Shown piece after piece: positions 1-64,000 of a DNA stretch of 64,000 nt. The position numbers and the translations under genes are program-made. How positions within the stretch are numbered: position 1 is the stretch's first letter; each line of letters opens with the position of its first letter. The stretch lies in the IMG/VR virus record IMGVR_UViG_3300034105_001970; one strand, written 5' to 3'. The notes below the pieces were generated by a model. It saw only the letters and a program-made list of their open reading frames with translations. It was not told the DNA's origin and did not search any database. The stretch comes from a virus.

Positions 1-658
1 AAATCCAACACTATTGGCATCTGATATAAGTGTTATGGAAGCAACTCCAGGTAGTTTTTTAGCATCTATATCTATGGGACTTAGTAAATCATCGTTAGCA
101 GGTGATGTAAGTTATAGTGCGGGATTGATGGTGAATAGCAATTTAAGTTCAATCGTAATGACGGGTGGTATAACAAAAATGGGAATGACGGATGATGGAC
201 AATTAGATGCAATACATTCATACGGAACTGGAATTGCATACTTAGGTGGAAACTATATGAATTTATTAGGATATACATACATCAAACCAACTGCAAAAAA
301 AGGAACATATGGTTATAATGTGGGTGTAATCAATCTACTCCTTAAAAACGATGAGACGGGTGGGTTTGAATACAATATGGCTACATCGGCAATCGTGTTT
401 TGGACTAAACCTTATCAGTATAATAAAAAATTAACAATATCACCACAGGTATTTACAATGTTTGCACCTATAAGTTATAATAGTGCAACGGGTGTAACAA
501 CAGTTAATAGACATATGGGATTTTTATTAGGTACAGCATTTGACTATAAAATTAGTAAGAGATTTGGATTTTCAGCTAACTACAAATTAAGTGGAAATAC
601 GAAAGCATTTTCTGACTTTTTAAGTAATTTTCAGATAGGCTCTAGAATGATATTATAA
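1..658 (+). CDS. hypothetical beta-strand-rich protein, 5' partial (reading frame open to window edge)
   Basis: ORF is called from TTG at 14 but the frame stays open upstream to nt 2; alternating hydrophobic/polar pattern, Gly/Tyr-rich. Confidence 0.4.
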   Translation, partial: NPTLLASDISVMEATPGSFLASISMGLSKSSLAGDVSYSAGLMVNSNLSSIVMTGGITKMGMTDDGQLDAIHSYGTGIAYLGGNYMNLLGYTYIKPTAKKGTYGYNVGVINLLLKNDETGGFEYNMATSAIVFWTKPYQYNKKLTISPQVFTMFAPISYNSATGVTTVNRHMGFLLGTAFDYKISKRFGFSANYKLSGNTKAFSDFLSNFQIGSRMIL

Positions 659-693
659 TTTTTTATAATATATAAGTGATATTCTCTCTATTT

Positions 694-725
694 TTTGGTA
701 AATTAAGTAAATAGTCGTATATTAG
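694..725 (+). promoter_or_regulatory. Bacteroidota-type promoter
   Basis: TTTGGTAA-N20-TATATTAG upstream of nuclease gene. Confidence 0.45.
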
Positions 726-730
726 AGTAT

Positions 731-1603
731 ATGGCAAGAGTAAGTTATTCACAATACACAATGTGGGCAAATTGTCCACAACAATACAAGTTAGCATACA
801 TAGATAAACTAAGTGAGTCTAAATCAAATATCAATATGGTATTTGGGACAGCCATGCACGAAGTTTTGCAACATTACCTTACGGTTTTCTATGGTGTAAG
901 TAAAAAACAAGCAAATCAATTAGACCTAAACCTAATGTTATTAGAATCTCTTAAATCTAATTTTAAGAAGGAACAAGAGAAGTTTAGTGATGGTGAAGTA
1001 GTTTGTACCAAAGAAGAATTAGAGGAGTTCTATGGGGATGGTATTGAGATTTTAAATTGGTTTAGGAAACATGGTGATAGATTGTTCTCAAAGAAAGGAT
1101 GGGAGTTAGTAGGAGTAGAAAAACCACTTAACTTAAAAGTAAAAGAGAATGTAAGTTATATGGGATTCATCGATGTACTTTTGAAGCATAAAGAAAGTGG
1201 TGAATATTATATTATAGATTTTAAGACAAGTAGAGGTGGTTGGACAAAAGATATGAAGAAGGATAAAACCAAAATCAATCAATTATTACTTTACAAATAT
1301 TTCCTATCTATTCAGTATAAGATAGATATTGAAAAAATTAAAGTAGAATATCATATCATCAAAAGAAAGATAAACAAAGATTACGAATTTCCAATTCCAC
1401 ATATGTCAGCATTCGTACCTGCGCATGGAACTAATACTACATTAAAAGGATATAAGGATTTTATGCAGTTTGTAGATTCAGTATTTTTAGAGGATGGTAA
1501 TTATAATTTACAAGCAAATTTTGAGCCAGTTCCCGGTGAGAAAAATAAAAATTGTAGATGGTGTGAATTTAAAGAGAGAAAATTGTGTTCTTTATTTAAA
1601 TAG
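731..1603 (+). CDS. PD-(D/E)XK nuclease, Cas4/RecB-like, with 4-Cys cluster
   Basis: D..IIDFKT (D-x-EhK-like) core, QLLLY motif, one N-terminal Cys plus C-terminal CRWCEFKERKLC. Confidence 0.55.
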   Translation: MARVSYSQYTMWANCPQQYKLAYIDKLSESKSNINMVFGTAMHEVLQHYLTVFYGVSKKQANQLDLNLMLLESLKSNFKKEQEKFSDGEVVCTKEELEEFYGDGIEILNWFRKHGDRLFSKKGWELVGVEKPLNLKVKENVSYMGFIDVLLKHKESGEYYIIDFKTSRGGWTKDMKKDKTKINQLLLYKYFLSIQYKIDIEKIKVEYHIIKRKINKDYEFPIPHMSAFVPAHGTNTTLKGYKDFMQFVDSVFLEDGNYNLQANFEPVPGEKNKNCRWCEFKERKLCSLFK

Positions 1604-1642
1604 TTATATATATATACATATATAAAACAAAAGGAAAATATT

Positions 1643-1840
1643 ATGGCAGACAAAACACAATTAACATCTGTAAAAATATTAACTGATTTATACAAATCCT
1701 TTAAGATTCATACGATAACTGACGGGATTACGTTACAAAAATTAGTTAATAGAAGTTTAAACCTATATATGACAGATAATTCATATAGAGACAATTTAAC
1801 AAAACATTCAGAGTTACAAGTAAGTGGTTCACAATTTTAA
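1643..1840 (+). CDS. hypothetical small protein
   Basis: ATG ORF in intergenic space, + strand, between nuclease and GT genes. Confidence 0.3.
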   Translation: MADKTQLTSVKILTDLYKSFKIHTITDGITLQKLVNRSLNLYMTDNSYRDNLTKHSELQVSGSQF

Positions 1841-1856
1841 TGAAATAAAATAAGTT

Positions 1857-3260
1857 ATGGCAAAAAAGAAAATCCTGTTATTGGCAGATGATTTAAGAAT
1901 GAGTAGTGGTATTGCTAATATGAGTAAACAATTAGTAATGGGTTCACTACAACACTATGATTGGGTTCAATTGGGTGCAGCAGTAACACATCCAGAAGAA
2001 GGTAAAATTTTAGATTTATGTGATGATGTTCGTGGTAGAACCGGAATTGAAGATGCATATCTAAAAATTTATCCATCAACAGGGTATGGAACGGCAGAAA
2101 AGTTAAGACAAATATTAGAAATTGAAAAACCTGATGCTATTCTACACTTTACAGACCCGAGATATTGGATATGGTTATATGATATTGAACATGAAATCAG
2201 ACAACATACACCAATATTCTTTTACCACATTTGGGATGATTTACCAGACCCTAAGTACAATAGAGATTACTACGAAAGTTGTGATTGGATAGGTACTATT
2301 TCAAAACAAACATTTGGTATTACAAATAGAGTTTGGAGTTTAACCTCAAAAGATAGATGGAAACAACCTGAAAATTGGCAAGTGAGTTATGTACCACATG
2401 GTATTAATCCGGAAGATTATAAAGTAGCAGATGTACCTGCCGATTTCAAAAAGAAAATATTTGGGGATAAAACATATGATTTCGTATTGTATTGGAGTAA
2501 TAGAAATATCAGACGAAAACAACCGATTGAAGTTATATACGCATTCAAAGAATTTGTAGCAACACTTTCACCTGAGCAAGCTAAAAAGACCGTATTGTTA
2601 ATGCATACCCAACCGGTGGATGATAATGGTACAGATTTACCTAGAGTTATTGCAGATTGTGCACCTGAAATCAATGTAGTATTTGATACAGGTAGATGGA
2701 ATGAAACTGAATTAAACTATCTTTATAATATTGCAGATGTTACAATTAATATAGCATCTAACGAAGGATTTGGATTAGCAACTGCAGAATCTATTATGGC
2801 AGGAACACCAATTATAGTAAATGTAACGGGTGGTATACAAGACCAATGTGGATTTGTATTCCAAAATGAAGATGTGCATGGCAATTGGGATTATACAAGA
2901 CCATCGGATTATGTTAAGTGGGGTACTCTACATGATTGGAGATTATGGAAAGATAAATTAAAGTGGGGAGATTGGGTAACACCGGTTTGGTCAACATCTC
3001 GTTCATTTACAGGTTCAGTACCTACACCTTATATATTTGAAGACCATATTGATTATGTTGAAGTAGCAGATTCAATCCGTCATTGGTATGATATGAGTAG
3101 AGAACAAAGAAAAGAAAAAGGAATATTAGGTAGAGATTTTGCACTAGGAGTTGGTGGATTAAGTGTACAAAATATGTGTCAAACTTTAATCAATGGAATG
3201 GATGGTGCATTTACGAATTGGAAACCTAGAAAAAAATACGAATTATTCAAAATAAAATAA
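1857..3260 (+). CDS. glycosyltransferase, GT4 (GT-B) family
   Basis: NEGFGLATAESIMAGTPIIVNVTGG matches the GT4 E-x7-E/EGFG motif; preceded by TAAGTTATG junction. Confidence 0.7.
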   Translation: MAKKKILLLADDLRMSSGIANMSKQLVMGSLQHYDWVQLGAAVTHPEEGKILDLCDDVRGRTGIEDAYLKIYPSTGYGTAEKLRQILEIEKPDAILHFTDPRYWIWLYDIEHEIRQHTPIFFYHIWDDLPDPKYNRDYYESCDWIGTISKQTFGITNRVWSLTSKDRWKQPENWQVSYVPHGINPEDYKVADVPADFKKKIFGDKTYDFVLYWSNRNIRRKQPIEVIYAFKEFVATLSPEQAKKTVLLMHTQPVDDNGTDLPRVIADCAPEINVVFDTGRWNETELNYLYNIADVTINIASNEGFGLATAESIMAGTPIIVNVTGGIQDQCGFVFQNEDVHGNWDYTRPSDYVKWGTLHDWRLWKDKLKWGDWVTPVWSTSRSFTGSVPTPYIFEDHIDYVEVADSIRHWYDMSREQRKEKGILGRDFALGVGGLSVQNMCQTLINGMDGAFTNWKPRKKYELFKIK

Positions 3261-3263
3261 GTT

Positions 3264-4553
3264 ATGGCAGAAATTAAAAAACCTTTAGTAGTAGTTCAAG
3301 GACCGGTAGCAACGCGAAGTGGTTACGGAGACCATAGTAGAGATTTAGTTAGAAGTTTAATTAGTTTAGATAAATACGATATTAGAATTGTATCAATGAG
3401 ATGGGGTAGTACTCCTATGAATGGTCTAAATGCAAAAAATGATAGTGATAAACAAATCATAGATAGAATTGGATTACCTATTGATAGAACACCCGATGTG
3501 TTTATTCAAATTACAGTTCCTAATGAATTTGAAAGAAAAGGAACATATAATATCGGTATTTCAGCAGGTATAGAAACAACGGTTTGTCCTATTGATTGGA
3601 TACATGGTTGTAATAAAATGGATTTGATTATAGTTCCATCTGAATTTTCTAAAGATGTATTAATAAAAACATCGTATGTAGAAAAAAATAATCAAACACA
3701 ACAAGTTATTAATAATTTCAAAATTACAAAACCAATTGAAGTTCTATTTGAAGGATTTAATGATGCAACATTTGGTGCGGCAGAAGTTCCATATATTACG
3801 GAATTAGATGCAATCAAAGAAGAGTTTGCATTCTTAATTACCGGGCACTGGTTACAAGGTCAATTAGGACATGATAGAAAAGATATTGGAATGACAATCA
3901 AAAGTTTTTGTCACGCTTTTAGTAATGAAAAACAAAAACCAGCATTGGTATTAAAAACATCATCCGCTGGGTTTAGTGTAAGAGATAGAGAAGATATGGC
4001 GGGCAGAATAGAAACACTTACAAATGAATTTGGTGATAAGTGTCCTTCAATCTATTTACTACATGGTGATTTAACTGAAACCGAAATGCATGGGTTATAT
4101 GAACATCCAAAAGTAAAAGCAATGGTATCATTTACACATGGTGAGGGATTCGGCAGACCTCTATTAGAATTCAGTTTGACGGGTAAGCCGGTAATTGCAT
4201 CTAATTGGAGTGGTCATTTAGATTTCTTAAAAAGTGGTGCAGTATTATTAGAGGGTGAATTAAAACCCGTAGATAAATCGGCACAAAATCAATTTATTAT
4301 AGATGGTAGTCAATGGTTTTATGTAAATTATTCTAATGCAATTAATAAGTTAAAAGATATTTATAAGAACTACAACACATATAAAGTTGAATCTAAAAAA
4401 TTGGGTAAGTATAATAACGAAAATTTTAGTTTACAAAAAATGACTAAATCATTTGACACTATTTTAACTCAATATGTTCCAACAATAAAACAATTTATAC
4501 CATTGAATTTACCAACCCTTACTAAGATAAATGAATCAGATACATCATTATAG
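3264..4553 (+). CDS. glycosyltransferase, GT4-like
   Basis: HGEGFGRPLLEFSLTGKPVIASNWSG motif near C-terminus; starts 4 nt after upstream stop. Confidence 0.55.
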   Translation: MAEIKKPLVVVQGPVATRSGYGDHSRDLVRSLISLDKYDIRIVSMRWGSTPMNGLNAKNDSDKQIIDRIGLPIDRTPDVFIQITVPNEFERKGTYNIGISAGIETTVCPIDWIHGCNKMDLIIVPSEFSKDVLIKTSYVEKNNQTQQVINNFKITKPIEVLFEGFNDATFGAAEVPYITELDAIKEEFAFLITGHWLQGQLGHDRKDIGMTIKSFCHAFSNEKQKPALVLKTSSAGFSVRDREDMAGRIETLTNEFGDKCPSIYLLHGDLTETEMHGLYEHPKVKAMVSFTHGEGFGRPLLEFSLTGKPVIASNWSGHLDFLKSGAVLLEGELKPVDKSAQNQFIIDGSQWFYVNYSNAINKLKDIYKNYNTYKVESKKLGKYNNENFSLQKMTKSFDTILTQYVPTIKQFIPLNLPTLTKINESDTSL

Positions 4554-5076
4554 AAAATATTTTTATAAAGAAATAGTAACCTCTATTAATGAAGTTAAGA
4601 ATGGCGGATTTTATAGATTATATGGTTACAAATATGAAGATACAGGAGTAAGTGAATCATATAGTGCCGCAACAACCCCATTGTTATTGGTATTAGGTAA
4701 AAATTCACAAAAAGGATTGATACATTGTATAAAATTAAATGAACTACCATTAACTAGATTTTTAAAATTATATGATGATATTCAAAACCAAGCATACACT
4801 CGTGAATTAATTAAAGAAATCGAAGATAAAGATGCAACGTTTAATGAAAATTTAGGATATGACACGGGTAGGAAAGCAATCTTAATTGATAAAAGTGGTA
4901 GAACCTTTTATAAAAAATCAGTTAAAAATAATAGAGATTTGCAAAAATATGATGTATATCGCACTTACAAAAAGAAAAATGTAAAGATGATTAAAGAGTT
5001 GTATTTTGATGTATCTAAACTAAAACCAAAATTAGGATTCAAAAATTTTAATACAGATGAACAAGAAATAATATAA
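4531..5076 (+). CDS. hypothetical protein
   Basis: 181-aa ORF overlapping upstream gene end by 23 nt; no recognisable motif. Confidence 0.35.
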   Translation: MNQIHHYRKYFYKEIVTSINEVKNGGFYRLYGYKYEDTGVSESYSAATTPLLLVLGKNSQKGLIHCIKLNELPLTRFLKLYDDIQNQAYTRELIKEIEDKDATFNENLGYDTGRKAILIDKSGRTFYKKSVKNNRDLQKYDVYRTYKKKNVKMIKELYFDVSKLKPKLGFKNFNTDEQEII

Positions 5077-5077
5077 T

Positions 5078-5704
5078 ATGAAAATAAGTTATGCAATTAC
5101 GGTTGTAAATGAAATAAAAGAAATACAAACATTATTACCACTACTAATAGAAAACAAAAGAGAAGTAGATGAAATTGTTGTTCAATATGATAATCAAAAA
5201 GTGACGGTTGAAGTACTTGAATATCTTAATGATTTGACATTTGACAAAAAAATTGATAAAACAATTGGATATCCTCTGAATGGAGATTTTGGAACATACA
5301 AACAACATCTTACACAAAATTGTACGGGTGACTGGATATTCCAATTAGATGCAGACGAAACAATAGACCCAATATTAATACAGGGATTATCAAATATATT
5401 AGAAGGTAATGATACTATTGAAATGTTTTTTATTCCTAGAATTAATATAGTGAATGGATTAACAGAATCACATATTCAAAAATGGAGATGGAATGTAAAT
5501 GAGAAAGGATGGGTAAATTTTCCTGATGTTCAAGGTAGATTATATCAAAACAAACAATCTATTTTTTGGGCAGGTAAAGTACATGAACAATTACAGGGAT
5601 TTGAAAGTTATACAATATTTCCACAAGATGAAACATATTGTATTAAACACATTAAAGAAATAGAAAGACAAGAAAAACAAAATGCTCTTTACGAAACGTT
5701 ATAA
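5078..5704 (+). CDS. glycosyltransferase-like (GT-A/GT2-like fold)
   Basis: N-terminal beta-alpha (ISYAITVVNE..IVVQYD) and QLDADE DxD-like motif. Confidence 0.4.
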   Translation: MKISYAITVVNEIKEIQTLLPLLIENKREVDEIVVQYDNQKVTVEVLEYLNDLTFDKKIDKTIGYPLNGDFGTYKQHLTQNCTGDWIFQLDADETIDPILIQGLSNILEGNDTIEMFFIPRINIVNGLTESHIQKWRWNVNEKGWVNFPDVQGRLYQNKQSIFWAGKVHEQLQGFESYTIFPQDETYCIKHIKEIERQEKQNALYETL

Positions 5705-6186
5705 TGAATTGGATAATTTTCACAACCGAATGTAGTGGTAAAACAACATTTTGTTCACTAAACAATAATAAATTAAAAGATTATGATTTAGTGGATTGGG
5801 ATGTGATAAAAGCATTACCAAATGGTGAATATGAAAATGAAATATTATTAATAGATGTTATGTTAGAATTGGTTAATAAAGATAATCAGATTTATTTAAC
5901 AAATATATTTCCACCAAACTTTATATTAGAGTGTAAACATTATTATAAAAATATTAAATTTGGAATAATTAATTTGAAAGAAGAAGAATTAAAAATACAA
6001 ATTAAAAGTAGACATAACCCAAATTATAATTCAAATTACATTATTGAAAAAAATAATGAATTAAAAAAAATAGTTGATAAAAAAAATACATTTAAAAGTT
6101 TTAAAAGTTTTAAAGAATTTAAAGAATATTTTGAACCATCATTAATTAATATCAAACCGATGGTACAAAGAATAATAAGATTATGA
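5704..6186 (+). CDS. hypothetical protein with imperfect P-loop
   Basis: N-terminal IIFTTECSGKTTF resembles Walker A but lacks the first Gly; ATGA overlap with neighbours. Confidence 0.3.
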   Translation: MNWIIFTTECSGKTTFCSLNNNKLKDYDLVDWDVIKALPNGEYENEILLIDVMLELVNKDNQIYLTNIFPPNFILECKHYYKNIKFGIINLKEEELKIQIKSRHNPNYNSNYIIEKNNELKKIVDKKNTFKSFKSFKEFKEYFEPSLINIKPMVQRIIRL

Positions 6187-6824
6187 AAGAAGTAAGTGTA
6201 GTTTGTACAAGTTGTAATAGACCAGATTTGTTAGAGAAAACATTAGAAAGTTTTTTCAAATATAACACATATCTAATTACCGATTTCAATGTAATTGATG
6301 ATAGTGCTGTAATTGGTTGTAATGACCATTTAAAAGAAAAATTCCCATCGGTAAGTTTTTGGTACAACAAAACTAATATAGGACAAGTTGCAAGTATAGA
6401 TAAAATGTATGGATATGTAATTACTCCGTATGTTTTTCATATGGAAGAAGATTGGGAATTTTACAAAGAAGGATTTATAGAAGCTTGTTTAGAAATTATA
6501 GATTTAGATGATAAGATTATTTGTGTTCAAACAAGAGACCCAAATGATATAGGGCATCCACTTTTACCTGATGTATATTTAACTCCAATGGGAAATAAAG
6601 TACAAAGAGTAAGTTGGGGATTTGATGGACATTGGCACGGATTTACATTCAATCCTGCACTAAAGAAAATGAAAGATTATCCAGAAGATGGGTATAAACC
6701 AATAGGTAGAGAATTAGAATTAAGTAAATATTATTATTCATTAGGATACTTTGCTATGGCATTTACAGAAGGATATTGTAAGCATGCTGGGTGGGGTAGA
6801 CACATAAAAGATGTAGGCGAATGA
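6183..6824 (+). CDS. glycosyltransferase family 2-like
   Basis: VSVVCTSCNRPDLLEKTLESF and VIDDS (DxD) as in GT2 N-termini. Confidence 0.45.
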   Translation: MKEVSVVCTSCNRPDLLEKTLESFFKYNTYLITDFNVIDDSAVIGCNDHLKEKFPSVSFWYNKTNIGQVASIDKMYGYVITPYVFHMEEDWEFYKEGFIEACLEIIDLDDKIICVQTRDPNDIGHPLLPDVYLTPMGNKVQRVSWGFDGHWHGFTFNPALKKMKDYPEDGYKPIGRELELSKYYYSLGYFAMAFTEGYCKHAGWGRHIKDVGE

Positions 6825-7939
6825 GTTACGAATTAAAAGACATTTCAGTAGTAATACCAAGTTATAATAACTTAGAGTATTTAAAATTAGTATATAAATC
6901 AGTTAGAGATATTTCTGACGATATTGAAGTTATACTATATGGGGATGGGTGTAATGATGGAACAAATGAATGGTTATTATCATTAAAACATACAAATACA
7001 ATTACCCACATATATAGTGAAAAACTTGGACATCCTGTTTTATACGATTATGGATTTCAAATAGCAAGTAGACCTGTAATAGGGATTTTGCACGCAGATA
7101 TGATAGTTCACAAAAATTTCTTTGAGAATATTTTGAAGTATGTGGGAACAAATAAAATCGTATGTGGTATGTGTGTAGAGCCACCAATTCATCCAGCAGG
7201 TAAGGAAAAATATCAATTAGATGCAGGTACATATCCAAATGAGTTTAATCAATCTAAGTTTGATGAGTTCTATGAAACGATAGAAAAAAATACAACTAAC
7301 AATGGTATATTTGCACCTTGGTTTGTATTGAAAGATGAGTACATTAATATATTAGGTGGACACGATACAAATTTTCAAACAATCGAAGATGTTGATATTT
7401 TTCATAGAATGGTAATTGGTGGATTTGATATTATACAAAGTAGAGATGCATTAGTTTATCATTTTACACAAAGAGGGCATAAATTTGAAGGTGGTGATTT
7501 ACAAAAAGTACAAGATGATTATCAAAGTAGAATAGATACCGATACAAAAAAATATATTAGAAAATGGGGGTGTATATGGTATTTTGATATAAATCACAAA
7601 CCAATTCCAATGCCAAAATATAACATTGGGTTAATCATTTATAATGCACCACAAGATTTAGTTATATTTTTAGAACCATACTTTACAACTATATACACTA
7701 ATAATTTGGGTCAAGTTGAGGGTGTTAGTAAGTTAAAAGATATTAATGATGAACTTACCAATGATAGTTTTGTGACAATAAATGCAGAACATCTAACAAA
7801 CGAAAACATAGAATTTTTAATGAAAGTACCATATGTATTAAAACAAAATACACAAATTGGGCAATTCAAAATAGATATATTTAATCTATATATAAAAAAC
7901 TACAATGAATATCAGAATGAATTAATTAAAGTAAATTAA
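6821..7939 (+). CDS. glycosyltransferase family 2
   Basis: ISVVIPSYNNLEYLKLVYKSV...EVILYGDGCNDGT is the canonical GT2 signature. Confidence 0.65.
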   Translation: MSYELKDISVVIPSYNNLEYLKLVYKSVRDISDDIEVILYGDGCNDGTNEWLLSLKHTNTITHIYSEKLGHPVLYDYGFQIASRPVIGILHADMIVHKNFFENILKYVGTNKIVCGMCVEPPIHPAGKEKYQLDAGTYPNEFNQSKFDEFYETIEKNTTNNGIFAPWFVLKDEYINILGGHDTNFQTIEDVDIFHRMVIGGFDIIQSRDALVYHFTQRGHKFEGGDLQKVQDDYQSRIDTDTKKYIRKWGCIWYFDINHKPIPMPKYNIGLIIYNAPQDLVIFLEPYFTTIYTNNLGQVEGVSKLKDINDELTNDSFVTINAEHLTNENIEFLMKVPYVLKQNTQIGQFKIDIFNLYIKNYNEYQNELIKVN

Positions 7940-7969
7940 TCTTATATTTATATATTAGAGGAAATAACT

Positions 7970-8632
7970 ATGACAACAAACAATAGTGTAACAACTAAAC
8001 CGGAAGTACCAACCGAAGATGATTTTGAAGGAATGCCATCAGCCGCAATTACAGGTGTAAGTGCAGAAAACACAAACGAAGGACCATTAGGCACAATGAG
8101 AGATACAAAACCTACTCCAACAAATGATATTTTGTGGAAAGCAACAGGTAGAGTATGTGAAGGTAGAGGAATGACAGAAAGAGTTAAGATGTATGAAAAG
8201 AAAGGTGGTGGATGGAGAATGGGTAAGCATGTTGATGAAACTGTTTATACAACACTAAGTGAATTCTATAAAAACGAAATCAAACCTAGAAAAGAAGCAA
8301 AAGAGTTAATGGTTAAAAGAAGATTAACTCCAGAAAGTATATTAAGAGAAGAAGAACCGGGTGGTGATGTAGTAGCAAGTAATGGTACACAAGACCACGA
8401 AGTTTCAATGGCAAAGGCATCATTGGTGAGTATTGGTAAAGCAGTAAATGATTTAATGGGTAGATTGGGTGATACCGAAAAAGATATTCCAGGATGGATA
8501 CAAGACCATATCACAAATGCCGAAAACTATATTGTTCAGGCATCAAAAGGATATTATGACCAGGAAGATAAAAAATTAGGAAACAACATTCCAAAACCTG
8601 AAAATCAAACACAATATTCAAATGGAAAATAA
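7970..8632 (+). CDS. hypothetical acidic protein
   Basis: 220-aa ORF, hydrophilic, no motif recognised. Confidence 0.4.
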   Translation: MTTNNSVTTKPEVPTEDDFEGMPSAAITGVSAENTNEGPLGTMRDTKPTPTNDILWKATGRVCEGRGMTERVKMYEKKGGGWRMGKHVDETVYTTLSEFYKNEIKPRKEAKELMVKRRLTPESILREEEPGGDVVASNGTQDHEVSMAKASLVSIGKAVNDLMGRLGDTEKDIPGWIQDHITNAENYIVQASKGYYDQEDKKLGNNIPKPENQTQYSNGK

Positions 8633-8999
8633 AGAATTACAACAATACATACAAGACGTTATCCACTTACAAACTCAAGTTAAGTTCTTTCATTGGCAAA
8701 CTAAAATCTATGCAAAACATAATGCATTAGGTGATTTATATGATACGATTTCAGGTAACATAGATGAATTTGCAGAAATTACAATGGGAAAATATGGTAG
8801 AATCGCAGTGGATGGTTTGAGTTATACTTTCATCAATGTTTCCGATGAAAATGTAATTAGTGTAATAGATGGTGGTATTGATATTTGTACAAAAATAACA
8901 AGTGCATTAGATGCAAAAGTAGATACTGATTTACTTAATTTGAGAGATGAATTATTAGGTTCATTGAATAAAACTAAGTATTTATTAACTTTAAAATAA
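8622..8999 (+). CDS. ferritin/Dps-like four-helix protein (tentative)
   Basis: FHWQTKIYAKHNALGDLYD...IDEFAEI resembles Dps helix A/B pattern (HW..G..F..LH...D.IAERI). Confidence 0.3.
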   Translation: MENKELQQYIQDVIHLQTQVKFFHWQTKIYAKHNALGDLYDTISGNIDEFAEITMGKYGRIAVDGLSYTFINVSDENVISVIDGGIDICTKITSALDAKVDTDLLNLRDELLGSLNKTKYLLTLK

Positions 9000-9002
9000 G
9001 TT

Positions 9003-9845
9003 ATGTATAAGATATTAGCGGTTGGTACTTCATTTACACATGGATTAGCGTTACACTTCTATAAAAGAAAAGAACTAGGATTACCATTAGATTTTAATAC
9101 AATTACAAATGATGAGTTATATTTTAATTATAAACATTCATATTCTAGTATTTTAGGTAAAAAATTAGATTTACCTAATCAAATCGTATCAAGTTCGGGT
9201 TCAAGTAATTTTTTTGAAGGATTAGAGATTATAAAAAAATCAATTAATTCGATATATTTACCCGGTGATGATAAGTTTGACCATAATTTTTTTAAACCAA
9301 AGGTAGTTATATTGCAACTTACAAATGTTACACGAGATTTTTTTATATACGAAAATAAAATTTATAAATTAGATTTTGAAACATATGATGGTTTTTTAAA
9401 ATCAAAAAAAGAATTAATAGATAATATAGATGTTGTAGATAAAAAGGATTTTATAACTAAGTTAGAGTTGGAATTAGAATTATTTACATTAGATGAGGTA
9501 CGTTGGAGAAAAAATCAAAGTGCATATTTTATAAGTAAGATTAATATACTACATAAAATTTTAAAAAGTAAAGGTGTTATATTAAAAGTAATATCATATT
9601 CAGATGATTACAAAGAAAATTTGGATAAATTTGATGAGAATATATTTGTAAAAATTCAACATAATGGTATTTCATTTTCTAATATCTTTGATTTTGTAAC
9701 TATAAATAAATTAAGAGTAGTAGATGATTTAGGAATAGATGATTCGCATCCTAATTTTGAAGCACATGAAATTGTAGCGGATAATATATATAATAGTATA
9801 TTAAATGATCCTGGATATTATACATCATTTCATTCAATTATTTAA
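9003..9845 (+). CDS. SGNH/GDSL-hydrolase-like paralogue
   Basis: N-terminal ILAVGTSFTHG block and C-terminal DDSHPNFEAHEIVADNI (SGNH block V DxxHPN-like). Confidence 0.4.
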   Translation: MYKILAVGTSFTHGLALHFYKRKELGLPLDFNTITNDELYFNYKHSYSSILGKKLDLPNQIVSSSGSSNFFEGLEIIKKSINSIYLPGDDKFDHNFFKPKVVILQLTNVTRDFFIYENKIYKLDFETYDGFLKSKKELIDNIDVVDKKDFITKLELELELFTLDEVRWRKNQSAYFISKINILHKILKSKGVILKVISYSDDYKENLDKFDENIFVKIQHNGISFSNIFDFVTINKLRVVDDLGIDDSHPNFEAHEIVADNIYNSILNDPGYYTSFHSII

Positions 9846-9887
9846 TATTTATATTATAGTATTAACCCCCTTAAATACACAAAAACA

Positions 9888-10208
9888 ATGGACCAAAACG
9901 CATATACCGTATTAATAACCGCAATTTCAATTTTAGGTGGAGCATCTGCATGGAGATTCTATGAAAAAAGAGCAATGCATAAAGAAAGAGATGAAGATTT
10001 TATTAGACACGATTGTAAAGATAGAATTGCTAAATTAGAAGGATTATTAGAAGCAGCCGGTAAAGAAAAAGATGATTTACGAATGATGATTTTAGATTTA
10101 ACTAAACAAGTAGCAGCACTATCGGTTAAAGTTGAATTTCTTACAAAAGAAAATGAAAAATTAGCAAAAACATCAACTAAATCAGACAAGAAACAATTGA
10201 ATGGATAA
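9888..10208 (+). CDS. membrane-anchored coiled-coil protein (spanin-like topology)
   Basis: N-terminal TM helix followed by charged heptad-rich segment. Confidence 0.4.
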   Translation: MDQNAYTVLITAISILGGASAWRFYEKRAMHKERDEDFIRHDCKDRIAKLEGLLEAAGKEKDDLRMMILDLTKQVAALSVKVEFLTKENEKLAKTSTKSDKKQLNG

Positions 10209-10267
10209 GTTCAATATTAATAACGAAATCAGGGCCTAAATGGACGGTGATAGTATAATACTAAAAA

Positions 10268-10486
10268 ATGGAAAAACAGACAAAAAAGAGAATAACTGTT
10301 TTAAAAGATACATCACTAATGTTAGCGATGTTCTTTCTACCACTGGGTTACGATGCACTATTCAAACTAATGATGGAATTGACAGGTTCGTATTGGGGAG
10401 CAGACGTTATCTTTTACTCAATTTCAGGTTGTTTTTGGTTATCTTATATATTACTTACACGATATTTAAATAAACATCCTAAATGA
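10268..10486 (+). CDS. small membrane protein, 2 TM (holin-like topology)
   Basis: Two hydrophobic helices; ATGA overlap with next gene; preferred over overlapping frame 10240..10473. Confidence 0.3.
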   Translation: MEKQTKKRITVLKDTSLMLAMFFLPLGYDALFKLMMELTGSYWGADVIFYSISGCFWLSYILLTRYLNKHPK

Positions 10487-10803
10487 TACTTTTGAAAAAT
10501 TTATTAAATGAAGTTGTAACAAATAAAGAAATAATTTGTGACAAATGCAAGTGGTCTTGGGATATTATAGACGGTGGAAAAAATATCTATGTTTGTCACA
10601 AGTGTGGACATGATAATAAAAAAGTAAATGAAGAAGATGGACATGAAAACGATAGAGATATGGTAGTGGGTGTTGCAGAAATTGTGCATATGATTAGAGA
10701 TATGAAAAATAGAGAAGAAGTATTGCATTCTATGATTGAAAAATTCAATAAAGAGAATGTTATTTATAATAGAGGTGAATTTACAAAAATGTGTGGACTA
10801 TGA
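10483..10803 (+). CDS. zinc-ribbon protein
   Basis: CDKC...CHKCGH four-Cys ribbon near N-terminus. Confidence 0.4.
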   Translation: MILLKNLLNEVVTNKEIICDKCKWSWDIIDGGKNIYVCHKCGHDNKKVNEEDGHENDRDMVVGVAEIVHMIRDMKNREEVLHSMIEKFNKENVIYNRGEFTKMCGL

Positions 10804-11615
10804 TAAAGTTAAAAGATTTGTTAGAAGATACAGGTAAGCATTTAAATACAGGTCTTTCCGATACTGAAAAAACCGAAGCAGAACGTGATTTTAATCAACA
10901 TCACGCTACATCTACATACACTAAACATATGGGAGTACCTGCGGAAAAACATACCGTAGATTCTGATGATGGTGAACCAAATGAACCTGGTGCACAACAT
11001 TTATATAATAAAAACAAAGACAAAATAGATAGAGGATATGAGCCGGTTGATGGACATATTGAAGATGATAAGTTGAATGTAAAGGAATCAATGTTATTAA
11101 GAGATTTAATGGCAGAAGATAAGAAATTAAGAATATTTGATTTCGATGATACATTAGTAAAAACAAAATCATTTATTTTTGTAACACATAGAGGTGGAAA
11201 AAAATCTAAATTAAGTCCTGGGGAATATGCAGTTTATACACCAAAACAAGGTGACCAATTTGATTTTTCAGATTTCAACAATGTAAACGAACCCGAACAA
11301 ATACTGGGTTATACAAAATTACTTAAAAGATTTGTAAGTAGTGAAGGGGAACGTAGAGTAACTATATTAACTGCTCGTTCAGCATATGCACCTGTTAAAC
11401 AATACTTAAAAGATATTGGTATGGGTAGTATCTATGTAATGGCATTAGGTGATGCAGACCCACAAAAGAAAGCAAAGTACATTGAGGATATGATTAAAAA
11501 GGGATATGATGATATATTCTTTATAGATGATTCCCAAAAAAATATATCAGCAGTACAACAATTAGAAAAAAAATATCCAAACGTTAAATTTAGAATACAA
11601 TTAGCTAAGCTTTAA
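10791..11615 (+). CDS. HAD-superfamily phosphatase-like
   Basis: Motif I RIFDFDDTLV, motif II ILTARS, K..IFFIDDS motif III/IV. Confidence 0.45.
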   Translation: MWTMIKLKDLLEDTGKHLNTGLSDTEKTEAERDFNQHHATSTYTKHMGVPAEKHTVDSDDGEPNEPGAQHLYNKNKDKIDRGYEPVDGHIEDDKLNVKESMLLRDLMAEDKKLRIFDFDDTLVKTKSFIFVTHRGGKKSKLSPGEYAVYTPKQGDQFDFSDFNNVNEPEQILGYTKLLKRFVSSEGERRVTILTARSAYAPVKQYLKDIGMGSIYVMALGDADPQKKAKYIEDMIKKGYDDIFFIDDSQKNISAVQQLEKKYPNVKFRIQLAKL

Positions 11616-11653
11616 TTTGGTAATATAGTTTTTATTTATTAAATTAGTTATAT

Positions 11654-12415
11654 ATGAAAGGAATAAAGTTTTGGACAAAAGATGGTTTTGATGTTGCTAC
11701 CTGTAAATGGCGACTACACGAACGAGTTAATCAAAAATTTAATGGAAGTGGTTCAGACCAAAGTGGCAACTGCTGGTATACCTATAATGAATTAGGATAT
11801 AGAGGTGATTCTATTTACAAAGATGGATTTAGAATTATGAGTATTGGTGATTCACACACCGAAGGTGTTGGTGTTAACGATGAGGAAACATGGTCACATC
11901 AATTATGTAAACTTATACCGGGTGCAGTAGATTTGAATTTTGGATTTGGTGGTAGAAGTAATGACTATATTTTCAGATGTTTACAAACTTACTTTAAAAC
12001 AGCAAGACCACAATTAGTTAATATAATGTATACATATCCATCTCGAAAAGAATATTATACAGGTACTGGTGACTTAGAACCATTTCACGTTAATCCTTGG
12101 GGATATTTTTTAGAGGATGATTTGGGCAAAAAAGAGCATGCTGGTTTTTTAGAAATTACACAAGATGAAAATGATTTAATTAATTGGTATAAAAATCATC
12201 TATTGATTACATATTTTTGTAAATTAAATAATGTTCCTATGGTATGGAATGGTAGTTTCTTAAATGATACTACAATTAAGGAAGAAAATAGATTTGATGG
12301 TGATTATGACAATTTCATAGATAAATCGGCAGATATAAAACACGCTGGAGCAGAGCATAATAAAAAATATGCTAAAAAGTTGTATAATTTCTTAAAACAA
12401 AACGATGTCATTTAA
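11654..12415 (+). CDS. SGNH/GDSL-hydrolase-like paralogue
   Basis: IMSIGDSHTEGVGV block I and C-terminal GAEHNKKYAKKL. Confidence 0.35.
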   Translation: MKGIKFWTKDGFDVATCKWRLHERVNQKFNGSGSDQSGNCWYTYNELGYRGDSIYKDGFRIMSIGDSHTEGVGVNDEETWSHQLCKLIPGAVDLNFGFGGRSNDYIFRCLQTYFKTARPQLVNIMYTYPSRKEYYTGTGDLEPFHVNPWGYFLEDDLGKKEHAGFLEITQDENDLINWYKNHLLITYFCKLNNVPMVWNGSFLNDTTIKEENRFDGDYDNFIDKSADIKHAGAEHNKKYAKKLYNFLKQNDVI

Positions 12416-13247
12416 ATTTAAACAAATATATCTCAATGGTTGTTCGTTTATGTGGGGCATGGGACATTCTAATCCAAATACATTCCAATTTTTTGAAGAA
12501 ACAAACGATATAGATACATCACATCCTGTACATTATAACGGAAAAACACCATTTAATAATTACGATTGGGTTAGGCAAAAATTTAACATTGGTGGTAGAT
12601 TAAAAGAACATTATGGTATCAATGTAATAGATGAATCGATATATGGTGGTTCATTACAAAGAGCAGTTCGTAAAACAATGAATTGGATGCTAAATAATAA
12701 TGAATTAGTTAAAGATACTTTATTCATATTAGAGTGGCCGATTGGAGTTAGACGTGAAATGTATATTGAATTACAAAAACGATATGTAAATTATACGGCA
12801 AATTTTGATAACTACGATAGTATGGACCCGTATATTCATAGAGTATTAATTAATGAATTTGCACCAAACTTCTTTGCATCTGATATAGCTTTTTTAGAAG
12901 ATTTACATTCATTGATTGGCGTTATATCCTATATTAAACAAAATGGTGGTGAATATTTAATTTTATTAGATGAATTTCCGATAGAACAATTAAATGAAAC
13001 TACATTAAAATATGTAGGTGAAAATAAGATTAAAGATGTAATTGACAAATTAATACTACCAAATACTATAACATTTACACATAGTGATAAAGCAGATATA
13101 AAATCGTTGTTAGAATATTACAGAGATTATGAAAAAGCAACAATCACAAAAGATACAAATTCAGTAGAGGTGGATGAGCATAATTCAATTAGAGGTTCTA
13201 GACTTATTGCAGAACAAATAATAAAAAACATAAATGAACTTAGTTAA
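12405..13247 (+). CDS. SGNH/GDSL-hydrolase-like paralogue
   Basis: IYLNGCSFMWGMG block I variant and C-terminal VDEHNSIRGSRLIAEQI (block V-like). Confidence 0.4.
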   Translation: MSFKFKQIYLNGCSFMWGMGHSNPNTFQFFEETNDIDTSHPVHYNGKTPFNNYDWVRQKFNIGGRLKEHYGINVIDESIYGGSLQRAVRKTMNWMLNNNELVKDTLFILEWPIGVRREMYIELQKRYVNYTANFDNYDSMDPYIHRVLINEFAPNFFASDIAFLEDLHSLIGVISYIKQNGGEYLILLDEFPIEQLNETTLKYVGENKIKDVIDKLILPNTITFTHSDKADIKSLLEYYRDYEKATITKDTNSVEVDEHNSIRGSRLIAEQIIKNINELS

Positions 13248-13578
13248 AATTTTACAATCATTTCTGTTATTTACGGCAGGTGGATTTGGACATTGGTACA
13301 TTATGTATTGGCAATTTAAAACACCAAATTGGATTAAATCACCAATACCGTATCTATTAGCAGTAGTATGTACTTTCCTTTGGATTAAAGCATCCGAATA
13401 TGGTGTAGCTGGATTTGCTGGTAGTATGTGGAGTAATAGATTTTTATTCTTTGTTACGGGAGTATTTGTGGGTATTATACTATATCCATATCATTTCAAT
13501 CAACCATTTACACTCAAAGTATTGGTGCAGTGTGCGTTAGCGGTATCTATAATTTTAGTAAGTATTTTTTGGAAATAA
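13234..13578 (+). CDS. integral membrane protein (3-4 TM)
   Basis: Hydrophobic helices throughout 114 aa. Confidence 0.4.
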   Translation: MNLVKILQSFLLFTAGGFGHWYIMYWQFKTPNWIKSPIPYLLAVVCTFLWIKASEYGVAGFAGSMWSNRFLFFVTGVFVGIILYPYHFNQPFTLKVLVQCALAVSIILVSIFWK

Positions 13579-13599
13579 CAAAACTTAGTAGTATCTTTA
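13568..13599 (+). promoter_or_regulatory. Bacteroidota-type promoter
   Basis: TTTG-N20-TATCTTTAAGTATA (same extended -7 as 54869 and 58410 promoters). Confidence 0.5.
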
Positions 13600-13615
13600 A
13601 GTATAATTAATAATT

Positions 13616-13915
13616 ATGGCAAAAAAAGAAACGGACATTTATTTAGGTGGTGGTAGTAATATTAATATTAAAACTGCTAGTATAGTAAGTGTACAAAATA
13701 TTTTAAAGTTAATTACACCAAATGATGGTTCGATTCAATTAGATATAAAAATTGAAGCAGACTTTGATACTATACCTGCAAAATATCACGAGGTATTTTT
13801 AAATATGATATCAACAAAGTATTTGGATTCGGTATCGTTTGGAGATAATCCATTTAGTTTATGTCAACCACCACCAAAGAAAAAATGGTATCAATTTTGG
13901 AAATCTAAAATATAA
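13616..13915 (+). CDS. hypothetical protein
   Basis: ORF directly downstream of promoter 13568-13599. Confidence 0.35.
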   Translation: MAKKETDIYLGGGSNINIKTASIVSVQNILKLITPNDGSIQLDIKIEADFDTIPAKYHEVFLNMISTKYLDSVSFGDNPFSLCQPPPKKKWYQFWKSKI

Positions 13916-14062
13916 TTATGGAATATTTCGCAATAGGTATAATAGGAACAGGTTTATGGATGGCTTTCGAAATTTGGAGAGCACCATTAGTAGACCAAAA
14001 TGAAAATATAATTATGCCCGCAAAAAAATTAAAAGATTTATTTAAACGTAAACAGAAATAAT

Positions 14063-14380
14063 ATGAAAAAATTCTTTGGACCATTATTGACAGCAGGAAC
14101 ATTATTAGCATTACTATATACCGTCTATGGATATAGAGAACAAAATGAAAAATTAAAGAATGAATTAAATACAATATCACCTGGTTTTTTAGAAGGTGGT
14201 GATATTGAAAAAGCAAAATATATCGATTCATTAACAAATTTAATTGATTCATTACATGATGAGGCATTTATTTCCAATAATACATTAGGTAGATATGAAA
14301 TAAGTTTACAAAATTTAGAGGAAGTAAATCCAAAAGCAGCAAAACAATTCAATGATTTTTTAACAAATGAAACAGAATAA
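14063..14380 (+). CDS. signal/TM-anchored coiled-coil protein
   Basis: N-terminal hydrophobic segment then KLKNELN heptads. Confidence 0.35.
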   Translation: MKKFFGPLLTAGTLLALLYTVYGYREQNEKLKNELNTISPGFLEGGDIEKAKYIDSLTNLIDSLHDEAFISNNTLGRYEISLQNLEEVNPKAAKQFNDFLTNETE

Positions 14381-14672
14381 TATGGAAACGCAAAATTCAG
14401 TAGGAACAGATATGGGTGGCAGTTATGATTCAGTTCATAAATTATACGAAGATTGTATAATGTGTAGTAAAGAAACTACAATATTAAAATCAACACATGT
14501 AGATTTTAGATATGGTTATGTAGATGGAGCAGGACAATTATGTAGAGAATGTTATTTAGGTGAAGATAGAAATCTTATTACAATAAATAGTAGAACAATT
14601 TTAGATACACCCAACGATGCTGAATTAGGAGCTAAGGTTAGACAGGTGTATTGGGATATTAAAAACAATTAA
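14367..14672 (+). CDS. hypothetical Cys4 zinc-finger protein
   Basis: CIMC ... CREC pairs. Confidence 0.35.
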   Translation: MKQNNMETQNSVGTDMGGSYDSVHKLYEDCIMCSKETTILKSTHVDFRYGYVDGAGQLCRECYLGEDRNLITINSRTILDTPNDAELGAKVRQVYWDIKNN

Positions 14673-14690
14673 TAAACAAAACCAAAAATT

Positions 14691-14873
14691 ATGGCAAGTA
14701 AAAAAGAAGAAATTTTTGAAGCAATCAAATCATTGTTTCTAAAATTTGAAGAAGAACACAACAAGACAACAAAAGTATCTCAAAAGAATGCAAGAACTGC
14801 AATCGGTGACTTAAAGAAATTAGTAACTGATTATAGACAAGCTTCGGTAGAAGAAACTAAAAGTTCAAACTAA
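14691..14873 (+). CDS. hypothetical small protein
   Basis: 60-aa ORF ending just before terminator 14880-14908. Confidence 0.3.
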   Translation: MASKKEEIFEAIKSLFLKFEEEHNKTTKVSQKNARTAIGDLKKLVTDYRQASVEETKSSN

Positions 14874-14879
14874 TAAAAC

Positions 14880-14908
14880 ACCCTCACCTTAAAAGTGGGG
14901 GTTTTTTA
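14880..14908 (+). terminator. intrinsic terminator
   Basis: ACCCTCA / TGGGGGT stem (one G.U), 9-nt loop, then TTTTTT. Confidence 0.6.
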
Positions 14909-14929
14909 TATTCGTATATATTTATATGT

Positions 14930-15568
14930 ATGAAAAAATTAGTATTACTTGTTACGATTTGTGTATTTTTTGCAATAGGTGGTAGAGCACAAGATGTAGT
15001 TATTTTGAAACATACAAACTATACATCACATTTTAGTAAGTCAAAAAAATATCCAGTAATGGTAGAGTGGTGGGAAACTAAAGCAAAAGTTGGTTGTCCA
15101 AATCCATTACCTAGAAGAGATGCATTTCAGCCAGACCCACAAGCAATACTTGAAACCGATATTAAAGCAGACTATGTAGGTAGTGGATATGATAGAGGAC
15201 ATATGAGTCCTGCAGCATCCAATCAATGTCAAACGGCAGGTGTTCAAATTGAATCGTTCTATATGAGTAATATGTCGGCACAAACACATAGACTAAATGC
15301 AGGAGATTGGAAATCATTAGAAGTAATGACTAGAGAGTGGGCAGTGAAAGATGATTCGGTTCATATATGGGCAGGTAATGTGGGAGAGATAAAAAAGATA
15401 GGTAAAGTATCAGTTCCAAAACAATGTTGGAAAGTGGTTTACTATAAAAAATCAAATGAATGGATGGCTTTCTTATTTGAGAATGACCAATCTAAACCCG
15501 ATGGAATATATAATAACAAAGTTGAATTAGTTGATATAGAAAAATTGACTGGGTTGAAGTTTAAATAA
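14930..15568 (+). CDS. secreted DNA/RNA non-specific endonuclease (His-Me finger, Serratia NucA family)
   Basis: Signal peptide MKKLVLLVTICVFFAIGGRAQ; catalytic YDRGHMSPAASNQ (DRGH) motif. Confidence 0.75.
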   Translation: MKKLVLLVTICVFFAIGGRAQDVVILKHTNYTSHFSKSKKYPVMVEWWETKAKVGCPNPLPRRDAFQPDPQAILETDIKADYVGSGYDRGHMSPAASNQCQTAGVQIESFYMSNMSAQTHRLNAGDWKSLEVMTREWAVKDDSVHIWAGNVGEIKKIGKVSVPKQCWKVVYYKKSNEWMAFLFENDQSKPDGIYNNKVELVDIEKLTGLKFK

Positions 15569-15572
15569 GTTT

Positions 15573-16199
15573 ATGGAAAATGAAGGTTTCTTTCCCAATT
15601 TAGATGAAACATATAAAAAAGTAGATAACTCATCTAGGGGAACATTAAAAAGAGGATTAGGTAGTAGACAATTATTAGCAGCCGAAATTACGGAAGCACA
15701 AGGTAGGTCTCGTTCGGCAAAAGATACGGCAAGGACATTGGGTGTATCATACAACACATATAAAAAATATGCAAAGATGTATGGTATATTTGAAATTGAT
15801 TATAACCCTACGAATGTTCCTATTGAACGTAGATTAAAGCTGACGGTTGGTAAATACCCTTTAAGTGAGATTCTACAAGGTATGCATCCGAACTATCCTA
15901 TCTATAAGCTAAAGAGGAGATTGATTAAAAATGATGTGTTTCCTGAACAATGTAGCTGTTGTGGGTTTGAGGAAGTAAGAGTAACGGATGGTAAAGCACC
16001 CCTATTATTAGATTTCTTTGATGGTAATTGGCAGAACCATAAATTAGAAAATCTAAGATTTCTATGTTATAATTGTTTCTTTCTACTAATAGGTAAAAGA
16101 AAAATACCAAAAGATGGTCAATATGTGGAGCAGGGTATAGTGGGTGATGAGGATGAAGAAGAAAATATAGAAGAAGATTTGGAAGATTCAGAAATTTAA
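15573..16199 (+). CDS. HTH domain plus HNH endonuclease-like protein with acidic tail
   Basis: CSCCG...DGNWQNHKLENLRFLCYNCF (CxxC..NH..N..LCxxC HNH pattern); upstream helix-turn-helix-like segment. Confidence 0.45.
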   Translation: MENEGFFPNLDETYKKVDNSSRGTLKRGLGSRQLLAAEITEAQGRSRSAKDTARTLGVSYNTYKKYAKMYGIFEIDYNPTNVPIERRLKLTVGKYPLSEILQGMHPNYPIYKLKRRLIKNDVFPEQCSCCGFEEVRVTDGKAPLLLDFFDGNWQNHKLENLRFLCYNCFFLLIGKRKIPKDGQYVEQGIVGDEDEEENIEEDLEDSEI

Positions 16200-16210
16200 T
16201 GTATCTTTAA
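16179..16210 (+). promoter_or_regulatory. Bacteroidota-type promoter (inside 3' end of HNH gene)
   Basis: TTTG-N20-TATCTTTA. Confidence 0.45.
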
Positions 16211-16237
16211 TTTATAAACAAACTAAAAATAAAAGTT

Positions 16238-16465
16238 ATGGCAAAGTATTATGAAGTACAAGTAACGATGCACCACGAAGTAGATAATGGTAAAGGTGTA
16301 TCTAAAATTAAGAAAACAAAAGAAAACTATTTAGTAGATGCAATGAGTGTAACCGAAGCAGAAGCTAGAGTAGTTAAATTATTCGTAGATTCAGCGATTA
16401 ACGTTGATTATGAAGTAACCGGTGCTAAAGAAAGTAAAATTATTGAAGTAGTAAACGCTGAATAA
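16238..16465 (+). CDS. hypothetical small protein
   Basis: Driven by promoter 16179-16210 located inside previous gene's 3' end. Confidence 0.35.
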   Translation: MAKYYEVQVTMHHEVDNGKGVSKIKKTKENYLVDAMSVTEAEARVVKLFVDSAINVDYEVTGAKESKIIEVVNAE

Positions 16466-16467
16466 TT

Positions 16468-16707
16468 ATGGCAACTGAAACAAACCCGATAGTAGTTCTT
16501 AAAAGAATTGCACCTGGAGATAGATGGGTATTTGCAGATAGAAAAACAACAATTTATCCATCACTTACCGATGCATTAGAAGCGTATTATCAAGTTAATG
16601 GTGATACACAATATTTTATAGATGCAAGAGATGGGACAGTTAGTGTGTTTGAAGTTAAAGAATACGATGAACCAATAAAAACATTCTCATTATATGGTGA
16701 AGACTGA
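16468..16707 (+). CDS. hypothetical small protein
   Basis: 79-aa ORF, 2-nt spacing from upstream. Confidence 0.35.
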   Translation: MATETNPIVVLKRIAPGDRWVFADRKTTIYPSLTDALEAYYQVNGDTQYFIDARDGTVSVFEVKEYDEPIKTFSLYGED

Positions 16708-17062
16708 TAATAATTATAAAACCATCTTTTCTGATATAGATGGTACTTTAATAGAGCAAGTTAGATTTGAAGATTTAGACCCAAATGTAGTGACTGTACT
16801 ACCGGGTGTTAGTGAAAAAATGAATGAATGGTATGAAGCCGGCCATCACATTGTATTAACTACGGCTCGTCCTTGGGATTTAGAATTGATAACTAAAATG
16901 CAAATGATAACCGCTGGTATTCGTTATCATCAATTATTAATGGGTATTGGTAGACAAGAACGATACTTAATTAATAATAGTGAAAAACTAACACCGGATG
17001 TAAGTAGAGCAATTGGAATCTCAGTAAAAAGAGATGAAGGCTTTGGGAATATTACAATATGA
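16694..17062 (+). CDS. small HAD-like phosphatase (candidate heptose bisphosphate phosphatase, GmhB-like role)
   Basis: IFSDIDGTLIE motif I and VLTTARP motif II; translationally coupled to the HldC-like gene. Confidence 0.4.
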   Translation: MVKTDNNYKTIFSDIDGTLIEQVRFEDLDPNVVTVLPGVSEKMNEWYEAGHHIVLTTARPWDLELITKMQMITAGIRYHQLLMGIGRQERYLINNSEKLTPDVSRAIGISVKRDEGFGNITI

Positions 17063-17475
17063 TAAAAGTTTGGGTAAACGGAACATTTGATATAGTCCAT
17101 TTAGGACATGTTCAGCTCTTAAAGAAAGCAGCCGACTTAGGCGATTTCCTAATCGTAGGACTTGATGGTGATAAACGAGTTAAAGAATTAAAAGGTGAAC
17201 AAAGACCTATAAATAATTTAGTAAGTAGAATTACACTATTAGAGGCTATTAGATATGTAGATAGAGTTGTAGCATTTGATTCAGATGAGCAATTAGAAAC
17301 ACTTATCAAAACCATGAGACCTGCAATAATGGTTATAGGTGAGGAATACAAAGGTAAAAAAATTATAGGAAGTGAATATGTTGGTGAAATTGTATATTTT
17401 CCTAAAATGGAAGGATTCAGTTCTACTAATGTTATAAATCAATTATATAATGGCAAAGGTAACGGAGTGTTGTAA
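17059..17475 (+). CDS. nucleotidyltransferase, RfaE domain II / HldC-like (heptose-1-phosphate adenylyltransferase family)
   Basis: VWVNGTFDIVHLGH (HxGH), KELKGEQRPI, RYVDRVVAF, GEEY, EGFSSTN align along the whole length with RfaE-II/TagD cytidylyltransferases. Confidence 0.75.
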   Translation: MIKVWVNGTFDIVHLGHVQLLKKAADLGDFLIVGLDGDKRVKELKGEQRPINNLVSRITLLEAIRYVDRVVAFDSDEQLETLIKTMRPAIMVIGEEYKGKKIIGSEYVGEIVYFPKMEGFSSTNVINQLYNGKGNGVL

Positions 17476-17812
17476 AATACCAAAAGGTTGGGGACATGAA
17501 TTAATAATCTACAATGATGAAAAATATTGTGGAAAAGTATTAGTGTTTAAAGAAGGATGTAAGTTCTCTATGCATTATCATATGTTGAAACAAGAAACTT
17601 GGTATGTAAACAAAGGTAGTTTTATTTACAAATGGATAGATACTGAACGAGGGATTACCGAAGAAACTACTTTAAAGGTAGGAGATGTAGTTACTCAATA
17701 TCCAGGACAACCACATCAATTGATAGCATTAGAAGATGGTGAAGTATTTGAAGTAAGTACGGAACATTTTGATTCAGATAGTTATAGAATATACAAAGGT
17801 GATATATTATGA
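17450..17812 (+). CDS. cupin-domain protein (possible sugar isomerase/epimerase)
   Basis: G-x5-HxH-x4-E-x6-G (GCKFSMHYHMLKQETWYVNKG) and second cupin motif GDVVTQYPGQPH. Confidence 0.5.
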   Translation: MAKVTECCKIPKGWGHELIIYNDEKYCGKVLVFKEGCKFSMHYHMLKQETWYVNKGSFIYKWIDTERGITEETTLKVGDVVTQYPGQPHQLIALEDGEVFEVSTEHFDSDSYRIYKGDIL

Positions 17813-18126
17813 GTTTTATAATTACGTCTAGTTGTATCAGTTGTATCGATGGTGGGTGTTTAAAAGTTTGTCCTATGGATTGTATACATGGACCGATAAA
17901 TACGACAGGAATGGGATTAGAATCGATTGGAATGAGTGATGAGGATAAGAAAGGTAAACAATTATACATAAATCCAATAGAATGTATAGATTGTAGTGCT
18001 TGTTTACCGGAATGTCCCGTTGATGCCATTGTTTCTAGTGAGGAAATAGCTATACAAATGGGTGAGCGTCAATCAGTTATCGATAATTACGCATTTTTTG
18101 GGTTAAAATATTTGGAAAATCAATAA
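17809..18126 (+). CDS. 4Fe-4S dicluster ferredoxin-like protein
   Basis: CISCIDGGCLKVCP and CIDCSACLPECP cysteine motifs. Confidence 0.6.
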   Translation: MSFIITSSCISCIDGGCLKVCPMDCIHGPINTTGMGLESIGMSDEDKKGKQLYINPIECIDCSACLPECPVDAIVSSEEIAIQMGERQSVIDNYAFFGLKYLENQ

Positions 18127-18142
18127 ACCTTTCGTATCTTTA
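18111..18142 (+). promoter_or_regulatory. Bacteroidota-type promoter
   Basis: TTTG(18111)-N20-TATCTTTA(18135), 35 nt upstream of ATG 18175. Confidence 0.5.
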
Positions 18143-18174
18143 AGATATATTTATAATTAAACAAAACAAAAATT

Positions 18175-18423
18175 ATGGGATTATTTACATTCATTAAAGG
18201 ATTGTTTGCAAAAGCAACCGAATTAGAAAAACAAGTAGATTCATTTGTATCAGACGTAGCTAAAGTAGCACCAGATACCGCAACTAATTTAAGAAGCGAT
18301 TTGAACAAAGTTAAAAACGTTAAAAAAGTAGCTGAAGTTAAAGTAGCTGAAGTTGAGGCTAAAGTTAAAAAAGCAACGGCTAAAGTACCTACAACTAGTG
18401 CAAAAAAGAAAACAACCAAATAA
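18175..18423 (+). CDS. lysine/alanine-rich small protein (possible nucleic-acid binding)
   Basis: C-terminal KVKNVKKVAEVKVAEVEAKVKKATAK repeats. Confidence 0.4.
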   Translation: MGLFTFIKGLFAKATELEKQVDSFVSDVAKVAPDTATNLRSDLNKVKNVKKVAEVKVAEVEAKVKKATAKVPTTSAKKKTTK

Positions 18424-18455
18424 TTTGGTAGTTTCGAATATATTAAGTATCTTAG
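18424..18455 (+). promoter_or_regulatory. Bacteroidota-type promoter
   Basis: aTTTGGTAg -33 box, 20-nt spacer, TATCTTAG -7-like box. Confidence 0.4.
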
Positions 18456-18494
18456 ACATATAAACATTAAATAACAATAACAAAAACAAAACAA

Positions 18495-18653
18495 ATGAAA
18501 AAAATGTTAGCAATTGTTGCTATCGCATCTTTAACAGCATGTGGTGGAGCAACAACAACAGAAGTGAAAACGGATTCAACGTCAGTTCAAACCGATTCAA
18601 CATCAGTAGTTACGGATTCTACAAAAGTAGATTCTACAATTACTACTAAGTAA
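18495..18653 (+). CDS. small lipoprotein with DST repeats (52 aa; not in ORF track)
   Basis: MKKMLAIVAIASLTAC lipobox signal, then (T/V)DSTxV repeats; followed by strong terminator. Confidence 0.3.
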   Translation: MKKMLAIVAIASLTACGGATTTEVKTDSTSVQTDSTSVVTDSTKVDSTITTK

Positions 18654-18662
18654 TTTATATAA

Positions 18663-18689
18663 AGGGGATAAGAAATTATCCCCTTTTTT
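18663..18689 (+). terminator. intrinsic terminator
   Basis: GGGGATAA-GAAA-TTATCCCC perfect 8-bp stem with GNRA-like loop then TTTTTT. Confidence 0.7.
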
Positions 18690-18706
18690 ATTTATGGGGG
18701 TAACCA

Positions 18707-19144
18707 ATGATTAAATGGAAACGTGATATGCAAGAGAGTTACAATTTATATTTAGATGATATTAGAGAACCTAAAGCATCCTTTAAAAAAAGTGGTGATA
18801 GTAGGTATAAAGATTTAAAATGGAAAGTAGTTAGGTCTTATGGTGAATTTATAGGAACAATCGCACTTAATGGCCTCCCTAATATTGTATCGTTTGACCA
18901 CGATTTAGGTGAGGAACATATAAACTACTATTTTGATAATGGTGGTAGAGAAAATCCACCTGACCCATTAAAAGCAGATTTCAAAGAAAAAACGGGATAT
19001 GATTGTGCAAAATGGTTAATTGAATATTGTAGTGAAAATGGTTTACCAATGCCTACATATTTAATACATTCAGCAAATCCGGTAGGTGCTGAAAACATTA
19101 GGTCTATATTGAATAGATACAACGAAATACACCAATTTACCTAA
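18707..19144 (+). CDS. hypothetical protein
   Basis: 145-aa ORF; stop followed at +4 by 13-nt palindrome ATTGATAATCAAT. Confidence 0.4.
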   Translation: MIKWKRDMQESYNLYLDDIREPKASFKKSGDSRYKDLKWKVVRSYGEFIGTIALNGLPNIVSFDHDLGEEHINYYFDNGGRENPPDPLKADFKEKTGYDCAKWLIEYCSENGLPMPTYLIHSANPVGAENIRSILNRYNEIHQFT

Positions 19145-19147
19145 CTA

Positions 19148-19160
19148 ATTGATAATCAAT
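19148..19160. promoter_or_regulatory. 13-nt perfect palindrome ATTGATAATCAAT (operator-like)
   Basis: Same palindrome family recurs at 22023, 30042, 30067, 38530; flanking AACTAATTGATwATCAATG is conserved between the 19148 and 22023 copies. Confidence 0.4.
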
Positions 19161-19236
19161 GACTTATCTATATTAGAATAAACGCTAATGTGTAACTAAC
19201 TGAATATCAGTACCTTACAAAATACTTTCCAAAATG

Positions 19237-19268
19237 TTTGGCGGTTTCAGATATTTATCGTATCTTTA
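19237..19268 (+). promoter_or_regulatory. Bacteroidota-type promoter
   Basis: TTTG-N20-TATCTTTA; lies inside track ORF 19238, so the true start is probably ATG 19292. Confidence 0.45.
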
Positions 19269-19291
19269 TGTTTCATCAAACAATAATAATT

Positions 19292-19537
19292 ATGGGTAAG
19301 TTATTAATGATTAAATGTATTAAATGTAAAAACGATATGCCGCAACTTAGATATGAAAAATACGGATATCGAAATTGTATCAATTGTAGTTCGGTAGAAA
19401 AAGTTGGTGGGGTTGCAATAGCAAATCATAAGACGGGTAACGAAATACAAATTATGCCTGCTGCAGATGCTGCACGATTATATAGATTATCACAAAGACA
19501 AGGATATGGGGTATGTAAAGGTATGAAAAGCAATTAA
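19292..19537 (+). CDS. zinc-ribbon protein (start moved downstream of promoter)
   Basis: MGKLLMIKCIKCKND...CINC Cys4; upstream residues of track ORF are just the translated promoter. Confidence 0.35.
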   Translation: MGKLLMIKCIKCKNDMPQLRYEKYGYRNCINCSSVEKVGGVAIANHKTGNEIQIMPAADAARLYRLSQRQGYGVCKGMKSN

Positions 19538-19774
19538 AGATTTTTTTAATAAACGTGGAGCCACCACATAAAAAACTGGAAAACACAAAATGGTTACTTT
19601 AAAATCAAAGTTCGAATTTATCACGAATCAATTGACAGAAGCTTTAACAAATGCAAACACTACAAGTAGTGAGCAAAAGCGTACTTACTACACAAGTAGA
19701 GCGTTGTACTATTCTCAAAGATTACAACAATTAGCTAGTAGAGCTAAGATTTCTGCTTAATTCGCAGATAAACT

Positions 19775-19822
19775 AAGATAGTTTTGGAAACATGGTAGGG
19801 GTTCGATTCCCCTACTATCTTC
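19775..19822 (+). other. tRNA-like minihelix (acceptor-like stem plus T-arm), not a full tRNA
   Basis: AAGATAGT...ACTATCTT 8-bp stem enclosing GTAGGGG-TTCGATT-CCCCTAC (canonical T-loop TTCGATT); D and anticodon arms absent. Confidence 0.25.
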
Positions 19823-19856
19823 TAACAATATTTATTCACATATAAACTTAAAGAGT

Positions 19857-22001
19857 ATGAGTTGGTATGACAGTTTTAAGACGGGTACTTTAGATTATTT
19901 AACTAAAGGTTCGTACACTAGTAAAAAGAAAGAGAAAAAATCAGCGAGTTCATTTTGGGCTGATGAATGGAGTTCCTATGACACACCTACTACATATTGG
20001 GGTGGTGATACTTGGAAACCAAAAGAGTACAATAAGGTAGAAAGCAGTACTGCTGACCTTATTAAGTTGAATGCACATAGGAGAGCAATTGCTAACTTTG
20101 TGAACATTCTTACAAACAAAAACATTCCTGTAAAGTTTTCGCGTAAAGGTGATTCTTATACTGATGGTAAATCGGTAGTATTATCAGCTGAGGTTAAACC
20201 TGAAAAGTTTGATATCGCGGTAGGTTTGGCATTGCACGAAGCATCACACATTGTTCTTACGGACTTTGAATTAATGCCTGCTTATTCTGCACCAACCGAA
20301 ATGTTTAATAACTTTGCAAAAGCAGCGGGTTTAGATGTAAATGACCCTTCTTTTGATGGTACACAACATTATCGAAACAAAGAACAATTATTTGATGTAG
20401 TTAAATCATTGGTAAACTTTGTAGAGGATAGAAGGATTGACCAATATATCTACAATACTTGTCCAGGTTATAGAGACTATTATAGAGCATTGTATGATGA
20501 GTATTTCTATGATAAGACTATTGACAAAGGATTGATAAGTGATGAATATACGGATGAAACATTACAATCGTATATGTTCCGTATTATCAATATCACAAAT
20601 CAAAATACTGACCTTAACAAATTGAAAGGTTTGAAAGAAATCTACGAAACATTAGACCTTAAGAATATTAGTAGATTAAAAAATACAACCGATTCATTAG
20701 AGGTAGCAGAAAAGATTACCAACACTATCTTACAACATATCTTAGTTGATTTAAGTAAAGATGGTAAAGGTAAGGGTAATGGTGACCCTGCAGATGTAAA
20801 CGAAGCAGGTAATGAAACTGGAGCAGAGGCAGGTGATAAACAAAACGATGAAATGGGTGGTAGTGGTGGTGATGCACCTGTGATGGGTGAGAAAGGTGAC
20901 TCTACGAGTGGTGCTTCACAAACTGGTAATGGTAAAGATTTAATGAGTGATACTGCTAAGAAACAATTGGATAAACAAATCCAAAAGCAAAAGGACTTCG
21001 TTAATAACAATATCAAAAAGAAAGGATTAACTAAGAAAGAGGATGAAACCTTAGACCAAATGGCTGAGAGTGGAACTGAAATGCAATCCGTAGGTGATAC
21101 TAAATTAGAGAATGGTGGATATATTCAACCGGTTCAATGTATCGTATCTAAGAAAATGACCGAAGGATTGATGCAAGATAGTTCGTTCCCTTTCGCTAGT
21201 TTTTGGAATGATAAATGGAATAACTGGAATGCTGATACTTTACAAAGAGGTATCGTAATGGGTACTATTTTAGGTAAGCGTATTGCAGTTCGTAGTGAGG
21301 AAAGAGAAACAATCAATCCACGCCAAAAGAATGGTAGAATTGATAAGAGAATGGTAGCGGCATTAGGATATGATTATGTAAATGTATTCAGTACCAAAGA
21401 AGTAGATAGGTTTAAGAAAGTAATGTTGCACGTTACTATTGATGGTAGTGGTTCAATGAGTGGTAGTGTGTGGGATGATACATTAGCCGTAACAATTGCT
21501 ATTTGTAAAGCAGCATCAATGGTAAGTAACTTAAATGTACAAGTTTCTATCAGAGGTACGTGGGGTGATAAACCTTACATATGTATTGCGTATGATAGTA
21601 GATTTGATAAGTTTGAGAAAGTTAAGAGATTGTTTCCTGCATTACACGCCAATGGTACAACACCTGAAGGTTTATGTTATCAAGCGATACTTAAACATTT
21701 TGTAGAGAGCAACAAAGATATGGATTCTTATTTCTTAAACATATGTGATGGTGAGCCAACATTCTCAAATCAACAATGTTCTTATAGTGGTAGAAACGCT
21801 TTGTTACACACTAAGAAAATGGTAGGACAAATCAAAGATATGGGTATACAAGTTATGAGTTACTTTGTTGGTGGCAGTTCATATAGTAGTTCATCTGACA
21901 ACTTTAAAACAATGTACGGAAGTGACAGCCGTTTTATTGATGTTAAACAAATCGTTCCTATCATTAAAACAATGAATGAGCTTTTTATGAAAAAAGCGTA
22001 A
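19857..22001 (+). CDS. VWA-domain protein, CobT-like partner of MoxR-type AAA+ ATPase
   Basis: C-terminal MIDAS HVTIDGSGSMSG; central Gly/Asp/Lys-rich acidic low-complexity region; adjacent to the AAA+ gene. Confidence 0.6.
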   Translation: MSWYDSFKTGTLDYLTKGSYTSKKKEKKSASSFWADEWSSYDTPTTYWGGDTWKPKEYNKVESSTADLIKLNAHRRAIANFVNILTNKNIPVKFSRKGDSYTDGKSVVLSAEVKPEKFDIAVGLALHEASHIVLTDFELMPAYSAPTEMFNNFAKAAGLDVNDPSFDGTQHYRNKEQLFDVVKSLVNFVEDRRIDQYIYNTCPGYRDYYRALYDEYFYDKTIDKGLISDEYTDETLQSYMFRIINITNQNTDLNKLKGLKEIYETLDLKNISRLKNTTDSLEVAEKITNTILQHILVDLSKDGKGKGNGDPADVNEAGNETGAEAGDKQNDEMGGSGGDAPVMGEKGDSTSGASQTGNGKDLMSDTAKKQLDKQIQKQKDFVNNNIKKKGLTKKEDETLDQMAESGTEMQSVGDTKLENGGYIQPVQCIVSKKMTEGLMQDSSFPFASFWNDKWNNWNADTLQRGIVMGTILGKRIAVRSEERETINPRQKNGRIDKRMVAALGYDYVNVFSTKEVDRFKKVMLHVTIDGSGSMSGSVWDDTLAVTIAICKAASMVSNLNVQVSIRGTWGDKPYICIAYDSRFDKFEKVKRLFPALHANGTTPEGLCYQAILKHFVESNKDMDSYFLNICDGEPTFSNQQCSYSGRNALLHTKKMVGQIKDMGIQVMSYFVGGSSYSSSSDNFKTMYGSDSRFIDVKQIVPIIKTMNELFMKKA

Positions 22002-22022
22002 AAACACACTAAAACTTAACTA

Positions 22023-22035
22023 ATTGATTATCAAT
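22023..22035. promoter_or_regulatory. 13-nt perfect palindrome ATTGATTATCAAT (operator-like)
   Basis: Located 22 nt after the stop of the VWA gene; 21-nt context shared with 19148 copy. Confidence 0.4.
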
Positions 22036-22097
22036 GTGTTATACATTACCCTAAATGGATGTGTATAATGTGTTGATATTCAATAGGTTATAAATAG

Positions 22098-22130
22098 TTT
22101 TGGTAGTGTGGGCAGAATTTCGTATCTTTA
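22098..22130 (+). promoter_or_regulatory. Bacteroidota-type promoter
   Basis: TTTGGTAG -33, 21-nt spacer, TATCTTTA. Confidence 0.5.
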
Positions 22131-22176
22131 TGATATATCAAACAATAATTAAACAATAAACATTAAAAATTCAGTT

Positions 22177-23409
22177 ATGAGTAAAAAAGCAACACAAGAG
22201 TATGGTTACACAAATGAAGTGTACAAAGTAGAAAATCTTAAATCCCGTTTTAACTTAGTTAATACTGCGGGTGATGTATTAAGTAGTTCAGATTCTACAA
22301 TAGTAGGTAGTTCTTTACGAAAAAAAGCATCAGCACAAAATAAAGCAATTCGTGCGCATGTAAACAAAAACGGAGCTAAAAGCTATCGTATGGTAGAAAT
22401 GCAAGAATATACGGATATGTTGGTTAAGCCGATGAATACGGATATCGCTGAAACTATCGTAGAAAATCCAACGGAGCATAAAGATGTTATCGATTTCATT
22501 CATAAAGAGGGTATGGCGTTAAAACCTGCTAACTTAATTATGAACGAGTTGAAGTGGAAATATTTATTACGTTCAGCGGTTCGAGCGCGAAATATTATGA
22601 TGACAGGACCTGCGGGTAGTGGTAAGACAATGGCAGCTAAAGCATTAGTTGCGGCATTGAAAAGACCGTTTCATTACTTTAACTTAGGTGCGACGCAAGA
22701 CCCGAGGGCGGCATTAATTGGTAACACACACTTTAACAAAGCAAGTGGTACTTATTTTAGTGAGAGTGCATTCGTTAAAGCTATTAAGACACCTTACGCA
22801 GTTGTGTTATTAGATGAATTAAGTAGAGCTCATCCAGAAGCCGCTAATATCCTAATGACAGTGTTAGACCAAACACAAAGATACTTACGATTAGATGAGC
22901 AAGAAAATTCACCAATTGTTAAGGTGGCAGAAGGTGTTACCTTTATTGCAACTGCAAACATCGGTTCTGAATATACTGCAACGCGTGTAATGGATAGAGC
23001 ATTGTTAGATAGATTCGTGACAATTGAGGTAGATGTATTGAATGCTGAGCAGGAATATGAATTGTTAAAGATGTTATATCCTGATACGAATGATTACAAT
23101 TTGAAATCAGTAGCAGAGATTGCGGCACACACTAGAGACCAAATCAAAGGTGAGGCGGGTAAATTGACAACTGCTGTATCAACTCGTATTTCAGTAGAGA
23201 TGGCAGGTTTGTTGTATGATGGTTTCAGTTTGTTAGAAGCAGCTGAGGTAGCAATCTTCCCGTTCTATTCACAAGATGGTGGTATGGATAGTGAGCGTAC
23301 TTACATTAAGCAACTTATACAAAAATTCGTAGTAGATGAGAATGAAGGTGAAAAGTTATTCAACGAAGTGAAAGAGGAAGATGCGAATGACGATACTATT
23401 GTTTGGTAA
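22177..23409 (+). CDS. AAA+ ATPase, MoxR/CbbQ/CobS-like
   Basis: Walker A MMTGPAGSGKT, Walker B VVLLDELSRAHPEAANILMTVLDQ; pairs with upstream VWA gene. Confidence 0.7.
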   Translation: MSKKATQEYGYTNEVYKVENLKSRFNLVNTAGDVLSSSDSTIVGSSLRKKASAQNKAIRAHVNKNGAKSYRMVEMQEYTDMLVKPMNTDIAETIVENPTEHKDVIDFIHKEGMALKPANLIMNELKWKYLLRSAVRARNIMMTGPAGSGKTMAAKALVAALKRPFHYFNLGATQDPRAALIGNTHFNKASGTYFSESAFVKAIKTPYAVVLLDELSRAHPEAANILMTVLDQTQRYLRLDEQENSPIVKVAEGVTFIATANIGSEYTATRVMDRALLDRFVTIEVDVLNAEQEYELLKMLYPDTNDYNLKSVAEIAAHTRDQIKGEAGKLTTAVSTRISVEMAGLLYDGFSLLEAAEVAIFPFYSQDGGMDSERTYIKQLIQKFVVDENEGEKLFNEVKEEDANDDTIVW

Positions 23410-23466
23410 TATGTTATGAGGGTATAGTTTTATACATACTCATAACGACTATACCTAAATAACTAA

Positions 23467-23500
23467 GGGGGGTACAATTTGTACCCTCCTTTATTTTTTA
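23467..23500 (+). terminator. intrinsic terminator
   Basis: GGGGGGTAC / GTACCCTCC 9-bp stem (one G.U), short loop, TTTATTTTTT. Confidence 0.65.
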
Positions 23501-23518
23501 AATTAATAATAAAACAAA

Positions 23519-24121
23519 ATGGCATTAACAAAAAACGTAAGAGCTTTCATTAATCATGTGAAAGGACATTGTAAGGAAGTGGGGATTAGATGCCAAATAC
23601 GACCTGTAAAATATTTAGTATTGAGTGGTAATATAAGATGTAGTGGTTACTTTTGTGAGGAAACTATGAGATTAGTAGTAGCGGGTAAAAGTAAAGATTG
23701 GTTAGGTATATTAACACATGAATATGCACACTTAACACAATGGCAAGATAAGAGCACTAACATATGGAAAACCGGTTCGACCGGAGTGACCCATTTAGAC
23801 GATTGGTTGGGTGGTAAAAAAATTCGTAGTGTTAAGAAAGCAATAGAATGGAGTAGAGATTTAGAATTGGATAATGAGAAACGCTCGGTAAAGCTAATTA
23901 AGAAATGGAAACTACCAATTGACCTTAACGATTATATTAAAAAAGCAAACGCATATGTTCAGTTCTACAATTATATGAGATACTCAAAGAGATGGAGTAG
24001 ACCAGGCAACGCACCATATAGTAATAAAGCTATCTATGAAGCAATGCCCCCTAATTTCAGAATGAACTACAAAAAAATGAGTGACAAGTATATGAAATTA
24101 TACAAAGAACAAAATATATAA
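23519..24121 (+). CDS. HExxH-motif protein (possible zinc metallopeptidase, SprT/WLM-like)
   Basis: LTHEYAHLTQW; Cys-rich N-terminus. Confidence 0.3.
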   Translation: MALTKNVRAFINHVKGHCKEVGIRCQIRPVKYLVLSGNIRCSGYFCEETMRLVVAGKSKDWLGILTHEYAHLTQWQDKSTNIWKTGSTGVTHLDDWLGGKKIRSVKKAIEWSRDLELDNEKRSVKLIKKWKLPIDLNDYIKKANAYVQFYNYMRYSKRWSRPGNAPYSNKAIYEAMPPNFRMNYKKMSDKYMKLYKEQNI

Positions 24122-24153
24122 TTTGGTAAATCCAATTATATTTCGTATATTTA
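24122..24153 (+). promoter_or_regulatory. Bacteroidota-type promoter
   Basis: TTTGGTAA-N20-TATATTTA. Confidence 0.45.
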
Positions 24154-24175
24154 ATAAACACTAAAATTTAAAAGT

Positions 24176-26023
24176 ATGTTAAAAACAATTTTTACCATTT
24201 CAAATGGAAAAAAGAAAATAGAAATCAAAAAATCATTAAGAATTGCAGTTGAAGCATTGGGTAGTGATTTAAGATATATATTTGAAAATAAAGATAAATT
24301 TATTAATTCAACTAGAATCAATAGATATATTAAAGAACTAAAGAAAGCAGTTCGTAAAAATATGGTTACGGCGGCTACCAATGGATTTGGTACATCATCG
24401 CCGGTATATTATATTTCAGCGAAAACAATTATCAAAGTATTGAAAAGTGAATTAGCTACTAAAGAAATTTCAAAATTAAATGCAGAATTATCGCAAAAGG
24501 CAATATATGATACATCTATTGCTTATTTGAAAGATGATATTAACTATTTTTCTGAAAAGAGATTTAAAGATAAATATTTTTCAGTTAATGGGCAACATAG
24601 AATGACACAATATATAAGTGATTTGACTGGTAAATTACCAAAAACAAATGCTGAAATTCAATTTGCACCATTTATAGTTAATGATAAGGAAATAAAATTT
24701 GAATCTTTAAAAGATTTAGAAACAAAATGTACCTCAACAAATCCTTCAAAACAAATTAAAGAATTCAAAGGACTTTCAGTTGAAGAAACAACGAATATAT
24801 ATTTAAAATATTTAAGTGAATGCCCTATCAATATAATTGAAATTACTGAAGCAGATTCATTTGAAGATATAGCCAAATTTATATGGTATAGTAATTCATC
24901 CACTAGTTGGTCAGAATTTCTACATAAGTTTAAGTTAACAAAGAATCCATTTACAATTTTTGTTAGAGATAATATTGCATCAGAAACAACTGATAGTTCA
25001 GTAGGTGGGATATTGGAGATGTTATATGGTAAAGCAAATCCAGTAAAATTTGGAACAGGTAAGTTTCAAAAGAAAGATGGTGGATTTGAATATCTCATAT
25101 CAGTTATAGCAGATACATGTTATTATGATATAAAGCAATTACAAAGATTTGGATTTAAGAATGAACAACAAATGTTATCATCTATCTTAAGCAAAGATTG
25201 TGAAATAAGCGAATCGGATTTAAAGAGTATGAAATCAGATTTATTAAAAGTTGCTAAAGTTTTTAACAAAATTGGAAGTAACGAAAATAATAATGAAGCG
25301 TTAACTGCGATAATATCAAAACCATCAATGTTTATTTTATCTATATTTTTATATAACTATATAACTAAAGTATTTCAATATATGGATTCGTCTGGTAGAA
25401 TATGGAAACCAAAGATAGAATTAAGTAATTTAGAAAACGTTATTACTGATTTTATTGCAATATGTGAGTATTATAACAATCCAATGCATCCAATCAATAC
25501 ATATTATTGGGAAACAGAAGATGGTAAACAAACACTTGATAAGGTAAACCAATCTAGTCGAAGATATTTTACCTCTAAAGAAGAAATGGATGATTCTAAC
25601 TTTTTGAAAAGCTTCAAATCAATTGAAACAAAATGTAAGGAATCACAATATGATAAGAATAATATAGACAAAGCATTTCGCAAACATATTGGAGATAGTT
25701 TTGTAACCGGATGGCATGATAAACACGATACAATTGTTAATGTAGTTAATGAAAATTTGAAAAGTGCTTTTATTTCTAAAATGGAAAATAAGCAAGAGGA
25801 TGGTTACTTTAGTGACATTAATTGGACTGATGCAACTACTATGCCTTCATACACATCGTTTTTACCATCATTTGGAAATGCTTCAAAGAGAAAAGCAGAA
25901 TTATTTGGGAATACTAAACATAAAGGACATATTAAATCTAAATCAAAACGTGGTACTAACACAATTGATAATTTAGATTTGGAAAATCCATTAATGAATA
26001 TATCTACACAAAATGTAGTTTAA
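24176..26023 (+). CDS. large lysine-rich hypothetical protein with NGQHR (DGQHR-like) motif
   Basis: 615 aa; FSVNGQHRMTQY resembles the DGQHR motif of DndB/ParB-fold proteins; otherwise no match. Confidence 0.45.
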   Translation: MLKTIFTISNGKKKIEIKKSLRIAVEALGSDLRYIFENKDKFINSTRINRYIKELKKAVRKNMVTAATNGFGTSSPVYYISAKTIIKVLKSELATKEISKLNAELSQKAIYDTSIAYLKDDINYFSEKRFKDKYFSVNGQHRMTQYISDLTGKLPKTNAEIQFAPFIVNDKEIKFESLKDLETKCTSTNPSKQIKEFKGLSVEETTNIYLKYLSECPINIIEITEADSFEDIAKFIWYSNSSTSWSEFLHKFKLTKNPFTIFVRDNIASETTDSSVGGILEMLYGKANPVKFGTGKFQKKDGGFEYLISVIADTCYYDIKQLQRFGFKNEQQMLSSILSKDCEISESDLKSMKSDLLKVAKVFNKIGSNENNNEALTAIISKPSMFILSIFLYNYITKVFQYMDSSGRIWKPKIELSNLENVITDFIAICEYYNNPMHPINTYYWETEDGKQTLDKVNQSSRRYFTSKEEMDDSNFLKSFKSIETKCKESQYDKNNIDKAFRKHIGDSFVTGWHDKHDTIVNVVNENLKSAFISKMENKQEDGYFSDINWTDATTMPSYTSFLPSFGNASKRKAELFGNTKHKGHIKSKSKRGTNTIDNLDLENPLMNISTQNVV

Positions 26024-26034
26024 AACATACAAAC

Positions 26035-26066
26035 GGGGAGCAGAAATGTTCCCCTTTATTTTTTTA
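26035..26066 (+). terminator. intrinsic terminator
   Basis: GGGGAGCA-GAAA-TGTTCCCC stem-loop followed by T-run. Confidence 0.6.
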
Positions 26067-26093
26067 ATTCATTATTTATTAGTATATTTGAGT

Positions 26094-26381
26094 ATGGAAT
26101 TTAATAAGACAGACGAGGAACTAAAACAAATGACCGACTCGGAATTATTCGAGTACCTGGATGCTAAAGCCCTAAGTCTCAAACAACATATTGTACCACT
26201 CTCTCCGTACAAATTAAAACGATTTGCACACATTTCTACGGCAGTAGCAAATAGTGATAAGGGAACGGATGAAGTGTTCTCAGATGGGTTGTATGATAGT
26301 TTAAAACCAATTATAAAACAAAACGAAAGTGCATCTATTGATATACTTATTAAAAAGAGAGGATTAAAAGATGGGATTTAA
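26094..26381 (+). CDS. hypothetical protein (start moved out of terminator)
   Basis: Track ORF 26046 begins inside the terminator hairpin; first ATG after it is 26094 (MEFNKTDEEL). Confidence 0.3.
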   Translation: MEFNKTDEELKQMTDSELFEYLDAKALSLKQHIVPLSPYKLKRFAHISTAVANSDKGTDEVFSDGLYDSLKPIIKQNESASIDILIKKRGLKDGI

Positions 26382-26568
26382 TCATTGCCACATATCAAAC
26401 CTTAGTTCCGTAATGTGGGAATTAGAAACACATGGAATTGAAAAGTTTATAAAAAATTATTCATCATACGATGCATATAGTGGTGATAGTGAAGCAATAG
26501 AATTTATTGAAACAAAATTTAAAGAATATTATGAGCAAACAACAACTACCAACAAACACACCAATTAA
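26371..26568 (+). CDS. hypothetical small protein
   Basis: 65-aa ORF overlapping next ORF in another frame. Confidence 0.25.
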   Translation: MGFNHCHISNLSSVMWELETHGIEKFIKNYSSYDAYSGDSEAIEFIETKFKEYYEQTTTTNKHTN

Positions 26569-26824
26569 TGAAAGTGGTGATGAAGATTATTTATATGAAC
26601 AATTTGAATCACAATCAGCATTAACCGAGCAATATTGGGAAGCTAAAGTAGAGGAAACAATGGATAGGATAAATGCCTACTATGATACTCGTTTTTGTAC
26701 CGCCGATGTTGAAAGTGCGGTAGCAGAAGTTATAAAGGACGAAAGAATAGTATCAGAGGTTACACATAAATTAAACGAAATCTACTTACGAAGACAAGTT
26801 ATGAATATTCAATTAAATGGTTAG
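26507..26824 (+). CDS. hypothetical acidic protein
   Basis: 105-aa ORF; start may be downstream (MSKQQL at 26531). Confidence 0.3.
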   Translation: MKQNLKNIMSKQQLPTNTPINESGDEDYLYEQFESQSALTEQYWEAKVEETMDRINAYYDTRFCTADVESAVAEVIKDERIVSEVTHKLNEIYLRRQVMNIQLNG

Positions 26825-26826
26825 TT

Positions 26827-27243
26827 ATGGCATACAACAAATTCAGATGGTGGGCAACAGGTAAAAGAAAGAAACCCCTTTCAGATAGAGCACCTTTATT
26901 TGATAAGATACAAAATGGTGATTATGATTATTCGTTTATGTTTGGTGAAGCTGATAAAATGCGAGCAACCGCAAAACAGGCATATCAACAAACATATGAT
27001 AACTATGGTGGGACCGATGAAAAGAATCGTATAGAAGCAGCATTAGAAGCAAGTAGAATGAAACGATTAAAAGCTATTAAATTAGAATTAGAAGCACATA
27101 AAGACGAACAAAAGATACTTTATAAATTAGAACATGATTTTAAAACCGTCTTTGGTTTGAATATTTGGGATGAAGCAGTAGAAAAGTGTGGTGGCGATTT
27201 AATGAGTTTATATAGTTATTATAAGACATATGCAAGAGATTAA
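26827..27243 (+). CDS. hypothetical protein
   Basis: 138-aa ORF, stop-start spacing 2 nt. Confidence 0.35.
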   Translation: MAYNKFRWWATGKRKKPLSDRAPLFDKIQNGDYDYSFMFGEADKMRATAKQAYQQTYDNYGGTDEKNRIEAALEASRMKRLKAIKLELEAHKDEQKILYKLEHDFKTVFGLNIWDEAVEKCGGDLMSLYSYYKTYARD

Positions 27244-28486
27244 AATTAAGTTTACAGAATATAAAAGTAGTTGGGGTATCGTTGATTTAGACTTCTATTC
27301 AGAGGAAGGTCAAAACAATTATATTAGACAAGGGCATATGAAGCAATTTATATTCAGCGTACAAAAGTATGGTGATATAAAATTTGTAGAGGATGATGAA
27401 GTTTATTGTATGTTCTATACTGAATCAATTTCATCTGCAATACCTGGTTTCTTACAATTAGAGAAATCAAAAGAAATTTTAGACAAACTTAGGACTGGTG
27501 TTATAAAGAAGTTGATATTCTATGGTGAGGATATGGACTTTCTTACTGTCGGTGGTCCTGTACCTGAATTGGTATTTCACCTTAATCGTTTTTTCGGTGA
27601 CCAAATTGATAAGGTATTTATTAGTATCGCATCAAAGAATTGGTCGCATGATTGGGAAAATATAAATGTAATCTATAACTTAGGATGTTTACCTTACTTT
27701 TTGGAAAACAATATAGAGAAAATAGAAGCAGAAAATATTGTAGTTAATAGTTCAAATGCACAAAAACATTTCTATACTACTAACAACCAACCGAGAGAAG
27801 CAAGAATGCACTTATACAAACACTTATTAGATAATAGGATGTTAAGTAAGTGTGAAGCAACTTTCTTTTTTAGACATTGGGATGATGGTAAAAAGTATAT
27901 CACATATTCAGAAAGGGAACGAGATGGTAATAAAAAACTATTGGATGATATAGATGATTCATTTCAATTTCCTGTTAGAGTATTTCAAAATGAATTAGAA
28001 GGTGGACACTATTACAATTGTAAGTGGGTAAACTTTGAAAAGAATAATAACGCATTAATTGATTTGGTAATAGAAACACTAAGTGACCCGGTTGATTTTT
28101 GTTCACTAACTGAGAAGGCATTTAGACCTATCGTATGTAAGAAACCATTTTTGATATTTGGTAGTGCGGGTATCTATAAAGGATTAGAGGAATATGGATT
28201 TAAGTTGTTCCCACAATTATATGATGCAAGTATATTAGATGATACTACCGAATTTTATGAGATAATGGACGAGGTTAGACATGAGGATAACGCAAAAGCT
28301 ATATTTTATAAACGAAGGTTTGCTAAATTTTTATCCATATTGGATAACTTAGCAAGTATGGATATAGAAACGTTAAGAGAACTGGTTGATGAAACTTATT
28401 TTAATTGTGAGTACAACTATCATGTTTTAGTTAAACTAATAGAGAAAGAAAAGATTAATACTATAAAATTGTTTTCAGTTGAATAA
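27230..28486 (+). CDS. hypothetical protein, possible glycosyltransferase with FucT-like motif
   Basis: IETLSDPVDFCSLTEKAFRP resembles GT10 F-x-L/V-x-F-E-N-S...Y-x-T-E-K motif. Confidence 0.35.
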   Translation: MQEIKIKFTEYKSSWGIVDLDFYSEEGQNNYIRQGHMKQFIFSVQKYGDIKFVEDDEVYCMFYTESISSAIPGFLQLEKSKEILDKLRTGVIKKLIFYGEDMDFLTVGGPVPELVFHLNRFFGDQIDKVFISIASKNWSHDWENINVIYNLGCLPYFLENNIEKIEAENIVVNSSNAQKHFYTTNNQPREARMHLYKHLLDNRMLSKCEATFFFRHWDDGKKYITYSERERDGNKKLLDDIDDSFQFPVRVFQNELEGGHYYNCKWVNFEKNNNALIDLVIETLSDPVDFCSLTEKAFRPIVCKKPFLIFGSAGIYKGLEEYGFKLFPQLYDASILDDTTEFYEIMDEVRHEDNAKAIFYKRRFAKFLSILDNLASMDIETLRELVDETYFNCEYNYHVLVKLIEKEKINTIKLFSVE

Positions 28487-29576
28487 ATATTTTAGATATG
28501 AGAATAAAGAGTTTGTAGAATATGACCATTTACCATGTGGTTATATAAAACCTACAAAAGAATGTTTAGTATTAAGTATAATGGAAGATTCATCTCGTCC
28601 TAAAATTGAACGTATTGAATTATTCATAAAAAAACAAAACATTGAAAACGTATATTTAGATTTTATTTCTACTGAAAGTTATATTGATGTAAATACCTAT
28701 AAACGATTAGAAGCAGAGTTGAGTGGGTTTAATCTTAAAATACTGACGGTAAACATACTCAATTGTCAATTCAAATCGCATGTATTTTTTCCATTACACG
28801 CCTTACAATTAGCAGACAACTTTACAAAAGATGGGTTTATACAATCAAACAAATTTATACAATGGGATGTATTAAGAACTAAGAAACGATTAAAGAAATA
28901 TTTGTTTCTTAATCATCATATGAGAACTGAAAGGTTTAAAATATTTGAATCATTATACAACAATAATAATTTAGATGATGGTTTAGTTAGTTTTAATTGG
29001 ACATTGGCTAATGACAAGTTTGATAGTAGAATGTATGATGTGAGTAATTCGGATATGGAATACATTTTAAAATCAGATGCATATAAAGTATTACCAATAG
29101 AATTAGATGGTGATAACAATGCAAGTTATGTATTTGAAAATGATATTAAACATATAGCAAATCCTGTTTACTTTCAACCACAAAATACAAACGTAACGCA
29201 TTTTCATAATACTTACTTTGAAATTATAACGGAAGGATTTAGTTCACGTACACCCGTACATCCATACGCAGATAGAAGTAATATACTACACTATTCAGAA
29301 AAGATTTATAAGCCATTAATGTTTATGAATCCATTTAGTTTTTGGGGGCCTGAAAATACATTGGAACAATTTAGTAAGCATTTAGGATTTTCATTTGAAT
29401 GTCCTTTGTATCATTGTAATAATATGGGATATGATTTAGATGCATTTAATACTAAGGTAAATGAATTTGCTAGTTTATCATACTCCGATTTACATAGTAT
29501 TTATTATGATAACTTTGAAGAATTTGAACACAATAGAAATACATTAATTCGTTATTTAAAAAACATACAACTATGA
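28479..29576 (+). CDS. hypothetical protein, possible paralogue of 27230 gene
   Basis: FEIITEGFSS...HYSEKIYKPL weak version of the same motif; similar size; adjacent. Confidence 0.3.
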   Translation: MNKYFRYENKEFVEYDHLPCGYIKPTKECLVLSIMEDSSRPKIERIELFIKKQNIENVYLDFISTESYIDVNTYKRLEAELSGFNLKILTVNILNCQFKSHVFFPLHALQLADNFTKDGFIQSNKFIQWDVLRTKKRLKKYLFLNHHMRTERFKIFESLYNNNNLDDGLVSFNWTLANDKFDSRMYDVSNSDMEYILKSDAYKVLPIELDGDNNASYVFENDIKHIANPVYFQPQNTNVTHFHNTYFEIITEGFSSRTPVHPYADRSNILHYSEKIYKPLMFMNPFSFWGPENTLEQFSKHLGFSFECPLYHCNNMGYDLDAFNTKVNEFASLSYSDLHSIYYDNFEEFEHNRNTLIRYLKNIQL

Positions 29577-29977
29577 GTGAAAGAAAATATCTCCCAACAT
29601 TAGCGGAGTTAATTGACAGATTGAGTATAGCTCAATTAAAAGAAGTAAAGATTCCTGAACACAAAGCAGAATACGCACAGGAAATTGCGGATATCGTACA
29701 TGATATTCAATTGTGTTTAGATAATAGTGACAAGCCAATTAGTGGCGAAACGATTAGAGCAATTGTAGTATTATCACAAATCAATGCACATATTTGGCAG
29801 AATGAATCGAACTATCGTAAAGGAATTAAAGAGGGAAACAATTTAGAATTAACACATGGTATCAATGGTATCAGAAATGTAGCAAAAAATAAAATTCAGG
29901 AAGTTGTTGGTGGCAGAATGGATTATAAAATAGATTGTTTAGCGGCAGAGTTTAAAGATTGGGAAATTTCCTGGTAA
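29573..29977 (+). CDS. hypothetical protein
   Basis: 134-aa ORF with ATGA overlap; followed by 260-bp non-coding island. Confidence 0.35.
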   Translation: MSERKYLPTLAELIDRLSIAQLKEVKIPEHKAEYAQEIADIVHDIQLCLDNSDKPISGETIRAIVVLSQINAHIWQNESNYRKGIKEGNNLELTHGINGIRNVAKNKIQEVVGGRMDYKIDCLAAEFKDWEISW

Positions 29978-30036
29978 TAATACATAAAATAAGGGTTGAT
30001 ATTATATAAAAATGTAATATAATAACTCAAATTCCT

Positions 30037-30084
30037 AACCCATTGATTATCAAAGAGTTATAACTTATTGATTCTCAATGGGTT
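30037..30084. promoter_or_regulatory. 48-bp near-palindrome built from ATTGAT half-sites around central AGTTATAACT
   Basis: AACCCATTGA...TCAATGGGTT 10-bp perfect outer arms; 21/25 symmetric positions per arm; contains two ATTGATTnTCAA(T/A) copies. Confidence 0.45.
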
Positions 30085-30127
30085 ATATATGTCTATAACT
30101 TTTTACCCATATATAAAAAAATCATAT

Positions 30128-30245
30128 ATGTAACTCATTGATAGTCAGTCAAAAATCTTTGAAAAACCTAAAAATAGTTACTTTGGCCTGTTCAAAGTCC
30201 AATATAAAGTCGTATCTTTATGTATTGAGTCGAGAGAATGGGTAG
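30128..30245 (+). repeat. regulatory module, copy 1 (homologous to 38523-38625)
   Basis: About 110 bp shared with 38.5-kb copy; 41-nt core CAATATAAAGTCGTATCTTTATGTATTGAGTyGAGAGAATG differs at 1 position. Confidence 0.5.
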
Positions 30246-30426
30246 TCACATAGTAAAATTTTATAATATGAATAGTGTAACATTTCAGTTCAACATTGAA
30301 TTTGAATTTAAAGATGAATCTAAATTAGATAATCTGGCAAAACAATTACAAACAGTCTTAGATAGTTTTTCTATTGAAGATAGAAAGTTTGAAATAGTAT
30401 TTAAACATAATGAAGAAACTAAATAA
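30238..30426 (+). CDS. hypothetical small protein
   Basis: 62-aa ORF starting inside conserved module; followed by terminator. Confidence 0.3.
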   Translation: MGSHIVKFYNMNSVTFQFNIEFEFKDESKLDNLAKQLQTVLDSFSIEDRKFEIVFKHNEETK

Positions 30427-30431
30427 AAAAT

Positions 30432-30457
30432 TGTGGGTTTATCCCACATTTTTTTTC
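30432..30457 (+). terminator. intrinsic terminator
   Basis: GTGGG-TTTAT-CCCAC hairpin then TTTTTTTT. Confidence 0.55.
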
Positions 30458-30479
30458 TATAACAATTAAAAGCAAATAT

Positions 30480-31328
30480 ATGAATAACACAATGAAGTTT
30501 ACAACAATTGGTAATGCTAAAAAGCAAACGGGTTTATCTTATTTAGGTAGTGTAGCGAGCAGTTCAAAAATCGCTAAAGGGTTAAAGTACAATGAAATGA
30601 CTTACATATTGTATCTTGCTCCTGCTGAACAAAGTGGTTACAATGTTTGTCCGGGTTCTACGGCTGAATGTAGAGAAGCTTGTTTAACTGAAAGTGGACA
30701 CAATAGAATTGATGTTAAGAAAAACGCAATCAATAAAGCTCGTATCAAAAAAACTAAATTGTTCTTTGAGCAGAGAGAGTTCTTTATGGGTTGGTTAGTA
30801 GCTGAGATTAGTAAAGCTAAAGCTGATGCAATTGCTAAAGGTTTTACATTTTCAGTTAGATTAAATGGCACATCCGATATTCAGCCAACATTGTTTAAAT
30901 TCAATGGTAAAGTGATTTTCGATATATTCAACGAAGTGACATTTTATGATTATACTAAGGTTGCTAATCGCTTTAAGTTGTTAGATAAGTATTCTAACTA
31001 TGATTTGACTTATTCTTTTAGTGGTTACAATATGTTACAATCATTAGAGTTATTAGAAAATAATAAAGGTAGAGTTGCTATGGTATTTGAAGGTAAACAA
31101 TTACCAATATCATTTATGGGTTATAAAGTAATTGATGGTGATGCATACGATATGAGACACTTAGATGAGACGGGTGTAATTGTAGGATTGAAGTTTAAGT
31201 TTGTTAGAACTAAGATTGATACTGCACATAACAAATTCATTATCCCTATGGATAGCAAGTTTAGTGTGTATGATGTTAATCCAATGATAACAAAAGCCGC
31301 TCAAAGTAAATTAGTAAAAGTAAAATAG
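30480..31328 (+). CDS. hypothetical protein
   Basis: 282-aa ORF; Cys cluster CPGSTAECREAC; no family recognised. Confidence 0.4.
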   Translation: MNNTMKFTTIGNAKKQTGLSYLGSVASSSKIAKGLKYNEMTYILYLAPAEQSGYNVCPGSTAECREACLTESGHNRIDVKKNAINKARIKKTKLFFEQREFFMGWLVAEISKAKADAIAKGFTFSVRLNGTSDIQPTLFKFNGKVIFDIFNEVTFYDYTKVANRFKLLDKYSNYDLTYSFSGYNMLQSLELLENNKGRVAMVFEGKQLPISFMGYKVIDGDAYDMRHLDETGVIVGLKFKFVRTKIDTAHNKFIIPMDSKFSVYDVNPMITKAAQSKLVKVK

Positions 31329-31586
31329 TATGACAAAGAAACAAAAGAAATTCTTAGATAAAAAATTAGAGAAATTTTTGAAAAGATTAGAAACACCAAA
31401 AATCAAAGAAGTGTTTGTAAGATTAAAAGATAGATAATGAAAACGGCGTATGAACGAACTATCAAACGAAGTGACCAAAAAGAAGCGGGTGTGTTTGATG
31501 GTAGGTATAAACCAAAAGTTGTACCAAACAAAAAGAAAAAAGCTCAAAAGAATTGGGCTCGTAAAAATAAATAAAAACTATAATAT

Positions 31587-32075
31587 ATGAATTTAGAATT
31601 AACATTATTGGAATTGAATCAGTTGTATTATGCAACTAGTAAGTTAGTAGAACAAAATGAATCTCACTTAAAAGAGTTGGGTACAAATATTAGTAGTATA
31701 GAATACTTTACTAATGAATTAAATAAATCAGTAGTATTGAGAGATAAAATACAAACTGCTTTATATGATGAGTGTAAAAGTTTAGATGAAGCATTAGAAT
31801 ATGTAAGTAAGTTTAATGCAGAACAATACGATAGAGAACGTGATATTCTTAAAAATGCTATTGATGAGGAAATTGAACCTGAATATGATGGTGCGGGTTT
31901 TACCGAAGATGATAGAATAGTAAATGGTGAGTATAGAGTAATATCAAACGAAGATGCAGATGAAGATGCTAAACAAAGAGATTATAGTGCATTCAATAAT
32001 TATGCAGATACTCTAAAACAAGATGAACAAAGATATAACAATAAAAAATTATTCACATTAAACCAAAATAGATAA
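31587..32075 (+). CDS. hypothetical acidic protein
   Basis: 162-aa ORF, Glu/Asp-rich. Confidence 0.35.
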   Translation: MNLELTLLELNQLYYATSKLVEQNESHLKELGTNISSIEYFTNELNKSVVLRDKIQTALYDECKSLDEALEYVSKFNAEQYDRERDILKNAIDEEIEPEYDGAGFTEDDRIVNGEYRVISNEDADEDAKQRDYSAFNNYADTLKQDEQRYNNKKLFTLNQNR

Positions 32076-32076
32076 T

Positions 32077-32427
32077 ATGAGAACAACCGATGCAAAAGCA
32101 ATAGAGTATCTTAAAGGCAATCCTATTGTTGCCACATTTATTGATGAAGTGAATGCAAAACGATTAAAGTATTATACTACTGCTGATATGGTTAGACAAT
32201 ATAAGGAGTTAGTAGTTGAAATTGGTAATAAGTATATCCGTTTATGGACTGGAACTACTTGTTGGGGTTTCATTAGTAGAGTGGATGGTGATTTGAAAGG
32301 TGCACCGATTAAGAAAGGTGACTTATTGAAACCGGCAACTTGGAAAGCACCAGCAAAACATGCACGTGGTAACATAATAGATGGAACTGCACAATGGGGT
32401 GAGTACGGACCTTCTTATATAAAATAA
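32077..32427 (+). CDS. hypothetical protein
   Basis: 116-aa ORF, 1-nt spacing. Confidence 0.35.
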   Translation: MRTTDAKAIEYLKGNPIVATFIDEVNAKRLKYYTTADMVRQYKELVVEIGNKYIRLWTGTTCWGFISRVDGDLKGAPIKKGDLLKPATWKAPAKHARGNIIDGTAQWGEYGPSYIK

Positions 32428-32437
32428 AACAAACAAC

Positions 32438-33124
32438 ATGAGTATCAATAGAACAAAAACCTTTATCGCAACTATCCCAATGAAAAGTGAGGAGCAAGTT
32501 ATCGAAATTAAAAAAGTATTAGAGCAAATCTTTGGTTGGGTAGTATTGAAAGGTAGACATAATAACCGAAAATCAGTAGTAACAAATTGGAGTGTTGGTA
32601 AACAAAATGATGTACCTTGGCGTAAAGCAACATACATTGACATCTATTTGCATCCTAAGAATCCAAACTACAATAGTTCAAAAGGTATTCATAGACAGAA
32701 TATGAAGTTGAATGATAATAATGTAGTTATTGCTCGTATGTTAGGTAATATGAAATTGGGTTTAGCAGATGGATATTACAATACGATACAAGGTAAAGGT
32801 AGCAATGTGTATCAAACAATAATGAATTTATATTATCAAAACAAACAAAAAGCCGTAGTGACAAACACACCAAAAGTGCATCCACGTTCTAATCAACCAT
32901 ATGGGCAGATTACAAAACAAATATGGCAGTTTATGAATAATAGATTTGATGCAAGTTTTACTGAATTGAAAACGTACTATGATGTTGATATTAGGGGTAA
33001 CAAAACGATATTGAATGGTGGCAGTTTTATTCATCATCATCAATCATTAACAAAACATTCAGCAAAGCGTGGTTGGTATTTAGCTAAACAATTAAACGGC
33101 AAGTATGCATTGAGGGGATGTTAA
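32438..33124 (+). CDS. hypothetical protein
   Basis: 228-aa ORF. Confidence 0.4.
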   Translation: MSINRTKTFIATIPMKSEEQVIEIKKVLEQIFGWVVLKGRHNNRKSVVTNWSVGKQNDVPWRKATYIDIYLHPKNPNYNSSKGIHRQNMKLNDNNVVIARMLGNMKLGLADGYYNTIQGKGSNVYQTIMNLYYQNKQKAVVTNTPKVHPRSNQPYGQITKQIWQFMNNRFDASFTELKTYYDVDIRGNKTILNGGSFIHHHQSLTKHSAKRGWYLAKQLNGKYALRGC

Positions 33125-33125
33125 T

Positions 33126-33320
33126 ATGAGAACATTTTTATTATGGTATTTAGTAGCGTTATTTCCGTTGCTATTTACAATCAAAAAACAAATGAAAGGT
33201 AGAGCATTAGAACATGATGTAAAATACAATCTTTATGTATTCATTAAATGTTTATTTTACTTACCGAGATGGTATTACTTAATAATTACAGAAGCAATTT
33301 TTAAAAATAAAAACAAATAA
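33126..33320 (+). CDS. small membrane protein
   Basis: TM helix LLWYLVALFPLLFTI. Confidence 0.3.
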   Translation: MRTFLLWYLVALFPLLFTIKKQMKGRALEHDVKYNLYVFIKCLFYLPRWYYLIITEAIFKNKNK

Positions 33321-33321
33321 A

Positions 33322-33537
33322 ATGTTAGATACAATTAAAATGAAATTCTTTCTTAAAATGAGAGAAATTGAAGAACAACGAGAAGAAACAATGGGCAGTT
33401 TAGAATTTCAGAATTGGATGCGGGAGTTAAATATATCTCAATCATATGAGGACCCAACATTGAAACTAAATGCTGGTGACTTAATGAGACAATACGATAT
33501 GAAAAAATATTCTAACTTAAACTTTAAAAATAATTAA
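33322..33537 (+). CDS. hypothetical small protein
   Basis: 71-aa ORF. Confidence 0.3.
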   Translation: MLDTIKMKFFLKMREIEEQREETMGSLEFQNWMRELNISQSYEDPTLKLNAGDLMRQYDMKKYSNLNFKNN

Positions 33538-33538
33538 T

Positions 33539-33943
33539 ATGAACTTAATAGAATCGATTGAGAAATCAAAATGGATGAGCAAAGCAGGTTATCATAAAGA
33601 AGCCTTAGACTTATGTAATGAAGCCTTAACATACTTAACAAAGAAGGATATGGAAGGTGAAACAAAAGTGAAATGTTATACACCTGTTTGGGGTGAGCCT
33701 ATTGTTACTAAATATGGTAGAGCAAAGCGTGTTGATAGGTACGATAAGGTAGAAACAAAAGCAATAGAGTTTTGGAAAGATAGGTTCTATGATTTGTTAT
33801 TGTTATTCACACAAAGATACAATCGTAAGATGGGTATCAAACCAAAGAAAGAAAAACCATTTAAGAAACATGGTATTGAAACATTTATGAGTACGGCAAC
33901 ATTTGGTTCAATGGGAGCTGGTGGTAGAAATCATTTAGACTAA
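33539..33943 (+). CDS. hypothetical protein
   Basis: 134-aa ORF with basic C-terminus. Confidence 0.35.
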   Translation: MNLIESIEKSKWMSKAGYHKEALDLCNEALTYLTKKDMEGETKVKCYTPVWGEPIVTKYGRAKRVDRYDKVETKAIEFWKDRFYDLLLLFTQRYNRKMGIKPKKEKPFKKHGIETFMSTATFGSMGAGGRNHLD

Positions 33944-34098
33944 TGAAAACATATTACGATATAACCATAGTGACAAAGTTAGGTGATAGGGTAAATATAA
34001 ACAAATTATCTTATTCACATATTACACAATTGACCACTAATACGGATATAGAAACAATAATAATAAACAAAGAGTATTCAAAGAAAATAAAATAAGTT

Positions 34099-34434
34099 AT
34101 GACAAGTAAAATCAAATCAGTTTCATTCTCTTTACTTAAAAGAGAGTTTAATGTATCAGAGTTATTAACCAATATTCGTTCCGTTGGTCCTGTTGTATGG
34201 AGTTGGGGAATGTGTGAAATGAGTAGTTTAGATAATAAAGGTTTATTATTTAAAGTTAGTGGACATCATCACAAAGGATGGGTATTAATTACATTAGATT
34301 GGAGTGATACATTTGAGGTACACTTAATTAATGCAGATAGTTCAATTAAGAAAACATTTGATATGGTTTACATTGATAGTTTGATTGACACGATTGACAC
34401 CGCAGTTGAAAAGATTGCAGATTATCAATATTAA
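34099..34434 (+). CDS. hypothetical protein
   Basis: TAAGTTATG junction. Confidence 0.35.
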   Translation: MTSKIKSVSFSLLKREFNVSELLTNIRSVGPVVWSWGMCEMSSLDNKGLLFKVSGHHHKGWVLITLDWSDTFEVHLINADSSIKKTFDMVYIDSLIDTIDTAVEKIADYQY

Positions 34435-34444
34435 AAAATAAGTT

Positions 34445-34777
34445 ATGAAATTTAAATCACATTTCCCACCTGTTTCATATCAAGGAATCTTTGATAAACA
34501 ATGGTATGTTATATGTAGTTCCGATGGTGATGGCTGGGTTAAAGTAAATAGAAATTATCAATGGAGTGAGTTAGAAACATTATGGCATAAAATTGAGTAT
34601 GGTAAAAAACCTAAACTAATAAAAACAAAACTAAAAGAGTTTAAAGTAAATGGTAGTAAAGGTAATGTATATAAGGTAGTAAATGATGAAGGTATTTGGA
34701 CTTGTAGTTGCCCGGCACATGGTTTCGGACGTGGTAAAGATTGTAAACATATTATATCAATAAAAAATAAAAAGTAA
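34445..34777 (+). CDS. SWIM zinc-finger protein
   Basis: C-terminal WTCSCPAHGFGRGKDCKHI (CxC...CxH). Confidence 0.4.
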   Translation: MKFKSHFPPVSYQGIFDKQWYVICSSDGDGWVKVNRNYQWSELETLWHKIEYGKKPKLIKTKLKEFKVNGSKGNVYKVVNDEGIWTCSCPAHGFGRGKDCKHIISIKNKK

Positions 34778-34781
34778 AATT

Positions 34782-35159
34782 ATGGGATTAGACATGTACG
34801 CGTTTTCTACTAACGCAAAACCGAAAACGGATGTAGACTTTGAAACTAAGAATTTTAAACCAGAGGAAGTTTTCTATTGGCGTAAACATCCTAACTTACA
34901 TGGTTGGATGCAATCTATATATGATACAAAGGGTGGAACATCGGATAGTTTTAATGGTGATTGTGTTGTATTAGATACTTTTGATTTAGATGCATTAGAA
35001 GCGGATATTAGAGAAGGTAATTTGCCTGATACATCCGGTTTCTTTTTTGGTGAGAGTTCTAATGGTGATGAAGAAAATGAAAACGATTTGTTATTTGTTA
35101 CTAAAGCAAGGGAAGCAATAGCAAATGGTAAGACAGTATATTACACAAGTTGGTGGTAA
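34782..35159 (+). CDS. hypothetical protein
   Basis: 125-aa ORF. Confidence 0.35.
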   Translation: MGLDMYAFSTNAKPKTDVDFETKNFKPEEVFYWRKHPNLHGWMQSIYDTKGGTSDSFNGDCVVLDTFDLDALEADIREGNLPDTSGFFFGESSNGDEENENDLLFVTKAREAIANGKTVYYTSWW

Positions 35160-35254
35160 TATGAAAACAATAATAACAAAAGTTCTATTCATTCTTAGAG
35201 AGTGGATAAAACAACATCATGAAATGGAAAGAGTCACAAATAAAATAAAAAGTT

Positions 35255-35470
35255 ATGATAAAAAGTAAAAATGAAAAATTGGGAATTGAAATTGATTTGA
35301 CGGGACCTGATGGTAACGCGTTTGTATTGATTGGTATGGCTAGTAGATTAGCTAAGCAATTAGGATTAGATGGTAAAGCTATTCAAGCAGAAATGATGAA
35401 AGGTAATTACGAACATTTATTAGAAGTGTTTGATAGAGAGTTCGGCGAGTTTGTAACATTATATAGATAA
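35255..35470 (+). CDS. hypothetical small protein
   Basis: 71-aa ORF. Confidence 0.3.
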   Translation: MIKSKNEKLGIEIDLTGPDGNAFVLIGMASRLAKQLGLDGKAIQAEMMKGNYEHLLEVFDREFGEFVTLYR

Positions 35471-35488
35471 CATTAAAAACAATAAGTT

Positions 35489-35854
35489 ATGAAAAAAATA
35501 TTTCCAAAGAAAGAAAGAGGACCAATGATGCTAATGGATAAGGTATTTACTATTGGTGTGTTCTCCGCAAATACACAACAATATGTATGCACCAAAGTGA
35601 CCGATTTAGGAAATGATGGGACATATAAAAAATATGGAGTTCATTTCAACTGGTTACCAACAACATTTGCAGTACCGGAAATAATGAGAATGGATATTAC
35701 ATTAAACAATGGAAGTAATCACATTGAAGTTCAGTTATTTGAAAAACGACCGAATGGTTCATATCTACCTTTATTCCATAAAGGATATGATAAGGAAAGA
35801 ATATCATCGGTAGTAAATATTCAAAGTATGCTTAACGATTTAATTAAAAGTTAA
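35489..35854 (+). CDS. hypothetical protein
   Basis: TAAGTTATG junction. Confidence 0.35.
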   Translation: MKKIFPKKERGPMMLMDKVFTIGVFSANTQQYVCTKVTDLGNDGTYKKYGVHFNWLPTTFAVPEIMRMDITLNNGSNHIEVQLFEKRPNGSYLPLFHKGYDKERISSVVNIQSMLNDLIKS

Positions 35855-36231
35855 TGAAAACAAAAACATATTTTAGTGAGTTCAAAAGTGATGTTGCAGT
35901 TGCAATACTAACCAAAGATGACTACCGATATGAAGTAATGAAACCACTATTTGAACAATGTGGTTTTGGTTTCGCTGAGACAAGTTCGGGTTGTGTATTC
36001 ATAGATGGTGAAGTGAAATTGACCAAAGATGAATTGTGGTGGGTAGAAGCACATGAAGTAGCACACATAATGTTGAAACACACAAAGGATAGAAACGAAA
36101 GTGATGAAGTTGCGGCTGATATGTATTCAATCATATTACTATTAGATAAAGGGTATAAGAAAGCAGCACAATTAGTAGAGGATAAATTTGAAGAAAGACA
36201 TAAAAGAAAATATTATGAAACTAACAATTAA
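35854..36231 (+). CDS. small HExxH-motif protein (ImmA/IrrE-like metallopeptidase candidate)
   Basis: WWVEAHEVAHIMLKH. Confidence 0.35.
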   Translation: MKTKTYFSEFKSDVAVAILTKDDYRYEVMKPLFEQCGFGFAETSSGCVFIDGEVKLTKDELWWVEAHEVAHIMLKHTKDRNESDEVAADMYSIILLLDKGYKKAAQLVEDKFEERHKRKYYETNN

Positions 36232-36544
36232 GAACTTTGAAAAACTATTCCGTAAACAATGGGATGATAAAAACTACATTGAAGATATTGATGAAAGGAG
36301 AGATGAATATAGAATTAATGTATGGCGAGGTAATATGAGACATATCATTATATTAAATAGAAGGCCGGTAGAACTTAACCCATCAGCTATATCGGATGGT
36401 TATTACACAATTGGAAAATGGAGTAACGAAGCATTTTGTGTAAGATATCCCTATTGGATAAAGCATGAGGACATAGTGAATATAAATAGTCTAATGAACA
36501 AACTTAAATTACTAACGGATGAATGGACACCTAAATTATTATAA
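36215..36544 (+). CDS. MLTIKN-family small protein (N-terminus MKLTIKNFEKL)
   Basis: Track ORF starts at TTG 36188; first ATG 36215 gives family N-terminus with one inserted Lys. Confidence 0.4.
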   Translation: MKLTIKNFEKLFRKQWDDKNYIEDIDERRDEYRINVWRGNMRHIIILNRRPVELNPSAISDGYYTIGKWSNEAFCVRYPYWIKHEDIVNINSLMNKLKLLTDEWTPKLL

Positions 36545-36547
36545 GTT

Positions 36548-36952
36548 ATGAATTACAATATAATACTAGCAATCGCAATGGTATGTTTACCTTACGAAAT
36601 GGAACGAGAGGAATTAAGAATCAACACAATGATTGAAACGATTACTCCCGAAATAGTGACACTAACCACATATAAAGCAAATGCAGCCGAAACGGATAGT
36701 ACACCAAATATAACTGCGAGTGGATTTAAGATTACTAATCCAAAGAAACATAGAATTATTGCAGTTAGTAGAGATTTAAAAAAGAAATATAAGTTTGGAC
36801 AAAAGATTAGAATTGTTGGTGCCGGCAAATATGATGGTACATATAGAGTTCACGATGTAATGAACAAACGATATACGAAACGAATTGATATATTAATTGG
36901 AGCAAACGATAAACAAACTAAATTAAGAAAAATTAAAATTTATAAAATATGA
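36548..36952 (+). CDS. 3D-domain (MltA/YuiC-like) protein with N-terminal signal anchor; candidate peptidoglycan hydrolase
   Basis: TTYKANAAETDSTPNITASG...RIIAV...KIRIVG...RVHDVM...RIDIL matches 3D-domain layout (TAY...ITASG...D.G...RIDLF). Confidence 0.4.
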   Translation: MNYNIILAIAMVCLPYEMEREELRINTMIETITPEIVTLTTYKANAAETDSTPNITASGFKITNPKKHRIIAVSRDLKKKYKFGQKIRIVGAGKYDGTYRVHDVMNKRYTKRIDILIGANDKQTKLRKIKIYKI

Positions 36953-37476
36953 AAAAGCCAGAAAACTTTCACAAAGTAGATAACGAAAAAATTAAATTTG
37001 GAAATACTGAAATTGAAATTGATGTATGTAAAGAGGGATTCTTTGTTCAGCAACGATACGATGGAAGTTGGAAAAATTGTGTATTGTTTGAAATGAATTG
37101 GGATAAAAACCAATACAATGTTAAAATATGTGCAATTGGTGATGGTATGGATGGTTGGTATATACATGAAGATATGCCTATCGTAAAAGATTCAATTCTA
37201 ACGATAGAACGATTTAAGGAATTTGTTATCGATAGTATGTATGATGTGGCAAATAAAGTTAATTTAGAAGTGGTACAACCTGATACAATGGGTATGACTG
37301 ATATGACGTTAACTGAAATTAAACATAGTGTAGCGAGTAGTTCAGGTCCTAATACAACATATGAAGTGACCGAAAATGTACTTGGAACTAGTGATTGGAG
37401 TTGTACTTGTCCTGCATATCAGTATAGTAAAGAAACACCACAAACTTGTAAACATATTAAACAACTTAAACCATAG
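36949..37476 (+). CDS. SWIM zinc-finger protein
   Basis: C-terminal WSCTCPAYQYSKETPQTCKHI. Confidence 0.4.
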   Translation: MKKPENFHKVDNEKIKFGNTEIEIDVCKEGFFVQQRYDGSWKNCVLFEMNWDKNQYNVKICAIGDGMDGWYIHEDMPIVKDSILTIERFKEFVIDSMYDVANKVNLEVVQPDTMGMTDMTLTEIKHSVASSSGPNTTYEVTENVLGTSDWSCTCPAYQYSKETPQTCKHIKQLKP

Positions 37477-37479
37477 TGT

Positions 37480-37830
37480 ATGCTAACCATTAAAAACTTT
37501 AATGAACTTAAAGGTAATTATATTGAATGTGATGGTTATACATTATCCATTGAGGATATAAACGAAGGTACGGAAAAGTATGCAATAACAGTTTCATTGA
37601 TAAAACAAAATGGAACAATACAAGATTACATTGGATTTACTCTATTAAGGGATAGCAGTGCAAAATATAGTGGTAACTATGTTATGTATCAAACACACGC
37701 ATCTCATTTAAGAACCGAAGTGACTTTGAATTGTATTAAAAACAAAGATTGGTTTGGTTATATGATATGCCAAATGGCGGGTAACAATAATTGGCAAATG
37801 AAAATTAAACCTATTAAAGCATATAAATAG
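37480..37830 (+). CDS. MLTIKN-family small protein
   Basis: N-terminus MLTIKNFNEL; rest unrelated to other members. Confidence 0.45.
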   Translation: MLTIKNFNELKGNYIECDGYTLSIEDINEGTEKYAITVSLIKQNGTIQDYIGFTLLRDSSAKYSGNYVMYQTHASHLRTEVTLNCIKNKDWFGYMICQMAGNNNWQMKIKPIKAYK

Positions 37831-37831
37831 A

Positions 37832-37863
37832 TTTGGTAGTATCAGAAAAATTAACTACCTTTA
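37832..37863 (+). promoter_or_regulatory. Bacteroidota-type promoter
   Basis: aTTTGGTAg-N20-TACCTTTA. Confidence 0.45.
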
Positions 37864-37883
37864 TAGATTAAATAAAACAAATT

Positions 37884-38147
37884 ATGAAAACATTTAAAGA
37901 TATTGAATTTAAAACAAACCCTATGGGTGCTGAGTTTGGTATTGTAAGTAGAACTAAATTAGATAATGGATATGAAGTATCAGTAGTACAAAGTCCGCAC
38001 TCGTATGGTGGTGATATCGGATTGTATGAATTAGCTATTTTCAAAGATGGTGAAATATGTTACGATACGCCGATTACGAATGATGTACTTGGTTATTTAA
38101 GACCCGAAGATGTAATGGATGTAATTGCTAAACTTGAAAAATTATAA
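37884..38147 (+). CDS. hypothetical small protein
   Basis: 87-aa ORF. Confidence 0.35.
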   Translation: MKTFKDIEFKTNPMGAEFGIVSRTKLDNGYEVSVVQSPHSYGGDIGLYELAIFKDGEICYDTPITNDVLGYLRPEDVMDVIAKLEKL

Positions 38148-38148
38148 T

Positions 38149-38472
38149 ATGCTTACAATAAAAAACATAGAAAAAATGGTTGGTTATACTTGTAATAGCC
38201 GAACCATAAAAGAATTTTATAATCTACATAATCAAAGAATGAATTATGATTCTTATGTATTTGTATTTAAAGATGATGGTGCGGGCAAACCGGATTGTGA
38301 AGTTTATTTAGACAGAGATAAAAAACCACAAGGTAATTATAAACTATATGTTATGGGATGGGCAGCAGCTACCGAAGTCGAAATAGATAATTCAGATGTT
38401 AGAAGTGCAGCTGATTTGGCAACTATGATAACAAAATGTTTAGCAAAATTGGATAACTATAATTTTAAATAA
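38149..38472 (+). CDS. MLTIKN-family small protein
   Basis: Track ORF begins at TTG 38125; ATG 38149 gives MLTIKNIEKM. Confidence 0.45.
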   Translation: MLTIKNIEKMVGYTCNSRTIKEFYNLHNQRMNYDSYVFVFKDDGAGKPDCEVYLDRDKKPQGNYKLYVMGWAAATEVEIDNSDVRSAADLATMITKCLAKLDNYNFK

Positions 38473-38522
38473 TATTAGGTATCATATAATAAAAAATACT
38501 AATATGATAAGGTTATATTGAC

Positions 38523-38625
38523 GTAACTAGTTGATTCTCAATAAAAACTTTTAAAATTAGTTCACTTTGGGCATTGCCAATTCAATATAAAGTCGTATCT
38601 TTATGTATTGAGTTGAGAGAATGAC
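38523..38625 (+). repeat. regulatory module, copy 2 (homologous to 30128-30245)
   Basis: gTTGATTCTCAAT palindrome variant, TTCACTTTGGGC, then the 41-nt core with CGTATCTTTATG. Confidence 0.5.
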
Positions 38626-38652
38626 TACTCATATAATAAAAAATCATAATAT

Positions 38653-38991
38653 ATGCTAACACTAAATAATATAGAAAAATTAAAAAATACATACATTGGA
38701 AAATGGGAAGTCTTGGGAGTAGAAGTATGTGGTGCTAGTGAACATCACATAAACGCAGACCATTATAATATTCGTTTAAGTAGAAATAGTAATAGTAAAG
38801 ATAGTGTTGGTGCCGCTATTCAAATTGAAAGAAAAGCAGGGGAATTTGGTTATAATATTTGCGTATGTTATGAACACTATGATAAATTTATTTCAATTAC
38901 AGCATGGCCGAAAGATAGATTACTAGATAAAAAGAATTTCTTAGCTTCAATGCAAGGGATTTTAGATGCCGAATATGATAAACGTAAATAA
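38653..38991 (+). CDS. MLTIKN-family small protein (variant MLTLNNIEKL)
   Basis: Divergent N-terminal decapeptide; first gene after module copy 2. Confidence 0.4.
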   Translation: MLTLNNIEKLKNTYIGKWEVLGVEVCGASEHHINADHYNIRLSRNSNSKDSVGAAIQIERKAGEFGYNICVCYEHYDKFISITAWPKDRLLDKKNFLASMQGILDAEYDKRK

Positions 38992-39008
38992 AATATAAAA
39001 CCTAAAAT

Positions 39009-40118
39009 ATGAAATTAGAAACAATTTACAAAAAAACAAAGACCGGTGCAACGCAAGAATGGACAATTGAAGTAGTAGGTAATAAATACCGAACCCATAG
39101 TGGACAAGTTGGCGGTGCTATTACTACGAATGAGTGGACAATTTGTTATGGTAAGAATATTGGTAGAGCAAATGAAACTACGGATAAAGAACAAACGATG
39201 GCAGAGGCGGTAGCTAAACGAACTAAGAAATTAGAGAGTGGTTACTTTGAGAATATTAAACACATAAACAAAACACAATACTTTGAACCAATGTTAGCTG
39301 CAAAGTGGGAGGATTGTAAAGATAAAGTTACATATCCAATTTATTCGCAAGCTAAGTTAGATGGTATTCGTTGTATAGTGACAAAAGATGGTATGTTTAG
39401 CAGAAATGGTAAACCTATTCTTTCAGCGCAACATATCATGTATAGCTTATGGCATGTATTTGTAATGAATCCTGATTTGATATTAGATGGTGAGTTATAT
39501 GCCGATAAGTTCGCTAATGATTTCAATAAGATTGTATCTTTGGTTAAAAAAACAAAACCAACTAAAGAGGATTTAATTGAAAGTGAAAAAAGTATAGAGT
39601 ATCACATATACGATTTACCTAGTTCAGATAATAACTTTGTAAAAAGAATGTATGATTTAGGAATACTATTTGAAACATTTTCACAAGTAGGTAAGTATTG
39701 TAGAATAGTACAAACATATAAAGTTGATAATGCAGATATGGTTGAGGAATTATATGGTGGATATGTAGAACAAGGTTATGAAGGTCAAATCTTAAGAATA
39801 GATGGTAAGTATGAAAACAAACGAAGTAAGAATTTATTAAAACACAAATCGTTTGTTGATGATGAATATACTATCTTAGATATTGTAGAGGGTGAGGGTA
39901 ATAGAACCGGCACTGCTGGTTATATGGTATTTGAAACGATTGATGGAAAACCTTTCAAATCAAATGTAAAAGGAACATGGGATGAAACGGCTGAAATGTT
40001 AAAGAGTAAAAAGAAACTAATCGGTAAGCAAGCAACGATTAAGTATTTTAATTTAACACCTGATGGTATTCCCCGTTTTCCATATGTAATTAATATTGAT
40101 AGAAACGAATACGAATAA
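39009..40118 (+). CDS. ATP-dependent DNA ligase
   Basis: Motif I KLDGIR, motif III DGELY, motif IV EGQILR, motif V LLKHK, in the canonical order and spacing. Confidence 0.85.
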   Translation: MKLETIYKKTKTGATQEWTIEVVGNKYRTHSGQVGGAITTNEWTICYGKNIGRANETTDKEQTMAEAVAKRTKKLESGYFENIKHINKTQYFEPMLAAKWEDCKDKVTYPIYSQAKLDGIRCIVTKDGMFSRNGKPILSAQHIMYSLWHVFVMNPDLILDGELYADKFANDFNKIVSLVKKTKPTKEDLIESEKSIEYHIYDLPSSDNNFVKRMYDLGILFETFSQVGKYCRIVQTYKVDNADMVEELYGGYVEQGYEGQILRIDGKYENKRSKNLLKHKSFVDDEYTILDIVEGEGNRTGTAGYMVFETIDGKPFKSNVKGTWDETAEMLKSKKKLIGKQATIKYFNLTPDGIPRFPYVINIDRNEYE

Positions 40119-40121
40119 GTT

Positions 40122-40646
40122 ATGAGAAAGAAAATAATATTCATAGATGTAGATGGGCCTTTAGCGTGGGGAAATTGGGGTGATGGAAAGGTTATAATTG
40201 ATGAAGGAAATGTATCACCATTTACAATACCATATGCTTGGGATATACCTGAATGTGAAGCATTGAAAACTATATTAGATGAAACAAATGCTGAGTTAGT
40301 ATTGAGCTCAGATTGGAGAAATCATTTTTCATTTGACCAGATGCGTGCAATATTTCAACACTATGGAATACATCGTTCACATTTAATTGATACAACAACA
40401 TATCAATACCTGTGGGATAAGATGAGTAGATGTTCAAATGATTATATGAGAGCGGCACAAATAGCAAAGTGGGTTAAAGATAATAAGATTAGTAATTGGA
40501 TAGCAATTGATGATTTGAATGTAGCATTACACTTTAAGTTTATGAATATCCCACAATGGAGACACGTAAAAGTAAATGGTGAAATGCAATTCAAAGGTAA
40601 GTTAAGAAATAAGATTGATGAATGTATAACAAAATTAAATAGATAG
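40122..40646 (+). CDS. HAD-superfamily phosphatase (possibly nucleic-acid 3'-phosphatase partner of the ligase)
   Basis: IIFIDVDGPL motif I, LSSDW motif II, K...IAIDDLN motif III/IV. Confidence 0.45.
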   Translation: MRKKIIFIDVDGPLAWGNWGDGKVIIDEGNVSPFTIPYAWDIPECEALKTILDETNAELVLSSDWRNHFSFDQMRAIFQHYGIHRSHLIDTTTYQYLWDKMSRCSNDYMRAAQIAKWVKDNKISNWIAIDDLNVALHFKFMNIPQWRHVKVNGEMQFKGKLRNKIDECITKLNR

Positions 40647-40654
40647 TATGAAAT
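40626..40654 (+). repeat. 29-bp direct repeat, copy 1 (ATAACAAAATTAAATAGATAGTATGAAAT)
   Basis: Identical copy at 40864-40892; the two copies bracket the 71-aa gene 40648-40863. Confidence 0.6.
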
Positions 40655-40863
40655 ATATTTTTAGAGGTCATATTGTGTTTGAATACAAACCAGATGATAA
40701 ACGGGATAAAGTGGTTCAAGGTAAAATTCATGATGCAATTCCCGCATTTGATTTTTGTCATATGATTCCTGAGGATTATAAATTGTTAGGAGAATTTTTT
40801 GATAGGGTATATAGACATACTCAAGGTGAATTAGTTGAACTAAATGATATTGAAGTATATTAA
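40648..40863 (+). CDS. hypothetical small protein flanked by 29-bp direct repeats
   Basis: 71-aa ORF; repeats include the stop/start junction. Confidence 0.3.
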   Translation: MKYIFRGHIVFEYKPDDKRDKVVQGKIHDAIPAFDFCHMIPEDYKLLGEFFDRVYRHTQGELVELNDIEVY

Positions 40864-40892
40864 ATAACAAAATTAAATAGATAGTATGAAAT
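40864..40892 (+). repeat. 29-bp direct repeat, copy 2
   Basis: Perfect match to 40626-40654. Confidence 0.6.
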
Positions 40893-41116
40893 TTGAAGAA
40901 GCAGAACAAAAAGCACTTACTATTAAATGGCAAATAGGCACTTGTAATCAAGGAGAAAGATGTTGGTGTAGGACTATAAAGCCTATTGAACCTATACTTT
41001 TTGATGATGGGGATAGTCAAGATGAATATTGGATAGTTGGATCTGGGGAGTTGCATAAACATATTGCGGAGTATTTTGTTGAACTCCATAATAAAAACAT
41101 TGAAAATAAAAAATAG
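40886..41116 (+). CDS. hypothetical small protein
   Basis: 76-aa ORF. Confidence 0.3.
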   Translation: MKFEEAEQKALTIKWQIGTCNQGERCWCRTIKPIEPILFDDGDSQDEYWIVGSGELHKHIAEYFVELHNKNIENKK

Positions 41117-41121
41117 GTAAT

Positions 41122-41751
41122 ATGAATAAGTTAAAATTTGAATTAAAATACTTAATAAATCGTTTCAGTTGGTTGGGAATATTAAACTCACCATTCAAAC
41201 CATTTAAAGTTGGTTTCTATGCTGGTAAAATAGCAATAGGTGTTCCTTATTTCTTTCCTAGAAAATGGGTTAAAGGAAATAATAAACTGATAACTGCAGC
41301 GGTTACATCGGAAATAGCAACACAAAAGAAATACAATGAATTAAATCCTACGCATGCTCGTAAGATAAAATCTTTTGAGGAGTTATTTGAAGAAAAGAAA
41401 AACTATAACTTTGCAGTACCACTTAAAGTAGGATTCAGTTATTGTGGGTTGGGTTGGAAAATAAAGTGGACTGATACCGATTATAGATTTGAATGGAACC
41501 CTGTATTTTCGTTTGTGTTCTTTGGTTATCAAATAGCAATAACAATTTATAGTCCTTACCACGACCACTATTGGACAAGTTGGTTATATTATAAAAACCA
41601 TACCGATAAAACTAAATCAAAGAGAGAGAGAATAGAGCAATGTAAAAAAGAATTTGGACAAAAATGGGTTCGTAGTAAAGATGGCAAAGATGAGGTTGTG
41701 GATTATTACGAATGTATTTTGAAAAGAAAATATATAACAAATGAATTATAA
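41122..41751 (+). CDS. hypothetical protein
   Basis: 209-aa ORF. Confidence 0.4.
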   Translation: MNKLKFELKYLINRFSWLGILNSPFKPFKVGFYAGKIAIGVPYFFPRKWVKGNNKLITAAVTSEIATQKKYNELNPTHARKIKSFEELFEEKKNYNFAVPLKVGFSYCGLGWKIKWTDTDYRFEWNPVFSFVFFGYQIAITIYSPYHDHYWTSWLYYKNHTDKTKSKRERIEQCKKEFGQKWVRSKDGKDEVVDYYECILKRKYITNEL

Positions 41752-42091
41752 TAAAATAATCATAGGTATCTTATTTGGTATCTTAGGACAGATTGGTACA
41801 TTCTTACAATTACAAGGTAGTTACAAGTATGGTTGGTATGAGAAGTATCAATGGTTGGTTATATTAGCATCATTACCACTAGGATGGGTTTACATACAAA
41901 GTGTAAACTCATTCATAGCTGGGTTTGGTGGGCAGATATGGCCTTCTCGTTTGTTAGGATTTGGTATCGGTGTAATTATATTTACCTTGATGTCACACTT
42001 TTTATTCAAAGAGCCATTAAGTTTAAAGAATGCATTATGTTTAGGATTGGGATTTGTAATAGTAGGTATTCAATTATTTGTTAAAAATTAG
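41741..42091 (+). CDS. integral membrane protein (4 TM)
   Basis: Hydrophobic helices; embedded track ORF 41851..42084 is in another frame and was rejected. Confidence 0.4.
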   Translation: MNYNKIIIGILFGILGQIGTFLQLQGSYKYGWYEKYQWLVILASLPLGWVYIQSVNSFIAGFGGQIWPSRLLGFGIGVIIFTLMSHFLFKEPLSLKNALCLGLGFVIVGIQLFVKN

Positions 42092-42092
42092 T

Positions 42093-42638
42093 ATGAGAAT
42101 ATTAATTATTGCTAATATGAGGAGTGGTTCTACAACTTTATTAAAATGGTTGGGAATAGAGTTGGGGTACAAAACAATAAACGAATTACATAATCCACTA
42201 TTTCCGGTTGAGTTTGAGTTAAATAGTAATAACTTTATTGTTAAAGAAATACATCATCATATTAAAGATATACCAAATTATATATCAAAGTTTGATAAAG
42301 TAATAACACTAACACGTACTGATACATTTGATAGTGCAGTTAGTTTATTATATTGTGATGAAAAACCAAATTATGATTATCATTCAAAATATAAAATAAA
42401 TGATAAATGGATTTCAGACAGAATATATGAAATACATAGAATAGAAAGAGAATTTATTAAACAAAATAAAGATATCGTTAGTATAGATGCATTTCATATA
42501 ACATATGAAGGCATTTTTAAAACAAAAACCGAACTTAAAAAATTATGTGAATATCTAAATATAGATGTTAATAATTTAAAAGCAAGTGAATTGTTAAATA
42601 ATAATAACAGGTATCGTAATAATAATAAAATGATATGA
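42093..42638 (+). CDS. sulfotransferase-like protein (Stf0/Sulfotransfer_3-like)
   Basis: MRILIIANMRSGSTTL (PAPS 5'-phosphosulfate-binding-like RSGST) and TRTDTFDSAVSLLY 3'-PB-like; track start TTG 42078 replaced by ATG 42093. Confidence 0.4.
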   Translation: MRILIIANMRSGSTTLLKWLGIELGYKTINELHNPLFPVEFELNSNNFIVKEIHHHIKDIPNYISKFDKVITLTRTDTFDSAVSLLYCDEKPNYDYHSKYKINDKWISDRIYEIHRIEREFIKQNKDIVSIDAFHITYEGIFKTKTELKKLCEYLNIDVNNLKASELLNNNNRYRNNNKMI

Positions 42639-43846
42639 AAAATATAGTATTAGGAATTATATTAGTTATAGCGGTTAGTTGTAATAAAACTATACCGAGT
42701 GTGATACCACCAATTGTAGTAACACCGATTGTATTAACACCGACTGAATTACCAAAAATTATATATTATGGTAAGACATCATATGAATTAAAAAATACAA
42801 AAAACTTTATCAATATTGATTCACTTAGAACAAACCTTGGTATTAGGAATATTGGAAAATACAATGGTAATAGTAATAATGGTTGGGTATATGTAGATAT
42901 GAATAACGATGGATTAGAAGATATTTTTTATCCATACACATCGGATGGCGAATTTAATTCAAAACCAGATGTGTTTATAAATAAAGGTAAAACATATATT
43001 AGTGATAATAGTATGTTACCGAGTGACTACACCGGTAATCAAACAACAAGAAAAACAATTGTTGGTGATTTTAATAATGATAGTTTACCGGATTTGTTTT
43101 TATGTAATCATGGATATGAAAGTAATAACTATTGGCCAGGCGAAAACAACACATTGTTATTAAGTGACAAAAAAACAGGCAAATATAAAATAGGAACATT
43201 ACCTGATATTGGTAAATCCTTTTGGCATGGGGGAGCAAGTGGTGACTTAAATAAAGATGGTAATATTGATATCGTTGTAACTGCCGGAAATAGCATTAAA
43301 GTTTTATATGGTAGTGGCAATGGTAGTTTTAATGCAACCGATTGGAAATATAAAGGAGCATCCGGTTATTTAACAATTGAAATATTAGATGTAAATGAAG
43401 ATAATCAATTGGATATTATAATGACTGGGTTTGAAGGATTCCCAAATTCAGATAGGTATTCTAAATCTACTATATTTTGGAATAATAATAATGAATTTAG
43501 TAACAATACAATTATATGTGAACCAAATATAAATGGATGGGCATTGGTATTGGATATTGTAGCAGCCGACATCGATAATGATGGTACAACTGAAATAATA
43601 TTAAATAGAACAATCGATAGTGGTACTAATTGGTATAATGGATTTCAATTAAGTGTGTATAAAACAACTGATAATTATAAAACGTTTAAAGAAAACAATA
43701 TTATAACATATCAAACTAATTCAAAAGCATGGATGTCCAAATTAAATTTATATCAGAAAGATAATGTTTATTATTTAGATGGTATTACTATAAATGGAAA
43801 AATATATCATTGGAAACAAGACCCTATAACTAAAACATTTAATTAA
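42635..43846 (+). CDS. lipoprotein with FG-GAP / VCBS-type beta-propeller repeats
   Basis: Lipobox VIAVSC; five D-x-N-x-D-G-x-x-D/E loops (DMNNDGLEDIF, GDFNNDSLPDLF, GDLNKDGNIDIV, LDVNEDNQLDII, ADIDNDGTTEII). Confidence 0.5.
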   Translation: MKNIVLGIILVIAVSCNKTIPSVIPPIVVTPIVLTPTELPKIIYYGKTSYELKNTKNFINIDSLRTNLGIRNIGKYNGNSNNGWVYVDMNNDGLEDIFYPYTSDGEFNSKPDVFINKGKTYISDNSMLPSDYTGNQTTRKTIVGDFNNDSLPDLFLCNHGYESNNYWPGENNTLLLSDKKTGKYKIGTLPDIGKSFWHGGASGDLNKDGNIDIVVTAGNSIKVLYGSGNGSFNATDWKYKGASGYLTIEILDVNEDNQLDIIMTGFEGFPNSDRYSKSTIFWNNNNEFSNNTIICEPNINGWALVLDIVAADIDNDGTTEIILNRTIDSGTNWYNGFQLSVYKTTDNYKTFKENNIITYQTNSKAWMSKLNLYQKDNVYYLDGITINGKIYHWKQDPITKTFN

Positions 43847-44021
43847 TGAGCAGATATGATAGATTATTATTAGAGCAAGCGAGAGATTACTTTACCCGTA
43901 AACTTAAATTATTAGAATCATTAGATAAACATCTGACGGATAAAGGAAACTTTACAAAAGGTCAGCAAGATTTATTACGGAAACTTACAAAGGATGATAC
44001 TTATTCAAAAAAGTAGTACAT

Positions 44022-44219
44022 ATGAAATGGGAAAACAAATTAAAAGCAACTGGCTTCCTTTCGCTTAAAAACAAAGATGGTGATACATTTTCATATATTA
44101 AATTAGATGATGCACACAAAATAGCAGAAGCAGCCTATAATGAAGCATTGGATAAGGTATATGAAATTTATAAAGATGAAGCAGATATAGTTGATACGAT
44201 TAAAGATTTAAAAATATAA
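44022..44219 (+). CDS. hypothetical small protein
   Basis: 65-aa ORF. Confidence 0.3.
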   Translation: MKWENKLKATGFLSLKNKDGDTFSYIKLDDAHKIAEAAYNEALDKVYEIYKDEADIVDTIKDLKI

Positions 44220-44220
44220 A

Positions 44221-45378
44221 ATGACATTTTATTACGATTCTATTTATGGTTTAGATTTTAAATATTTTGAATCAATTGGATATAATCTTATAGAATTACA
44301 ACATAATGATTTTAGTTACATTGGTAATCTTAAAGATAATGATGTATTATTTACTACATTAGATACAATTGATAATATAAACAAATCGGTAAATCCAAAT
44401 ATAAAATTAAATATATTTTTGTTTATTAAACATGAATATTGTAATGAACATAGGCGTAAAGCAATTATAGAAAGTAGAAATACAAATCATACTATATATT
44501 TCTTAACAACGCATTTAGATGTGTATAGTATTGAAAATGATTTATCATTTAAAAATAGATGTTATCCATTTACAAACTTATTTTCAAAAGTAGCCTATAT
44601 ACCAAACAATAATAGAACAAAGAAGTTTAATTTCTTTAATAGGTCTATAAATTTACGAAGACTTAAAATATTTGAATTGCTAAAAAAAGCAGATATTCAA
44701 TTAAGCCAATGTTATTATACATTTGGTAATATAATAAAAAAAGATACGTTTGGTAATCTTTCTACAATACAAGATTTTATTAATTATAGAAATAGACCGG
44801 GTGGGGGACGTAGTGGTAATGATGATTTAATAATTGATACCGAATACTTAAATCAATTTGTAAATGAGTTTTTTATATATGAGAACAAAGATGCGGTAGC
44901 ATTAGGACAGATACAAAGCTCAGATACAAATGATATGTATAATACTATTAATACAAACTCATTAGATTCATATATTTCATTTACTATTGAAAGTAGTGGT
45001 GATAGTGGTGATGATTTAAGGTTGACAGAAAAAACAATTAGATCTTGGTTATGTAAAAATATATTCTTATCTTTACAATGTAATGGGTTTAACTCAGCAT
45101 TAAGAGGATATGGAATCGAAACATTTGAAGATGTATTTGGATTAGAAATTGGATGGGATGATAATAAAACGGAAACTGAAAGAATAGAAATATTTGTAGA
45201 TGCTTTAAAACGAATCAATGAATTATCAATTGATGAAGTTAAAGCAATATATGAATCGGATAATGTTCAACAAAGATTAGAAAAGAATTATAAATTTATA
45301 ATGGAAGGCTTTAATCCTACCAATACAATATTAGAAATAGAAAAATTAATTGGTTATGAAAATAATGTTCCTAAGTGA
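44221..45378 (+). CDS. hypothetical protein, possible glycosyltransferase with FucT-like motif
   Basis: ISFTIESSGDSGDDLRLTEKTIRSWL resembles GT10 FENS...TEK motif; similar size to 27230/28479 proteins. Confidence 0.35.
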   Translation: MTFYYDSIYGLDFKYFESIGYNLIELQHNDFSYIGNLKDNDVLFTTLDTIDNINKSVNPNIKLNIFLFIKHEYCNEHRRKAIIESRNTNHTIYFLTTHLDVYSIENDLSFKNRCYPFTNLFSKVAYIPNNNRTKKFNFFNRSINLRRLKIFELLKKADIQLSQCYYTFGNIIKKDTFGNLSTIQDFINYRNRPGGGRSGNDDLIIDTEYLNQFVNEFFIYENKDAVALGQIQSSDTNDMYNTINTNSLDSYISFTIESSGDSGDDLRLTEKTIRSWLCKNIFLSLQCNGFNSALRGYGIETFEDVFGLEIGWDDNKTETERIEIFVDALKRINELSIDEVKAIYESDNVQQRLEKNYKFIMEGFNPTNTILEIEKLIGYENNVPK

Positions 45379-46060
45379 CACTCATGGTAGACACCTTGAG
45401 ATTACTGAATTATATGGTGAATTGCCGTATGTAGATATTATTGTACATAGTGGGGATTGTACTCGTTATGGTGAATTTGAAGAAACTGATTTATTTATGA
45501 ATTGGTTTAGTAAACAAAATGCAAAACATAAAGTATTAGTAGCGGGCAATCATGATTTTGTATTACAGCAAACCGATAGGCGTAATTGGTTATTGGCAAA
45601 TAATTATGGAGTTACCTATTTAGAAGATAGTTTTATAAACATCGATGGGTTAGGTATCTATGGTAGTCCATGGTCTCCTGTATTTGGTATGTGGGCATTT
45701 ATGAAACAAAGAAATGCAGAATTAGATTCGGTATGGCAAAAAGTACCAACTGACGGAAGTGTAGATTTGTTAGTGACACATACACCTAGATATGGTAGAT
45801 TTGATGTGAGTGTGAGAGGCAACTATAATGTAGGATGTGAGATGTTAGCGTATAGAATCAATGACATACACCCTAAGGTCCACGTATTTGGACACATACA
45901 TGAATGTGGTGGAATGATTAAAGAGGAAACCGAAGTGCCGTTAGAGGGTATGATAAGTTTGAATGCATCGTTATTAAACATTCGTTATGTATTAGCTAAT
46001 CCTATTTGGATATGGGACACTGAAACAAATGATTGGAATTCAATAGAAATAAAAGAATAA
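45350..46060 (+). CDS. calcineurin-like metallophosphoesterase
   Basis: LSDTHG, GDCTRYG, AGNHDF, GHIHE motifs in order. Confidence 0.8.
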   Translation: MVMKIMFLSDTHGRHLEITELYGELPYVDIIVHSGDCTRYGEFEETDLFMNWFSKQNAKHKVLVAGNHDFVLQQTDRRNWLLANNYGVTYLEDSFINIDGLGIYGSPWSPVFGMWAFMKQRNAELDSVWQKVPTDGSVDLLVTHTPRYGRFDVSVRGNYNVGCEMLAYRINDIHPKVHVFGHIHECGGMIKEETEVPLEGMISLNASLLNIRYVLANPIWIWDTETNDWNSIEIKE

Positions 46061-46205
46061 GATATGATAATGAGTTATGTAATAGGAATCGGTTGCAGCT
46101 TTATAATGGCTGCAATCGTTTCATTTTTTTGGGTAAGGGGAATTGATTATATGAAAGAAAATCATCCCGATTACAAAGGTGAAGATTTTTTAAATTGGAA
46201 CGATA

Positions 46206-46877
46206 ATGAAAAATAAACTTTGGGTATTTGGCTGTTCGTTTTCAACCGGAATGAATTTGATTCAACCTACTGATGAAGATACATTAAGAATTAGTTGGCC
46301 GTATGTATTGGCGGATAAATTAGATTTAGAATTAGTAAATAGTGCACGTCCTGGACAATGTAATTGGGTATCTATATTGCAATTCATAGATAGGAGAGAT
46401 GAAATTCAGCCAGGCGATAAGGTTGTATTTGAATTTACATTCTTTGATAGGTATAATATTTATCCAACAAAAGCACAATTAATAGATTTAGAAGCTTATT
46501 TTAGTAGACATTCTAATGGTGGAACATTTGCAGATAATTTAGTAGAAATGAGGAAGGTTAATTATAATTGGTTTAATAAACAAGTAAACAATTGGTGTAT
46601 TAAAAAAAAAATATCAATTTACTATTGGAGTGCAGAAGGACAAGTTCATTCAGATTTTAAAAAATACAAAGAGATTATTACTTTTATACCTGCACCCAAT
46701 TCAACAAACGAATTTACAAACTATTCGTTTTATACAAAGTGGCAAGACCAATTAGAGGAACAACATATTATAGAACCGAATGGTAATATTGATAAACATT
46801 TTAATGAGTTAGGACATCAACGAATGGCTAATCATTTTTTTGAATATATTAATACTTATAGGAAATCGTTATTATGA
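46206..46877 (+). CDS. SGNH/GDSL-hydrolase-like paralogue
   Basis: LWVFGCSFSTGMN block I variant (Asp to Cys), DKHFNELGHQRMANHF block V-like; C-terminal 20 codons identical to next gene. Confidence 0.5.
   Translation: MKNKLWVFGCSFSTGMNLIQPTDEDTLRISWPYVLADKLDLELVNSARPGQCNWVSILQFIDRRDEIQPGDKVVFEFTFFDRYNIYPTKAQLIDLEAYFSRHSNGGTFADNLVEMRKVNYNWFNKQVNNWCIKKKISIYYWSAEGQVHSDFKKYKEIITFIPAPNSTNEFTNYSFYTKWQDQLEEQHIIEPNGNIDKHFNELGHQRMANHFFEYINTYRKSLL
46818..46877 (+). repeat. 60-bp direct repeat, copy 1 (3' ends of tandem SGNH genes)
   Basis: CAACGAATGGCTAATCATTTTTTTGAA(T/C)ATATTAATACTTATAGGAAATCGTTATTATGA; second copy 47588-47647; 1 mismatch. Confidence 0.7.
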
Positions 46878-47647
46878 ATAAGTTATGGATTTTCGGTGAT
46901 AGTTTTTCACATGGGCACGGCTTTAATAATTCTGACCCATTCTATGAAGTTACTTTATCCGATGATATTGATAAAAGATATTGGTGTGAAATAGTAGCAC
47001 ATGAATTAAATTTGGAACTACATAATCACGCTAGAGTAGGTGCATCCAATGACTATATATTGGACAACATTTTAAATAACGCAGATAAGATTGGAGAAAA
47101 CGATTATGTTGTAATCCAAGCTACATATTATAGTAGATTTGATGTTCCACACAAAAGCTCATTTAGTTTTTTACATACAATTGTTAGATATGATGATAGT
47201 AGACATATTAACGTAAACTTAATAGGTGATGATGATATGACTGACCATAAACACGAAACATTAGTAGATTTTGCAGTTTATTTTGCAGGATTACCGGCAT
47301 ACAAACACAGACAACTTAATAGATTTGAAAAATTAATAAATTTACTAAAAACAAAAAATGTTGTATTTTGGTGTTTAGAATCTCCAGATTCTCCAAATAT
47401 ACATGAAATTGAAATTCTAAAAAAACCATACTTTCTTAAATTTGAGAACAAATATATAGGTGGAGAGGATTGTTTCAAAGAACACAAAGCAACTATTTCC
47501 GATGAAAGTAATGGTAAGATGCAAGATGGACATATTGGTGTAAAAGGACAACAAATCATGTCAGTAGAAATACTAAAAAAGTTTAACCAACGAATGGCTA
47601 ATCATTTTTTTGAACATATTAATACTTATAGGAAATCGTTATTATGA
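46874..47647 (+). CDS. SGNH/GDSL-hydrolase-like paralogue
   Basis: LWIFGDSFSHGHG (GDS-x-x-xG), QDGHIGVKGQQIM (DGxH). Confidence 0.55.
   Translation: MNKLWIFGDSFSHGHGFNNSDPFYEVTLSDDIDKRYWCEIVAHELNLELHNHARVGASNDYILDNILNNADKIGENDYVVIQATYYSRFDVPHKSSFSFLHTIVRYDDSRHINVNLIGDDDMTDHKHETLVDFAVYFAGLPAYKHRQLNRFEKLINLLKTKNVVFWCLESPDSPNIHEIEILKKPYFLKFENKYIGGEDCFKEHKATISDESNGKMQDGHIGVKGQQIMSVEILKKFNQRMANHFFEHINTYRKSLL
47588..47647 (+). repeat. 60-bp direct repeat, copy 2
   Basis: See 46818-46877. Confidence 0.7.
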
Positions 47648-48375
47648 AAGTTTTAGTTATCGGTGATAGTTGTACTGATGTATTTGTATATGGTTATTGT
47701 AAAAGATTATGTCCCGAAGGACCTGTGCCAATATTTGAACCGAGTAGAACAATTACCAATATGGGTATGAGTGGTAATGTAGTAGCTAATCTTAAATCGT
47801 TGGGAGCTGAGAAAGTTGAGTTGGTTACTAACAAAGAACAAATTACAAAGACTAGATATGTAGAGGAAAAAGCAAATCATATGATTATCAGAATTGATAG
47901 TAATGATAAGGTTAGTAATTCATTTGATGTAAAAAGAGTTCCATTCAATGATTATGATGCAGTTATTGTAAGTGATTATGACAAAGGATTTCTATCATTA
48001 TCAGATTTGAAATTGATTAGTGATTCACATCCATTAACTTTTATAGATACAAAGAAACCATTATCAGCAGAAATGCGTAATTATACATTCATTAAGATAA
48101 ATGAAGTTGAGTGGGAAAATTGTAAAGGACAGGAATACGAAATGTGGCGAGAAAGATTAATTATAACAATGAGTGAACGAGGTGCAATGTATGATGGTAT
48201 TACATATCCGGTTAACAACGATATTGAGGTTAGAGATTTGAGTGGTGCAGGTGATACCTTTATGGCTTCATTAGTAGTTAGTTATTTAAAAACAAAAAGT
48301 ATAGAAGTTAGTATTGAATACGCAAATGATTGTGCAACAAAAGTTGTACAAAAACGTGGTGTAGTTACATTGTAA
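47644..48375 (+). CDS. PfkB-family sugar kinase, RfaE domain I / HldA-like (heptose 7-phosphate kinase family)
   Basis: VLVIGDSCTDVFVYGYCKRLCPEGPVPIF aligns with RfaE-I N-terminus (ILVVGD...SPEAPVPV); DLSGAGDTFMASLV anion-hole/GAGD motif. Confidence 0.7.
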   Translation: MKVLVIGDSCTDVFVYGYCKRLCPEGPVPIFEPSRTITNMGMSGNVVANLKSLGAEKVELVTNKEQITKTRYVEEKANHMIIRIDSNDKVSNSFDVKRVPFNDYDAVIVSDYDKGFLSLSDLKLISDSHPLTFIDTKKPLSAEMRNYTFIKINEVEWENCKGQEYEMWRERLIITMSERGAMYDGITYPVNNDIEVRDLSGAGDTFMASLVVSYLKTKSIEVSIEYANDCATKVVQKRGVVTL

Positions 48376-48410
48376 TAATAAAAACATATATTTATATAAA
48401 ACAAAACAAA

Positions 48411-48677
48411 ATGATAAATTTAGAAGCATTTGGACCATTTTTAGAGCACGCTGGAAATGTAGAATTAGTAGAAGCAAAATTATTTGGACTTATTGTATTA
48501 AATAAAGATAATACATTTTCAACAATAACAATTGCTGAAGACGAATTAGTGAAATACGAACATGTTAATTTTTTAGACATCGAAGATGATGAATTAAAAG
48601 AAAGATTAGTAGAAGAAGCACATTTAGTAAGTATTTCAAATCCAGCATGGCCTATTGCTAAGTTGATTGAATGGTAG
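48411..48677 (+). CDS. hypothetical small acidic protein
   Basis: Track ORF 48330 overlaps the kinase; first in-frame ATG after kinase stop is 48411. Confidence 0.3.
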   Translation: MINLEAFGPFLEHAGNVELVEAKLFGLIVLNKDNTFSTITIAEDELVKYEHVNFLDIEDDELKERLVEEAHLVSISNPAWPIAKLIEW

Positions 48678-48694
48678 TATATTAATACTAAATA

Positions 48695-49426
48695 ATGGTT
48701 ACACAAAATAAATTATGGTGCTTCGGTGATTCGTTTACCGCAGGTGATGGGTGTATTCGGTCACCTAAAGAAAACCCATATTCACCAACTACGATTTCGT
48801 ATAGAAAATATTTAAACAAACAGGATGGAGAGGAAATTCTAATCTATCCTGATTATGTGTCTAACCATTTCAATTTAGAATTAATCAATACAGCTAGTGG
48901 TGGTGCATCAAATGAAATGATATTTGATAATGTATTTACACATATAAAAGATATAAAGAAAGATGATTATATTATAATTGGAATATCTTATTTTGAAAGA
49001 TTTGATGTTTTCATAAATAATATATTATCACCAACTAACATAAATAGTATATCAACAACATCGGATATTGTATTTCAAAATAATGCTTTAAGTAGACAAG
49101 GATTATTAGAAATTGTAAACAATAGAAATAATAAAGTATTTAAAGATAGATTGATTCGACAAATCAAAGCAGTAAAATATTTATTAAATTCGATATGTGA
49201 TAATGTATGTATATGGACACATGATAATGATATATTAGATGGTGTAGATACCGACGTATTTTTAATACCAGATAAATATAAAAAATTTAGTTCATTTGTA
49301 TATGATAATAAAATGGCATTAGCACAAGAAACAAATGGTGAGGTTCCCGATGGACATTTTGGTGCACCCGGTCACAAACTTTGGGCAGATATTATAATAA
49401 AATATTTTGAAAATGGAACAAAATAA
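48695..49426 (+). CDS. SGNH/GDSL-hydrolase-like paralogue
   Basis: LWCFGDSFTAGDG and PDGHFGAPGHKLWADII. Confidence 0.55.
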   Translation: MVTQNKLWCFGDSFTAGDGCIRSPKENPYSPTTISYRKYLNKQDGEEILIYPDYVSNHFNLELINTASGGASNEMIFDNVFTHIKDIKKDDYIIIGISYFERFDVFINNILSPTNINSISTTSDIVFQNNALSRQGLLEIVNNRNNKVFKDRLIRQIKAVKYLLNSICDNVCIWTHDNDILDGVDTDVFLIPDKYKKFSSFVYDNKMALAQETNGEVPDGHFGAPGHKLWADIIIKYFENGTK

Positions 49427-50090
49427 TATTTGGATATTTGGATGTTCACATTCTACTACTATTTGGAAAGATGAAGCAAAAACCGATGGTATAAAACCAT
49501 ATGGAAAATATTTAAGTGAATGGTTTGATTTAAAATATAATCAACCGGATAAGAGTGGACAAGGTAATGATAGTATTGTTACCGAAATCTTTAAAAATAT
49601 CAATAACATAAAAAAAGATGATTTACTAATAGTACAATTTACACATTTTAGTAGGTCCGTTTGGTATGATACACAGCAAAAAGAAATATACAACGGTGCA
49701 TGGGCAGAACGTAAAGGAATTAATCCAAATCCAAATGATATTAATAATGAAAGTTGGTATAAAATTACAGACCTAAAATCACAACATCCAATAATACAAA
49801 CACATATTTTCTTAAAAGAATTAAGTAAATTGATTGGATTTAAATATTATGTGTTTTTCTATGAAGATTGGATGTGTAAAGATTACGAATACTTTTTTAG
49901 AGAGGATGTAAATTCAAAAGTTACAATAAAATTTGGTGATGAACAATTTAATACATTGGGTAGATACACTAAGCATTATAAATTAACAACTTTGGCGGAA
50001 AGTGGTGAAATGCAAGATGGTCATATGAGTACGGAATCACATAGACGAGTTGCAGAAATGATACACAAATACATAAATGAAAATGGATAA
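49407..50090 (+). CDS. SGNH/GDSL-hydrolase-like paralogue
   Basis: IWIFGCSHSTTI and QDGHMSTESHRRVAEMI. Confidence 0.5.
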   Translation: MKMEQNNIWIFGCSHSTTIWKDEAKTDGIKPYGKYLSEWFDLKYNQPDKSGQGNDSIVTEIFKNINNIKKDDLLIVQFTHFSRSVWYDTQQKEIYNGAWAERKGINPNPNDINNESWYKITDLKSQHPIIQTHIFLKELSKLIGFKYYVFFYEDWMCKDYEYFFREDVNSKVTIKFGDEQFNTLGRYTKHYKLTTLAESGEMQDGHMSTESHRRVAEMIHKYINENG

Positions 50091-50871
50091 GTTATACATA
50101 TATGGATGTTCACATAGTGCCGGCAATCTATTAGGATATTCACACTTTGAAGATCCAGGATTACCTAGAATAAAGAATGATATTAATTTTATGGAAACTG
50201 ACTATACCAAATGGTTAGGTAGAAAGGGAATGCCATTTTTTGAAATAATAGCAAATGAATTGAACTTAGATTGGATATTAAGAGCAGAAGGTGGTGATAG
50301 TAATTCACAACAATTTAAAAAGCTATTAAAAGACCTACCAAATATAAAAGAAAATGATGTTGTATTATTTCAATTAACACATTATCATAGATTTGAAGTT
50401 CCGTATAAAAACAATGAAGGAAAGTGGGAAACTACTGCATTTCAAGCCGGCGGTAGTTTAAAATATGATAATGATAAATATCGTCAATTTTATATGGCAC
50501 ATTTAGATTTTGAAGATTGGATATCGATAAATTCTGTTGTAATAATATTATCATTATTAAATTACATTAAAAGTAATGTAACTAAAAATGTATTTTTATG
50601 GAGTTATCCAAATATAGAGCAGTGTATAAAAGAAAATACATCTATATTAAATTTTCCTAATTTAATTAAATTTGAATGTGACAGAGGAATTGTAGAAACG
50701 GCATATGAATGTAGTAATCATATAGATTGGAATACTGATTTGATTATTGAATTTGAAACTAATAAAATAGTAAAAGATTCACATTTTGGAGAAACTGGAC
50801 ATAAATTTATAGCCAAAAACATACTTAATTACATAAATCATAATACTTATATAAAAGAAAAAGGAGATTAA
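50077..50871 (+). CDS. SGNH/GDSL-hydrolase-like paralogue
   Basis: LYIYGCSHSAGN and KDSHFGETGHKFIAKNI. Confidence 0.5.
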   Translation: MKMDKLYIYGCSHSAGNLLGYSHFEDPGLPRIKNDINFMETDYTKWLGRKGMPFFEIIANELNLDWILRAEGGDSNSQQFKKLLKDLPNIKENDVVLFQLTHYHRFEVPYKNNEGKWETTAFQAGGSLKYDNDKYRQFYMAHLDFEDWISINSVVIILSLLNYIKSNVTKNVFLWSYPNIEQCIKENTSILNFPNLIKFECDRGIVETAYECSNHIDWNTDLIIEFETNKIVKDSHFGETGHKFIAKNILNYINHNTYIKEKGD

Positions 50872-50874
50872 AAA

Positions 50875-51213
50875 ATGTCAGAATTAATAACAAGAGAAGT
50901 TAAATACGCTGGATTCAGAGAATTATCAGATGCAAATGAAGCATTGTATCAAGCTGGACAAGTTGGTGTTACATTAGTAAATGAAGATGGAACTATATTC
51001 ACAGCAGCTGTGTTAAGTATGGATGAGTTTGAAACCGACAGATACTTAGTTATCACTCCAAATGATAAAGTAAAAGCATCAGCAGCATCAGTAGCAAACC
51101 CTGGATATTGTTTTGTTTGGGATAAAGATGTGAATGGTGTGCATGCAGATGATGTACATGAGACAGGTGTTGGACCAGTTGTAGAAATTCCAGTAGAAGA
51201 AGTAACTGAATAA
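50875..51213 (+). CDS. hypothetical protein
   Basis: 112-aa ORF followed by terminator. Confidence 0.4.
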   Translation: MSELITREVKYAGFRELSDANEALYQAGQVGVTLVNEDGTIFTAAVLSMDEFETDRYLVITPNDKVKASAASVANPGYCFVWDKDVNGVHADDVHETGVGPVVEIPVEEVTE

Positions 51214-51235
51214 TATTATATATTTATATTAACAA

Positions 51236-51266
51236 TAGGGGTAATTAAAAAATACCCCTATTTTTG
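51236..51266 (+). terminator. intrinsic terminator
   Basis: TAGGGGTA / TACCCCTA 8-bp stem, 9-nt loop, TTTTTG. Confidence 0.65.
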
Positions 51267-51275
51267 TTTGGTATA

Positions 51276-51506
51276 ATGGATAACTTATTGTATATTTACA
51301 TTATGAATATATTTAGAAAAATAAAGCAATTCTTTAAGCCTGAATATCATTTCTTTATGTTAAAAAATGGCGAGGAGCTAGAACTAAGAGTATATCGTAA
51401 TGGTATAAGAGTTTCACAAAAAGAATTAATGACTACTAAAAGAGGCAGTAAAGTATTAGGTGATTATTTAGCAGAACAAAAAGCAAAAGAAACAAAATCT
51501 AAATAA
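51276..51506 (+). CDS. hypothetical small protein (start moved out of terminator)
   Basis: Track ORF starts at TTG 51264 inside terminator T-run; first ATG 51276 (MDNLLYIY). Confidence 0.3.
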   Translation: MDNLLYIYIMNIFRKIKQFFKPEYHFFMLKNGEELELRVYRNGIRVSQKELMTTKRGSKVLGDYLAEQKAKETKSK

Positions 51507-51507
51507 T

Positions 51508-51777
51508 ATGTTTCAATTAAATAGACAATTGATGAAGTTTAATGATAAACTATATATCGTTAAAAAAACAATCGATGGTGAACGCATAAATGATTTAGAA
51601 TTAGCCAAAGAATATTACGAAGCTGATTACATATTAAGACCCAAAACATCCAACGATTATATATTTTTAGAAACAATACAAGATTTAGAATATGAGCAAA
51701 TCAATGAGTCAAAAGGACATCCTATTGCAGAACATAATGAAGTCCGACAAGAAGAAGCAGAACAAGATAGTATCTAA
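51508..51777 (+). CDS. hypothetical small protein
   Basis: 89-aa ORF, 1-nt spacing. Confidence 0.3.
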   Translation: MFQLNRQLMKFNDKLYIVKKTIDGERINDLELAKEYYEADYILRPKTSNDYIFLETIQDLEYEQINESKGHPIAEHNEVRQEEAEQDSI

Positions 51778-51849
51778 CAATTCAGTTGGTAAAACTAATA
51801 CCAAAGGTACAATAGATGTAAAGGCTAAGAATAGAAAATCACAATAACA

Positions 51850-51881
51850 TTTGGTAGTTTGAATAATTTATCGTATCTTTA
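51850..51881 (+). promoter_or_regulatory. Bacteroidota-type promoter
   Basis: aTTTGGTAg-N20-TATCTTTA upstream of SPFH gene. Confidence 0.5.
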
Positions 51882-51895
51882 TAAAAATAAAGGTT

Positions 51896-52450
51896 ATGTT
51901 TGATAAATTAATAGCAGTAATACAACAATTTGGACATTCAATAATGCCCGTATTCGTAGTGGATATGTGGGAAAAGGCATTGGTATTAAGATTCGGTAAG
52001 TTTAATGATATAAAAGATCCGGGTTTACATTGGAAAATACCATTTGTAGATTCAGTATGGCATCAAACCATTGTAACACAATCAATACATTTGCATCCAC
52101 AATCAATCACATCATTAGATTATAGAAATATAGTAGTAAGAGCAATTGTTAGGTATGATATTGCAGATGCATATTTGTTTTTAACTAAGTTAGCACACCC
52201 GACTGATGTATTGGTAGACACAACGGGTGCAATGATTAGAGAAATTATTGAGGAACGAAATTGGGAAGACTTGATTGATATAGAAGTTGAATTAACCAAA
52301 ACAATTGGTGCTAAAGTTAAAGAGTGGGGTATTAATATAGAAAAGGTCACTTTAACCGATTTAGCTGAAATCAATTCAATCAGAGTTATAACCGATGGTG
52401 ATAACAATAGACAATCAATAGTTCCATTAACCGATACAACCAATAGCTAA
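51896..52450 (+). CDS. SPFH/band-7 (stomatin/prohibitin/HflK-like) domain protein
   Basis: N-terminal hydrophobic anchor; GLHWKIPFVDSV...VVRAIVRYDIADAYLF...IREIIEE pattern typical of SPFH. Confidence 0.55.
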   Translation: MFDKLIAVIQQFGHSIMPVFVVDMWEKALVLRFGKFNDIKDPGLHWKIPFVDSVWHQTIVTQSIHLHPQSITSLDYRNIVVRAIVRYDIADAYLFLTKLAHPTDVLVDTTGAMIREIIEERNWEDLIDIEVELTKTIGAKVKEWGINIEKVTLTDLAEINSIRVITDGDNNRQSIVPLTDTTNS

Positions 52451-52451
52451 T

Positions 52452-52733
52452 ATGAAAAGTAGACGTAACAAACACAAAGGGGATGGTGAAATAAGAAAAG
52501 TATTTATGCAGCAACTTATAAACACATTAAAGGATAGTGAGTTTATGGAAGGAGTAATGAATGAATTGATTGCATTATATAATCAAAATACAGATGAACA
52601 AAACCAATTAGAATTTGATGAAAGTATGTTACCTGATATGTTAGCGGTATGTGTAGAGAATGAGCAATATGAAATCGCAGCGAGAATACATAAACAAATG
52701 ACTAAAACCGAAACAAATGTTGAAGCAAGATAA
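52452..52733 (+). CDS. hypothetical protein
   Basis: 93-aa ORF. Confidence 0.3.
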   Translation: MKSRRNKHKGDGEIRKVFMQQLINTLKDSEFMEGVMNELIALYNQNTDEQNQLEFDESMLPDMLAVCVENEQYEIAARIHKQMTKTETNVEAR

Positions 52734-52977
52734 GGAAGGATATTATATAGTTGAATCGGCATTGGATTTAAAACAATACCATAGAATGACAGATTTAACT
52801 ATGCGAGAGAAAATTCAATTAAGAGCAGAATTGAATCCAGAAAAGGTAAAGGTAAAGAAATCAAACCCTAAACAAATGGATGGTGTTAAGAGTGATGAAC
52901 CTTTTGTAAAAACAAGAAAGATAACAAAGAAAGTAGACAGACCAGAGCCAACTGAATTTGATAAATGGTTTAATTAA
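52717..52977 (+). CDS. hypothetical basic protein
   Basis: 86-aa Lys-rich ORF. Confidence 0.3.
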   Translation: MLKQDKEGYYIVESALDLKQYHRMTDLTMREKIQLRAELNPEKVKVKKSNPKQMDGVKSDEPFVKTRKITKKVDRPEPTEFDKWFN

Positions 52978-53170
52978 TATGGAAAAACATTACGCAAAAG
53001 AAATAATAGCATGGGCAGAGGAAGCTAAAGAAACATTATTAATTCGTAAAGAAATAATATTAGATGATGATTTAACCGATGAACAATTAGGTGCTATTGT
53101 TAGAATAATGTATCGTGCAAAAGTAAGAGCAGAAAATGATTCAATTGAAAGATGTAAAAAATTTATATGA
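52958..53170 (+). CDS. hypothetical small protein
   Basis: 70-aa ORF. Confidence 0.3.
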   Translation: MINGLINMEKHYAKEIIAWAEEAKETLLIRKEIILDDDLTDEQLGAIVRIMYRAKVRAENDSIERCKKFI

Positions 53171-53994
53171 CAAACAAACATAATATAGAAATCGTATTTG
53201 CAACCGGATGTTCACATAGTGCAGGTGGCGGATTAGAAACTATTAAGTATGCAGACGATAAGGTAACATTAGTACGTGATATCTACAAAGAAAAATACAA
53301 TGTATGGTGGGATAATCAATTAGAAGTTACATATGCTAGTAGATTAGCAGATATGCTAGGATGTAAGGTAGAAAACAAAGCAGCAAGTGGTGGTGGAACT
53401 GGTAGAGCAGTTAGAGAGGCATTTGATTTTGTAAAAAGAAATTGGGATAAAAAAGATAAGTTACTATTGTTATTAGAATTACCCGCATACTTTCATAGAT
53501 TAGATATGTATTCAACCAATCTAAATAGTTGGGTAGTAGTAAATCATTCAGTTAATGAGAATGGTGTAAGAGACCATATATACGCAACACGTGGGTATTA
53601 TATGGATGGGCACCATGGTGATTTTAAAAATACAAATAAAGATGGTGCATTAGAAAAATACTTAGATAACTTTATAGATTATGATATTGAAGTTGCTAAA
53701 ATGAATAGAGAGGCAGAGATGTTATTGACATTTTTAAAATACCATAAAATTAAATTTATATATTTTGAAGGTGGTCAAAAACTAAAAGGTGTTTTGGATA
53801 AATCATTATTATCAAACGAATTAAATATAGAAGGGCATACTGATTTTCATCATTGGATAATGAAAAACGGATATACTATAAAGGATGAATTAGGTGCTGA
53901 TATATTAAACGATTTACATCCTGGTTATTTCGGCAACATAAAGTTTGCTGAGTTTTTATATGGATATGTAAATGAAAATTGGGATATATTATAA
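53167..53994 (+). CDS. SGNH/GDSL-hydrolase-like paralogue (divergent)
   Basis: IVFATGCSHSAGGG block I variant; C-terminal LHPGYFGNIKFAEFL. Confidence 0.45.
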   Translation: MTNKHNIEIVFATGCSHSAGGGLETIKYADDKVTLVRDIYKEKYNVWWDNQLEVTYASRLADMLGCKVENKAASGGGTGRAVREAFDFVKRNWDKKDKLLLLLELPAYFHRLDMYSTNLNSWVVVNHSVNENGVRDHIYATRGYYMDGHHGDFKNTNKDGALEKYLDNFIDYDIEVAKMNREAEMLLTFLKYHKIKFIYFEGGQKLKGVLDKSLLSNELNIEGHTDFHHWIMKNGYTIKDELGADILNDLHPGYFGNIKFAEFLYGYVNENWDIL

Positions 53995-54776
53995 TGAAAG
54001 GATATTTTTTACCAGATTATAATATTGCACTACAATTTACTAATAAAACAGGTAGTTTACAAATGATAAATACCTTTATGTTATTTTTTAATTACAATAA
54101 TATAAAATATGAGGAGGCTACTATATTATATAATTCACCTAATCCATTTGATGAAAAAACGCAATTTTATATTTTTACAAGAAATCCAATAGATAGATTT
54201 ATTACAACGTATAATTGGTTTATGAATTCAATTGATGGACCGGAAAATGTTTTAAATTTAAAAAAGAAATATAACATACCTGATATAGAATCATATATCA
54301 ATAACTATACTAAGATAATGTACGAAATAGATGATACACATTATCAACCACAAATATTTGAAATTTTAGCGTTTGAACGAAATAAGTTTAATTTTGATTC
54401 AAAATCAATAAAAGATTCTCTTTTTAAAGGATATAATACTAATTATACATTTCTAAATATGGAAATGATTTCAACATTTTTAGAAAATTTTACAAATACA
54501 TATCAATATTCGCATGGTAATCTTTTAGATTTATCGTTACCTAAAACGGATTACGAATGCAAACTAATATTAGATTTAATACCAGAATTTGTATCTATGG
54601 ATATAGAATCAAAAAAACATTTTAATTTTTTATATTTGGCAATTAAATCAATTTTAGACAAAGGTCATCATCATACTAATAGCAGAATTGAATTAGATAC
54701 TCCAAAACTCCGTGCAATTATAGGAAAAATACCTATTATTAAAATAGAAACACAATTATATGGATATTCTTTATAG
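53979..54776 (+). CDS. carbohydrate-sulfotransferase-like protein (Sulfotransfer_2-like)
   Basis: FTNKTGSL (5'-PSB-like K-T-G-S) and FYIFTRNPIDRFITTY matching the CHST 3'-PB motif F-x-F-V-R-D-P-F-E-R-L-V-S-A-Y. Confidence 0.45.
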   Translation: MGYIIMKGYFLPDYNIALQFTNKTGSLQMINTFMLFFNYNNIKYEEATILYNSPNPFDEKTQFYIFTRNPIDRFITTYNWFMNSIDGPENVLNLKKKYNIPDIESYINNYTKIMYEIDDTHYQPQIFEILAFERNKFNFDSKSIKDSLFKGYNTNYTFLNMEMISTFLENFTNTYQYSHGNLLDLSLPKTDYECKLILDLIPEFVSMDIESKKHFNFLYLAIKSILDKGHHHTNSRIELDTPKLRAIIGKIPIIKIETQLYGYSL

Positions 54777-54813
54777 TCCGTAAAAGTCTCATATAACAAA
54801 AATATTTAATATG

Positions 54814-54833
54814 TTGCATGTCATGCAAGTCAA
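54814..54833. promoter_or_regulatory. 15-nt palindrome TTGCATGtCATGCAA
   Basis: Perfect inverted repeat just downstream of sulfotransferase stop and upstream of terminator. Confidence 0.3.
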
Positions 54834-54840
54834 TAGCAGT

Positions 54841-54868
54841 AAGGGGTACATAAAAAGTACCCTTTTTC
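54841..54868 (+). terminator. intrinsic terminator
   Basis: AAGGGGTAC-ATAAAAA-GTACCCTTT stem-loop then T-run. Confidence 0.6.
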
Positions 54869-54900
54869 TTTGGTAAAATGGGTAATTTTTCGTATCTTTA
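54869..54900 (+). promoter_or_regulatory. Bacteroidota-type promoter
   Basis: TTTGGTAA-N20-TATCTTTA; ATG 54906 lies only about 6 nt downstream, so the transcript would be leaderless or nearly so. Confidence 0.45.
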
Positions 54901-54905
54901 AGTAT

Positions 54906-55136
54906 ATGAATACAATAGAAATACTAGGATATGTGGCTACAATAGTTACATTAATATCAATGATGGCTAAGAATATGAAACTATTGAGAATATTAAACTC
55001 AATTGGTTGCGTATTATGGATGTCATACGGAATTATACGAAATGATAATCCGGTTATAGTGGTGAATAGTACAATATTGATAATTCATTTAGTATCTTTG
55101 TATAAAACAAAACGAAATGAATCAATGGGTATGTAG
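54906..55136 (+). CDS. small 2-TM membrane protein (holin-like topology)
   Basis: Track ORF 54870 N-terminus is the translated promoter; MNTIEILGYVATIVTLISMM... two TM helices. Confidence 0.35.
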   Translation: MNTIEILGYVATIVTLISMMAKNMKLLRILNSIGCVLWMSYGIIRNDNPVIVVNSTILIIHLVSLYKTKRNESMGM

Positions 55137-55758
55137 TATATGTGGCAATGATACATCTAATACGGATTATGATTACTTAGTTAATTATGACCATATCAGT
55201 TGTTTATTAGGAGTATGGGGTGGCAAAGATGTACCAACAAATAAAAGTAAATTAAAGAAACCTATGAAAATTAAGAATTGGGATAAGACTAGTGGGTTTA
55301 CATACAAAGGTTATACGATAGTTAATCCAATACATAATGCAACAGGTGAATGTTATTATGCAGATGTATTAAATTTAAACTTACCACAAAAACCAAAATG
55401 GCATTTAGAATTATTATTGGGGTGTGGGGGCATAACACCTGCGTATGGTGAACACATACTTAAATTATTGGATGGCAACGGCTTGAATATAAAACACAAA
55501 ATAGAATTAGTTGATATTAGAACTATTGCTTTATTTAGAGTAAGGTATGAGGAAATAATTGATGAAATGTTAAGTAGACAATTAACATCAGCACCAACAC
55601 ATGGTGTTCATTCACCCGGTATAACTACAAATGGAACTAATATTGTTTACACTAATGGTAATACAACATATACACATGGTTCAATAGTAGATACAATAAA
55701 AGAGTTACAAAGACAAATTGATGAATTAAAATTACATACACCATCAAATCCTTTTTAA
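55117..55758 (+). CDS. hypothetical protein
   Basis: 213-aa ORF; N-terminal CSICGND Cys pair. Confidence 0.4.
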   Translation: MNQWVCSICGNDTSNTDYDYLVNYDHISCLLGVWGGKDVPTNKSKLKKPMKIKNWDKTSGFTYKGYTIVNPIHNATGECYYADVLNLNLPQKPKWHLELLLGCGGITPAYGEHILKLLDGNGLNIKHKIELVDIRTIALFRVRYEEIIDEMLSRQLTSAPTHGVHSPGITTNGTNIVYTNGNTTYTHGSIVDTIKELQRQIDELKLHTPSNPF

Positions 55759-55774
55759 CATTAATAAAAATACA

Positions 55775-56095
55775 ATGGAAACAAAAGCATTAAAAAAACT
55801 AAAAGAGGAATTAGAATATTGGAAATACTATGAATCAGTAAACAATATGGGTAAATGGTCTAAGCAAGTACGTGTGGATAAGTTAAAAGAACAAATCGAA
55901 AACTTAGAAACATTAACTGGATTTGCTGCACAATTTTATAGTGGTAGCGATGAAAATGAAAAGTTAATATTCACCGAAGGATTTGTAGAAGCAGTAAGGG
56001 TTATGGGTTCACTAGAACAAGATGAAGTTATTGAAAACGAAAGTGGTAGCTACGATGACTTATTTAATAAAAAAGGTATAGCACATAAAAACTAA
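55775..56095 (+). CDS. hypothetical protein
   Basis: 106-aa ORF. Confidence 0.35.
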   Translation: METKALKKLKEELEYWKYYESVNNMGKWSKQVRVDKLKEQIENLETLTGFAAQFYSGSDENEKLIFTEGFVEAVRVMGSLEQDEVIENESGSYDDLFNKKGIAHKN

Positions 56096-56176
56096 ATGAT
56101 ATGGATTACTCAATGATTGTATTTTGCGGAATGACAATTCTTATATTTGGCATAACAATATTAGATGAAAAAATAA

Positions 56177-56530
56177 GTGAGAACAAAAAAAGTAAAACAA
56201 AGTAATATGAAAAAAGTAATAGCAATTTTATTAGTATCGTTATTGTGGGTATGCTTAGTAAATGCACAGTATCCAAATAGAGACACAATACATTACAATC
56301 AATTTAGAGATTTGGTTGAATGGCAAAGAGAACATTGGAAAAATAGAATTGAAAAGGAAACGAATGAACAATATCAAATGATTTATATTGATAGGGCAAT
56401 CATTGATAAAAAGAATAAAAAAATATATCTTTATAGTTCATACGATTTAGTATCGGGTGATGAACATGGTATTGGTATAAATTTATTTGTTAAACCAAAA
56501 AAGAAAAAAACTAAGTTATGGAAATTATAA
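56177..56530 (+). CDS. secreted small protein
   Basis: Signal peptide MKKVIAILLVSLLWVCLVNAQ (probable start 56207). Confidence 0.35.
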   Translation: MRTKKVKQSNMKKVIAILLVSLLWVCLVNAQYPNRDTIHYNQFRDLVEWQREHWKNRIEKETNEQYQMIYIDRAIIDKKNKKIYLYSSYDLVSGDEHGIGINLFVKPKKKKTKLWKL

Positions 56531-56823
56531 TAACACTAATTGTATTGATTATTGTATGGTGTGTTGCATTTATGGTAGGAATAAAACAAGGTACAAAACA
56601 ATTAACCAATCAAATTAAAAAAGATGGTGGGTATTTTGATATGGAAATTACAGGAGCAGTTTACCCGTATAAAACTAGTTCACTAAATGATGACACAATG
56701 GGCTCAATTGGTAGTAAACCAAAAACACAAACGGATTATGCGAGAGAACATAGTAAGGAATTTGAAGCAGAAGTTCGTAATGTGATTATAACAACATTAA
56801 AAGAAAAACATAAAAAGAAATAA
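56518..56823 (+). CDS. N-terminally anchored small protein
   Basis: TM helix IIITLIVLIIVWCVAFMVGIKQG; paralogous N-terminus with next gene. Confidence 0.35.
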   Translation: MEIIITLIVLIIVWCVAFMVGIKQGTKQLTNQIKKDGGYFDMEITGAVYPYKTSSLNDDTMGSIGSKPKTQTDYAREHSKEFEAEVRNVIITTLKEKHKKK

Positions 56824-56826
56824 ATT

Positions 56827-57114
56827 ATGATAGTATTATTAATTATGGCATTTATTATCGGTTGGTTAGTAGGTGCAAAGCAAGAACAAAAACGTTTATT
56901 GAATCCAAAAGTGTATGCACCTGAACCGGAAGTTGTAGAACATTTACAAAAGTTAGCGGGTATCAAAGAACATGATAGCACAAAGGGTGTAGAAATTTTA
57001 TCAGAAATTAATACTAATCTTAGTAAGAAAAAAGATGTTAATGGTAATAAATTACTAACTGAACTTTTAAATGCAGCCAACATTGAAACAAAATCGGATA
57101 ACGATAAAAAATAG
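56827..57114 (+). CDS. N-terminally anchored small protein
   Basis: TM helix IVLLIMAFIIGWLVGAKQE. Confidence 0.35.
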   Translation: MIVLLIMAFIIGWLVGAKQEQKRLLNPKVYAPEPEVVEHLQKLAGIKEHDSTKGVEILSEINTNLSKKKDVNGNKLLTELLNAANIETKSDNDKK

Positions 57115-57364
57115 TGAGAACATTGTATTATCAGATGTAGGGAATGGTTGGTCTATAAATAAAATTAGAAGTTCACTCAATCATTATCATATCAGTATAA
57201 ATAATCGTGGTTATAACTATTTTATATATTGTACTATAAGCCGCAAACCTACACCTATTGGATTGTTCATACTAACATATGGTACGGAGTATATGGCAAT
57301 AACAAAAGACCAACTAAAAAATATGCGATATGTAGTTAGGTGTATAAACGGATTGATATGCTAA
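57071..57364 (+). CDS. hypothetical protein
   Basis: 97-aa ORF overlapping neighbours; low support. Confidence 0.25.
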   Translation: MQPTLKQNRITIKNSENIVLSDVGNGWSINKIRSSLNHYHISINNRGYNYFIYCTISRKPTPIGLFILTYGTEYMAITKDQLKNMRYVVRCINGLIC

Positions 57365-57654
57365 CAATTAAGAATTATATTGAAATTGTAAATACAAAGA
57401 TTAGAGATACGACTGTATTTATCCATAATGTTGAGGAAACTGAAACTCAATATAGAATAGTAGTGGCTAATAACCATAACATTGGATTTGAAATGAGTTT
57501 AGAGCGGACACCAATTGGACGAGGTGACACGGCATTATATGAATTATGGTATTGGGATAAGAATGGAAATGTTCAACGAAGTTTATTAGCAAAGAATAAA
57601 ATCGATACAAAGCGGAAAATGATAAAACGAATTACCGAACTTATAATTAAATAG
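57358..57654 (+). CDS. MLTIKN-family small protein
   Basis: Track ORF starts at GTG 57340; ATG 57358 gives MLTIKNYIEIV. Confidence 0.45.
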   Translation: MLTIKNYIEIVNTKIRDTTVFIHNVEETETQYRIVVANNHNIGFEMSLERTPIGRGDTALYELWYWDKNGNVQRSLLAKNKIDTKRKMIKRITELIIK

Positions 57655-57655
57655 T

Positions 57656-57985
57656 ATGCTAACAATAAAGAATTATATAGGTAACCCAATGACAGAAAGT
57701 GATTTTTTCCTGTTTGAACGTTGCACCATATATGATGTAGAGGAAAAAAAATTGGTATATGAATTTAGAATAAGGGATAAGGATTGCATACCATTGTGTT
57801 CTATCTATTTAGCAAGAGAAGCTAATCCTGAGGGTAAGTATGGTATGTGGGGTATAATTAATAGTTACGTTTATAGGACAACAGAAACTCGTTATATAGA
57901 TAAGGTATTAATAAAGAATTGGAATTGGGTAGCAACTGATATGAATGCAATTATTCAAGATATATCAAAAATGAAATGGATATGA
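57656..57985 (+). CDS. MLTIKN-family small protein
   Basis: MLTIKNYIGNP. Confidence 0.45.
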   Translation: MLTIKNYIGNPMTESDFFLFERCTIYDVEEKKLVYEFRIRDKDCIPLCSIYLAREANPEGKYGMWGIINSYVYRTTETRYIDKVLIKNWNWVATDMNAIIQDISKMKWI

Positions 57986-58359
57986 ATGTACATGATTGTA
58001 TTAGATGCAACAATCCAATTAACTATGATGATACTGACTGGTGCGATGTATGTGATATGAGTGTGTTTGATGACCGAATGATAAAACAAAATAATATGCT
58101 AACAATAAAAAATCCGCAACAATTAATCGGACAAGAATATAGTGATTGGTTAAAAGTAATTGGTGCAAACGAGAATCAATATCATTATGAATTTACATTG
58201 GCTAATAAAGAAATGAGCCAAATAGAAACTTTCTTATTACATAGAAAGCAAACCGAAAATGGATGTTATATACTGGAATATAATGGTCACACATTATGGT
58301 TAAATAAAGATGAGTTTGACACAACGGATAAGATTATAATTTGTATGCAAACAATATAA
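57976..58359 (+). CDS. MLTIKN-family protein with optional 40-aa zinc-ribbon N-extension
   Basis: CIRCNNPINYDDTDWCDVC precedes an internal MLTIKNPQQL at ATG 58096; either start is possible. Confidence 0.4.
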   Translation: MDMNVHDCIRCNNPINYDDTDWCDVCDMSVFDDRMIKQNNMLTIKNPQQLIGQEYSDWLKVIGANENQYHYEFTLANKEMSQIETFLLHRKQTENGCYILEYNGHTLWLNKDEFDTTDKIIICMQTI

Positions 58360-58360
58360 T

Positions 58361-58393
58361 CAGCGGGAAGGGGCGGGGGTTGAGCGAAGGTCG
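58361..58393. other. GC-rich island (GGGAAGGGGCGGGGGTTGAGCGAAGGTCG)
   Basis: Stands out in roughly 30 percent GC DNA; homologous element at 61535-61564; followed by TTTTTTTTTGATAGT. Confidence 0.4.
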
Positions 58394-58409
58394 TTTAACC
58401 TAATTTTTT

Positions 58410-58441
58410 TTTGATAGTTTCATATATATTTCGTATCTTTA
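58410..58441 (+). promoter_or_regulatory. Bacteroidota-type promoter
   Basis: TTTG-N20-TATCTTTA. Confidence 0.5.
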
Positions 58442-58461
58442 AGTATAAACTAATTCATAGT

Positions 58462-58635
58462 ATGGCACTAAGAAAAATTCTAAGAGCAATGAAAGCATCA
58501 TTGATTGCAGAGCAAGCTAGAATACCTAAAACAATATTAGGTAATTTCATACATAGATTTAAAATACATTCTATGGAAGGTAGAATATCTAAAATAGAAA
58601 CCGAATTACTCAAACGAAAAACAAAGAAAGTATGA
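58462..58635 (+). CDS. hypothetical small protein
   Basis: Track ORF 58411 N-terminus (IFRIFKY) is the translated promoter; first ATG after the promoter is 58462. Confidence 0.3.
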   Translation: MALRKILRAMKASLIAEQARIPKTILGNFIHRFKIHSMEGRISKIETELLKRKTKKV

Positions 58636-59501
58636 ATTTAGGATATGCATGTATTAATATGAGTTTGGGTAAAAAGGTCACTACAAACCGAACAATGATT
58701 AAGAGAACTTTTTTAGAAAAGGGACTGGATTATGTATCGGATTGTGTTATACAAAATGTAGCGGACTTAGAACGGATTATAGAATGGAATGAGCAGAATG
58801 GTATTAAGATGTATCGTATGAGTTCCGATATGATGCCATGGGCTACTGAATATCAATTTGAACAATTAAAAGATTGGAATGAAATTGCAATCATACTAAA
58901 AAGATGTGGTGATAAAGCAACAAAGTATGGACAAAGATTATCATTTCATCCAGGTCCTTTTAATGTATTAGTTTCACCAAAAGAAGCGGTAGTACAAAAT
59001 ACAATAAATGATTTAGAAGTGCATGGTAGGTTGATGGATGCGATAGGATTATCTAAAACACCTTACAATAAAATCAATATACATTGTAACGGAGTGTATG
59101 GTGATAAGCAAAGTGCGATGGATAGGTTCATAGATAATTTTAAACTACTATCTGATTCAGTAAAGAGCAGATTAACAATTGAGAATGACGATAAGGCGAG
59201 TATGTATTCAGTTAAAGACTTAATGTATATTCACAATGCAATAAAGATACCTATTGTATTTGATTATCATCATCACACATTCAATACCGGAAATTTAAGT
59301 GAGCAAGATGCATTAGAGTTAGCTATGAGTACATGGCCGAAAGGTATAACACCGGCAGTTCACTATTCTGAAAGTAAGATGGGTAGTAAGCCACAGGCAC
59401 ATAGTGATTTCATTGAAAGGATTCCTGAAACATACGGCAACATAGTGGACATAATGGTAGAAGCAAAACAAAAAGATTTAGCAATAATAAAATTTATATA
59501 G
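58632..59501 (+). CDS. uvdE: UV DNA damage endonuclease UvdE
   Basis: Full-length collinear match to the UvdE family: LGYACIN, YRMSSDMMPWATE, SFHPGPFNVLVSPKE, INIHCNGVYGDK, LTIENDDK, IVFDYHHH, VEAKQKD. Confidence 0.9.
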   Translation: MNLGYACINMSLGKKVTTNRTMIKRTFLEKGLDYVSDCVIQNVADLERIIEWNEQNGIKMYRMSSDMMPWATEYQFEQLKDWNEIAIILKRCGDKATKYGQRLSFHPGPFNVLVSPKEAVVQNTINDLEVHGRLMDAIGLSKTPYNKINIHCNGVYGDKQSAMDRFIDNFKLLSDSVKSRLTIENDDKASMYSVKDLMYIHNAIKIPIVFDYHHHTFNTGNLSEQDALELAMSTWPKGITPAVHYSESKMGSKPQAHSDFIERIPETYGNIVDIMVEAKQKDLAIIKFI

Positions 59502-59502
59502 A

Positions 59503-59628
59503 ATGAAAACAATAGCAACGATAGCATTGATAGTAGAAATAGCATGTGTATTGACGGCAGTAGTATGGATAACAATACTATTGATTAAAGCATCAAAATT
59601 GATTAAAGCATCAAAATCGAAGAAATAA
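59503..59628 (+). CDS. tiny membrane protein (41 aa; not in track)
   Basis: TM helix; C-terminus encoded by 17-bp tandem duplication (LIKASK x2). Confidence 0.25.
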   Translation: MKTIATIALIVEIACVLTAVVWITILLIKASKLIKASKSKK

Positions 59629-59629
59629 A

Positions 59630-59842
59630 ATGAAAACAGCATTAGAAACACTATATGATAACTATGGTAACGGAATGGACGAACTATGGAGAAAATCAGA
59701 TGTAGGTGATTTAGATGATTGGCTTTATGATAATTGGTTAGTGGAAGACTCTACCGGAAAATTTAGAATATTAAAAATAGAAGAGTTTGATTATTTACTT
59801 AAAAATGATAATAACTTCGCAAATAAATGGAATAACATATGA
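59630..59842 (+). CDS. hypothetical small protein
   Basis: 70-aa ORF. Confidence 0.3.
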   Translation: MKTALETLYDNYGNGMDELWRKSDVGDLDDWLYDNWLVEDSTGKFRILKIEEFDYLLKNDNNFANKWNNI

Positions 59843-60039
59843 TAACAATAATAACAATATACATAATAGGATTTTTCTTAACACTAACATTTTTTAAATA
59901 CTTTGGACTGAAAATTGGATTTGATTATGATAATCGTAAAATGCAATGGGATTTATGGCTTATAAAGAATGGTAATGATCCAGGATATGAGAATATAATA
60001 CTAATAAAGGAGATAAAAGACTTCTACTATTTTAAATAA
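59839..60039 (+). CDS. small membrane protein, paralogue of 60639 gene
   Basis: IGFFLTLTFFKYFGLKIGFDYDNRKMQWD; about 85-bp near-identical DNA shared with 60676-60760. Confidence 0.35.
   Translation: MITIITIYIIGFFLTLTFFKYFGLKIGFDYDNRKMQWDLWLIKNGNDPGYENIILIKEIKDFYYFK
59866..59951 (+). repeat. about 86-bp direct repeat, copy 1
   Basis: 3 mismatches to 60676-60760. Confidence 0.6.
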
Positions 60040-60044
60040 GATAT

Positions 60045-60398
60045 ATGATACAGAAATACAAAAAGAAGCCAATAACAATAGAAGCTATTCAGTTTAAAGA
60101 AGAGAGTATACCTACCATAAAAGATTGGTTAGGTGAGAATCTATTAGCAGAAGCACACTACAGTTCTCCGATACATTGGATATACCGAATAAAGACCCTA
60201 GAGGGAAATATGCTGGTAACTGAAGGAGACTTTATAATCCGAGGAGTGAAGGGAGAGTTCTATCCATGTAAGCCGGATATCTTCTACGCTACCTACAATG
60301 GACCGGTTAAAGTGATATGGGACCACACCACAGGAGAATATGACCCTGAGTATCTTAAACAACAAGACAGTATTGAAAAGCAGTTAAACAATAAATAG
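60045..60398 (+). CDS. hypothetical protein
   Basis: 117-aa ORF. Confidence 0.35.
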   Translation: MIQKYKKKPITIEAIQFKEESIPTIKDWLGENLLAEAHYSSPIHWIYRIKTLEGNMLVTEGDFIIRGVKGEFYPCKPDIFYATYNGPVKVIWDHTTGEYDPEYLKQQDSIEKQLNNK

Positions 60399-60414
60399 AA
60401 AAACTATAAAATAT

Positions 60415-60633
60415 ATGACACCAAAAGAAAAAGCATTAGACTTAGTAGAGGATATGTTCAACTGTCCAGAAACGGGTTACAACGAACATAAAATCGAATG
60501 TGCATTAATAGCTGTAGATGAAGTTATAGAATTTATGGAAGCTGATGATTTTGATAGTGATACTTGTTATTGGGCAAATCATTCTCAAATGAAATATTGG
60601 ACGGAAGTAAAACAAGAAATAGAAAAACTTTAA
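60415..60633 (+). CDS. hypothetical small acidic protein (MTPKEK N-terminus)
   Basis: Shares MTPKEKxxxLV N-terminus with 62764 gene. Confidence 0.35.
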   Translation: MTPKEKALDLVEDMFNCPETGYNEHKIECALIAVDEVIEFMEADDFDSDTCYWANHSQMKYWTEVKQEIEKL

Positions 60634-60638
60634 AATAT

Positions 60639-60890
60639 ATGATAACAGGTTACTTAATAATGATAATATATCCAATAGGATTTTTCTTAACACTAACATT
60701 TTTCAAATACTTTGGAGTGAAAATTGGATTTGATTATGATAATCGTAAAATGGAATGGGATGACTGGGAAAGTAATGAACAAGCATTTACTGCATTCTCT
60801 ATATTTTGGCCGGTGATAATACCTATGATTTTAATAATTGGTATTTTCAAAATGATATTCAAATTTGGAAAATGGTATCTTAAAAAGTAA
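60639..60890 (+). CDS. small membrane protein, paralogue of 59839 gene
   Basis: Track ORF 60564 overlaps upstream gene; ATG 60639 gives MITGYLIMIIYPIGFFLTLTFFKYFGVKIGFDYDNRKMEWD. Confidence 0.35.
   Translation: MITGYLIMIIYPIGFFLTLTFFKYFGVKIGFDYDNRKMEWDDWESNEQAFTAFSIFWPVIIPMILIIGIFKMIFKFGKWYLKK
60676..60760 (+). repeat. about 86-bp direct repeat, copy 2
   Basis: See 59866-59951. Confidence 0.6.
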
Positions 60891-61028
60891 AATTGACTAT
60901 GAAAATAATATACATGCAAAGGACAATTGAAATGATTGTTAAAAATGAAATTGAATTGTCAGCAGATAGTTTACTCAATACAAAACCGACAAGAGTTGAA
61001 ACACACAAAGAACAAAACTATTTAGTAT

Positions 61029-61211
61029 ATGAATTGGTTTAATATATTATTTCCTGTGTTAAAAGATTTAGAAGATTTGATAGTGGATGGGCAGACAACA
61101 AGTTTAGATACAATTGTAAGTAATAACATAGAATTAGCAAAGGAGTTGGAAGGTAAACCACCAATGAATGCACAACAAATAAAAGAATATGTTAACAATA
61201 AAGAATTATAA
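61029..61211 (+). CDS. hypothetical small protein
   Basis: 60-aa ORF. Confidence 0.25.
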   Translation: MNWFNILFPVLKDLEDLIVDGQTTSLDTIVSNNIELAKELEGKPPMNAQQIKEYVNNKEL

Positions 61212-61530
61212 ACAATTAGAAGGTTGGGCACATAACTATAAAGATTTACGAATAGGTGAAATAGGTGAAAGTGCCGACAATTATATTTTTAGAGTTGCAT
61301 ATAATTCAATACCATACACTATAAAAATATTTAGAACAAAACTTATTACAAACGAATATGAAATGATATTGAGGGATGGGGCAGATATAACACAATTCGG
61401 CAGAGCATGGATAAAAAAAGAACAATTGGAAATAAATCTAATAACCAATTCGTTTGAAAAACTTATTGTAAGTAGTAAACCAAAAGCAAAAGGAATTAAC
61501 AACCCGTTTTATTCAAACGGCCCATTTTAA
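61189..61530 (+). CDS. MLTIKN-family small protein
   Basis: MLTIKNYKQLEG. Confidence 0.45.
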   Translation: MLTIKNYKQLEGWAHNYKDLRIGEIGESADNYIFRVAYNSIPYTIKIFRTKLITNEYEMILRDGADITQFGRAWIKKEQLEINLITNSFEKLIVSSKPKAKGINNPFYSNGPF

Positions 61531-61534
61531 TAAC

Positions 61535-61564
61535 AAAGGGGCGGGGGTTGGGGGCAAGTCGAAT
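61535..61564. other. GC-rich island (AAGGGGCGGGGGTTGGGGGCAAGTCG)
   Basis: Homologous to 58361-58393; followed by TTTTTTTGATAGT as in first copy. Confidence 0.4.
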
Positions 61565-61584
61565 TAGGAAATTTTTTTGATAGT

Positions 61585-61620
61585 AAGGGGATATGTAGTT
61601 AATACTTAATCCCTTTTTTA
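61585..61620 (+). terminator. probable intrinsic terminator
   Basis: AAGGGGAT ... ATCCCTTT stem with 16-nt loop then TTTTTTA. Confidence 0.4.
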
Positions 61621-61652
61621 TTTGGTAATATCAAATATTTGTCGTATATTAG
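61621..61652 (+). promoter_or_regulatory. Bacteroidota-type promoter
   Basis: TTTGGTAA-N20-TATATTAG (same -7 variant as promoter at 694). Confidence 0.45.
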
Positions 61653-61673
61653 AGTTAATAAATAAAAAAAGAT

Positions 61674-62375
61674 ATGGAAAATCCAAGAGATATTAAAATA
61701 GAAATAAAAGAACATCCTGGTTATTTTGTGGATGGTACGGGATTGATATGTTATAAAAAAAATAGTGGTTTTTTTTATTGTAAAAAGGCAGACAAACAAT
61801 CCGCTTTCATTTTACAAAACGGAAAACAAATTACAATAAGTGAGAGTGAGTTCGCAGATAAGTATGTTCCGGGTTGGAGGCAATATAGAAAATCAATTAG
61901 TGAACAAACGCCAACATTGGATTCTTTACATAAATATTTACAAACAATCATTGAAACCAACGCGGAGTTAAGTCAAAAGGTAAAATGGTTAAACGAATAT
62001 ACAAATAAGATATTGAATATTAAAAATACACCGATAGAAAAACCTATACAAAAAGTTAAATCAAAACCGACTAATTCAGTTATTAAATTGGATAAAAGGA
62101 GAAAACCAAATACATGGAAAGGTGAATTTGACAATAGTAAAGTTGAATTGCCTTTAATGACAAAAACAAAATCGGATATAAGTAAAGAGTTTGTAAAAAT
62201 AAAATTAGATATTAAAAAATCTTTGAAACAAAAAGGATATAGTGAAAAAGAAATCAAAGAATTTGAACCACATATTACTAGTGAAAGTTATTTCCATGCA
62301 TCCGCAAATAAGTGGGAGCAATTGATAGAAAAATATGGAATAGATAAGGCAAGTGAATTATGGAATAAATATTAA
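61674..62375 (+). CDS. hypothetical lysine-rich protein
   Basis: 233-aa ORF. Confidence 0.4.
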   Translation: MENPRDIKIEIKEHPGYFVDGTGLICYKKNSGFFYCKKADKQSAFILQNGKQITISESEFADKYVPGWRQYRKSISEQTPTLDSLHKYLQTIIETNAELSQKVKWLNEYTNKILNIKNTPIEKPIQKVKSKPTNSVIKLDKRRKPNTWKGEFDNSKVELPLMTKTKSDISKEFVKIKLDIKKSLKQKGYSEKEIKEFEPHITSESYFHASANKWEQLIEKYGIDKASELWNKY

Positions 62376-62395
62376 CAATATAAAACAATAATAAA

Positions 62396-62542
62396 ATGGA
62401 TAAGTTAAAAAGGATTTGGAATGTAGTATTAGTGCCAACGGCATTTTTCTTAGGAGCAATTAATATGTGGATAGGTGAAACGGCAGTAGGTTGCATGTTT
62501 ATTCTATTTGCGACAAACGAAACAATAAATAAAGATAAGTAA
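62396..62542 (+). CDS. tiny membrane protein (48 aa; not in track)
   Basis: ATG ORF with one TM helix filling the gap. Confidence 0.25.
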   Translation: MDKLKRIWNVVLVPTAFFLGAINMWIGETAVGCMFILFATNETINKDK

Positions 62543-62767
62543 GTGCACTACGAGATAGTAATACCAATTGGAATAGAGGATAACTATTTTAATATAGGAA
62601 TAGACTTTTGGTTGCAACATATAACTGCGACAAACAAAGTCACAAATCGGGATGAAGTAATAATAAATTTGAAAGTAATAGGTATTCAGTTAGACAATAG
62701 ATTAATAAAAGATTATAAGATAGTAAAAGAAAAGAGTTACACAATAATAAAAATAAAATCAGTATGA
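62543..62767 (+). CDS. hypothetical small protein (GTG start)
   Basis: No in-frame ATG near the start; weak. Confidence 0.25.
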   Translation: MHYEIVIPIGIEDNYFNIGIDFWLQHITATNKVTNRDEVIINLKVIGIQLDNRLIKDYKIVKEKSYTIIKIKSV

Positions 62768-62955
62768 CACCAAAAGAAAAGGTAGAGGAATTAGTAGGAG
62801 AATTTTATAAGATAACTACACATGACCAAAGGGCAATGGAATGTGCAATGGTTACAATTAAAGAGGTGTTAATGAAAGTTAGACATTGGGCACCAGAACA
62901 TACAATAGAGTTCTGGGAAGATTGCAAAAAAGAATTAGAAATTAAAATGAAATAA
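62764..62955 (+). CDS. hypothetical small protein (MTPKEK N-terminus)
   Basis: N-terminal MTPKEKVEELV shared with 60415 gene. Confidence 0.35.
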   Translation: MTPKEKVEELVGEFYKITTHDQRAMECAMVTIKEVLMKVRHWAPEHTIEFWEDCKKELEIKMK

Positions 62956-62956
62956 T

Positions 62957-63208
62957 ATGAAATTAGAATTTGGATTGAGTGTATTTAGTAAAAGAGAAAC
63001 ACTATTAGGTATTGAGTTAACGACGCACAACGGAATAGTGGCAAGTGAGGATGCGTTATATGAACAACGAGTAGTGGAGTTTAGTATTGGAATTTGCTTT
63101 GCGATATTCACAATAGGTTTCTTATCAAAGGGCGAAAAGTTAGATACGCCGGATATGGATAATCTACAAAGAGCAATGAAATCATTTGAAAGTGAAATGG
63201 ACAAGTAA
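62957..63208 (+). CDS. hypothetical small membrane protein
   Basis: 83-aa ORF, one hydrophobic helix. Confidence 0.3.
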   Translation: MKLEFGLSVFSKRETLLGIELTTHNGIVASEDALYEQRVVEFSIGICFAIFTIGFLSKGEKLDTPDMDNLQRAMKSFESEMDK

Positions 63209-63360
63209 ACCCGTTCACATCTAACGATTTCGAAAGTAAAGTAATAATAATTCAGCAAAGAATGTATGTAAAGCAAACCCTAATATATGTACTATGTATA
63301 ATGATAGTATACATGGTATGGTTAAGAGAGTATATAAAGAATAAAAGAAAATAAGTAAGT

Positions 63361-63510
63361 ATGAATAAGAAAACAATAATAGAAGCAGTAGGGTTTATCC
63401 TAATGGTAGTAACTATATTAACCTTATTATGTGTACTATATGAAGTGAATGAACTGAAGGGATTAATGAAGGATGCAAGTAATTTTAGAAGTATAACATA
63501 TCGAAAATAG
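63361..63510 (+). CDS. tiny membrane protein (49 aa; not in track)
   Basis: ATG ORF with TM helix in otherwise empty gap. Confidence 0.25.
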   Translation: MNKKTIIEAVGFILMVVTILTLLCVLYEVNELKGLMKDASNFRSITYRK

Positions 63511-63513
63511 AAT

Positions 63514-63873
63514 ATGCTAAACATAAAGAACATAAATAAAATCCTAAATATAGCAGTGGATATGGAATGGTATATAAGAGGTGTAAGTTTAATAGATGGT
63601 TACAATAGTATAACAAAAAGAGAACAACCTGAGTACCTTATAACCCTATGGAATACACTAACGAATACTGAAATGAATGTTTATTTGGAACGAGATAGTT
63701 TCTTAAATGATTTCTATGGGTTATATGTAATAAAGAATGGTAATAAGCAAGAACAATTATTGAGGATAGAATGGATTAAAGATATGGATAGATTTTTAAA
63801 GCATATAAGAGCACTTACAAATGAAACTAATGGTATTGTTAATAAACAAGGAGTGGTTAGGGGATGTAAATAG
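63514..63873 (+). CDS. MLTIKN-family small protein (variant MLNIKNINKIL)
   Basis: Shares the DNA/protein N-terminal signature with the family. Confidence 0.4.
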   Translation: MLNIKNINKILNIAVDMEWYIRGVSLIDGYNSITKREQPEYLITLWNTLTNTEMNVYLERDSFLNDFYGLYVIKNGNKQEQLLRIEWIKDMDRFLKHIRALTNETNGIVNKQGVVRGCK

Positions 63874-64000
63874 TATGAGTAATAAACATCAAATAAAAAA
63901 TATATTCCTTATACACAATCTAATAAACGGAATAAAACAAAAAGGATTTGCAAGTCGTGCAACCCACATCTATTGGCGGGATATAGATAGTACAATAAGA

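Follow-up and report, generated by a model that had tools for sequence, protein, structure and literature searches.

A candidate factor-controlled promoter-leader cassette placed before different genes in a family of freshwater Bacteroidota phages

The 64,000-nucleotide stretch of viral DNA considered here (IMG/VR record IMGVR_UViG_3300034105_001970, hereafter the window) contains two closely similar segments, at 30128–30245 and 38523–38625. What kind of element do they represent? A preliminary description took them for a duplicated regulatory module, a separately regulated and activator-dependent promoter class set apart by an unusual distance between its TTTG and -7 boxes, with a downstream part that could be a shared leader, a translated start or the start of a small RNA. 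Judged from the sequence, the candidate factor-controlled promoter cassette is real, with both activation and repression considered for the factor, and its phage family places it before different genes. The reading developed below, which we rate at about an even chance, sees each segment as a copy of a portable promoter-leader cassette of large uncultured freshwater Bacteroidota phages on which a predicted factor acts positively. As such it is an ordinary kind of element, save for the spread of its palindrome across Bacteroidota genomes and phages.

Anatomy of the two copies

The 41-nt core, CAATATAAAGTCGTATCTTTATGTATTGAGTYGAGAGAATG, is found at 30200–30240 and again at 38583–38623 with a single mismatch when read directly, just as previously stated, and about 6e-11 pairs of this kind would be expected by chance in the window. 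It lies within a wider repeat pair (30169–30269 and 38552–38652, family D6 in a repeat search of the window) of 77 % identity. An ATTGAT-type palindrome is likewise present in each module, the one in copy 1 being imperfect. The reported "TTCAC" upstream block is exact in copy 2 (TAGTTCACTTTGGGC) but not in copy 1, which reads TAGTT-ACTTTGGCC. The parts of the two copies are as follows, with promoter positions numbered after the -7 element of F. johnsoniae (PMC6847099).

Copy 1
30036–30060, no strand assigned: distal operator 1, a full 25-bp palindrome, TAAC-CC-ATTGA-TTA-TCAAA-GA-GTTA
30061–30085, no strand assigned: distal operator 2, TAAC-TT-ATTGA-TTC-TCAAT-GG-GTTA
30130–30149, plus strand: proximal operator, imperfect, GTAAC-TC-ATTGA-TAG-TCAGT
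30150–30179, plus strand: three A5 tracts, CAAAAATCTTTGAAAAACCTAAAAATAGTT, UP-like or bent DNA; copy 2 has one fewer
30180–30210, plus strand: variable spacer with a non-conserved TTTGG at 30182–30186
30211–30222, plus strand: extended -7 box, CGTATCTTTATG, with TATCTTTA at 30213–30220 (-12 to -5)
30223–30267, plus strand: start region and 5' leader of about 45 nt, with the inferred +1 predicted near 30224–30227
30268–30426, plus strand: 52-aa open reading frame, function unassigned, missing from eight related contigs
30432–30456, plus strand: intrinsic terminator, TGTGGGTTTATCCCACA followed by T8, which closes the inserted mini-gene

Copy 2
38523–38542, plus strand: proximal operator, GTAAC-TA-GTTGA-TTC-TCAAT
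38543–38562, plus strand: two phased A-tracts, AAAAACTTTTAAAATTAGTT, 80–99 % conserved in 26 modules of the 58-bp class defined below
38563–38593, plus strand: variable spacer with a non-conserved TTTG at 38566–38569
38594–38605, plus strand: extended -7 box, CGTATCTTTATG, with TATCTTTA at 38596–38603
38606–38652, plus strand: start region and 5' leader, with a predicted +1 near 38607–38610
38653–38991, plus strand: 112-aa gene of the MLT(I/L)KN paralogue family, with the ATP-dependent DNA ligase gene next (39009–40118)

The proximal operator of copy 1 is centred on 30143, 68 bp from the C of CGTATC and thus at about -82; that of copy 2 is centred on 38536, 58 bp from the same C, at about -72. 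The A-tract region of copy 1 is some 10 bp longer than in an orthologue of the type carried by contig L005, which preserves the helical phase.

A family of related modules and its promoter boxes

At least 66 distinct related modules were collected from lake metagenomes and from IMG/VR contigs syntenic with the window; many are close relatives, and the spacing classes described here reflect few independent events. Two scans of viral contigs with 15–16-nt patterns returned mostly chance matches, which were filtered with BLAST. Three parts are conserved in the 66 modules: an upstream operator of consensus GTAAC-N2-RTTGA-N3-TCAAT together with its A-tracts, the extended -7 box, and the leader of about 45 nt, which ends in an A-rich, Shine-Dalgarno-free TATAATATG start. 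Within the 26 modules of the 58-bp class, conservation is high from -84 to -45 (the operator plus A-tracts), low from -44 to -18 and high again from -17. The invariance of -12 to +12 is partly built into the search pattern; the upstream block lies outside that pattern, and its conservation is therefore independent evidence. The operator centre is 48 bp from the box in 27 modules, 58 bp in about 29 and 68 bp in 4, with exceptions at 65 bp (2 modules) and 59 bp (1 module), some of these assignments having been corrected by eye. Counted from position -14, about 60 of 63 modules fall into three main classes with the centre at about -62, -72 or -82, absolute positions that may be off by about 2 bp given that the transcription start is predicted.

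A near-identical search with the DNA of 29000–40000 against cultured and deposited phages gave no match, and a search with the 714-aa vWA protein returned just two distant matches, uncultured or cyanophage. The core pattern had no match in 185,579 bacterial species genomes, and a host gene is therefore not the source of the leader.

The -7 element read by the primary sigma factor of Bacteroidota, TAHHTTTG, lies about 5 nt upstream of the transcription start (PMC6847099). The TATCTTTA of both copies agrees with this consensus at 7 of 8 positions, the exception being an A for G at -5 that is common to all 14 promoters of this phage; the CGTATCTTTA box of the cassette recurs in 12 other intergenic, gene-proximal promoters of the window. 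The odd spacing is genuine. From the start of TTTG to the C of CGTATCTTTA there are 29 nt in copy 1 and 28 nt in copy 2, whereas all 12 other TATCTTTA-type promoters in the window have exactly 22 nt; the earlier figures of 26–28 against 20 express the same fact in another way of counting. At the standard 22 nt, TTTG is absent from both copies: TGTTC (30189–30193) occupies the canonical -33 position in copy 1, and in copy 2 the ATTGCC at 38573–38578 is a likely weak -33 that sits one nt off.

The view that the shifted TTTG is itself functional does not survive comparison, since the TTTGG at 28 or 29 nt becomes TTAGG, CTTCG, TATCG or TTTGA in orthologues and falls in the least conserved stretch. 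Moreover, 27 sister modules share the operator, -7 box and leader and have their TTTGG at the canonical 22 nt, the arrangement of the 48-bp class, so odd spacing does not define the promoter class. The 58- and 68-bp classes do without the canonical TTTGG and have ATTGCC at 21 nt, TGTTCA, or TTTG at 24 nt instead; the -33 element is weakly conserved even in F. johnsoniae (PMC6847099). What stands of the proposed activator-dependent class is a distinct group of at least 66 modules with an upstream element of its own, and the want of a consensus -33 at a working distance in the window copies fits dependence on a bound factor. What falls is spacing as its defining character.

Two other explanations of the core region were rejected. 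MerR-type promoters hold the regulator's palindrome inside a 19–20 bp spacer between otherwise good boxes; here the spacer is 6–7 bp too long, shows no conserved palindrome and varies more than any other part of the module. An inverted repeat around the -7 box (CAATATAAAG and CTTTATGTATTG) is out of register in other lineages, which have AAAATATTG or TCAAAAAAAG instead.

The palindrome, its putative factor and the leader

One correction concerns the ATTGAT palindromes, which are not confined to the two modules. Copy 1 is preceded by two more full 25-bp palindromes at 30036–30085, and sites also stand before two canonically spaced promoters of the window:

19142–19211, no strand assigned: operators before the canonical promoter with its box at 19259 (full site 19142–19166, weaker site 19193–19211)
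22017–22090, no strand assigned: operators before the canonical promoter with its box at 22121 (full sites 22017–22041 and 22066–22090)

These operators lie 43 and 92 bp, and 54 and 105 bp, from their boxes, roughly half a turn out of phase with the 48/58/68 series. The full 25-bp palindrome, of consensus TAAC-N2-RTTGA-N3-TCAAY-N2-GTTA, occurs commonly in genomes of Bacteroidota and Fibrobacter as well as in crAss-like and Lak phages, and a search of bacterial genomes for a fixed distance between palindrome and -7 box found none. Literature searches, by sequence and on the REP/RAYT elements and LexA motifs of Bacteroidetes, yielded no description of it. Identity with the non-canonical LexA operator of Bacteroidetes, GGA-N5-TCC or CTAA-N5-TTAG (PMC8565304), can be dismissed, as the consensus differs from both motifs. 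A screen of about 100 window ORFs against Pfam and PHROGs recognised no helix-turn-helix, ParB or sigma protein. The out-of-phase operators of the canonical promoters, the absence of a preferred -7 distance in bacteria and the lack of a recognised regulator in the window are observations that speak against activation.

Since the palindrome abounds in bacterial genomes, the putative factor that binds it may be host-encoded. A broader proposal, tentative and rather doubtful, is that TAAC-N2-RTTGAT-N-ATCAAY-N2-GTTA is the site of an undescribed Bacteroidota/Fibrobacterota factor that phages have copied, thereby tying sets of their promoters to a host factor. It would cover this freshwater family, the crAss-like phages (in their main divergent control region) and the Lak megaphages.

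How could such a site act on the cassette? The favoured reading is that (G/A)TAAC-N2-RTTGA-N3-TCAAT would be bound by a dimeric DNA-binding protein. This site is followed by one to three phased A-tracts and then by some 30 bp of poorly conserved spacer, in which a consensus -33 is missing at the working distance. Next come an extended -7 box, TCGTATCTTTATG, that the host primary-sigma RNA polymerase would read, and the conserved start region with its leader of about 45 nt, which ends in TATAATATG. From a position at about -62, -72 or -82, always on the same helix face, the protein would recruit or stabilise the polymerase, and with the help of the bent A-tract DNA this class-I-like activation would make up for the missing -33. 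The genes behind the cassette (the GP88-family gene, the DNA ligase block and a third one immediately beyond the window) would then share one regulation, distinct from that of the operator-less TTTGG-N17 promoters. Furthermore, the common leader would give each of them the same 5' end and start context, and the 3' edge of the cassette, at the ATG, is the junction for the insertion or exchange of small genes.

Class I activators offer a comparable geometry. E. coli CAP works from sites at -61.5, -71.5 and -82.5, and the late promoter A3 of phage phi29 works with protein p4. In these cases, as in the cassette, the upstream hexamer is weak or absent, a dimer-type palindrome stands upstream of the core promoter at positions that are whole helical turns apart, and bent A/T-rich DNA separates site and promoter. 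Positions near -61.5 plus multiples of about 10 bp, on one helix face, describe those same 60 or so of 63 modules relative to the predicted start. However, half-sites of the form TAAC..TTGA with a 3-bp spacing fit neither p4 nor CAP (TGTGA-N6-TCACA) nor FNR (TTGAT-N4-ATCAA), some members of the cassette family do have a consensus -33, and both the activator and its positive sign are here only putative.

The same operator is carried by sister modules with a perfect -33, which counts against activation and means that the operator does more than stand in for an absent -33. A further argument comes from the layout of copy 1, where three operators and an ATTGAGT at +1 resembling an operator half-site form an arrangement typical of cooperative repression or looping. 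The palindromes could be operators of a phage- or host-encoded repressor that, bound cooperatively at the upstream sites and the +1 half-site and looping the DNA, would shut the promoters off, the outcome being early-gene shut-off or delayed onset. This is a serious possibility, though on the whole an unlikely one. It would account for the several operators per promoter (three before copy 1, two each before the 19259 and 22121 promoters), for their mutual spacings of 25 and 49–51 bp, for operator centres at whole helical turns from +1, for the retention of the operator beside a consensus -33, and for the identity of the leader-initial ATTGAGT with the left half of operator variants such as ATTGAGTATCAGT in relatives. 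Yet most repressors act at the -33 to -7 core, which none of the operators overlaps, and the +1 element is only a half-site. The weak -33 boxes of the window copies would be unexpected if repression were needed, and no repressor gene was found in the window.

Are the palindromes protein sites at all? They might instead be structures, hairpin terminators or insulators against read-through set beside a constitutive promoter, in the manner of the terminator-plus-promoter PeSL cassettes discussed below. The double palindrome at 30036–30085 does form a single long hairpin (-23 kcal/mol, z = -6.4). Of the sites in bacterial genomes, 29 % have at least 4 further complementary bp outside the 25-mer, the inner variable positions are complementary more often than expected, and some sites follow tRNA genes and carry T-runs; in the window, G+C-rich terminators at 54841–54865 and 58377–58401 abut operator-less promoters. 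The in-module sites, however, are half-palindromes that form no RNA hairpin (-1.9 kcal/mol, z = 0.16 in copy 1; -1.5 kcal/mol, z about 0 in copy 2), yet no upstream block is better conserved, and they stand away from the -7 box by fixed steps of 10 bp. The TAAC arm is kept in 39 of 39 proximal sites without a complementary right arm, which together with the lack of hairpin energy speaks for the proximal operator being a protein site rather than an RNA structure. In addition, single full sites make weak hairpins (-5.2 and -1.7 kcal/mol), a T-run is absent after 30085, and structure alone would not demand phylum-wide conservation of sequence. We regard the structural reading as improbable.

The downstream half raises a separate question. 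A shared transcribed leader agrees with the data, with its roughly 45 nt conserved in related modules behind a predicted start, whereas two other suggestions for this part find no support. The ATG of the core is not a conserved start: relatives have ATA, TTG, AGT, ATC, AGC or GAG in its place. In copy 1 it is non-coding (30238–30240) and followed by an A-rich run before the true start, and in copy 2 (38621–38623) it opens only a 12-codon frame, out of frame with the gene. A mini-ORF, leader peptide or N-terminal extension from this ATG was rejected, since the start is lost in 7 of 30 leaders and a stop or frameshift follows in 6 more, copy 2 of the window among them, so that 13 of 30 are affected. 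Nor is a small RNA supported, given that no terminator follows the leader and no Rfam match was found: the whole window gave none at gathering thresholds, and 30000–30400 gave only chance-level miRNA matches at E of 1 or more in a search up to E of 10.

The downstream half might still be a functional RNA, with a 5' stem-loop GAGUY-GAGAGAAU-GACUC stabilising the mRNA or binding a regulator, or a leader peptide that controls the gene, which we consider quite improbable. The 5-bp helix is paired in 83 % of cells over 30 distinct leaders and begins 2–4 nt from the predicted 5' end. One of its pairs is A-U in 19 leaders and, by a clean switch, G-C in 10, and changes of the closing pair from C-G to U-G suit RNA better than DNA symmetry. 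On the other hand, the covarying pair may be a single event, the 5' arm is constrained by the search pattern, and the peptide version meets the lost, stopped or shifted frames just described. As a general explanation the hairpin was rejected: the whole copy-1 lineage is without the helix (GGTAGTC or AGTAGTC), it is weak in copy 2 of the window, folding is no better than in shuffled sequence (z = +1.5, +0.4, -0.7 and -1.35), and Rfam holds no match.

Finally, the idea that the likeness is no more than a recent duplication or gene conversion of an ordinary promoter region with an accidental TTTG spacing, in line with the relic-like decay of the TTTGG block and the frequent recombination in the mosaic genomes of this family, is already disfavoured and very improbable, since the flanks fall to 77 % identity or less while operator, A-tracts and -17 to +45 are kept across lineages that differ by 10–25 % elsewhere, some ten different genes are preceded by the cassette, and spacing shifts come in 10-bp steps.

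Gene exchange at the start codon and comparable systems

The start codon of the cassette is the exact point at which different small genes replace one another. In eight related contigs (L005, L160, L185, L190, L195, L206, L210 and L212) the stretch corresponding to 30275–30477 is missing, alignments jumping from 30274 to 30478, and the cassette is fused straight to the GP88-family gene (30480–31328 in the window). In L155 and L209 the cassette runs straight into the ligase gene, and in L003 and L157 into a different one. Altogether, breakpoints at 30274/30478 and 38652/38987 occur in at least 10 related contigs.

This behaviour recalls the PeSL (promoter-early stem-loop) elements, mobile regulatory cassettes of T4-like phages (Arbiol et al. 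2010, PMC2839356; PMC4122927). Both are short repeated cassettes with a strong host-type promoter and an A/T-rich upstream part that end at the downstream start codon, stand before small genes of unknown function, and mark breakpoints of insertion, deletion and replacement between close relatives. However, PeSLs combine sigma-70 -35 and -10 boxes with a G+C-rich stem-loop terminator, whereas the present cassette has a promoter of the Bacteroidota -7 type, what it repeats upstream is an A/T-rich palindrome, conserved in sequence and set at fixed helical steps, and its leader is conserved as well. Gene shuffling at conserved promoter cassettes, known from T4-like coliphages, thus operates in an unrelated phage lineage.

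Other systems share single traits. T4 middle promoters consist of a MotA box at -30 plus a -10 element, with sigma remodelled by AsiA. There, too, a good downstream element is paired with the site of a separate DNA-binding factor in place of the upstream hexamer, but the MotA box lies inside the core promoter and the conserved site here at -60 to -85. In the KorB operators of plasmid RK2 and the dispersed centromere repeats of phage N15, a single palindrome recurs across a mobile genome, at no set distance from the several promoters whose expression it coordinates. By comparison, the window yielded no protein of the ParB family, and the present palindrome has an unrelated sequence and occurs also in many unrelated bacterial genomes. 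Phage phi14:2, a crAss-like Cellulophaga phage, has extended tripartite middle promoters (bioRxiv 10.1101/2020.03.07.982082). Compared by description, this too is a phage of a Bacteroidota host in which host-RNA-polymerase promoters with an extra conserved block, in addition to both core elements, form a temporal class; it is unrelated to the window, with no DNA match.

Gene regulation in Bacteroidota phages is almost unexplored, and the -33/-7 promoter rules of their hosts are still being worked out. In this setting the cassette is a compact natural test case, in which a strong -7 box, no usable -33 and a palindrome at -62, -72 or -82 can be set beside sister versions that have a -33, and it bears on the question of whether upstream factors can replace the -33 contact. 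Many Bacteroidota genomes contain the palindrome, and so do crAss-like phages, a recurrence that points to a cis element common to them. If the factor proves to belong to the host, the helically phased cassette would be the first defined promoter architecture that uses it.

The phage and its duplicated, probable promoter cassette

The 64-kb window has a G+C content of 29.8 % and ORFs almost all on the + strand, and a search of deposited phages with its DNA from 29000-40000 returned no close relative. Homologous contigs, almost all related ones coming from freshwater-lake metagenomes, reach 157 kb and 239 kb. Its recognisable genes, listed here, suggest a large phage rich in accessory genes:

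39009-40118, ATP-dependent DNA ligase
19857-22001 and 22177-23409, vWA protein (CobT-like) paired with an AAA ATPase (MoxR/CobS-like)
In the window, glycosyltransferase-like proteins
In the window, HAD RNA-repair-type protein
In the window, UvdE, metallophosphatase and SPFH protein

The repeated promoter of the intergenic regions, TTTGG-N17-CGTATCTTTA, is of the Bacteroidota -33/-7 type (consensus TTTG / TAHHTTTG, -7 element at -12 to -5; Baez et al. 2019, PMC6847099). No Shine-Dalgarno sequences precede the genes, whose start contexts are rich in A, in agreement with the Shine-Dalgarno-free, A-rich context favoured in Bacteroidota (PMC6847099).

Two modules share a 41-nt core with one mismatch (copy 1, 30200-30240; copy 2, 38583-38623), about 6e-11 such pairs being expected by chance, within a wider likeness of 77 % identity over 101 nt. 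They are very probably paralogous copies of a factor-controlled promoter-leader cassette that comprises an operator palindrome, A-tracts, a variable spacer, an extended -7 box (CGTATC) and a leader. As the preliminary description had noticed, an ATTGAT-type palindrome lies upstream in each, and TTTG is oddly spaced. It lies 29 nt (copy 1) and 28 nt (copy 2) before the C of CGTATC, whereas 12 other window promoters have exactly 22. The separate promoter class and shared leader it proposed are real, but among the parts of the module only the displaced -33 box, which it had singled out, lacks evolutionary conservation.

Exact-pattern scans located the cassette in IMG/VR contigs and 66 metagenome contigs, which are syntenic mosaics of the window at 75–95 % identity (BLAST); removal of duplicates left 66 distinct modules. 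Invariance from -12 to +12, the span of the search pattern, is not evidence, while everything outside it is free evidence. In the profile drawn from 26 distinct modules sharing the copy 2 geometry, conservation is 80–100 % from about -84 to -45 (GTAAC-N2-GTTGAT-N3-CAAT, then AAAAACTTTTAAAAATAGTT), 30–70 % over -44 to -18, and climbs again from -17. The misplaced TTTGG is located in this trough; orthologues have CTTCGA, TATCGG, TTTGAG or ATTTGA (copy 1) and TTAGG, TTTTAGG or TTTTGTG (copy 2) in its place, and it has the look of a relic in decay. Where a canonical -33 box would stand, the copy-1 lineage retains TGTT(C/A)AAAGTCC and the copy-2 lineage CATTGCC, with TTG one nt closer than usual. 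A third, more numerous group, found in relatives before a 124-aa gene some 650 nt past the window end, shares operator, -7 box and leader with the two copies. Since its 27 distinct modules carry a perfect TTTGG at 22 nt, operator, box and leader define the class, not the odd -33 spacing.

Transcription is predicted to start 4-8 nt past the box (~30224-30227 in copy 1, ~38607-38610 in copy 2). The core ATG, in GAGAGAATG, had been taken as a possible translated start; it is lost, stopped or frameshifted in 13 of 30 distinct leaders and was rejected. It is replaced in seven (ATA, AGT, ATC, AGC, GAG), followed by a stop in three and frameshifted in three, including copy 2 (12-codon frame). The true start is the second ATG, within TATAATATG or TATATATG, after the A-run. 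For a 5-bp leader helix, GAGUY/GACUC with loop GAGAGAAU, 83 % of cells are paired and one pair covaries (A-U in 19 leaders, G-C in 10). As the copy-1 lineage lacks the helix altogether, copy 2 has it only in weak form, the folding energies do not stand out and Rfam gave no match, the downstream half is treated as start region plus generic leader and the 5' hairpin as an optional feature of some lineages. A functional RNA element is thus one of the less likely readings.

Operator structure and proposed control

Thirty-nine instances give the operator consensus (G/A)TAAC-T-C-(G/A)TTGAT-W-N-TCAAT. Besides the modules, two promoters of normal spacing (boxes 19259, 22121) have the palindrome in front of them, and two further full palindromes adjoin each other at 30036-30085. 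Nine of the 12 exact window matches to the extended half-site TAACNNRTTGA fall in four intergenic regions, those of the two copies and these two boxes. The vWA and AAA genes each have their own operator-bearing promoter; among deposited phages, relatives of the CobT-like protein turned up only in an uncultured phage of 484 kb and in a phage of Microcystis (34 % identity). An 89-aa protein behind another such promoter (19268-19537) has two CxxC pairs with TraR/DksA-type zinc-finger spacing and could be an RNA-polymerase secondary-channel binder; Pfam and PHROG gave no match for it at the thresholds used. A 615-aa protein (24176-26023) has a GQHR motif and, towards its C-terminus, the pattern H..N..N; by eye only, it is reminiscent of DUF262/DUF1524 (GmrSD-like) nucleases.

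Distal sites extend symmetrically into NN-GTTA(T), whereas the copies' proximal sites, with A-rich sequence in place of that right arm, are unable to fold into the full hairpin. As RNA they reach -1.9 and -1.5 kcal/mol, which is not better than shuffled sequence, and the TAAC arm is invariant though unpaired, which argues for a putative sequence-specific recognition site in double-stranded DNA. The double site at 30036-30085 folds as one long hairpin (-23 kcal/mol, z = -6.4) and may in addition shield the cassette from transcription arriving from upstream. A purely structural insulator is one of the less likely readings of the palindromes. Directly 5' of the copy 1 proximal operator lies an A/T-only inverted repeat, CATATAT-N9-ATATATG (30108-30131), persisting as CATAT...ATATG in several related lineages.

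As regards the distance from the proximal palindrome centre to the C of CGTATC, with some automatic assignments amended by eye, 27 modules have 48 bp, about 29 (copy 2 among them) have 58 bp and 4 (copy 1 among them) have 68 bp, with exceptions at 65 bp (two modules) and 59 bp (one). Many modules being closely related, no more than a few independent events stand behind the three classes. Taking TATCTTTA as -12 to -5 of the predicted start, the operator centres lie at about -62, -72 and -82. The 10-bp steps parallel how many A5 tracts separate the operator from the promoter, the stretch being CAAAAATCTTTGAAAAACCTAAAAATAGTT in copy 1 and AAAAACTTTCAAAAATAGTT in its 58-bp-class orthologue, contig L005.

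Class-I activator sites with bent upstream DNA are used by CAP and phi29 p4, and the cassette operators are positioned alike. Positive, class-I-like control via the operator, which would make up for the missing -33 box, is tentatively favoured over repression by looping. The geometry would suit a looping repressor equally, and repression of this kind is given a lesser, rather doubtful place; mere accident is also less likely. At the canonical promoters the operators stand at 54 and 105 bp (box 19259) and at 43 and 92 bp (box 22121), about half a turn out of phase with 48/58/68, so that no single spacing rule holds. Among some 100 window ORFs scanned with Pfam and PHROGs, none was recognised as a helix-turn-helix, ParB-like or sigma protein.

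Gene exchange at the cassette

In eight related contigs the alignment skips from window position 30274 to 30478; they lack the 52-aa ORF (30268-30426) and terminator (30432-30448 plus T-run), and the cassette directly precedes a GP88-family gene (PF17338, E = 9e-33). At the second locus a 112-aa gene comes next in the window, L156 and L164, another gene in L003 and L157, and the ligase gene directly in L155 and L209, with the 112-aa gene upstream of the cassette in L209. All breakpoints fall at the start codon, and about 10 different N-termini follow the cassette across the module set. On these alignments the cassette is a junction for gene exchange, matching in its swapping at the start codon the PeSL cassettes known from T4-like phages, where modules are shuffled by way of such repeated promoter cassettes (PMC2839356).

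The PeSL design proper is seen at operator-less window promoters (54841-54875, 58377-58413, 61595-61625), where a G+C-rich terminator hairpin abuts or overlaps the promoter and its T-run enters the -33 TTTG; at 54841-54865 and 58377-58401 the terminators abut the -33 box. By analogy, this arrangement is a Bacteroidota counterpart of the PeSL terminator-plus-promoter design. The pair 58368-58410 / 61536-61578 forms a repeat of its own, D19.

Small paralogous genes starting MLT(I/L)KN(Y) (38653, 57358, 57656, ~58096, 61189, 63514) have repeated DNA at the start codon (repeat families D9, D10). The gene behind copy 2 is a member and brings its own ATATGCTAAC start, hence the 2-nt frame offset of copy 2. 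Direct repeats at ends or starts of adjacent genes, 46818-46878 / 47588-47648 (61 nt, 98 % identity) and 59847-59952 / 60656-60761 (106 nt, 92 %), suggest recent tandem gene duplications. Homing-type endonuclease genes, HNH in the window (15573-16199) and GIY-YIG adjoining the third cassette in relatives (L188 4938-5255, L004 8202-8519), fit a mosaic, recombination-rich genome.

The palindrome in Bacteroidota and their phages

The 25-bp palindrome TAAC-NN-RTTGAT-N-ATCAAY-NN-GTTA, present in the window at 22017-22041 and 30036-30085 among others, and also at 1501-1527 of locus L340, is widespread. An exact scan with TAACNNRTTGATNATCAAYNNGTTA of one genome per bacterial species gave at least 120 loci, against about 10 chance matches estimated for the whole bacterial collection. 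Among the matches listed, about 112 of 120 are from Bacteroidota or Fibrobacter. Nine of these loci belong to Fibrobacter and about 38 contigs to a single Microscillaceae MAG; others come from Saprospiraceae, Cytophagales, Prevotella, further Bacteroidales, Flavobacteriaceae and Chitinophagales. In the same matches the sites are intergenic (76 versus 3 inside ORFs) and lie without regard to gene orientation (42 between tandem genes, 18 convergent, 16 divergent), several after tRNA genes or before integrase, plasmid-type Rep, dnaA or parA. Within this listed set, too, 29 % have at least 4 more complementary bp beyond the 25-mer, inner variable positions are complementary more often than expected, and no preferred distance to a -7 box was found. 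In bacteria, the palindrome may serve as a protein site, as a hairpin, or as the two together.

Among phages, Prevotella Lak megaphages carry it several times, and it is also present in phages of Parabacteroides and Cellulophaga and, in crAss-like phages, in the large divergent intergenic region, for example:

95981-96007 (locus L339, 1501-1527), Carjivirus communis (BK010471), upstream of RepL
64097-64123, crAss-like phage cr8_1, divergent intergenic region

A literature search found no description or binding factor, and a reading as Bacteroidetes LexA operator was discarded, the palindrome matching neither LexA motif. As it is common to Bacteroidota and Fibrobacter genomes and their phages, the factor reading it, if any, may be host-encoded. 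The cassette is of an already known kind of element and hence of moderate interest; the phylum-wide palindrome is the part most deserving follow-up.

Follow-up and report, generated by a model that had tools for sequence, protein, structure and literature searches.

The open reading frame at positions 42093–42638 of the window, the whole 64-kb stretch of viral DNA that was analyzed, lies on the plus strand and encodes a protein of 181 residues. Its ATG at 42093 is one base past the TAG stop of the upstream gene, and its TGA stop (42636–42638) overlaps the ATG of the next gene at 42635 in an ATGA arrangement. A mechanical list of open reading frames also offers a TTG start at 42078; since the homologs all begin with MRILI or MKILI, the ATG at 42093 is taken as the true start. 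Public assemblies record the 181-residue sequence from this ATG exactly (in 37 blocks, on contigs of up to 95 kb), and the TTG-extended version is absent from them. The JGI sample series that contain the exact protein appear to be freshwater-lake metagenomes. That no real gene exists at this position is ruled out, both by the recurrence of the exact protein across many samples and by conserved homologs that reach down to 25–30% identity. The first-pass annotation had reported this reading frame and two motif strings within it, all of which were located in the window: LIIANMRSGSTTLLKWLG corresponds to residues 4–21 of the protein and TRTDTFDSAVSLLY to residues 74–87. The gene and its neighbors are as follows:

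41741–42091, plus strand: SMR/EmrE-like membrane protein, 116 aa, directly upstream of the target (weak match to Pfam Multi_Drug_Res, E 0.063; several homologs are named 'EmrE-like' by JGI)
42093–42638, plus strand: target ORF, minimal Stf0/NodH-like sulfotransferase-fold protein, 181 aa
42635–43846, plus strand: FG-GAP repeat protein carrying a signal peptide of the lipoprotein type (Pfam FG-GAP_3, E 4e-22; lipobox-like N-terminus ...ILVIAVSC)
44221–45378, plus strand: 385-aa protein, homolog of a 389-aa protein of the related viral cassettes described below and a probable glycosyltransferase (hhalign to the cluster-10 alignment A5, probability 90%, E 1.4e-6)
45350–46060, plus strand: calcineurin-like metallophosphoesterase (Pfam Metallophos, E 1.5e-15)
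46206–47647, plus strand: two SGNH/DUF6071-like paralogs (46206–46877 and 46874–47647; BLAST cluster 3)
47644–48375, plus strand: RfaE domain I-like D-glycero-beta-D-manno-heptose-7-phosphate kinase of the PfkB family (Pfam PfkB, E 4e-13; NCBIfam TIGR02198, E 1.1e-33, under the curated cut-off)
48695–50871, plus strand: three SGNH/DUF6071-like paralogs (48695–49426, 49407–50090 and 50077–50871; cluster 3; weak match to Lipase_GDSL, E 3.6e-4)

The window has a GC content of approximately 29–30% and a strongly positive GC skew. Open reading frames of at least 100 aa fall nearly all on the plus strand, as does every one treated as a gene, and no tRNAs were found in the 64 kb. Genes for a DNA ligase, a HAD_SAK_2 phosphatase, CobS/CobT-like AAA proteins, GP88, a PD-(D/E)XK nuclease, a UvdE-like endonuclease and an SPFH protein were identified, and matches to PHROGs are present. 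The ligase and AAA protein are closest to those of uncultured huge phages (LR756511, LR756508) and Microcystis phage Mel-JY01, and a syntenic 249-kb contig holds a cluster member that is at least 90% identical. From the single coding strand, the PHROG matches, the huge-phage relatives and the 249-kb contig, the replicon is concluded to be a large, probably jumbo, uncultivated phage, which upholds the phage origin assigned by the first-pass annotation. The link that the same annotation made to marine Flavobacteriia and sulfated polysaccharides was left without support, and no host inference was obtained.

In a related 339-kb (jumbo-phage) contig, the SMR-like and FG-GAP genes are adjacent with no sulfotransferase gene between them. 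Thus, the target appears to be an accessory insertion in the window lineage, and its immediate neighbors tell little about its substrate. The SMR-like gene has hundreds of close homologs, and the ones inspected lie on phage-like contigs. The glycan context of the target consists of the cassette-protein homolog at 44221–45378, the RfaE-like heptose kinase, the SGNH-like paralogs (six in the window, five of which are within 8 kb downstream of the target) and genes for GT4 and GT2 glycosyltransferases at 1857–7939. The cassette-protein homolog contains a ...TEKT... motif which we take to resemble that of GT10 fucosyltransferases. Further downstream, the ORF at 53167 aligned collinearly with SGNH-like cluster 17, though not significantly (E 0.21).

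A word-indexed search with the 181-residue protein returned 14 relatives, and an exhaustive profile search returned 1,519 family representatives at E ≤ 1e-3 (458 at E ≤ 1e-10). These approximately 1,500 representatives are clusters at 50% identity, and nearly all of them are 170–210 aa in length. An alignment of 126 members taken from the profile-search relatives (alignment A2) was used to assess conservation; it proved too diverse for use in peptide-pattern scans. The family is apparently restricted to viral contigs and was seen here only in uncultivated ones, with 46 IMG/VR loci retrieved. A megablast search of GenBank phages with the 12 kb around the gene gave no matches, nor did a tblastn search of 50,697 GenBank phage records with three family members. 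A scan of GTDB genomes by a single narrow peptide pattern produced 22 pattern matches and no relatives, which is weak evidence for an absence of the family from cellular genomes.

Residues that are invariant or nearly so among the 126 aligned members are R10, G12, E31, P32, K51, D68, R75, S84, Y100, Y138 and E139. Mapped onto the window, the conserved segments are:

42120–42134, plus strand: R10-S11-G12-S13-T14, putative 5'-phosphosulfate-binding loop between strand 1 and helix 1, from conservation (R10 in 125 of 126, G12 in all 126) and alignment with RSGS of NodH and RSGST of Stf0
42183–42185, plus strand: E31, candidate catalytic base at the end of strand 2, a role predicted from conservation (116 of 126, with Asp in 4) and alignment with the Glu of NodH 'DEIF'
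42243–42245, plus strand: K51, near-invariant lysine (121 of 126), located on strand 3 by the structure model
42315–42344, plus strand: R75-T-D77-T-F-D-S-A-V-S84, putative 3'-phosphate-binding strand-turn-helix, from conservation (R75 in 125 of 126, Asn or Asp at 77 in 117, S84 in 124) and a spacing as in Stf0 and NodH
42501–42509, plus strand: T137-Y138-E139, 'YE' motif after strand 134–137 (Y138 in 125 of 126, E139 in 118)
42609–42617, plus strand: R173-Y174-R175, conserved basic C-terminal motif (Arg or Lys at 173 in 117 of 126, R175 in 103), where confidence in the model is low

Judged from this conservation across 126 members, a chance match of the two motif strings is excluded. A conserved catalytic base, which the first-pass annotation expected of a true sulfotransferase, has its candidate in E31. 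The 'YE' motif presumably resembles the YEDL motif of Sulfotransfer_1/3 and Stf0. It may be speculated that the C-terminal basic motif provides an extra phosphate contact.

Scans of the 181-residue protein against Pfam, PHROGs and NCBIfam gave no meaningful match. The sulfotransferase models PF13469, PF09037 and PF00685 did not match it at E ≤ 1, and it reaches the gathering threshold of none of them. As a result, the Pfam check proposed in the first-pass annotation (PF13469/PF00685) failed for the window protein, with sub-threshold matches on some homologs only. When the 126 members were scanned singly, Sulfotransfer_3 matched 15 of them (best E 1e-4), Stf0 matched 11 (best E 5.5e-4), Sulfotransfer_1 matched 6 (best E 5.2e-5) and Sulfotransfer_5 matched one; kinase-type models were far fewer (AAA_18 on 3, AAA_28 on 2 and SKI on 1). 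All of these matches are under the curated thresholds, and the sulfotransferase models are the commonest among them.

Searches of PDB sequences with the single sequence or a 14-sequence profile gave noise or sub-significant N-terminal matches only, and the 126-sequence profile was needed for matches to emerge. With that profile, the top match was the LPS sulfotransferase NodH (E 5.2e-4), aligned over two segments: one from the RSGS loop to the downstream Glu ('ihEpF'/'hdEiF') and the other at 'LtRen...aiS'. The same two motifs align with Stf0 at E 0.59. Within the second segment, R75 is followed by Asp or Asn at +2 and Ser at +9, which is the spacing found in HRPDVVSQAVS of Stf0 and ERENKLASYSS of NodH.

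An AlphaFold2 model calculated from the 14-sequence alignment was confident, with a pLDDT of 89.3 and a pTM of 0.86. A Foldseek search with the model placed Stf0 on top (E 3.8e-5) and sulfotransferases in all of the first 19 matches, so that the closest solved structures are sulfotransferases. In the model, R10-S-G-S-T14 is positioned between strand 2–7 and helix 13–24, as a 5'-phosphosulfate-binding loop lacking the Walker-A lysine would be, and the R75 and S84 pair is arranged as a 3'-phosphate-binding segment, with R75 after strand 69–74 and S84 in helix 78–90.

The fold search by itself fails to split sulfotransferases from their P-loop kinase relatives. As an alternative to sulfate transfer, the protein might be a nucleotide-binding enzyme that resembles the P-loop deoxynucleoside or shikimate kinases and phosphorylates a nucleoside or a sugar. 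Deoxyguanosine kinase matches the A2 profile at E 1.4e-3 over N-terminal residues 1–71 only, a stretch that includes the 'hEP' segment and in which its GK aligns with the family G-S, and a few members weakly match AAA_18, AAA_28, SKI or dNK. The dNK/SKI kinases also have in common with the target the ancestral fold, a similar size (150–205 aa) and an 'EP' segment after strand 2. However, the Walker-A motif GxxxxGK[ST] with its invariant lysine is missing in all 126 members; the lysine position, S13 in the target, is occupied by Ser in 62, Gly in 59, Thr in 4 and Ala in 1. An Arg stands two residues ahead of the Gly, as in the sulfotransferase [KR]-S-G-[ST]-[ST] loop, and Stf0 and NodH, unlike kinases, contain segments that correspond to R75...S84 and Y138-E139. 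Sulfotransferases also align over 20–40 residues more than kinases in the fold search, and the family gene co-occurs with an APS kinase gene in related viruses. The profile alignments, together with the absence of the Walker lysine and the presence of an R...S motif of the sulfotransferase type, favor a sulfotransferase, and a kinase is considered very unlikely.

The target protein very probably belongs to the sulfotransferase superfamily. The Stf0-like assignment of the first-pass annotation agrees with this placement, as the 5'-phosphosulfate- and 3'-phosphate-binding segments align with NodH and Stf0 and sulfotransferases come first in the fold search. Its concern that the protein might be placed among P-loop kinases is answered in part: sulfotransferases rank first, with kinases close behind in both the fold and profile searches. 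Since the protein falls outside the PF09037, PF13469 and PF00685 thresholds, it is best treated as belonging to a new, smaller family of the superfamily.

Compared to characterized sulfotransferases, the target is approximately 60–100 residues shorter. NodH (PDB: 9VKI, 'LPS sulfotransferase NodH'), the best profile match, has in common with the target the RSGS loop with the Glu downstream of it, as well as the R...S segment; however, it has 264 residues, the alignment is limited to two short segments, and no genes for chitin-oligosaccharide synthesis are present here. The trehalose 2-sulfotransferase Stf0 of Mycobacterium smegmatis (PF09037; PDB: 1TEX) was crystallized as chains of 239–247 residues from a construct of 287, and its relation to the target is under every curated threshold. 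The acceptor of Stf0 is trehalose, whereas nothing points to trehalose for the target, and the target family, in contrast to Stf0, was found in viral contigs only. The cytosolic sulfotransferases (Sulfotransfer_1; SULT7A1, PDB: 5X2B; SULT1B1, PDB: 2Z5F) are approximately 100 residues longer. They presumably use a catalytic His where the target family keeps Glu, and what we take to be their C-terminal RKGxxGDW motif is missing in the target.

Phage-borne sulfotransferase genes are already known as a kind. Genomes of OM43 phages and of Synechococcus phage S-SRM01 are reported to contain Sulfotransfer_3 genes, which were annotated by Pfam only and whose function was stated to be unclear (PMC10580990). 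Thus, the remark in the first-pass annotation that sulfotransferases are rare in phages is true only in part. Like the target, the OM43-phage and S-SRM01 proteins (PF13469) are products of phage sulfotransferase superfamily genes without an assigned function; they pass the Pfam model, however, and the target does not. As the target family fails this model and has no tblastn matches among the GenBank phage records, it is regarded as separate from, and smaller than, the phage Sulfotransfer_3 proteins.

On balance, the favored reading of the ORF at 42093–42638 is a cytoplasmic, minimal PAPS-dependent sulfotransferase of the Stf0/NodH type that belongs to a large unannotated family, with a glycan sugar as the likeliest acceptor. 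From the conserved residues, the R10-S-G-S-T14 loop would hold the 5'-phosphosulfate of PAPS, R75 and S84 would hold the 3'-phosphate, and Y138 would contact the adenine. E31 may serve as a general base that deprotonates the acceptor hydroxyl, which would then attack the sulfur in line, and the leaving PAP could be stabilized by K51 and R10. A role for K51 in stabilizing the leaving group is assumed by analogy with Lys106 of cytosolic sulfotransferases. A tblastn search found no APS kinase in the 64-kb window, so PAPS would have to be supplied by the host or through a gene located beyond the window; some relatives have their own APS-kinase gene beside the sulfotransferase.

The same residues bear on another explanation, in which the protein is a degenerate, non-catalytic representative of the fold that binds PAPS, PAP or another nucleotide, and either sequesters or senses the host sulfur nucleotide pool or acts as a subunit of another enzyme. 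The protein is very small for the fold and is without recognizable acceptor-binding insertions, and residue 32, next to the candidate base, is Leu where 116 of the 126 members have Pro. Set against this, R10, E31, K51, R75, S84, Y138 and E139 are all retained in the window protein and in the family, as would be anticipated if selection were maintaining an active enzyme. A degenerate protein is considered unlikely, and the target is probably an active PAPS-dependent enzyme.

The gene neighborhoods of related viruses provide an independent line of evidence. Since the 46 IMG/VR loci were retrieved by two peptide patterns, they do not sample the family at random. Their ORFs were called and clustered, and grouping of the loci by their family proteins at 90% identity gave 23 lineages. 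The genes found within 8 kb of the family member are:

APS kinase: 5 of 23 lineages, plus one partial match at a locus edge
2OG-Fe(II) oxygenases: 17 of 23 lineages, with one to five genes each
SGNH/DUF6071-like gene: 17 of 23 lineages
Twitch-type radical-SAM gene, usually directly upstream: 15 of 23 lineages
Second sulfotransferase-like family (PRCASTS...IKRDxxDRxIS): 13 of 23 lineages
Small HxGH adenylyltransferase and DUF2061 pair: 12 of 23 lineages
Carbamoyltransferase: 6 of 23 lineages
Calcineurin-like metallophosphoesterase, near the family member: 4 of 23 lineages

APS kinase catalyzes the PAPS-forming step. In one locus, a homolog of the target (P0010, 32% identical) lies 6.5 kb downstream of an APS-kinase gene, the product of which matches PF01583 and TIGR00455 (E 4.5e-20) and displays, by eye, the GSGKT, DGDxxR and SPYxxxR signatures. 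Homologs of the APS kinase were found in only 7 of the 50,697 GenBank phage records, some of which are doubtful. The co-localization in 5 of 23 lineages gives indirect support for PAPS binding and sulfate transfer by the family. A 126-aa HxGH protein beside the viral APS kinase was considered as a possible ATP sulfurylase; it matches NMN adenylyltransferases instead.

The related cassettes also hold a 998-aa GT4/methyltransferase protein and SGNH-like genes. In most of them, the gene after the sulfotransferase belongs to cluster 3, a representative of which weakly matches DUF6071 and Lipase_GDSL_2. The second sulfotransferase-like family (cluster 5) aligned with A2 at an hhalign E of 5.8e-4. 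A tblastn search of GenBank phages with the cassette radical-SAM protein gave no matches. Glycan-related and radical-SAM cassettes have already been described in the variable regions of aquatic myophages (PMC7029224).

The composition of these cassettes raises a serious alternative, though one of fairly low probability, in which the enzyme is a sulfotransferase with a non-carbohydrate acceptor. In that case, sulfate could be transferred to tyrosine, serine or hydroxylated residues of a peptide or protein, much as by TPST or RaxST, or to a small secondary metabolite, and the radical-SAM and 2OG-Fe(II) oxygenase enzymes of the cassette would make this acceptor. The radical-SAM and 2OG neighbors present in most other lineages would fit such an acceptor as well as a glycan, and the small size of the protein suggests a small or simple acceptor site. 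In the window, however, no radical-SAM or 2OG gene lies near the target among the genes scanned, and the neighbors are glycan-related. No precursor-peptide gene was identified, and the cassettes themselves also encode carbamoyltransferase and glycosyltransferases. We assume that the sulfotransferase, carbamoyltransferase and APS kinase of the related viruses parallel NodH, NodU and NodPQ in Nod-factor decoration, and the carbamoyltransferase/glycosyltransferase combination is likewise presumed to match this set. With the window neighborhood in mind, a glycan sugar is the most likely acceptor of the target enzyme. The sulfate would go onto a hydroxyl group of this sugar, in a glycan or glycan precursor assembled or altered by the phage in the course of infection; host envelope polysaccharides, LPS and glycans associated with the virion are possible examples. 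The carbohydrate acceptor named by the first-pass annotation is plausible from the neighboring genes.

The window contains a second gene of the same fold:

53994–54776, plus strand: second sulfotransferase-fold protein, of a different family, 260 aa, with invariant N17-K18-x-G20-S21, R63...T71 and H116

The mechanical start of this ORF is a TTG at 53979, and its homologs start at the ATG at 53994. The first-pass annotation, which listed the ORF by the TTG, took it for a second member of the target family. While the sulfotransferase fold stands, the shared family does not: a BLASTP comparison with the target gave a spurious 20-residue match only (E 0.05), and the ORF has a separate set of homologs, one of which is 100% identical and lies on a 95-kb contig. 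With cassette cluster 5, only the R...S segment of the ORF aligns (hhalign E 0.01, probability 4%), which was not accepted as evidence of membership. Searches of PDB sequences with profiles of the 53994 family and of cluster 5 gave no matches. The window phage therefore holds two sulfotransferase-fold genes from different families, mirroring the two families in the related cassettes.

A broader proposal can be put forward tentatively, and with less confidence than the assignment of the target itself. The approximately 180-residue family may be the transferase of an undescribed virus-encoded sulfation pathway. In related uncultivated large phages, its partners would be the APS kinase, the small HxGH adenylyltransferase, the DUF2061 membrane protein and the second sulfotransferase-like family, along with the radical-SAM, 2OG-Fe(II) oxygenase, carbamoyltransferase, glycosyltransferase and SGNH-like genes of the cassettes. 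Such a gene set could produce PAPS and use it to build a heavily decorated, sulfated product, either a glycan or a peptide, at the host envelope or on the virion. The window phage would then carry a reduced version, consisting of the two sulfotransferase-fold genes and the glycan genes, that operates on host PAPS.

To our knowledge, sulfation by phages is essentially unstudied. The new elements are the family of approximately 180 residues, which current models do not detect, the minimal size of its members, the linkage to APS kinase and a distribution that seems confined to viral contigs. Activity of the family would mean that large aquatic phages invest activated sulfate in the modification of a glycan or other product during infection. 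Such activity would bear on host-surface remodeling, superinfection exclusion, virion decoration and viral use of the host sulfur pool, and the target would be among the smallest sulfotransferase scaffolds, which would make it useful for enzymology.

The sulfotransferase gene (42093-42638, +) is inserted between two genes that are conserved neighbors, as is evident when window 41741-43846 is compared with a 339-kb phage-like contig (L061:6001-7748) in which an SMR/EmrE-like membrane gene and an FG-GAP lipoprotein gene are adjacent. At E <= 0.01, homologues of the SMR/EmrE-like membrane protein (115/116 aa) make up some 500 clusters, and the best 120 of these show 68-97% identity to it.

The gene that follows the sulfotransferase in the majority of cassettes from related viruses (17 of the 23 lineages, grouped at 90% identity of the family protein) belongs to the SGNH/DUF6071-like family, six paralogues of which are present in the single 64-kb window. 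A further open reading frame, 53167-53994, carries an N-terminal GCSHSAG motif that resembles these paralogues; its homology to the family was not significant. A block of glycosyltransferase genes lies at 1857-7939.

Selected genes of the window
1857-3260 and 3264-4553, +, two GT4-like glycosyltransferases
5078-5704, 6183-6824 and 6821-7939, +, three GT2-like glycosyltransferases
11654-12415, 46206-46877, 46874-47647, 48695-49426, 49407-50090 and 50077-50871, +, SGNH/DUF6071-like paralogues
19857-23409, +, CobT-like and CobS/MoxR-type AAA gene pair
39009-40646, +, ATP-dependent DNA ligase, then HAD_SAK_2 phosphatase domain
47644-48375, +, PfkB family, match to RfaE domain I (D-glycero-beta-D-manno-heptose-7-phosphate kinase, E 1.1e-33)

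From its sequence match, 47644-48375 is predicted to be a phage-borne gene of the LPS-core heptose pathway. The protein covers only positions 97-304 of the 315 in the model, and the kinase appears to be truncated at its N-terminus. The HAD_SAK_2 phosphatase type is known from "Swiss Army Knife" RNA-repair proteins, and together with the DNA ligase it may form a nucleic-acid repair pair. The CobT-like gene weakly matches a PHROG annotated "cobalamin biosynthesis". The nearest relatives of the CobS/MoxR-type AAA protein are from an uncultured 484-kb phage and Microcystis phage Mel-JY01; T4-like cyanophages and pelagiphages are not among the closest. Across the whole window (1-64000), nearly all open reading frames of at least 100 aa, and all those treated as genes over the 64 kb, are on the + strand. 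The GC skew is strong, uniform and positive (0.17-0.27), GC content is approximately 29-30%, and no tRNA genes were found in 1-64000.

In related viral loci (L004:3200-4202; also L017, L045, L048 and L052/L053), three genes occur in a fixed order.

Gene trio in the L004:3200-4202 region
Gene 1, APS-kinase-like, truncated, 144 aa
Gene 2, HxGH adenylyltransferase, 126 aa
Gene 3, DUF2061 membrane protein, 71 aa

The best matches of the HxGH protein are archaeal NMN adenylyltransferases. The trio may serve as a compact viral module for sulfate activation, or it may carry out unrelated nucleotide chemistry.

The last gene of the related cassettes encodes a 998-aa fusion of GT4, GT9 and Methyltransf_21 domains, after which comes a collagen-repeat/Peptidase_S74 tail-fibre-like gene (L004:11884-14880 and L005:13358-15142). 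Thus, the sulfotransferase cassette adjoins host-recognition genes.

Follow-up and report, generated by a model that had tools for sequence, protein, structure and literature searches.

Nine ORFs, all on the + strand of a 64,000-nt window (the whole stretch of DNA that was analysed, IMG/VR record IMGVR_UViG_3300034105_001970, from a large uncultured phage), belong to one protein family, which we place in the SGNH/GDSL serine hydrolases as a nearly virus-restricted branch. The function that we tentatively favour for these genes is O-acyl tailoring of sugar products made by the phage. The family is unnamed, has not been the subject of a paper and includes no characterised protein.

Nine genes of one protein family

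Five of the copies lie in 46206-50871, one (53167) lies just downstream, and three (9003, 11654 and 12405) are found near a glycosyltransferase cluster. Genes are called here by their first position; the 9003/11654/12405 region beside the glycosyltransferases is referred to as cluster A and the array, which holds a kinase gene, as cluster B. The features are the following:

1857..7939, +, five glycosyltransferase genes, upstream of 9003 (Pfam)
1857-3260 and 3264-4553, +, GT4-like genes (Pfam)
5078-5704, 6183-6824 and 6821-7939, +, GT2 genes (Pfam)
9003..9845, +, family member, 280 aa, block I G-T-S, block V DDSH; HMM E 8e-12 (independent profile) and 3.9e-35 (A2 profile)
11654..12415, +, remote family member, 253 aa, block I G-D-S at residue 65; independent HMM E 1.4e-8 over residues 64-250
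12405..13247, +, family member, 280 aa, block I G-C-S, block V DEH; HMM E 5.7e-19
46206..46877, +, array copy 1, 223 aa, G-C-S; BLASTP to 46874 3e-18, HMM E 1.9e-26
46818..46878, +, 61-nt direct repeat, copy 1, at the 3' end of 46206 (stop/start overlap); 60/61 identical to 47588-47648
46874..47647, +, array copy 2, 257 aa, G-D-S; HMM E 6.5e-56; absent in the related contig L010
47588..47648, +, 61-nt direct repeat, copy 2, at the 3' end of 46874
47644..48375, +, PfkB-family sugar kinase-like gene within the array; Pfam PfkB 4e-13, phrog_8133 5e-79
48411..48677, +, 88-aa ORF between the kinase gene and copy 3; a called gene in every related contig
48695..49426, +, array copy 3, 243 aa, G-D-S; the structure-modelled member
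49407..50090, +, array copy 4, 227 aa (225 aa from the ATG at 49413), G-C-S; HMM E 2.7e-31; absent in L010
49440..49451, +, GGATGTTCACAT, coding for block I G-C-S-H; crossover point, repeat family D4
50077..50871, +, array copy 5, 264 aa, G-C-S; HMM E 1.6e-40
53167..53994, +, family member, 275 aa, G-C-S, 2.3 kb downstream of the array; HMM E 4e-21, core-five HMM E 4e-10

A promoter and terminator scan of the window gave no signal above shuffles, and no tRNA or Rfam matches were found in it.

The ORFs and the motifs reported for them in an earlier note on this DNA were confirmed in the translations. The five array genes match one another at E 1e-4 to 1e-19 (BLASTP), and an HMM built from them, run on the 131 ORFs of the window, detects 53167 (4e-10), 9003 (3e-6) and 12405 (6e-6), the next match having an E-value of only 0.13. 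An independent HMM, made from database representatives and 48695, recovers all nine copies with full-length E-values of 1e-8 to 1e-57, 11654 included, while the next match stands at E 0.25; by hhalign, 11654 matches the family profile with 89% probability (E 2.4e-6). Pairwise identity among the window copies is 20-36%, and the relatedness detected by BLASTP and HMM is far beyond chance, in agreement with the earlier description of diverged paralogues. The count of ten given there comes down to nine. Two candidates for the tenth, described as a weaker N-terminal match, were rejected: 46064-46216 is a 50-aa hydrophobic ORF with GIGCSF that reaches only E 0.07 with the independent HMM, and 47644-48375 carries a VIGDSCTD motif, yet is PfkB/heptose-7-phosphate-kinase-like.

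All nine copies are stand-alone single-domain proteins of 223-280 aa, and in none of the translations was a signal peptide, hydrophobic leader, membrane anchor, tail-fibre domain or trimerisation domain found. The search against Pfam Lipase_GDSL_2/SGNH and DUF families that the earlier note had proposed gave weak matches only for the window proteins. The best score against Lipase_GDSL (PF00657)/Lipase_GDSL_2 (PF13472) is that of 48695, 21.2 against a gathering threshold of 23.6 bits; 11654 is sub-threshold with Lipase_GDSL_2 (E 0.014) and scores 16.3 bits where the Pfam gathering score is 32.9; and 12405 matches DUF6071 (PF19547) weakly (E 0.0045), at 17.1 bits against a threshold of 27. Some homologues do reach these models: of 73 representatives at E <= 0.001, 16 match Lipase_GDSL, 12 Lipase_GDSL_2 and 5 DUF6071, with a few at 27 bits for the latter, although most members, like all nine window proteins, stay below the curated cut-offs. 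DUF6071 has no function attached to it, and no paper mentioning it was found in the literature searched.

Fold and active site

Residues are numbered as in 48695, and conservation was counted over 329 domains. The structural model of 48695 gives a confident SGNH fold, a predicted three-layer alpha/beta/alpha arrangement with a central parallel sheet that matches solved SGNH structures, and its secondary-structure positions agree with blocks I, II, III and V. Among the nearest solved structures are GDSL lipases, the lysophospholipase PlaA, TesA and Vibrio haemolysin/phospholipases; the structural neighbours comprise carbohydrate esterases as well as lipases and thioesterases. For the remote copy 11654, which has a 60-aa N-terminal extension, an AF2 model made with the family alignment is partial (pLDDT 64), being confident only in residues 60-135 and 230-253.

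With the SGNH/GDSL superfamily (E. coli TesA, 1IVN; Nostoc alr1529, 1VJG; CE2/CE3) the family shares the Gly-x-Ser after strand 1, the block II Gly, and a C-terminal Asp/His followed by a G-H helix, at a sequence identity of only 9-18%. By hhalign, Ser13 aligns with Ser10 of E. coli TesA and Gly70 with its Gly44, the TesA reference sequence having been confirmed against 1ivn. Block I begins at residues 8-14 in eight of the nine copies, and Gly11 and Ser13 reach 100% among aligned residues, the residue between them being D, C or T. The replacement of this Asp by Cys is real in the window (5/9 copies); however, Asp occupies the position in 52% and Cys in 33% of the 329 domains, so that GCS is a common family-wide variant of GDS and no special change of the active site. 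The Gly70 of block II is invariant in the eight window members of alignment A1, the equivalent in 11654 being G-G-R-S-N, and family-wide the position holds Gly in 87% and Ala in 6%; three residues further on, Asn73 is conserved in 66%. The Ser/His pair is retained in all nine copies; its loss in most of them had been named beforehand as an outcome that would speak against a hydrolase family.

The active site differs from the SGNH canon at two conserved points, both of which had escaped the earlier note. First, the predicted fold comes without the Asn of the Ser-Gly-Asn-His arrangement: no conserved Asn follows strand 3, where canonical enzymes have the GxND of block III, and the consensus is instead T/S/P-x-x-x-R, with an Arg four to five residues after the strand. 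This Arg102 is present in 96% of the 329 domains (96-100% across the alignments), is invariant in three separate alignments and has its counterpart in the Arg131 of 11654. Second, block V reads D-x-H in eight of the nine copies and in 94% of the family (Asp219 94%, His221 98%), which puts the Asp at His-2 and not at His-3; only 11654 has the canonical D-x-x-H in the window (D-I-K-H). A HMMER alignment with 6v8i likewise places the canonical Asp one position earlier than that of the family. Since Asp219 is one residue nearer the His than in every canonical SGNH enzyme, it may not serve as the triad acid. Both the shifted Asp and the scores below the Pfam gathering thresholds count against our preferred explanation. 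A further difference from the superfamily is a variable insert of about 100 residues with a beta-hairpin after block III, poorly conserved between blocks III and V.

Bacillus cereus PatB1, an SGNH-like acyl-enzyme catalyst and O-acetyltransferase of the DHHW family, has an invariant Arg as oxyanion-hole donor where other enzymes use the Asn of block III (PMC9487903), and we take this enzyme as a working model for Arg102. Unlike PatB1, the window family keeps the block II Gly, and its Arg lies around block III; the two were not found to be related in sequence. With two conserved departures from the canon, the family offers a test case for how the SGNH fold builds an oxyanion hole.

Each protein would be a small single-domain enzyme that acts within the cell during infection. 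Ser13, placed where helix 1 begins behind strand 1, would be the nucleophile and His221 the base, helped by Asp219, while the backbone NH groups of Ser13 and Gly70 would form the oxyanion hole together with a third donor, either or both of Arg102 and Asn73, standing in for the canonical Asn of block III. Such a site would be expected to hydrolyse or transfer acyl (most likely acetyl) esters. The insert between blocks III and V is most likely a substrate-binding lid, and since it differs between paralogues, the copies would handle different substrates or positions.

Array change, relatives and distribution

The tandem array described for 46206-50871 does hold five family copies, but they are not strictly contiguous: the kinase gene, whose start overlaps the stop of 46874, and the 88-aa ORF, which has no match to the family, lie between copies 2 and 3. 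Copy number differs between close relatives. The relative L010 lacks 46874 and 49407; it has one copy of the 61-nt repeat where the window has two, 770 nt (one gene unit) apart, flanking 46874, which bears a duplicated C-terminal tail. The second junction in L010 lies inside the block I codons, and its 50077 orthologue is a hybrid with the N-terminus of 49407; in the window, the GGATGTTCACAT 12-mer recurs at 50104-50115 and 53206-53217. Whole genes would be gained and lost in the array when short repeats, among them the codons of the catalytic motif, recombine unequally.

The window copies are old, diverged paralogues under purifying selection. Four orthologue pairs have dN/dS of 0.12-0.32, against 0.05-0.23 in neighbouring genes, and each paralogue has old orthologues elsewhere; that of 9003 is found at 45% identity in the related jumbo-phage contigs L007-L009, and 12405 is 100% identical to the database protein P0019, which occurs on contigs of up to 95 kb, or 129 kb when its cluster members are counted. 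A rapidly diversifying receptor- or capsule-modifying family, as the earlier note alternatively suggested, agrees with the dynamic copy number, but these dN/dS values, the old orthologues and the lack of a signal peptide or fibre domain in the nine copies speak against it.

At E <= 0.001 the family comprises 11,855 database clusters at 50% identity, which defines a large enzyme family (about 11,900 clusters) almost confined to uncultured, low-GC aquatic phages, many of them jumbo-sized: viral contigs carry it in abundance, whereas cellular genomes hardly have it. Longer homologues (P0199, P0185 and others) contain no informative partner domain, only repeated family copies. That no described phage has such paralogues holds for the GenBank phage collection, in which neither the array DNA (DNA search) nor three different family members (tblastn) found a match, and for the searchable literature; in uncultured viral contigs, however, multi-copy arrays are the rule. 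Together with recombination at the catalytic motif, these arrays point to a repertoire function. A lead only is the placement of this phage in the 'moraphage' lineage of Bacteroidota jumbo phages (PMC12619734).

Gene neighbourhoods and candidate substrates

The most likely role in this phage would be the addition or removal of O-acyl groups on products of its own glycosyltransferases and sugar kinase. The five glycosyltransferase genes lie upstream of cluster A, a synteny kept in the relatives L007, L008 and L013, and within cluster B sits a translationally coupled, heptose-7-P-kinase-like gene (its N-terminus matches the D-beta-D-heptose 7-phosphate kinase 4e84, E 8.7e-9). On an unrelated 186-kb contig, a four-copy array lies <=10 kb from glycosyltransferases, NDP-sugar enzymes, a carbamoyltransferase and an APS kinase. 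Glycan editing, as proposed earlier, is therefore plausible here; elsewhere it finds less support, because GT2, GT4 and GT7 showed no enrichment near family genes (0, 2 and 6 genes) across 32 non-redundant loci of other phages, whereas 2OG-Fe(II) oxygenases did. The local nature of the glycan link and the lipases and thioesterases among the structural neighbours are both counted against this reading. If the substrates are glycans made by the phage's own glycosyltransferases, the family would offer a way into studying how environmental jumbo phages tailor the glycans of their virions or DNA.

The oxygenase association opens a second explanation, possible although on the whole unlikely, in which the proteins are accessory-island tailoring enzymes unrelated to glycans that act with prolyl-hydroxylase-like 2OG-Fe(II) oxygenases, perhaps also radical SAM enzymes, on a hydroxylated protein, peptide or small molecule, for instance by (de)acylating a new hydroxyl, in host takeover or counter-defence. 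Among 149 neighbouring genes, 2OG-FeII_Oxy_3 is the commonest Pfam family (19 matches), followed by Radical_SAM (9) and HSP20 (7). The enrichment is three-fold by an internal distance control only (26/229 near versus 11/293 far, OR 3.3, p 0.001); it extends over three genes from a family member and is seen in 17 of the 32 loci, with direct adjacency in 8, and in L012 and L013 the oxygenase gene overlaps the family gene. The virus restriction and variable copy number of the family also fit. However, no 2OG oxygenase was found within the window, PADLOC gave no matches for its nine proteins, and 2OG oxygenases and HSP20 are generally common in aquatic phage islands; moreover, systems that pair a hydroxylase with a glycosyltransferase are known, which leaves the association compatible with glycans. 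Should the substrates be something else, this link would point to a new modification pathway.

A bolder version of our acyl-tailoring proposal, which we consider doubtful, is that these are virus-specific acyl-transfer enzymes with a rebuilt active site (Arg oxyanion hole, shifted Asp), kept as a recombining toolkit that diversifies O-acyl patterns on phage-made glycoconjugates or on hydroxylated virion proteins or DNA and so alters recognition by host defences or receptors; crossovers at the catalytic codons would shuffle lids and change copy number.

It is improbable that the proteins are lipolytic (phospholipases, lysophospholipases, thioesterases, or lipid A or lipoprotein deacylases) and act on host membranes, remodelling or degrading them to bring about lysis or to scavenge fatty acids. 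Lipases and TesA are among the nearest solved structures and the weak Pfam matches are to Lipase_GDSL families, but the lipase matches are no better than those to carbohydrate esterases, signal peptides and membrane anchors are absent, and lysis hardly explains nine diverged copies whose neighbours are glycosyltransferases, a sugar kinase and phosphoesterases, with no recognisable lysis genes adjacent.

Very improbable is a role as virion-borne receptor-destroying enzymes that deacetylate host O-antigen or capsule at adsorption, with paralogues widening the host range. The variable copy number among close relatives and a weak profile match to a staphylococcal phage tail lysin, gp59, would agree with it. 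The SGNH domains of such proteins (G7C gp63.1, 4QNL; 80alpha-type Tal gp59, 6V8I) are, however, C-terminal or internal in large virion proteins and have the canonical D-x-x-H, whereas the window proteins are stand-alone, multi-copy, outside any structural module and without fibre, anchor or trimerisation domain. PHROG tail matches are absent or at chance level, no structural genes lie near the family copies in the annotated parts of the window, and dN/dS is well under 1. That there is no real family, but short motifs arising by chance in an AT-rich genome or inactive pseudo-enzymes, would accord with the lack of Pfam, NCBIfam or PHROG matches above threshold for the window proteins, but is refuted by the full-length E-values, the thousands of matching clusters, the confident fold, the invariant catalytic residues and the purifying selection.

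The ORF at 53979-54776, called a sulfotransferase gene in the earlier note, was rejected as such on Pfam, NCBIfam, PDB-sequence and PDB-profile searches, none of which gave support. It resembles sulfotransferases at the level of motifs, with invariant NKTGS, TRNPxxRFxxxY and HxxPQ, which we take to be typical of family-2 sulfotransferases.

Membership and active site of the esterase-fold family

The five genes of the array at 46206-50871 match one another by BLASTP, and an HMM built from them picks up 53167, 9003 and 12405 (genes are named by their start) with a clean gap to noise. A profile made from independent database representatives recovers the same eight together with 11654 (E 1.4e-8 over residues 64-250; next ORF E 0.25), and hhalign agrees on 11654 as a family member. 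Pairwise identity among these paralogues is 20-36%. The earlier note had claimed at least ten SGNH/GDSL-like paralogues; the family relationship is upheld by BLASTP, both HMMs and hhalign, but the count is not, as nine members were recovered. Two candidates for a tenth copy were rejected, one being a small hydrophobic protein and the other a PfkB kinase.

In Pfam, PHROG and NCBIfam searches all direct matches of the nine window proteins were below threshold. The family is large all the same: its profile finds 11,855 cluster representatives in the database at E <= 0.001, of which 4,210 remain at E <= 1e-10, and a minority of the database homologues reach Lipase_GDSL, Lipase_GDSL_2 or DUF6071. 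That the expansion of an uncharacterised SGNH variant family is real is well supported.

When the family is aligned to E. coli TesA, Ser13 (numbering of 48695) falls on the nucleophile Ser10 and Gly70 on the oxyanion Gly44. Among 329 domains, every aligned sequence has Gly11 and Ser13, while 96% have Arg102, 94% Asp219 and 98% His221. Compared with the SGNH canon (PMC9487903), the family lacks the block III Asn and has instead an invariant Arg after strand 3; its Asp stands at His-2 and not at the canonical His-3, although 11654 retains the canonical spacing. An Arg-based oxyanion hole has one precedent on record, B. cereus PatB1 (PMC9487903), and by analogy Arg102 may be an oxyanion-hole residue or may bind an anionic group of the substrate. 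The Asp-to-Cys replacement in block I, to which the earlier note drew attention, is simply the second commonest state at this position (33% of the 329 domains). We consider the SGNH fold and the predicted catalytic competence of the family to be very probable.

Read directly from the sequences, none of the nine proteins has a signal peptide or a membrane segment; a second domain is likewise absent from all nine. This argues for a predicted action inside the infected cell and disfavours a role in the tail fibre.

History of the array

For each paralogue, an external orthologue is much closer than any paralogue in the window (orthologue identities are, for example, 59% for 46874, 84% for 49407, 74% for 50077 and 41% for 53167), and thus the duplications within the family are old. 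More distant relatives carry extra family copies without an orthologue in the window. Measured against the close IMG/VR relative L010, the family genes have dN/dS values of 0.12-0.32, and their neighbours have values of 0.05-0.23.

Gene content nevertheless varies, as both 46874 and 49407 are missing from L010. A 61-nt direct repeat (60/61 identical; window 46818-46878 and 47588-47648) exactly flanks 46874, and L010 has a single copy of this repeat, without 46874. Owing to the repeat, the C-terminal 19 residues are the same in 46206 and 46874, so that 46874 has the C-terminal helix of the family twice. The L010 orthologue of 50077 has the N-terminus of 49407, with the switch inside GGATGTTCACAT (codons for G-C-S-H); such a hybrid is the signature of tandem paralogues having undergone an unequal crossover.

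Three paralogues that are only 23-26% identical elsewhere have exactly the same block I codons, GGATGTTCACAT (49440-49451, 50104-50123 and 53206-53225); in this stretch 50077 and 53167 have 19/20 nt in common. This identity could reflect codon constraint or gene conversion.

Genomic context and predicted role

The neighbouring features considered here are:

1857-7939, five glycosyltransferase genes in a row, two GT4-like and three GT2, whose target may be DNA, virion proteins or the host envelope
47644-48375, a PfkB-family kinase of only 243 aa that matches D-beta-D-heptose 7-phosphate kinase in its N-terminal part; member of PHROG 8133, a group without a functional label
53979-54776, an ORF of 265 aa with no database family, overlapping the end of 53167

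The cluster formed by 9003, 11654 and 12405 comes after the glycosyltransferase genes, a synteny kept in relatives, and the glycosyltransferase run is itself kept in related jumbo-phage contigs. The kinase is enclosed by the esterase array and is 98% conserved in L010. On an unrelated 186-kb contig, a four-copy array lies less than 10 kb from glycosyltransferases, NDP-sugar enzymes, a carbamoyltransferase and an APS kinase. The leading reading for this phage is that the family enzymes would perform O-acyl tailoring of phage-made glycoconjugates; we hold it with no more than moderate confidence.

In 32 non-redundant loci from other phages, the vicinity of family genes showed no enrichment of glycosyltransferases but was enriched in P4H-like 2OG-Fe(II) oxygenases (26/229 near versus 11/293 far, OR 3.3, p 0.001). 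Across L011-L094, a set of IMG/VR and metagenome loci that carry family members, prolyl-hydroxylase-like 2OG-Fe(II) oxygenase genes are three-fold enriched at a distance of up to three genes from a family member and sometimes overlap it. A serious rival is that the family would work in a different, oxygenase-linked modification pathway, in keeping with this three-fold enrichment; however, a search of the window itself found no 2OG oxygenase. The glycan-editing repertoire proposed in the earlier note is plausible for this phage, given the sugar-related context in its lineage, but the 32 loci speak against it as a general rule.

In L011-L094 both radical SAM and HSP20 genes are frequent; in the 32 loci the former, again frequent, show no dependence on distance. 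The ORF at 42078-42638 (186 aa) has homologues in 7/32 unrelated loci, chosen only for holding the esterase family, and may be a co-occurring partner. The ORF at 53979-54776 carries the invariant motifs NKTGS, TRNPxxRFxxxY and HxxPQ, which we take to resemble PAPS-sulfotransferase motifs; HMM and PDB searches lent no support to its former assignment as a sulfotransferase.

Distribution and likely source of the window

A motif-plus-tblastn scan of IMG/VR returned 119 loci with the family. G+C was 27-34% in 80/80 fetched IMG/VR loci, some of which belong to contigs 200-335 kb long. In a similar scan, 185,579 species genomes gave two short contigs only, both from Bacteroidota MAGs, a viral versus cellular contrast that is indicative and not exact, since the motif patterns differed slightly between the scans. 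Among loci of up to 20 kb (n=85), 66/85 have two or more copies and 32/85 three to five, and in some database proteins two or three family domains are fused. Searches of one literature library for DUF6071 and for SGNH arrays in phages found no paper; the expansion, though not unique to the window, appears to be undescribed.

The window has a G+C of about 30%, with nearly every ORF on the + strand and short or overlapping junctions; tRNA and Rfam searches, and a DNA search against GenBank phages, gave no match. Its other annotated genes encode a PD-(D/E)XK nuclease, a non-specific endonuclease, a CobT/MoxR-like pair, an ATP-dependent DNA ligase, HAD phosphatases, a metallophosphoesterase, an FG-GAP protein, an SPFH protein and UvdE. 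Because many metagenome contigs share its gene order and a 243-kb contig holds a relative (45-86% protein identity), the window is best read as a piece of a large uncultured phage.

The 243-kb contig also encodes a SusC-like outer-membrane receptor. A SusC/TonB-dependent-receptor-like protein of 1092 aa (CarboxypepD_reg + OMP beta-barrel) is found in the related jumbo-phage contigs L007 (13847-17125) and L009 (8094-11372); at the corresponding position the window lacks its gene. Such a receptor is unusual phage cargo and hints at a Bacteroidota host; for the window phage, this weak evidence makes a member of Bacteroidota a possible host.

The pair at 19857-23409 comprises a cobaltochelatase CobT-like protein (714 aa; PHROG match weak) and a MoxR/CobS-type AAA ATPase (410 aa); the CobT-like protein shares only 34% identity with proteins from Microcystis phage Mel-JY01 and from an uncultured phage of 484 kb. 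Paralogue pairs were also seen by BLASTP between 27230-28486 and 44221-45378 (E 2e-5), 13234-13578 and 41741-42091 (E 1e-6), and 59839-60039 and 60564-60890 (E 1e-18; 84% identical over 37 aa).
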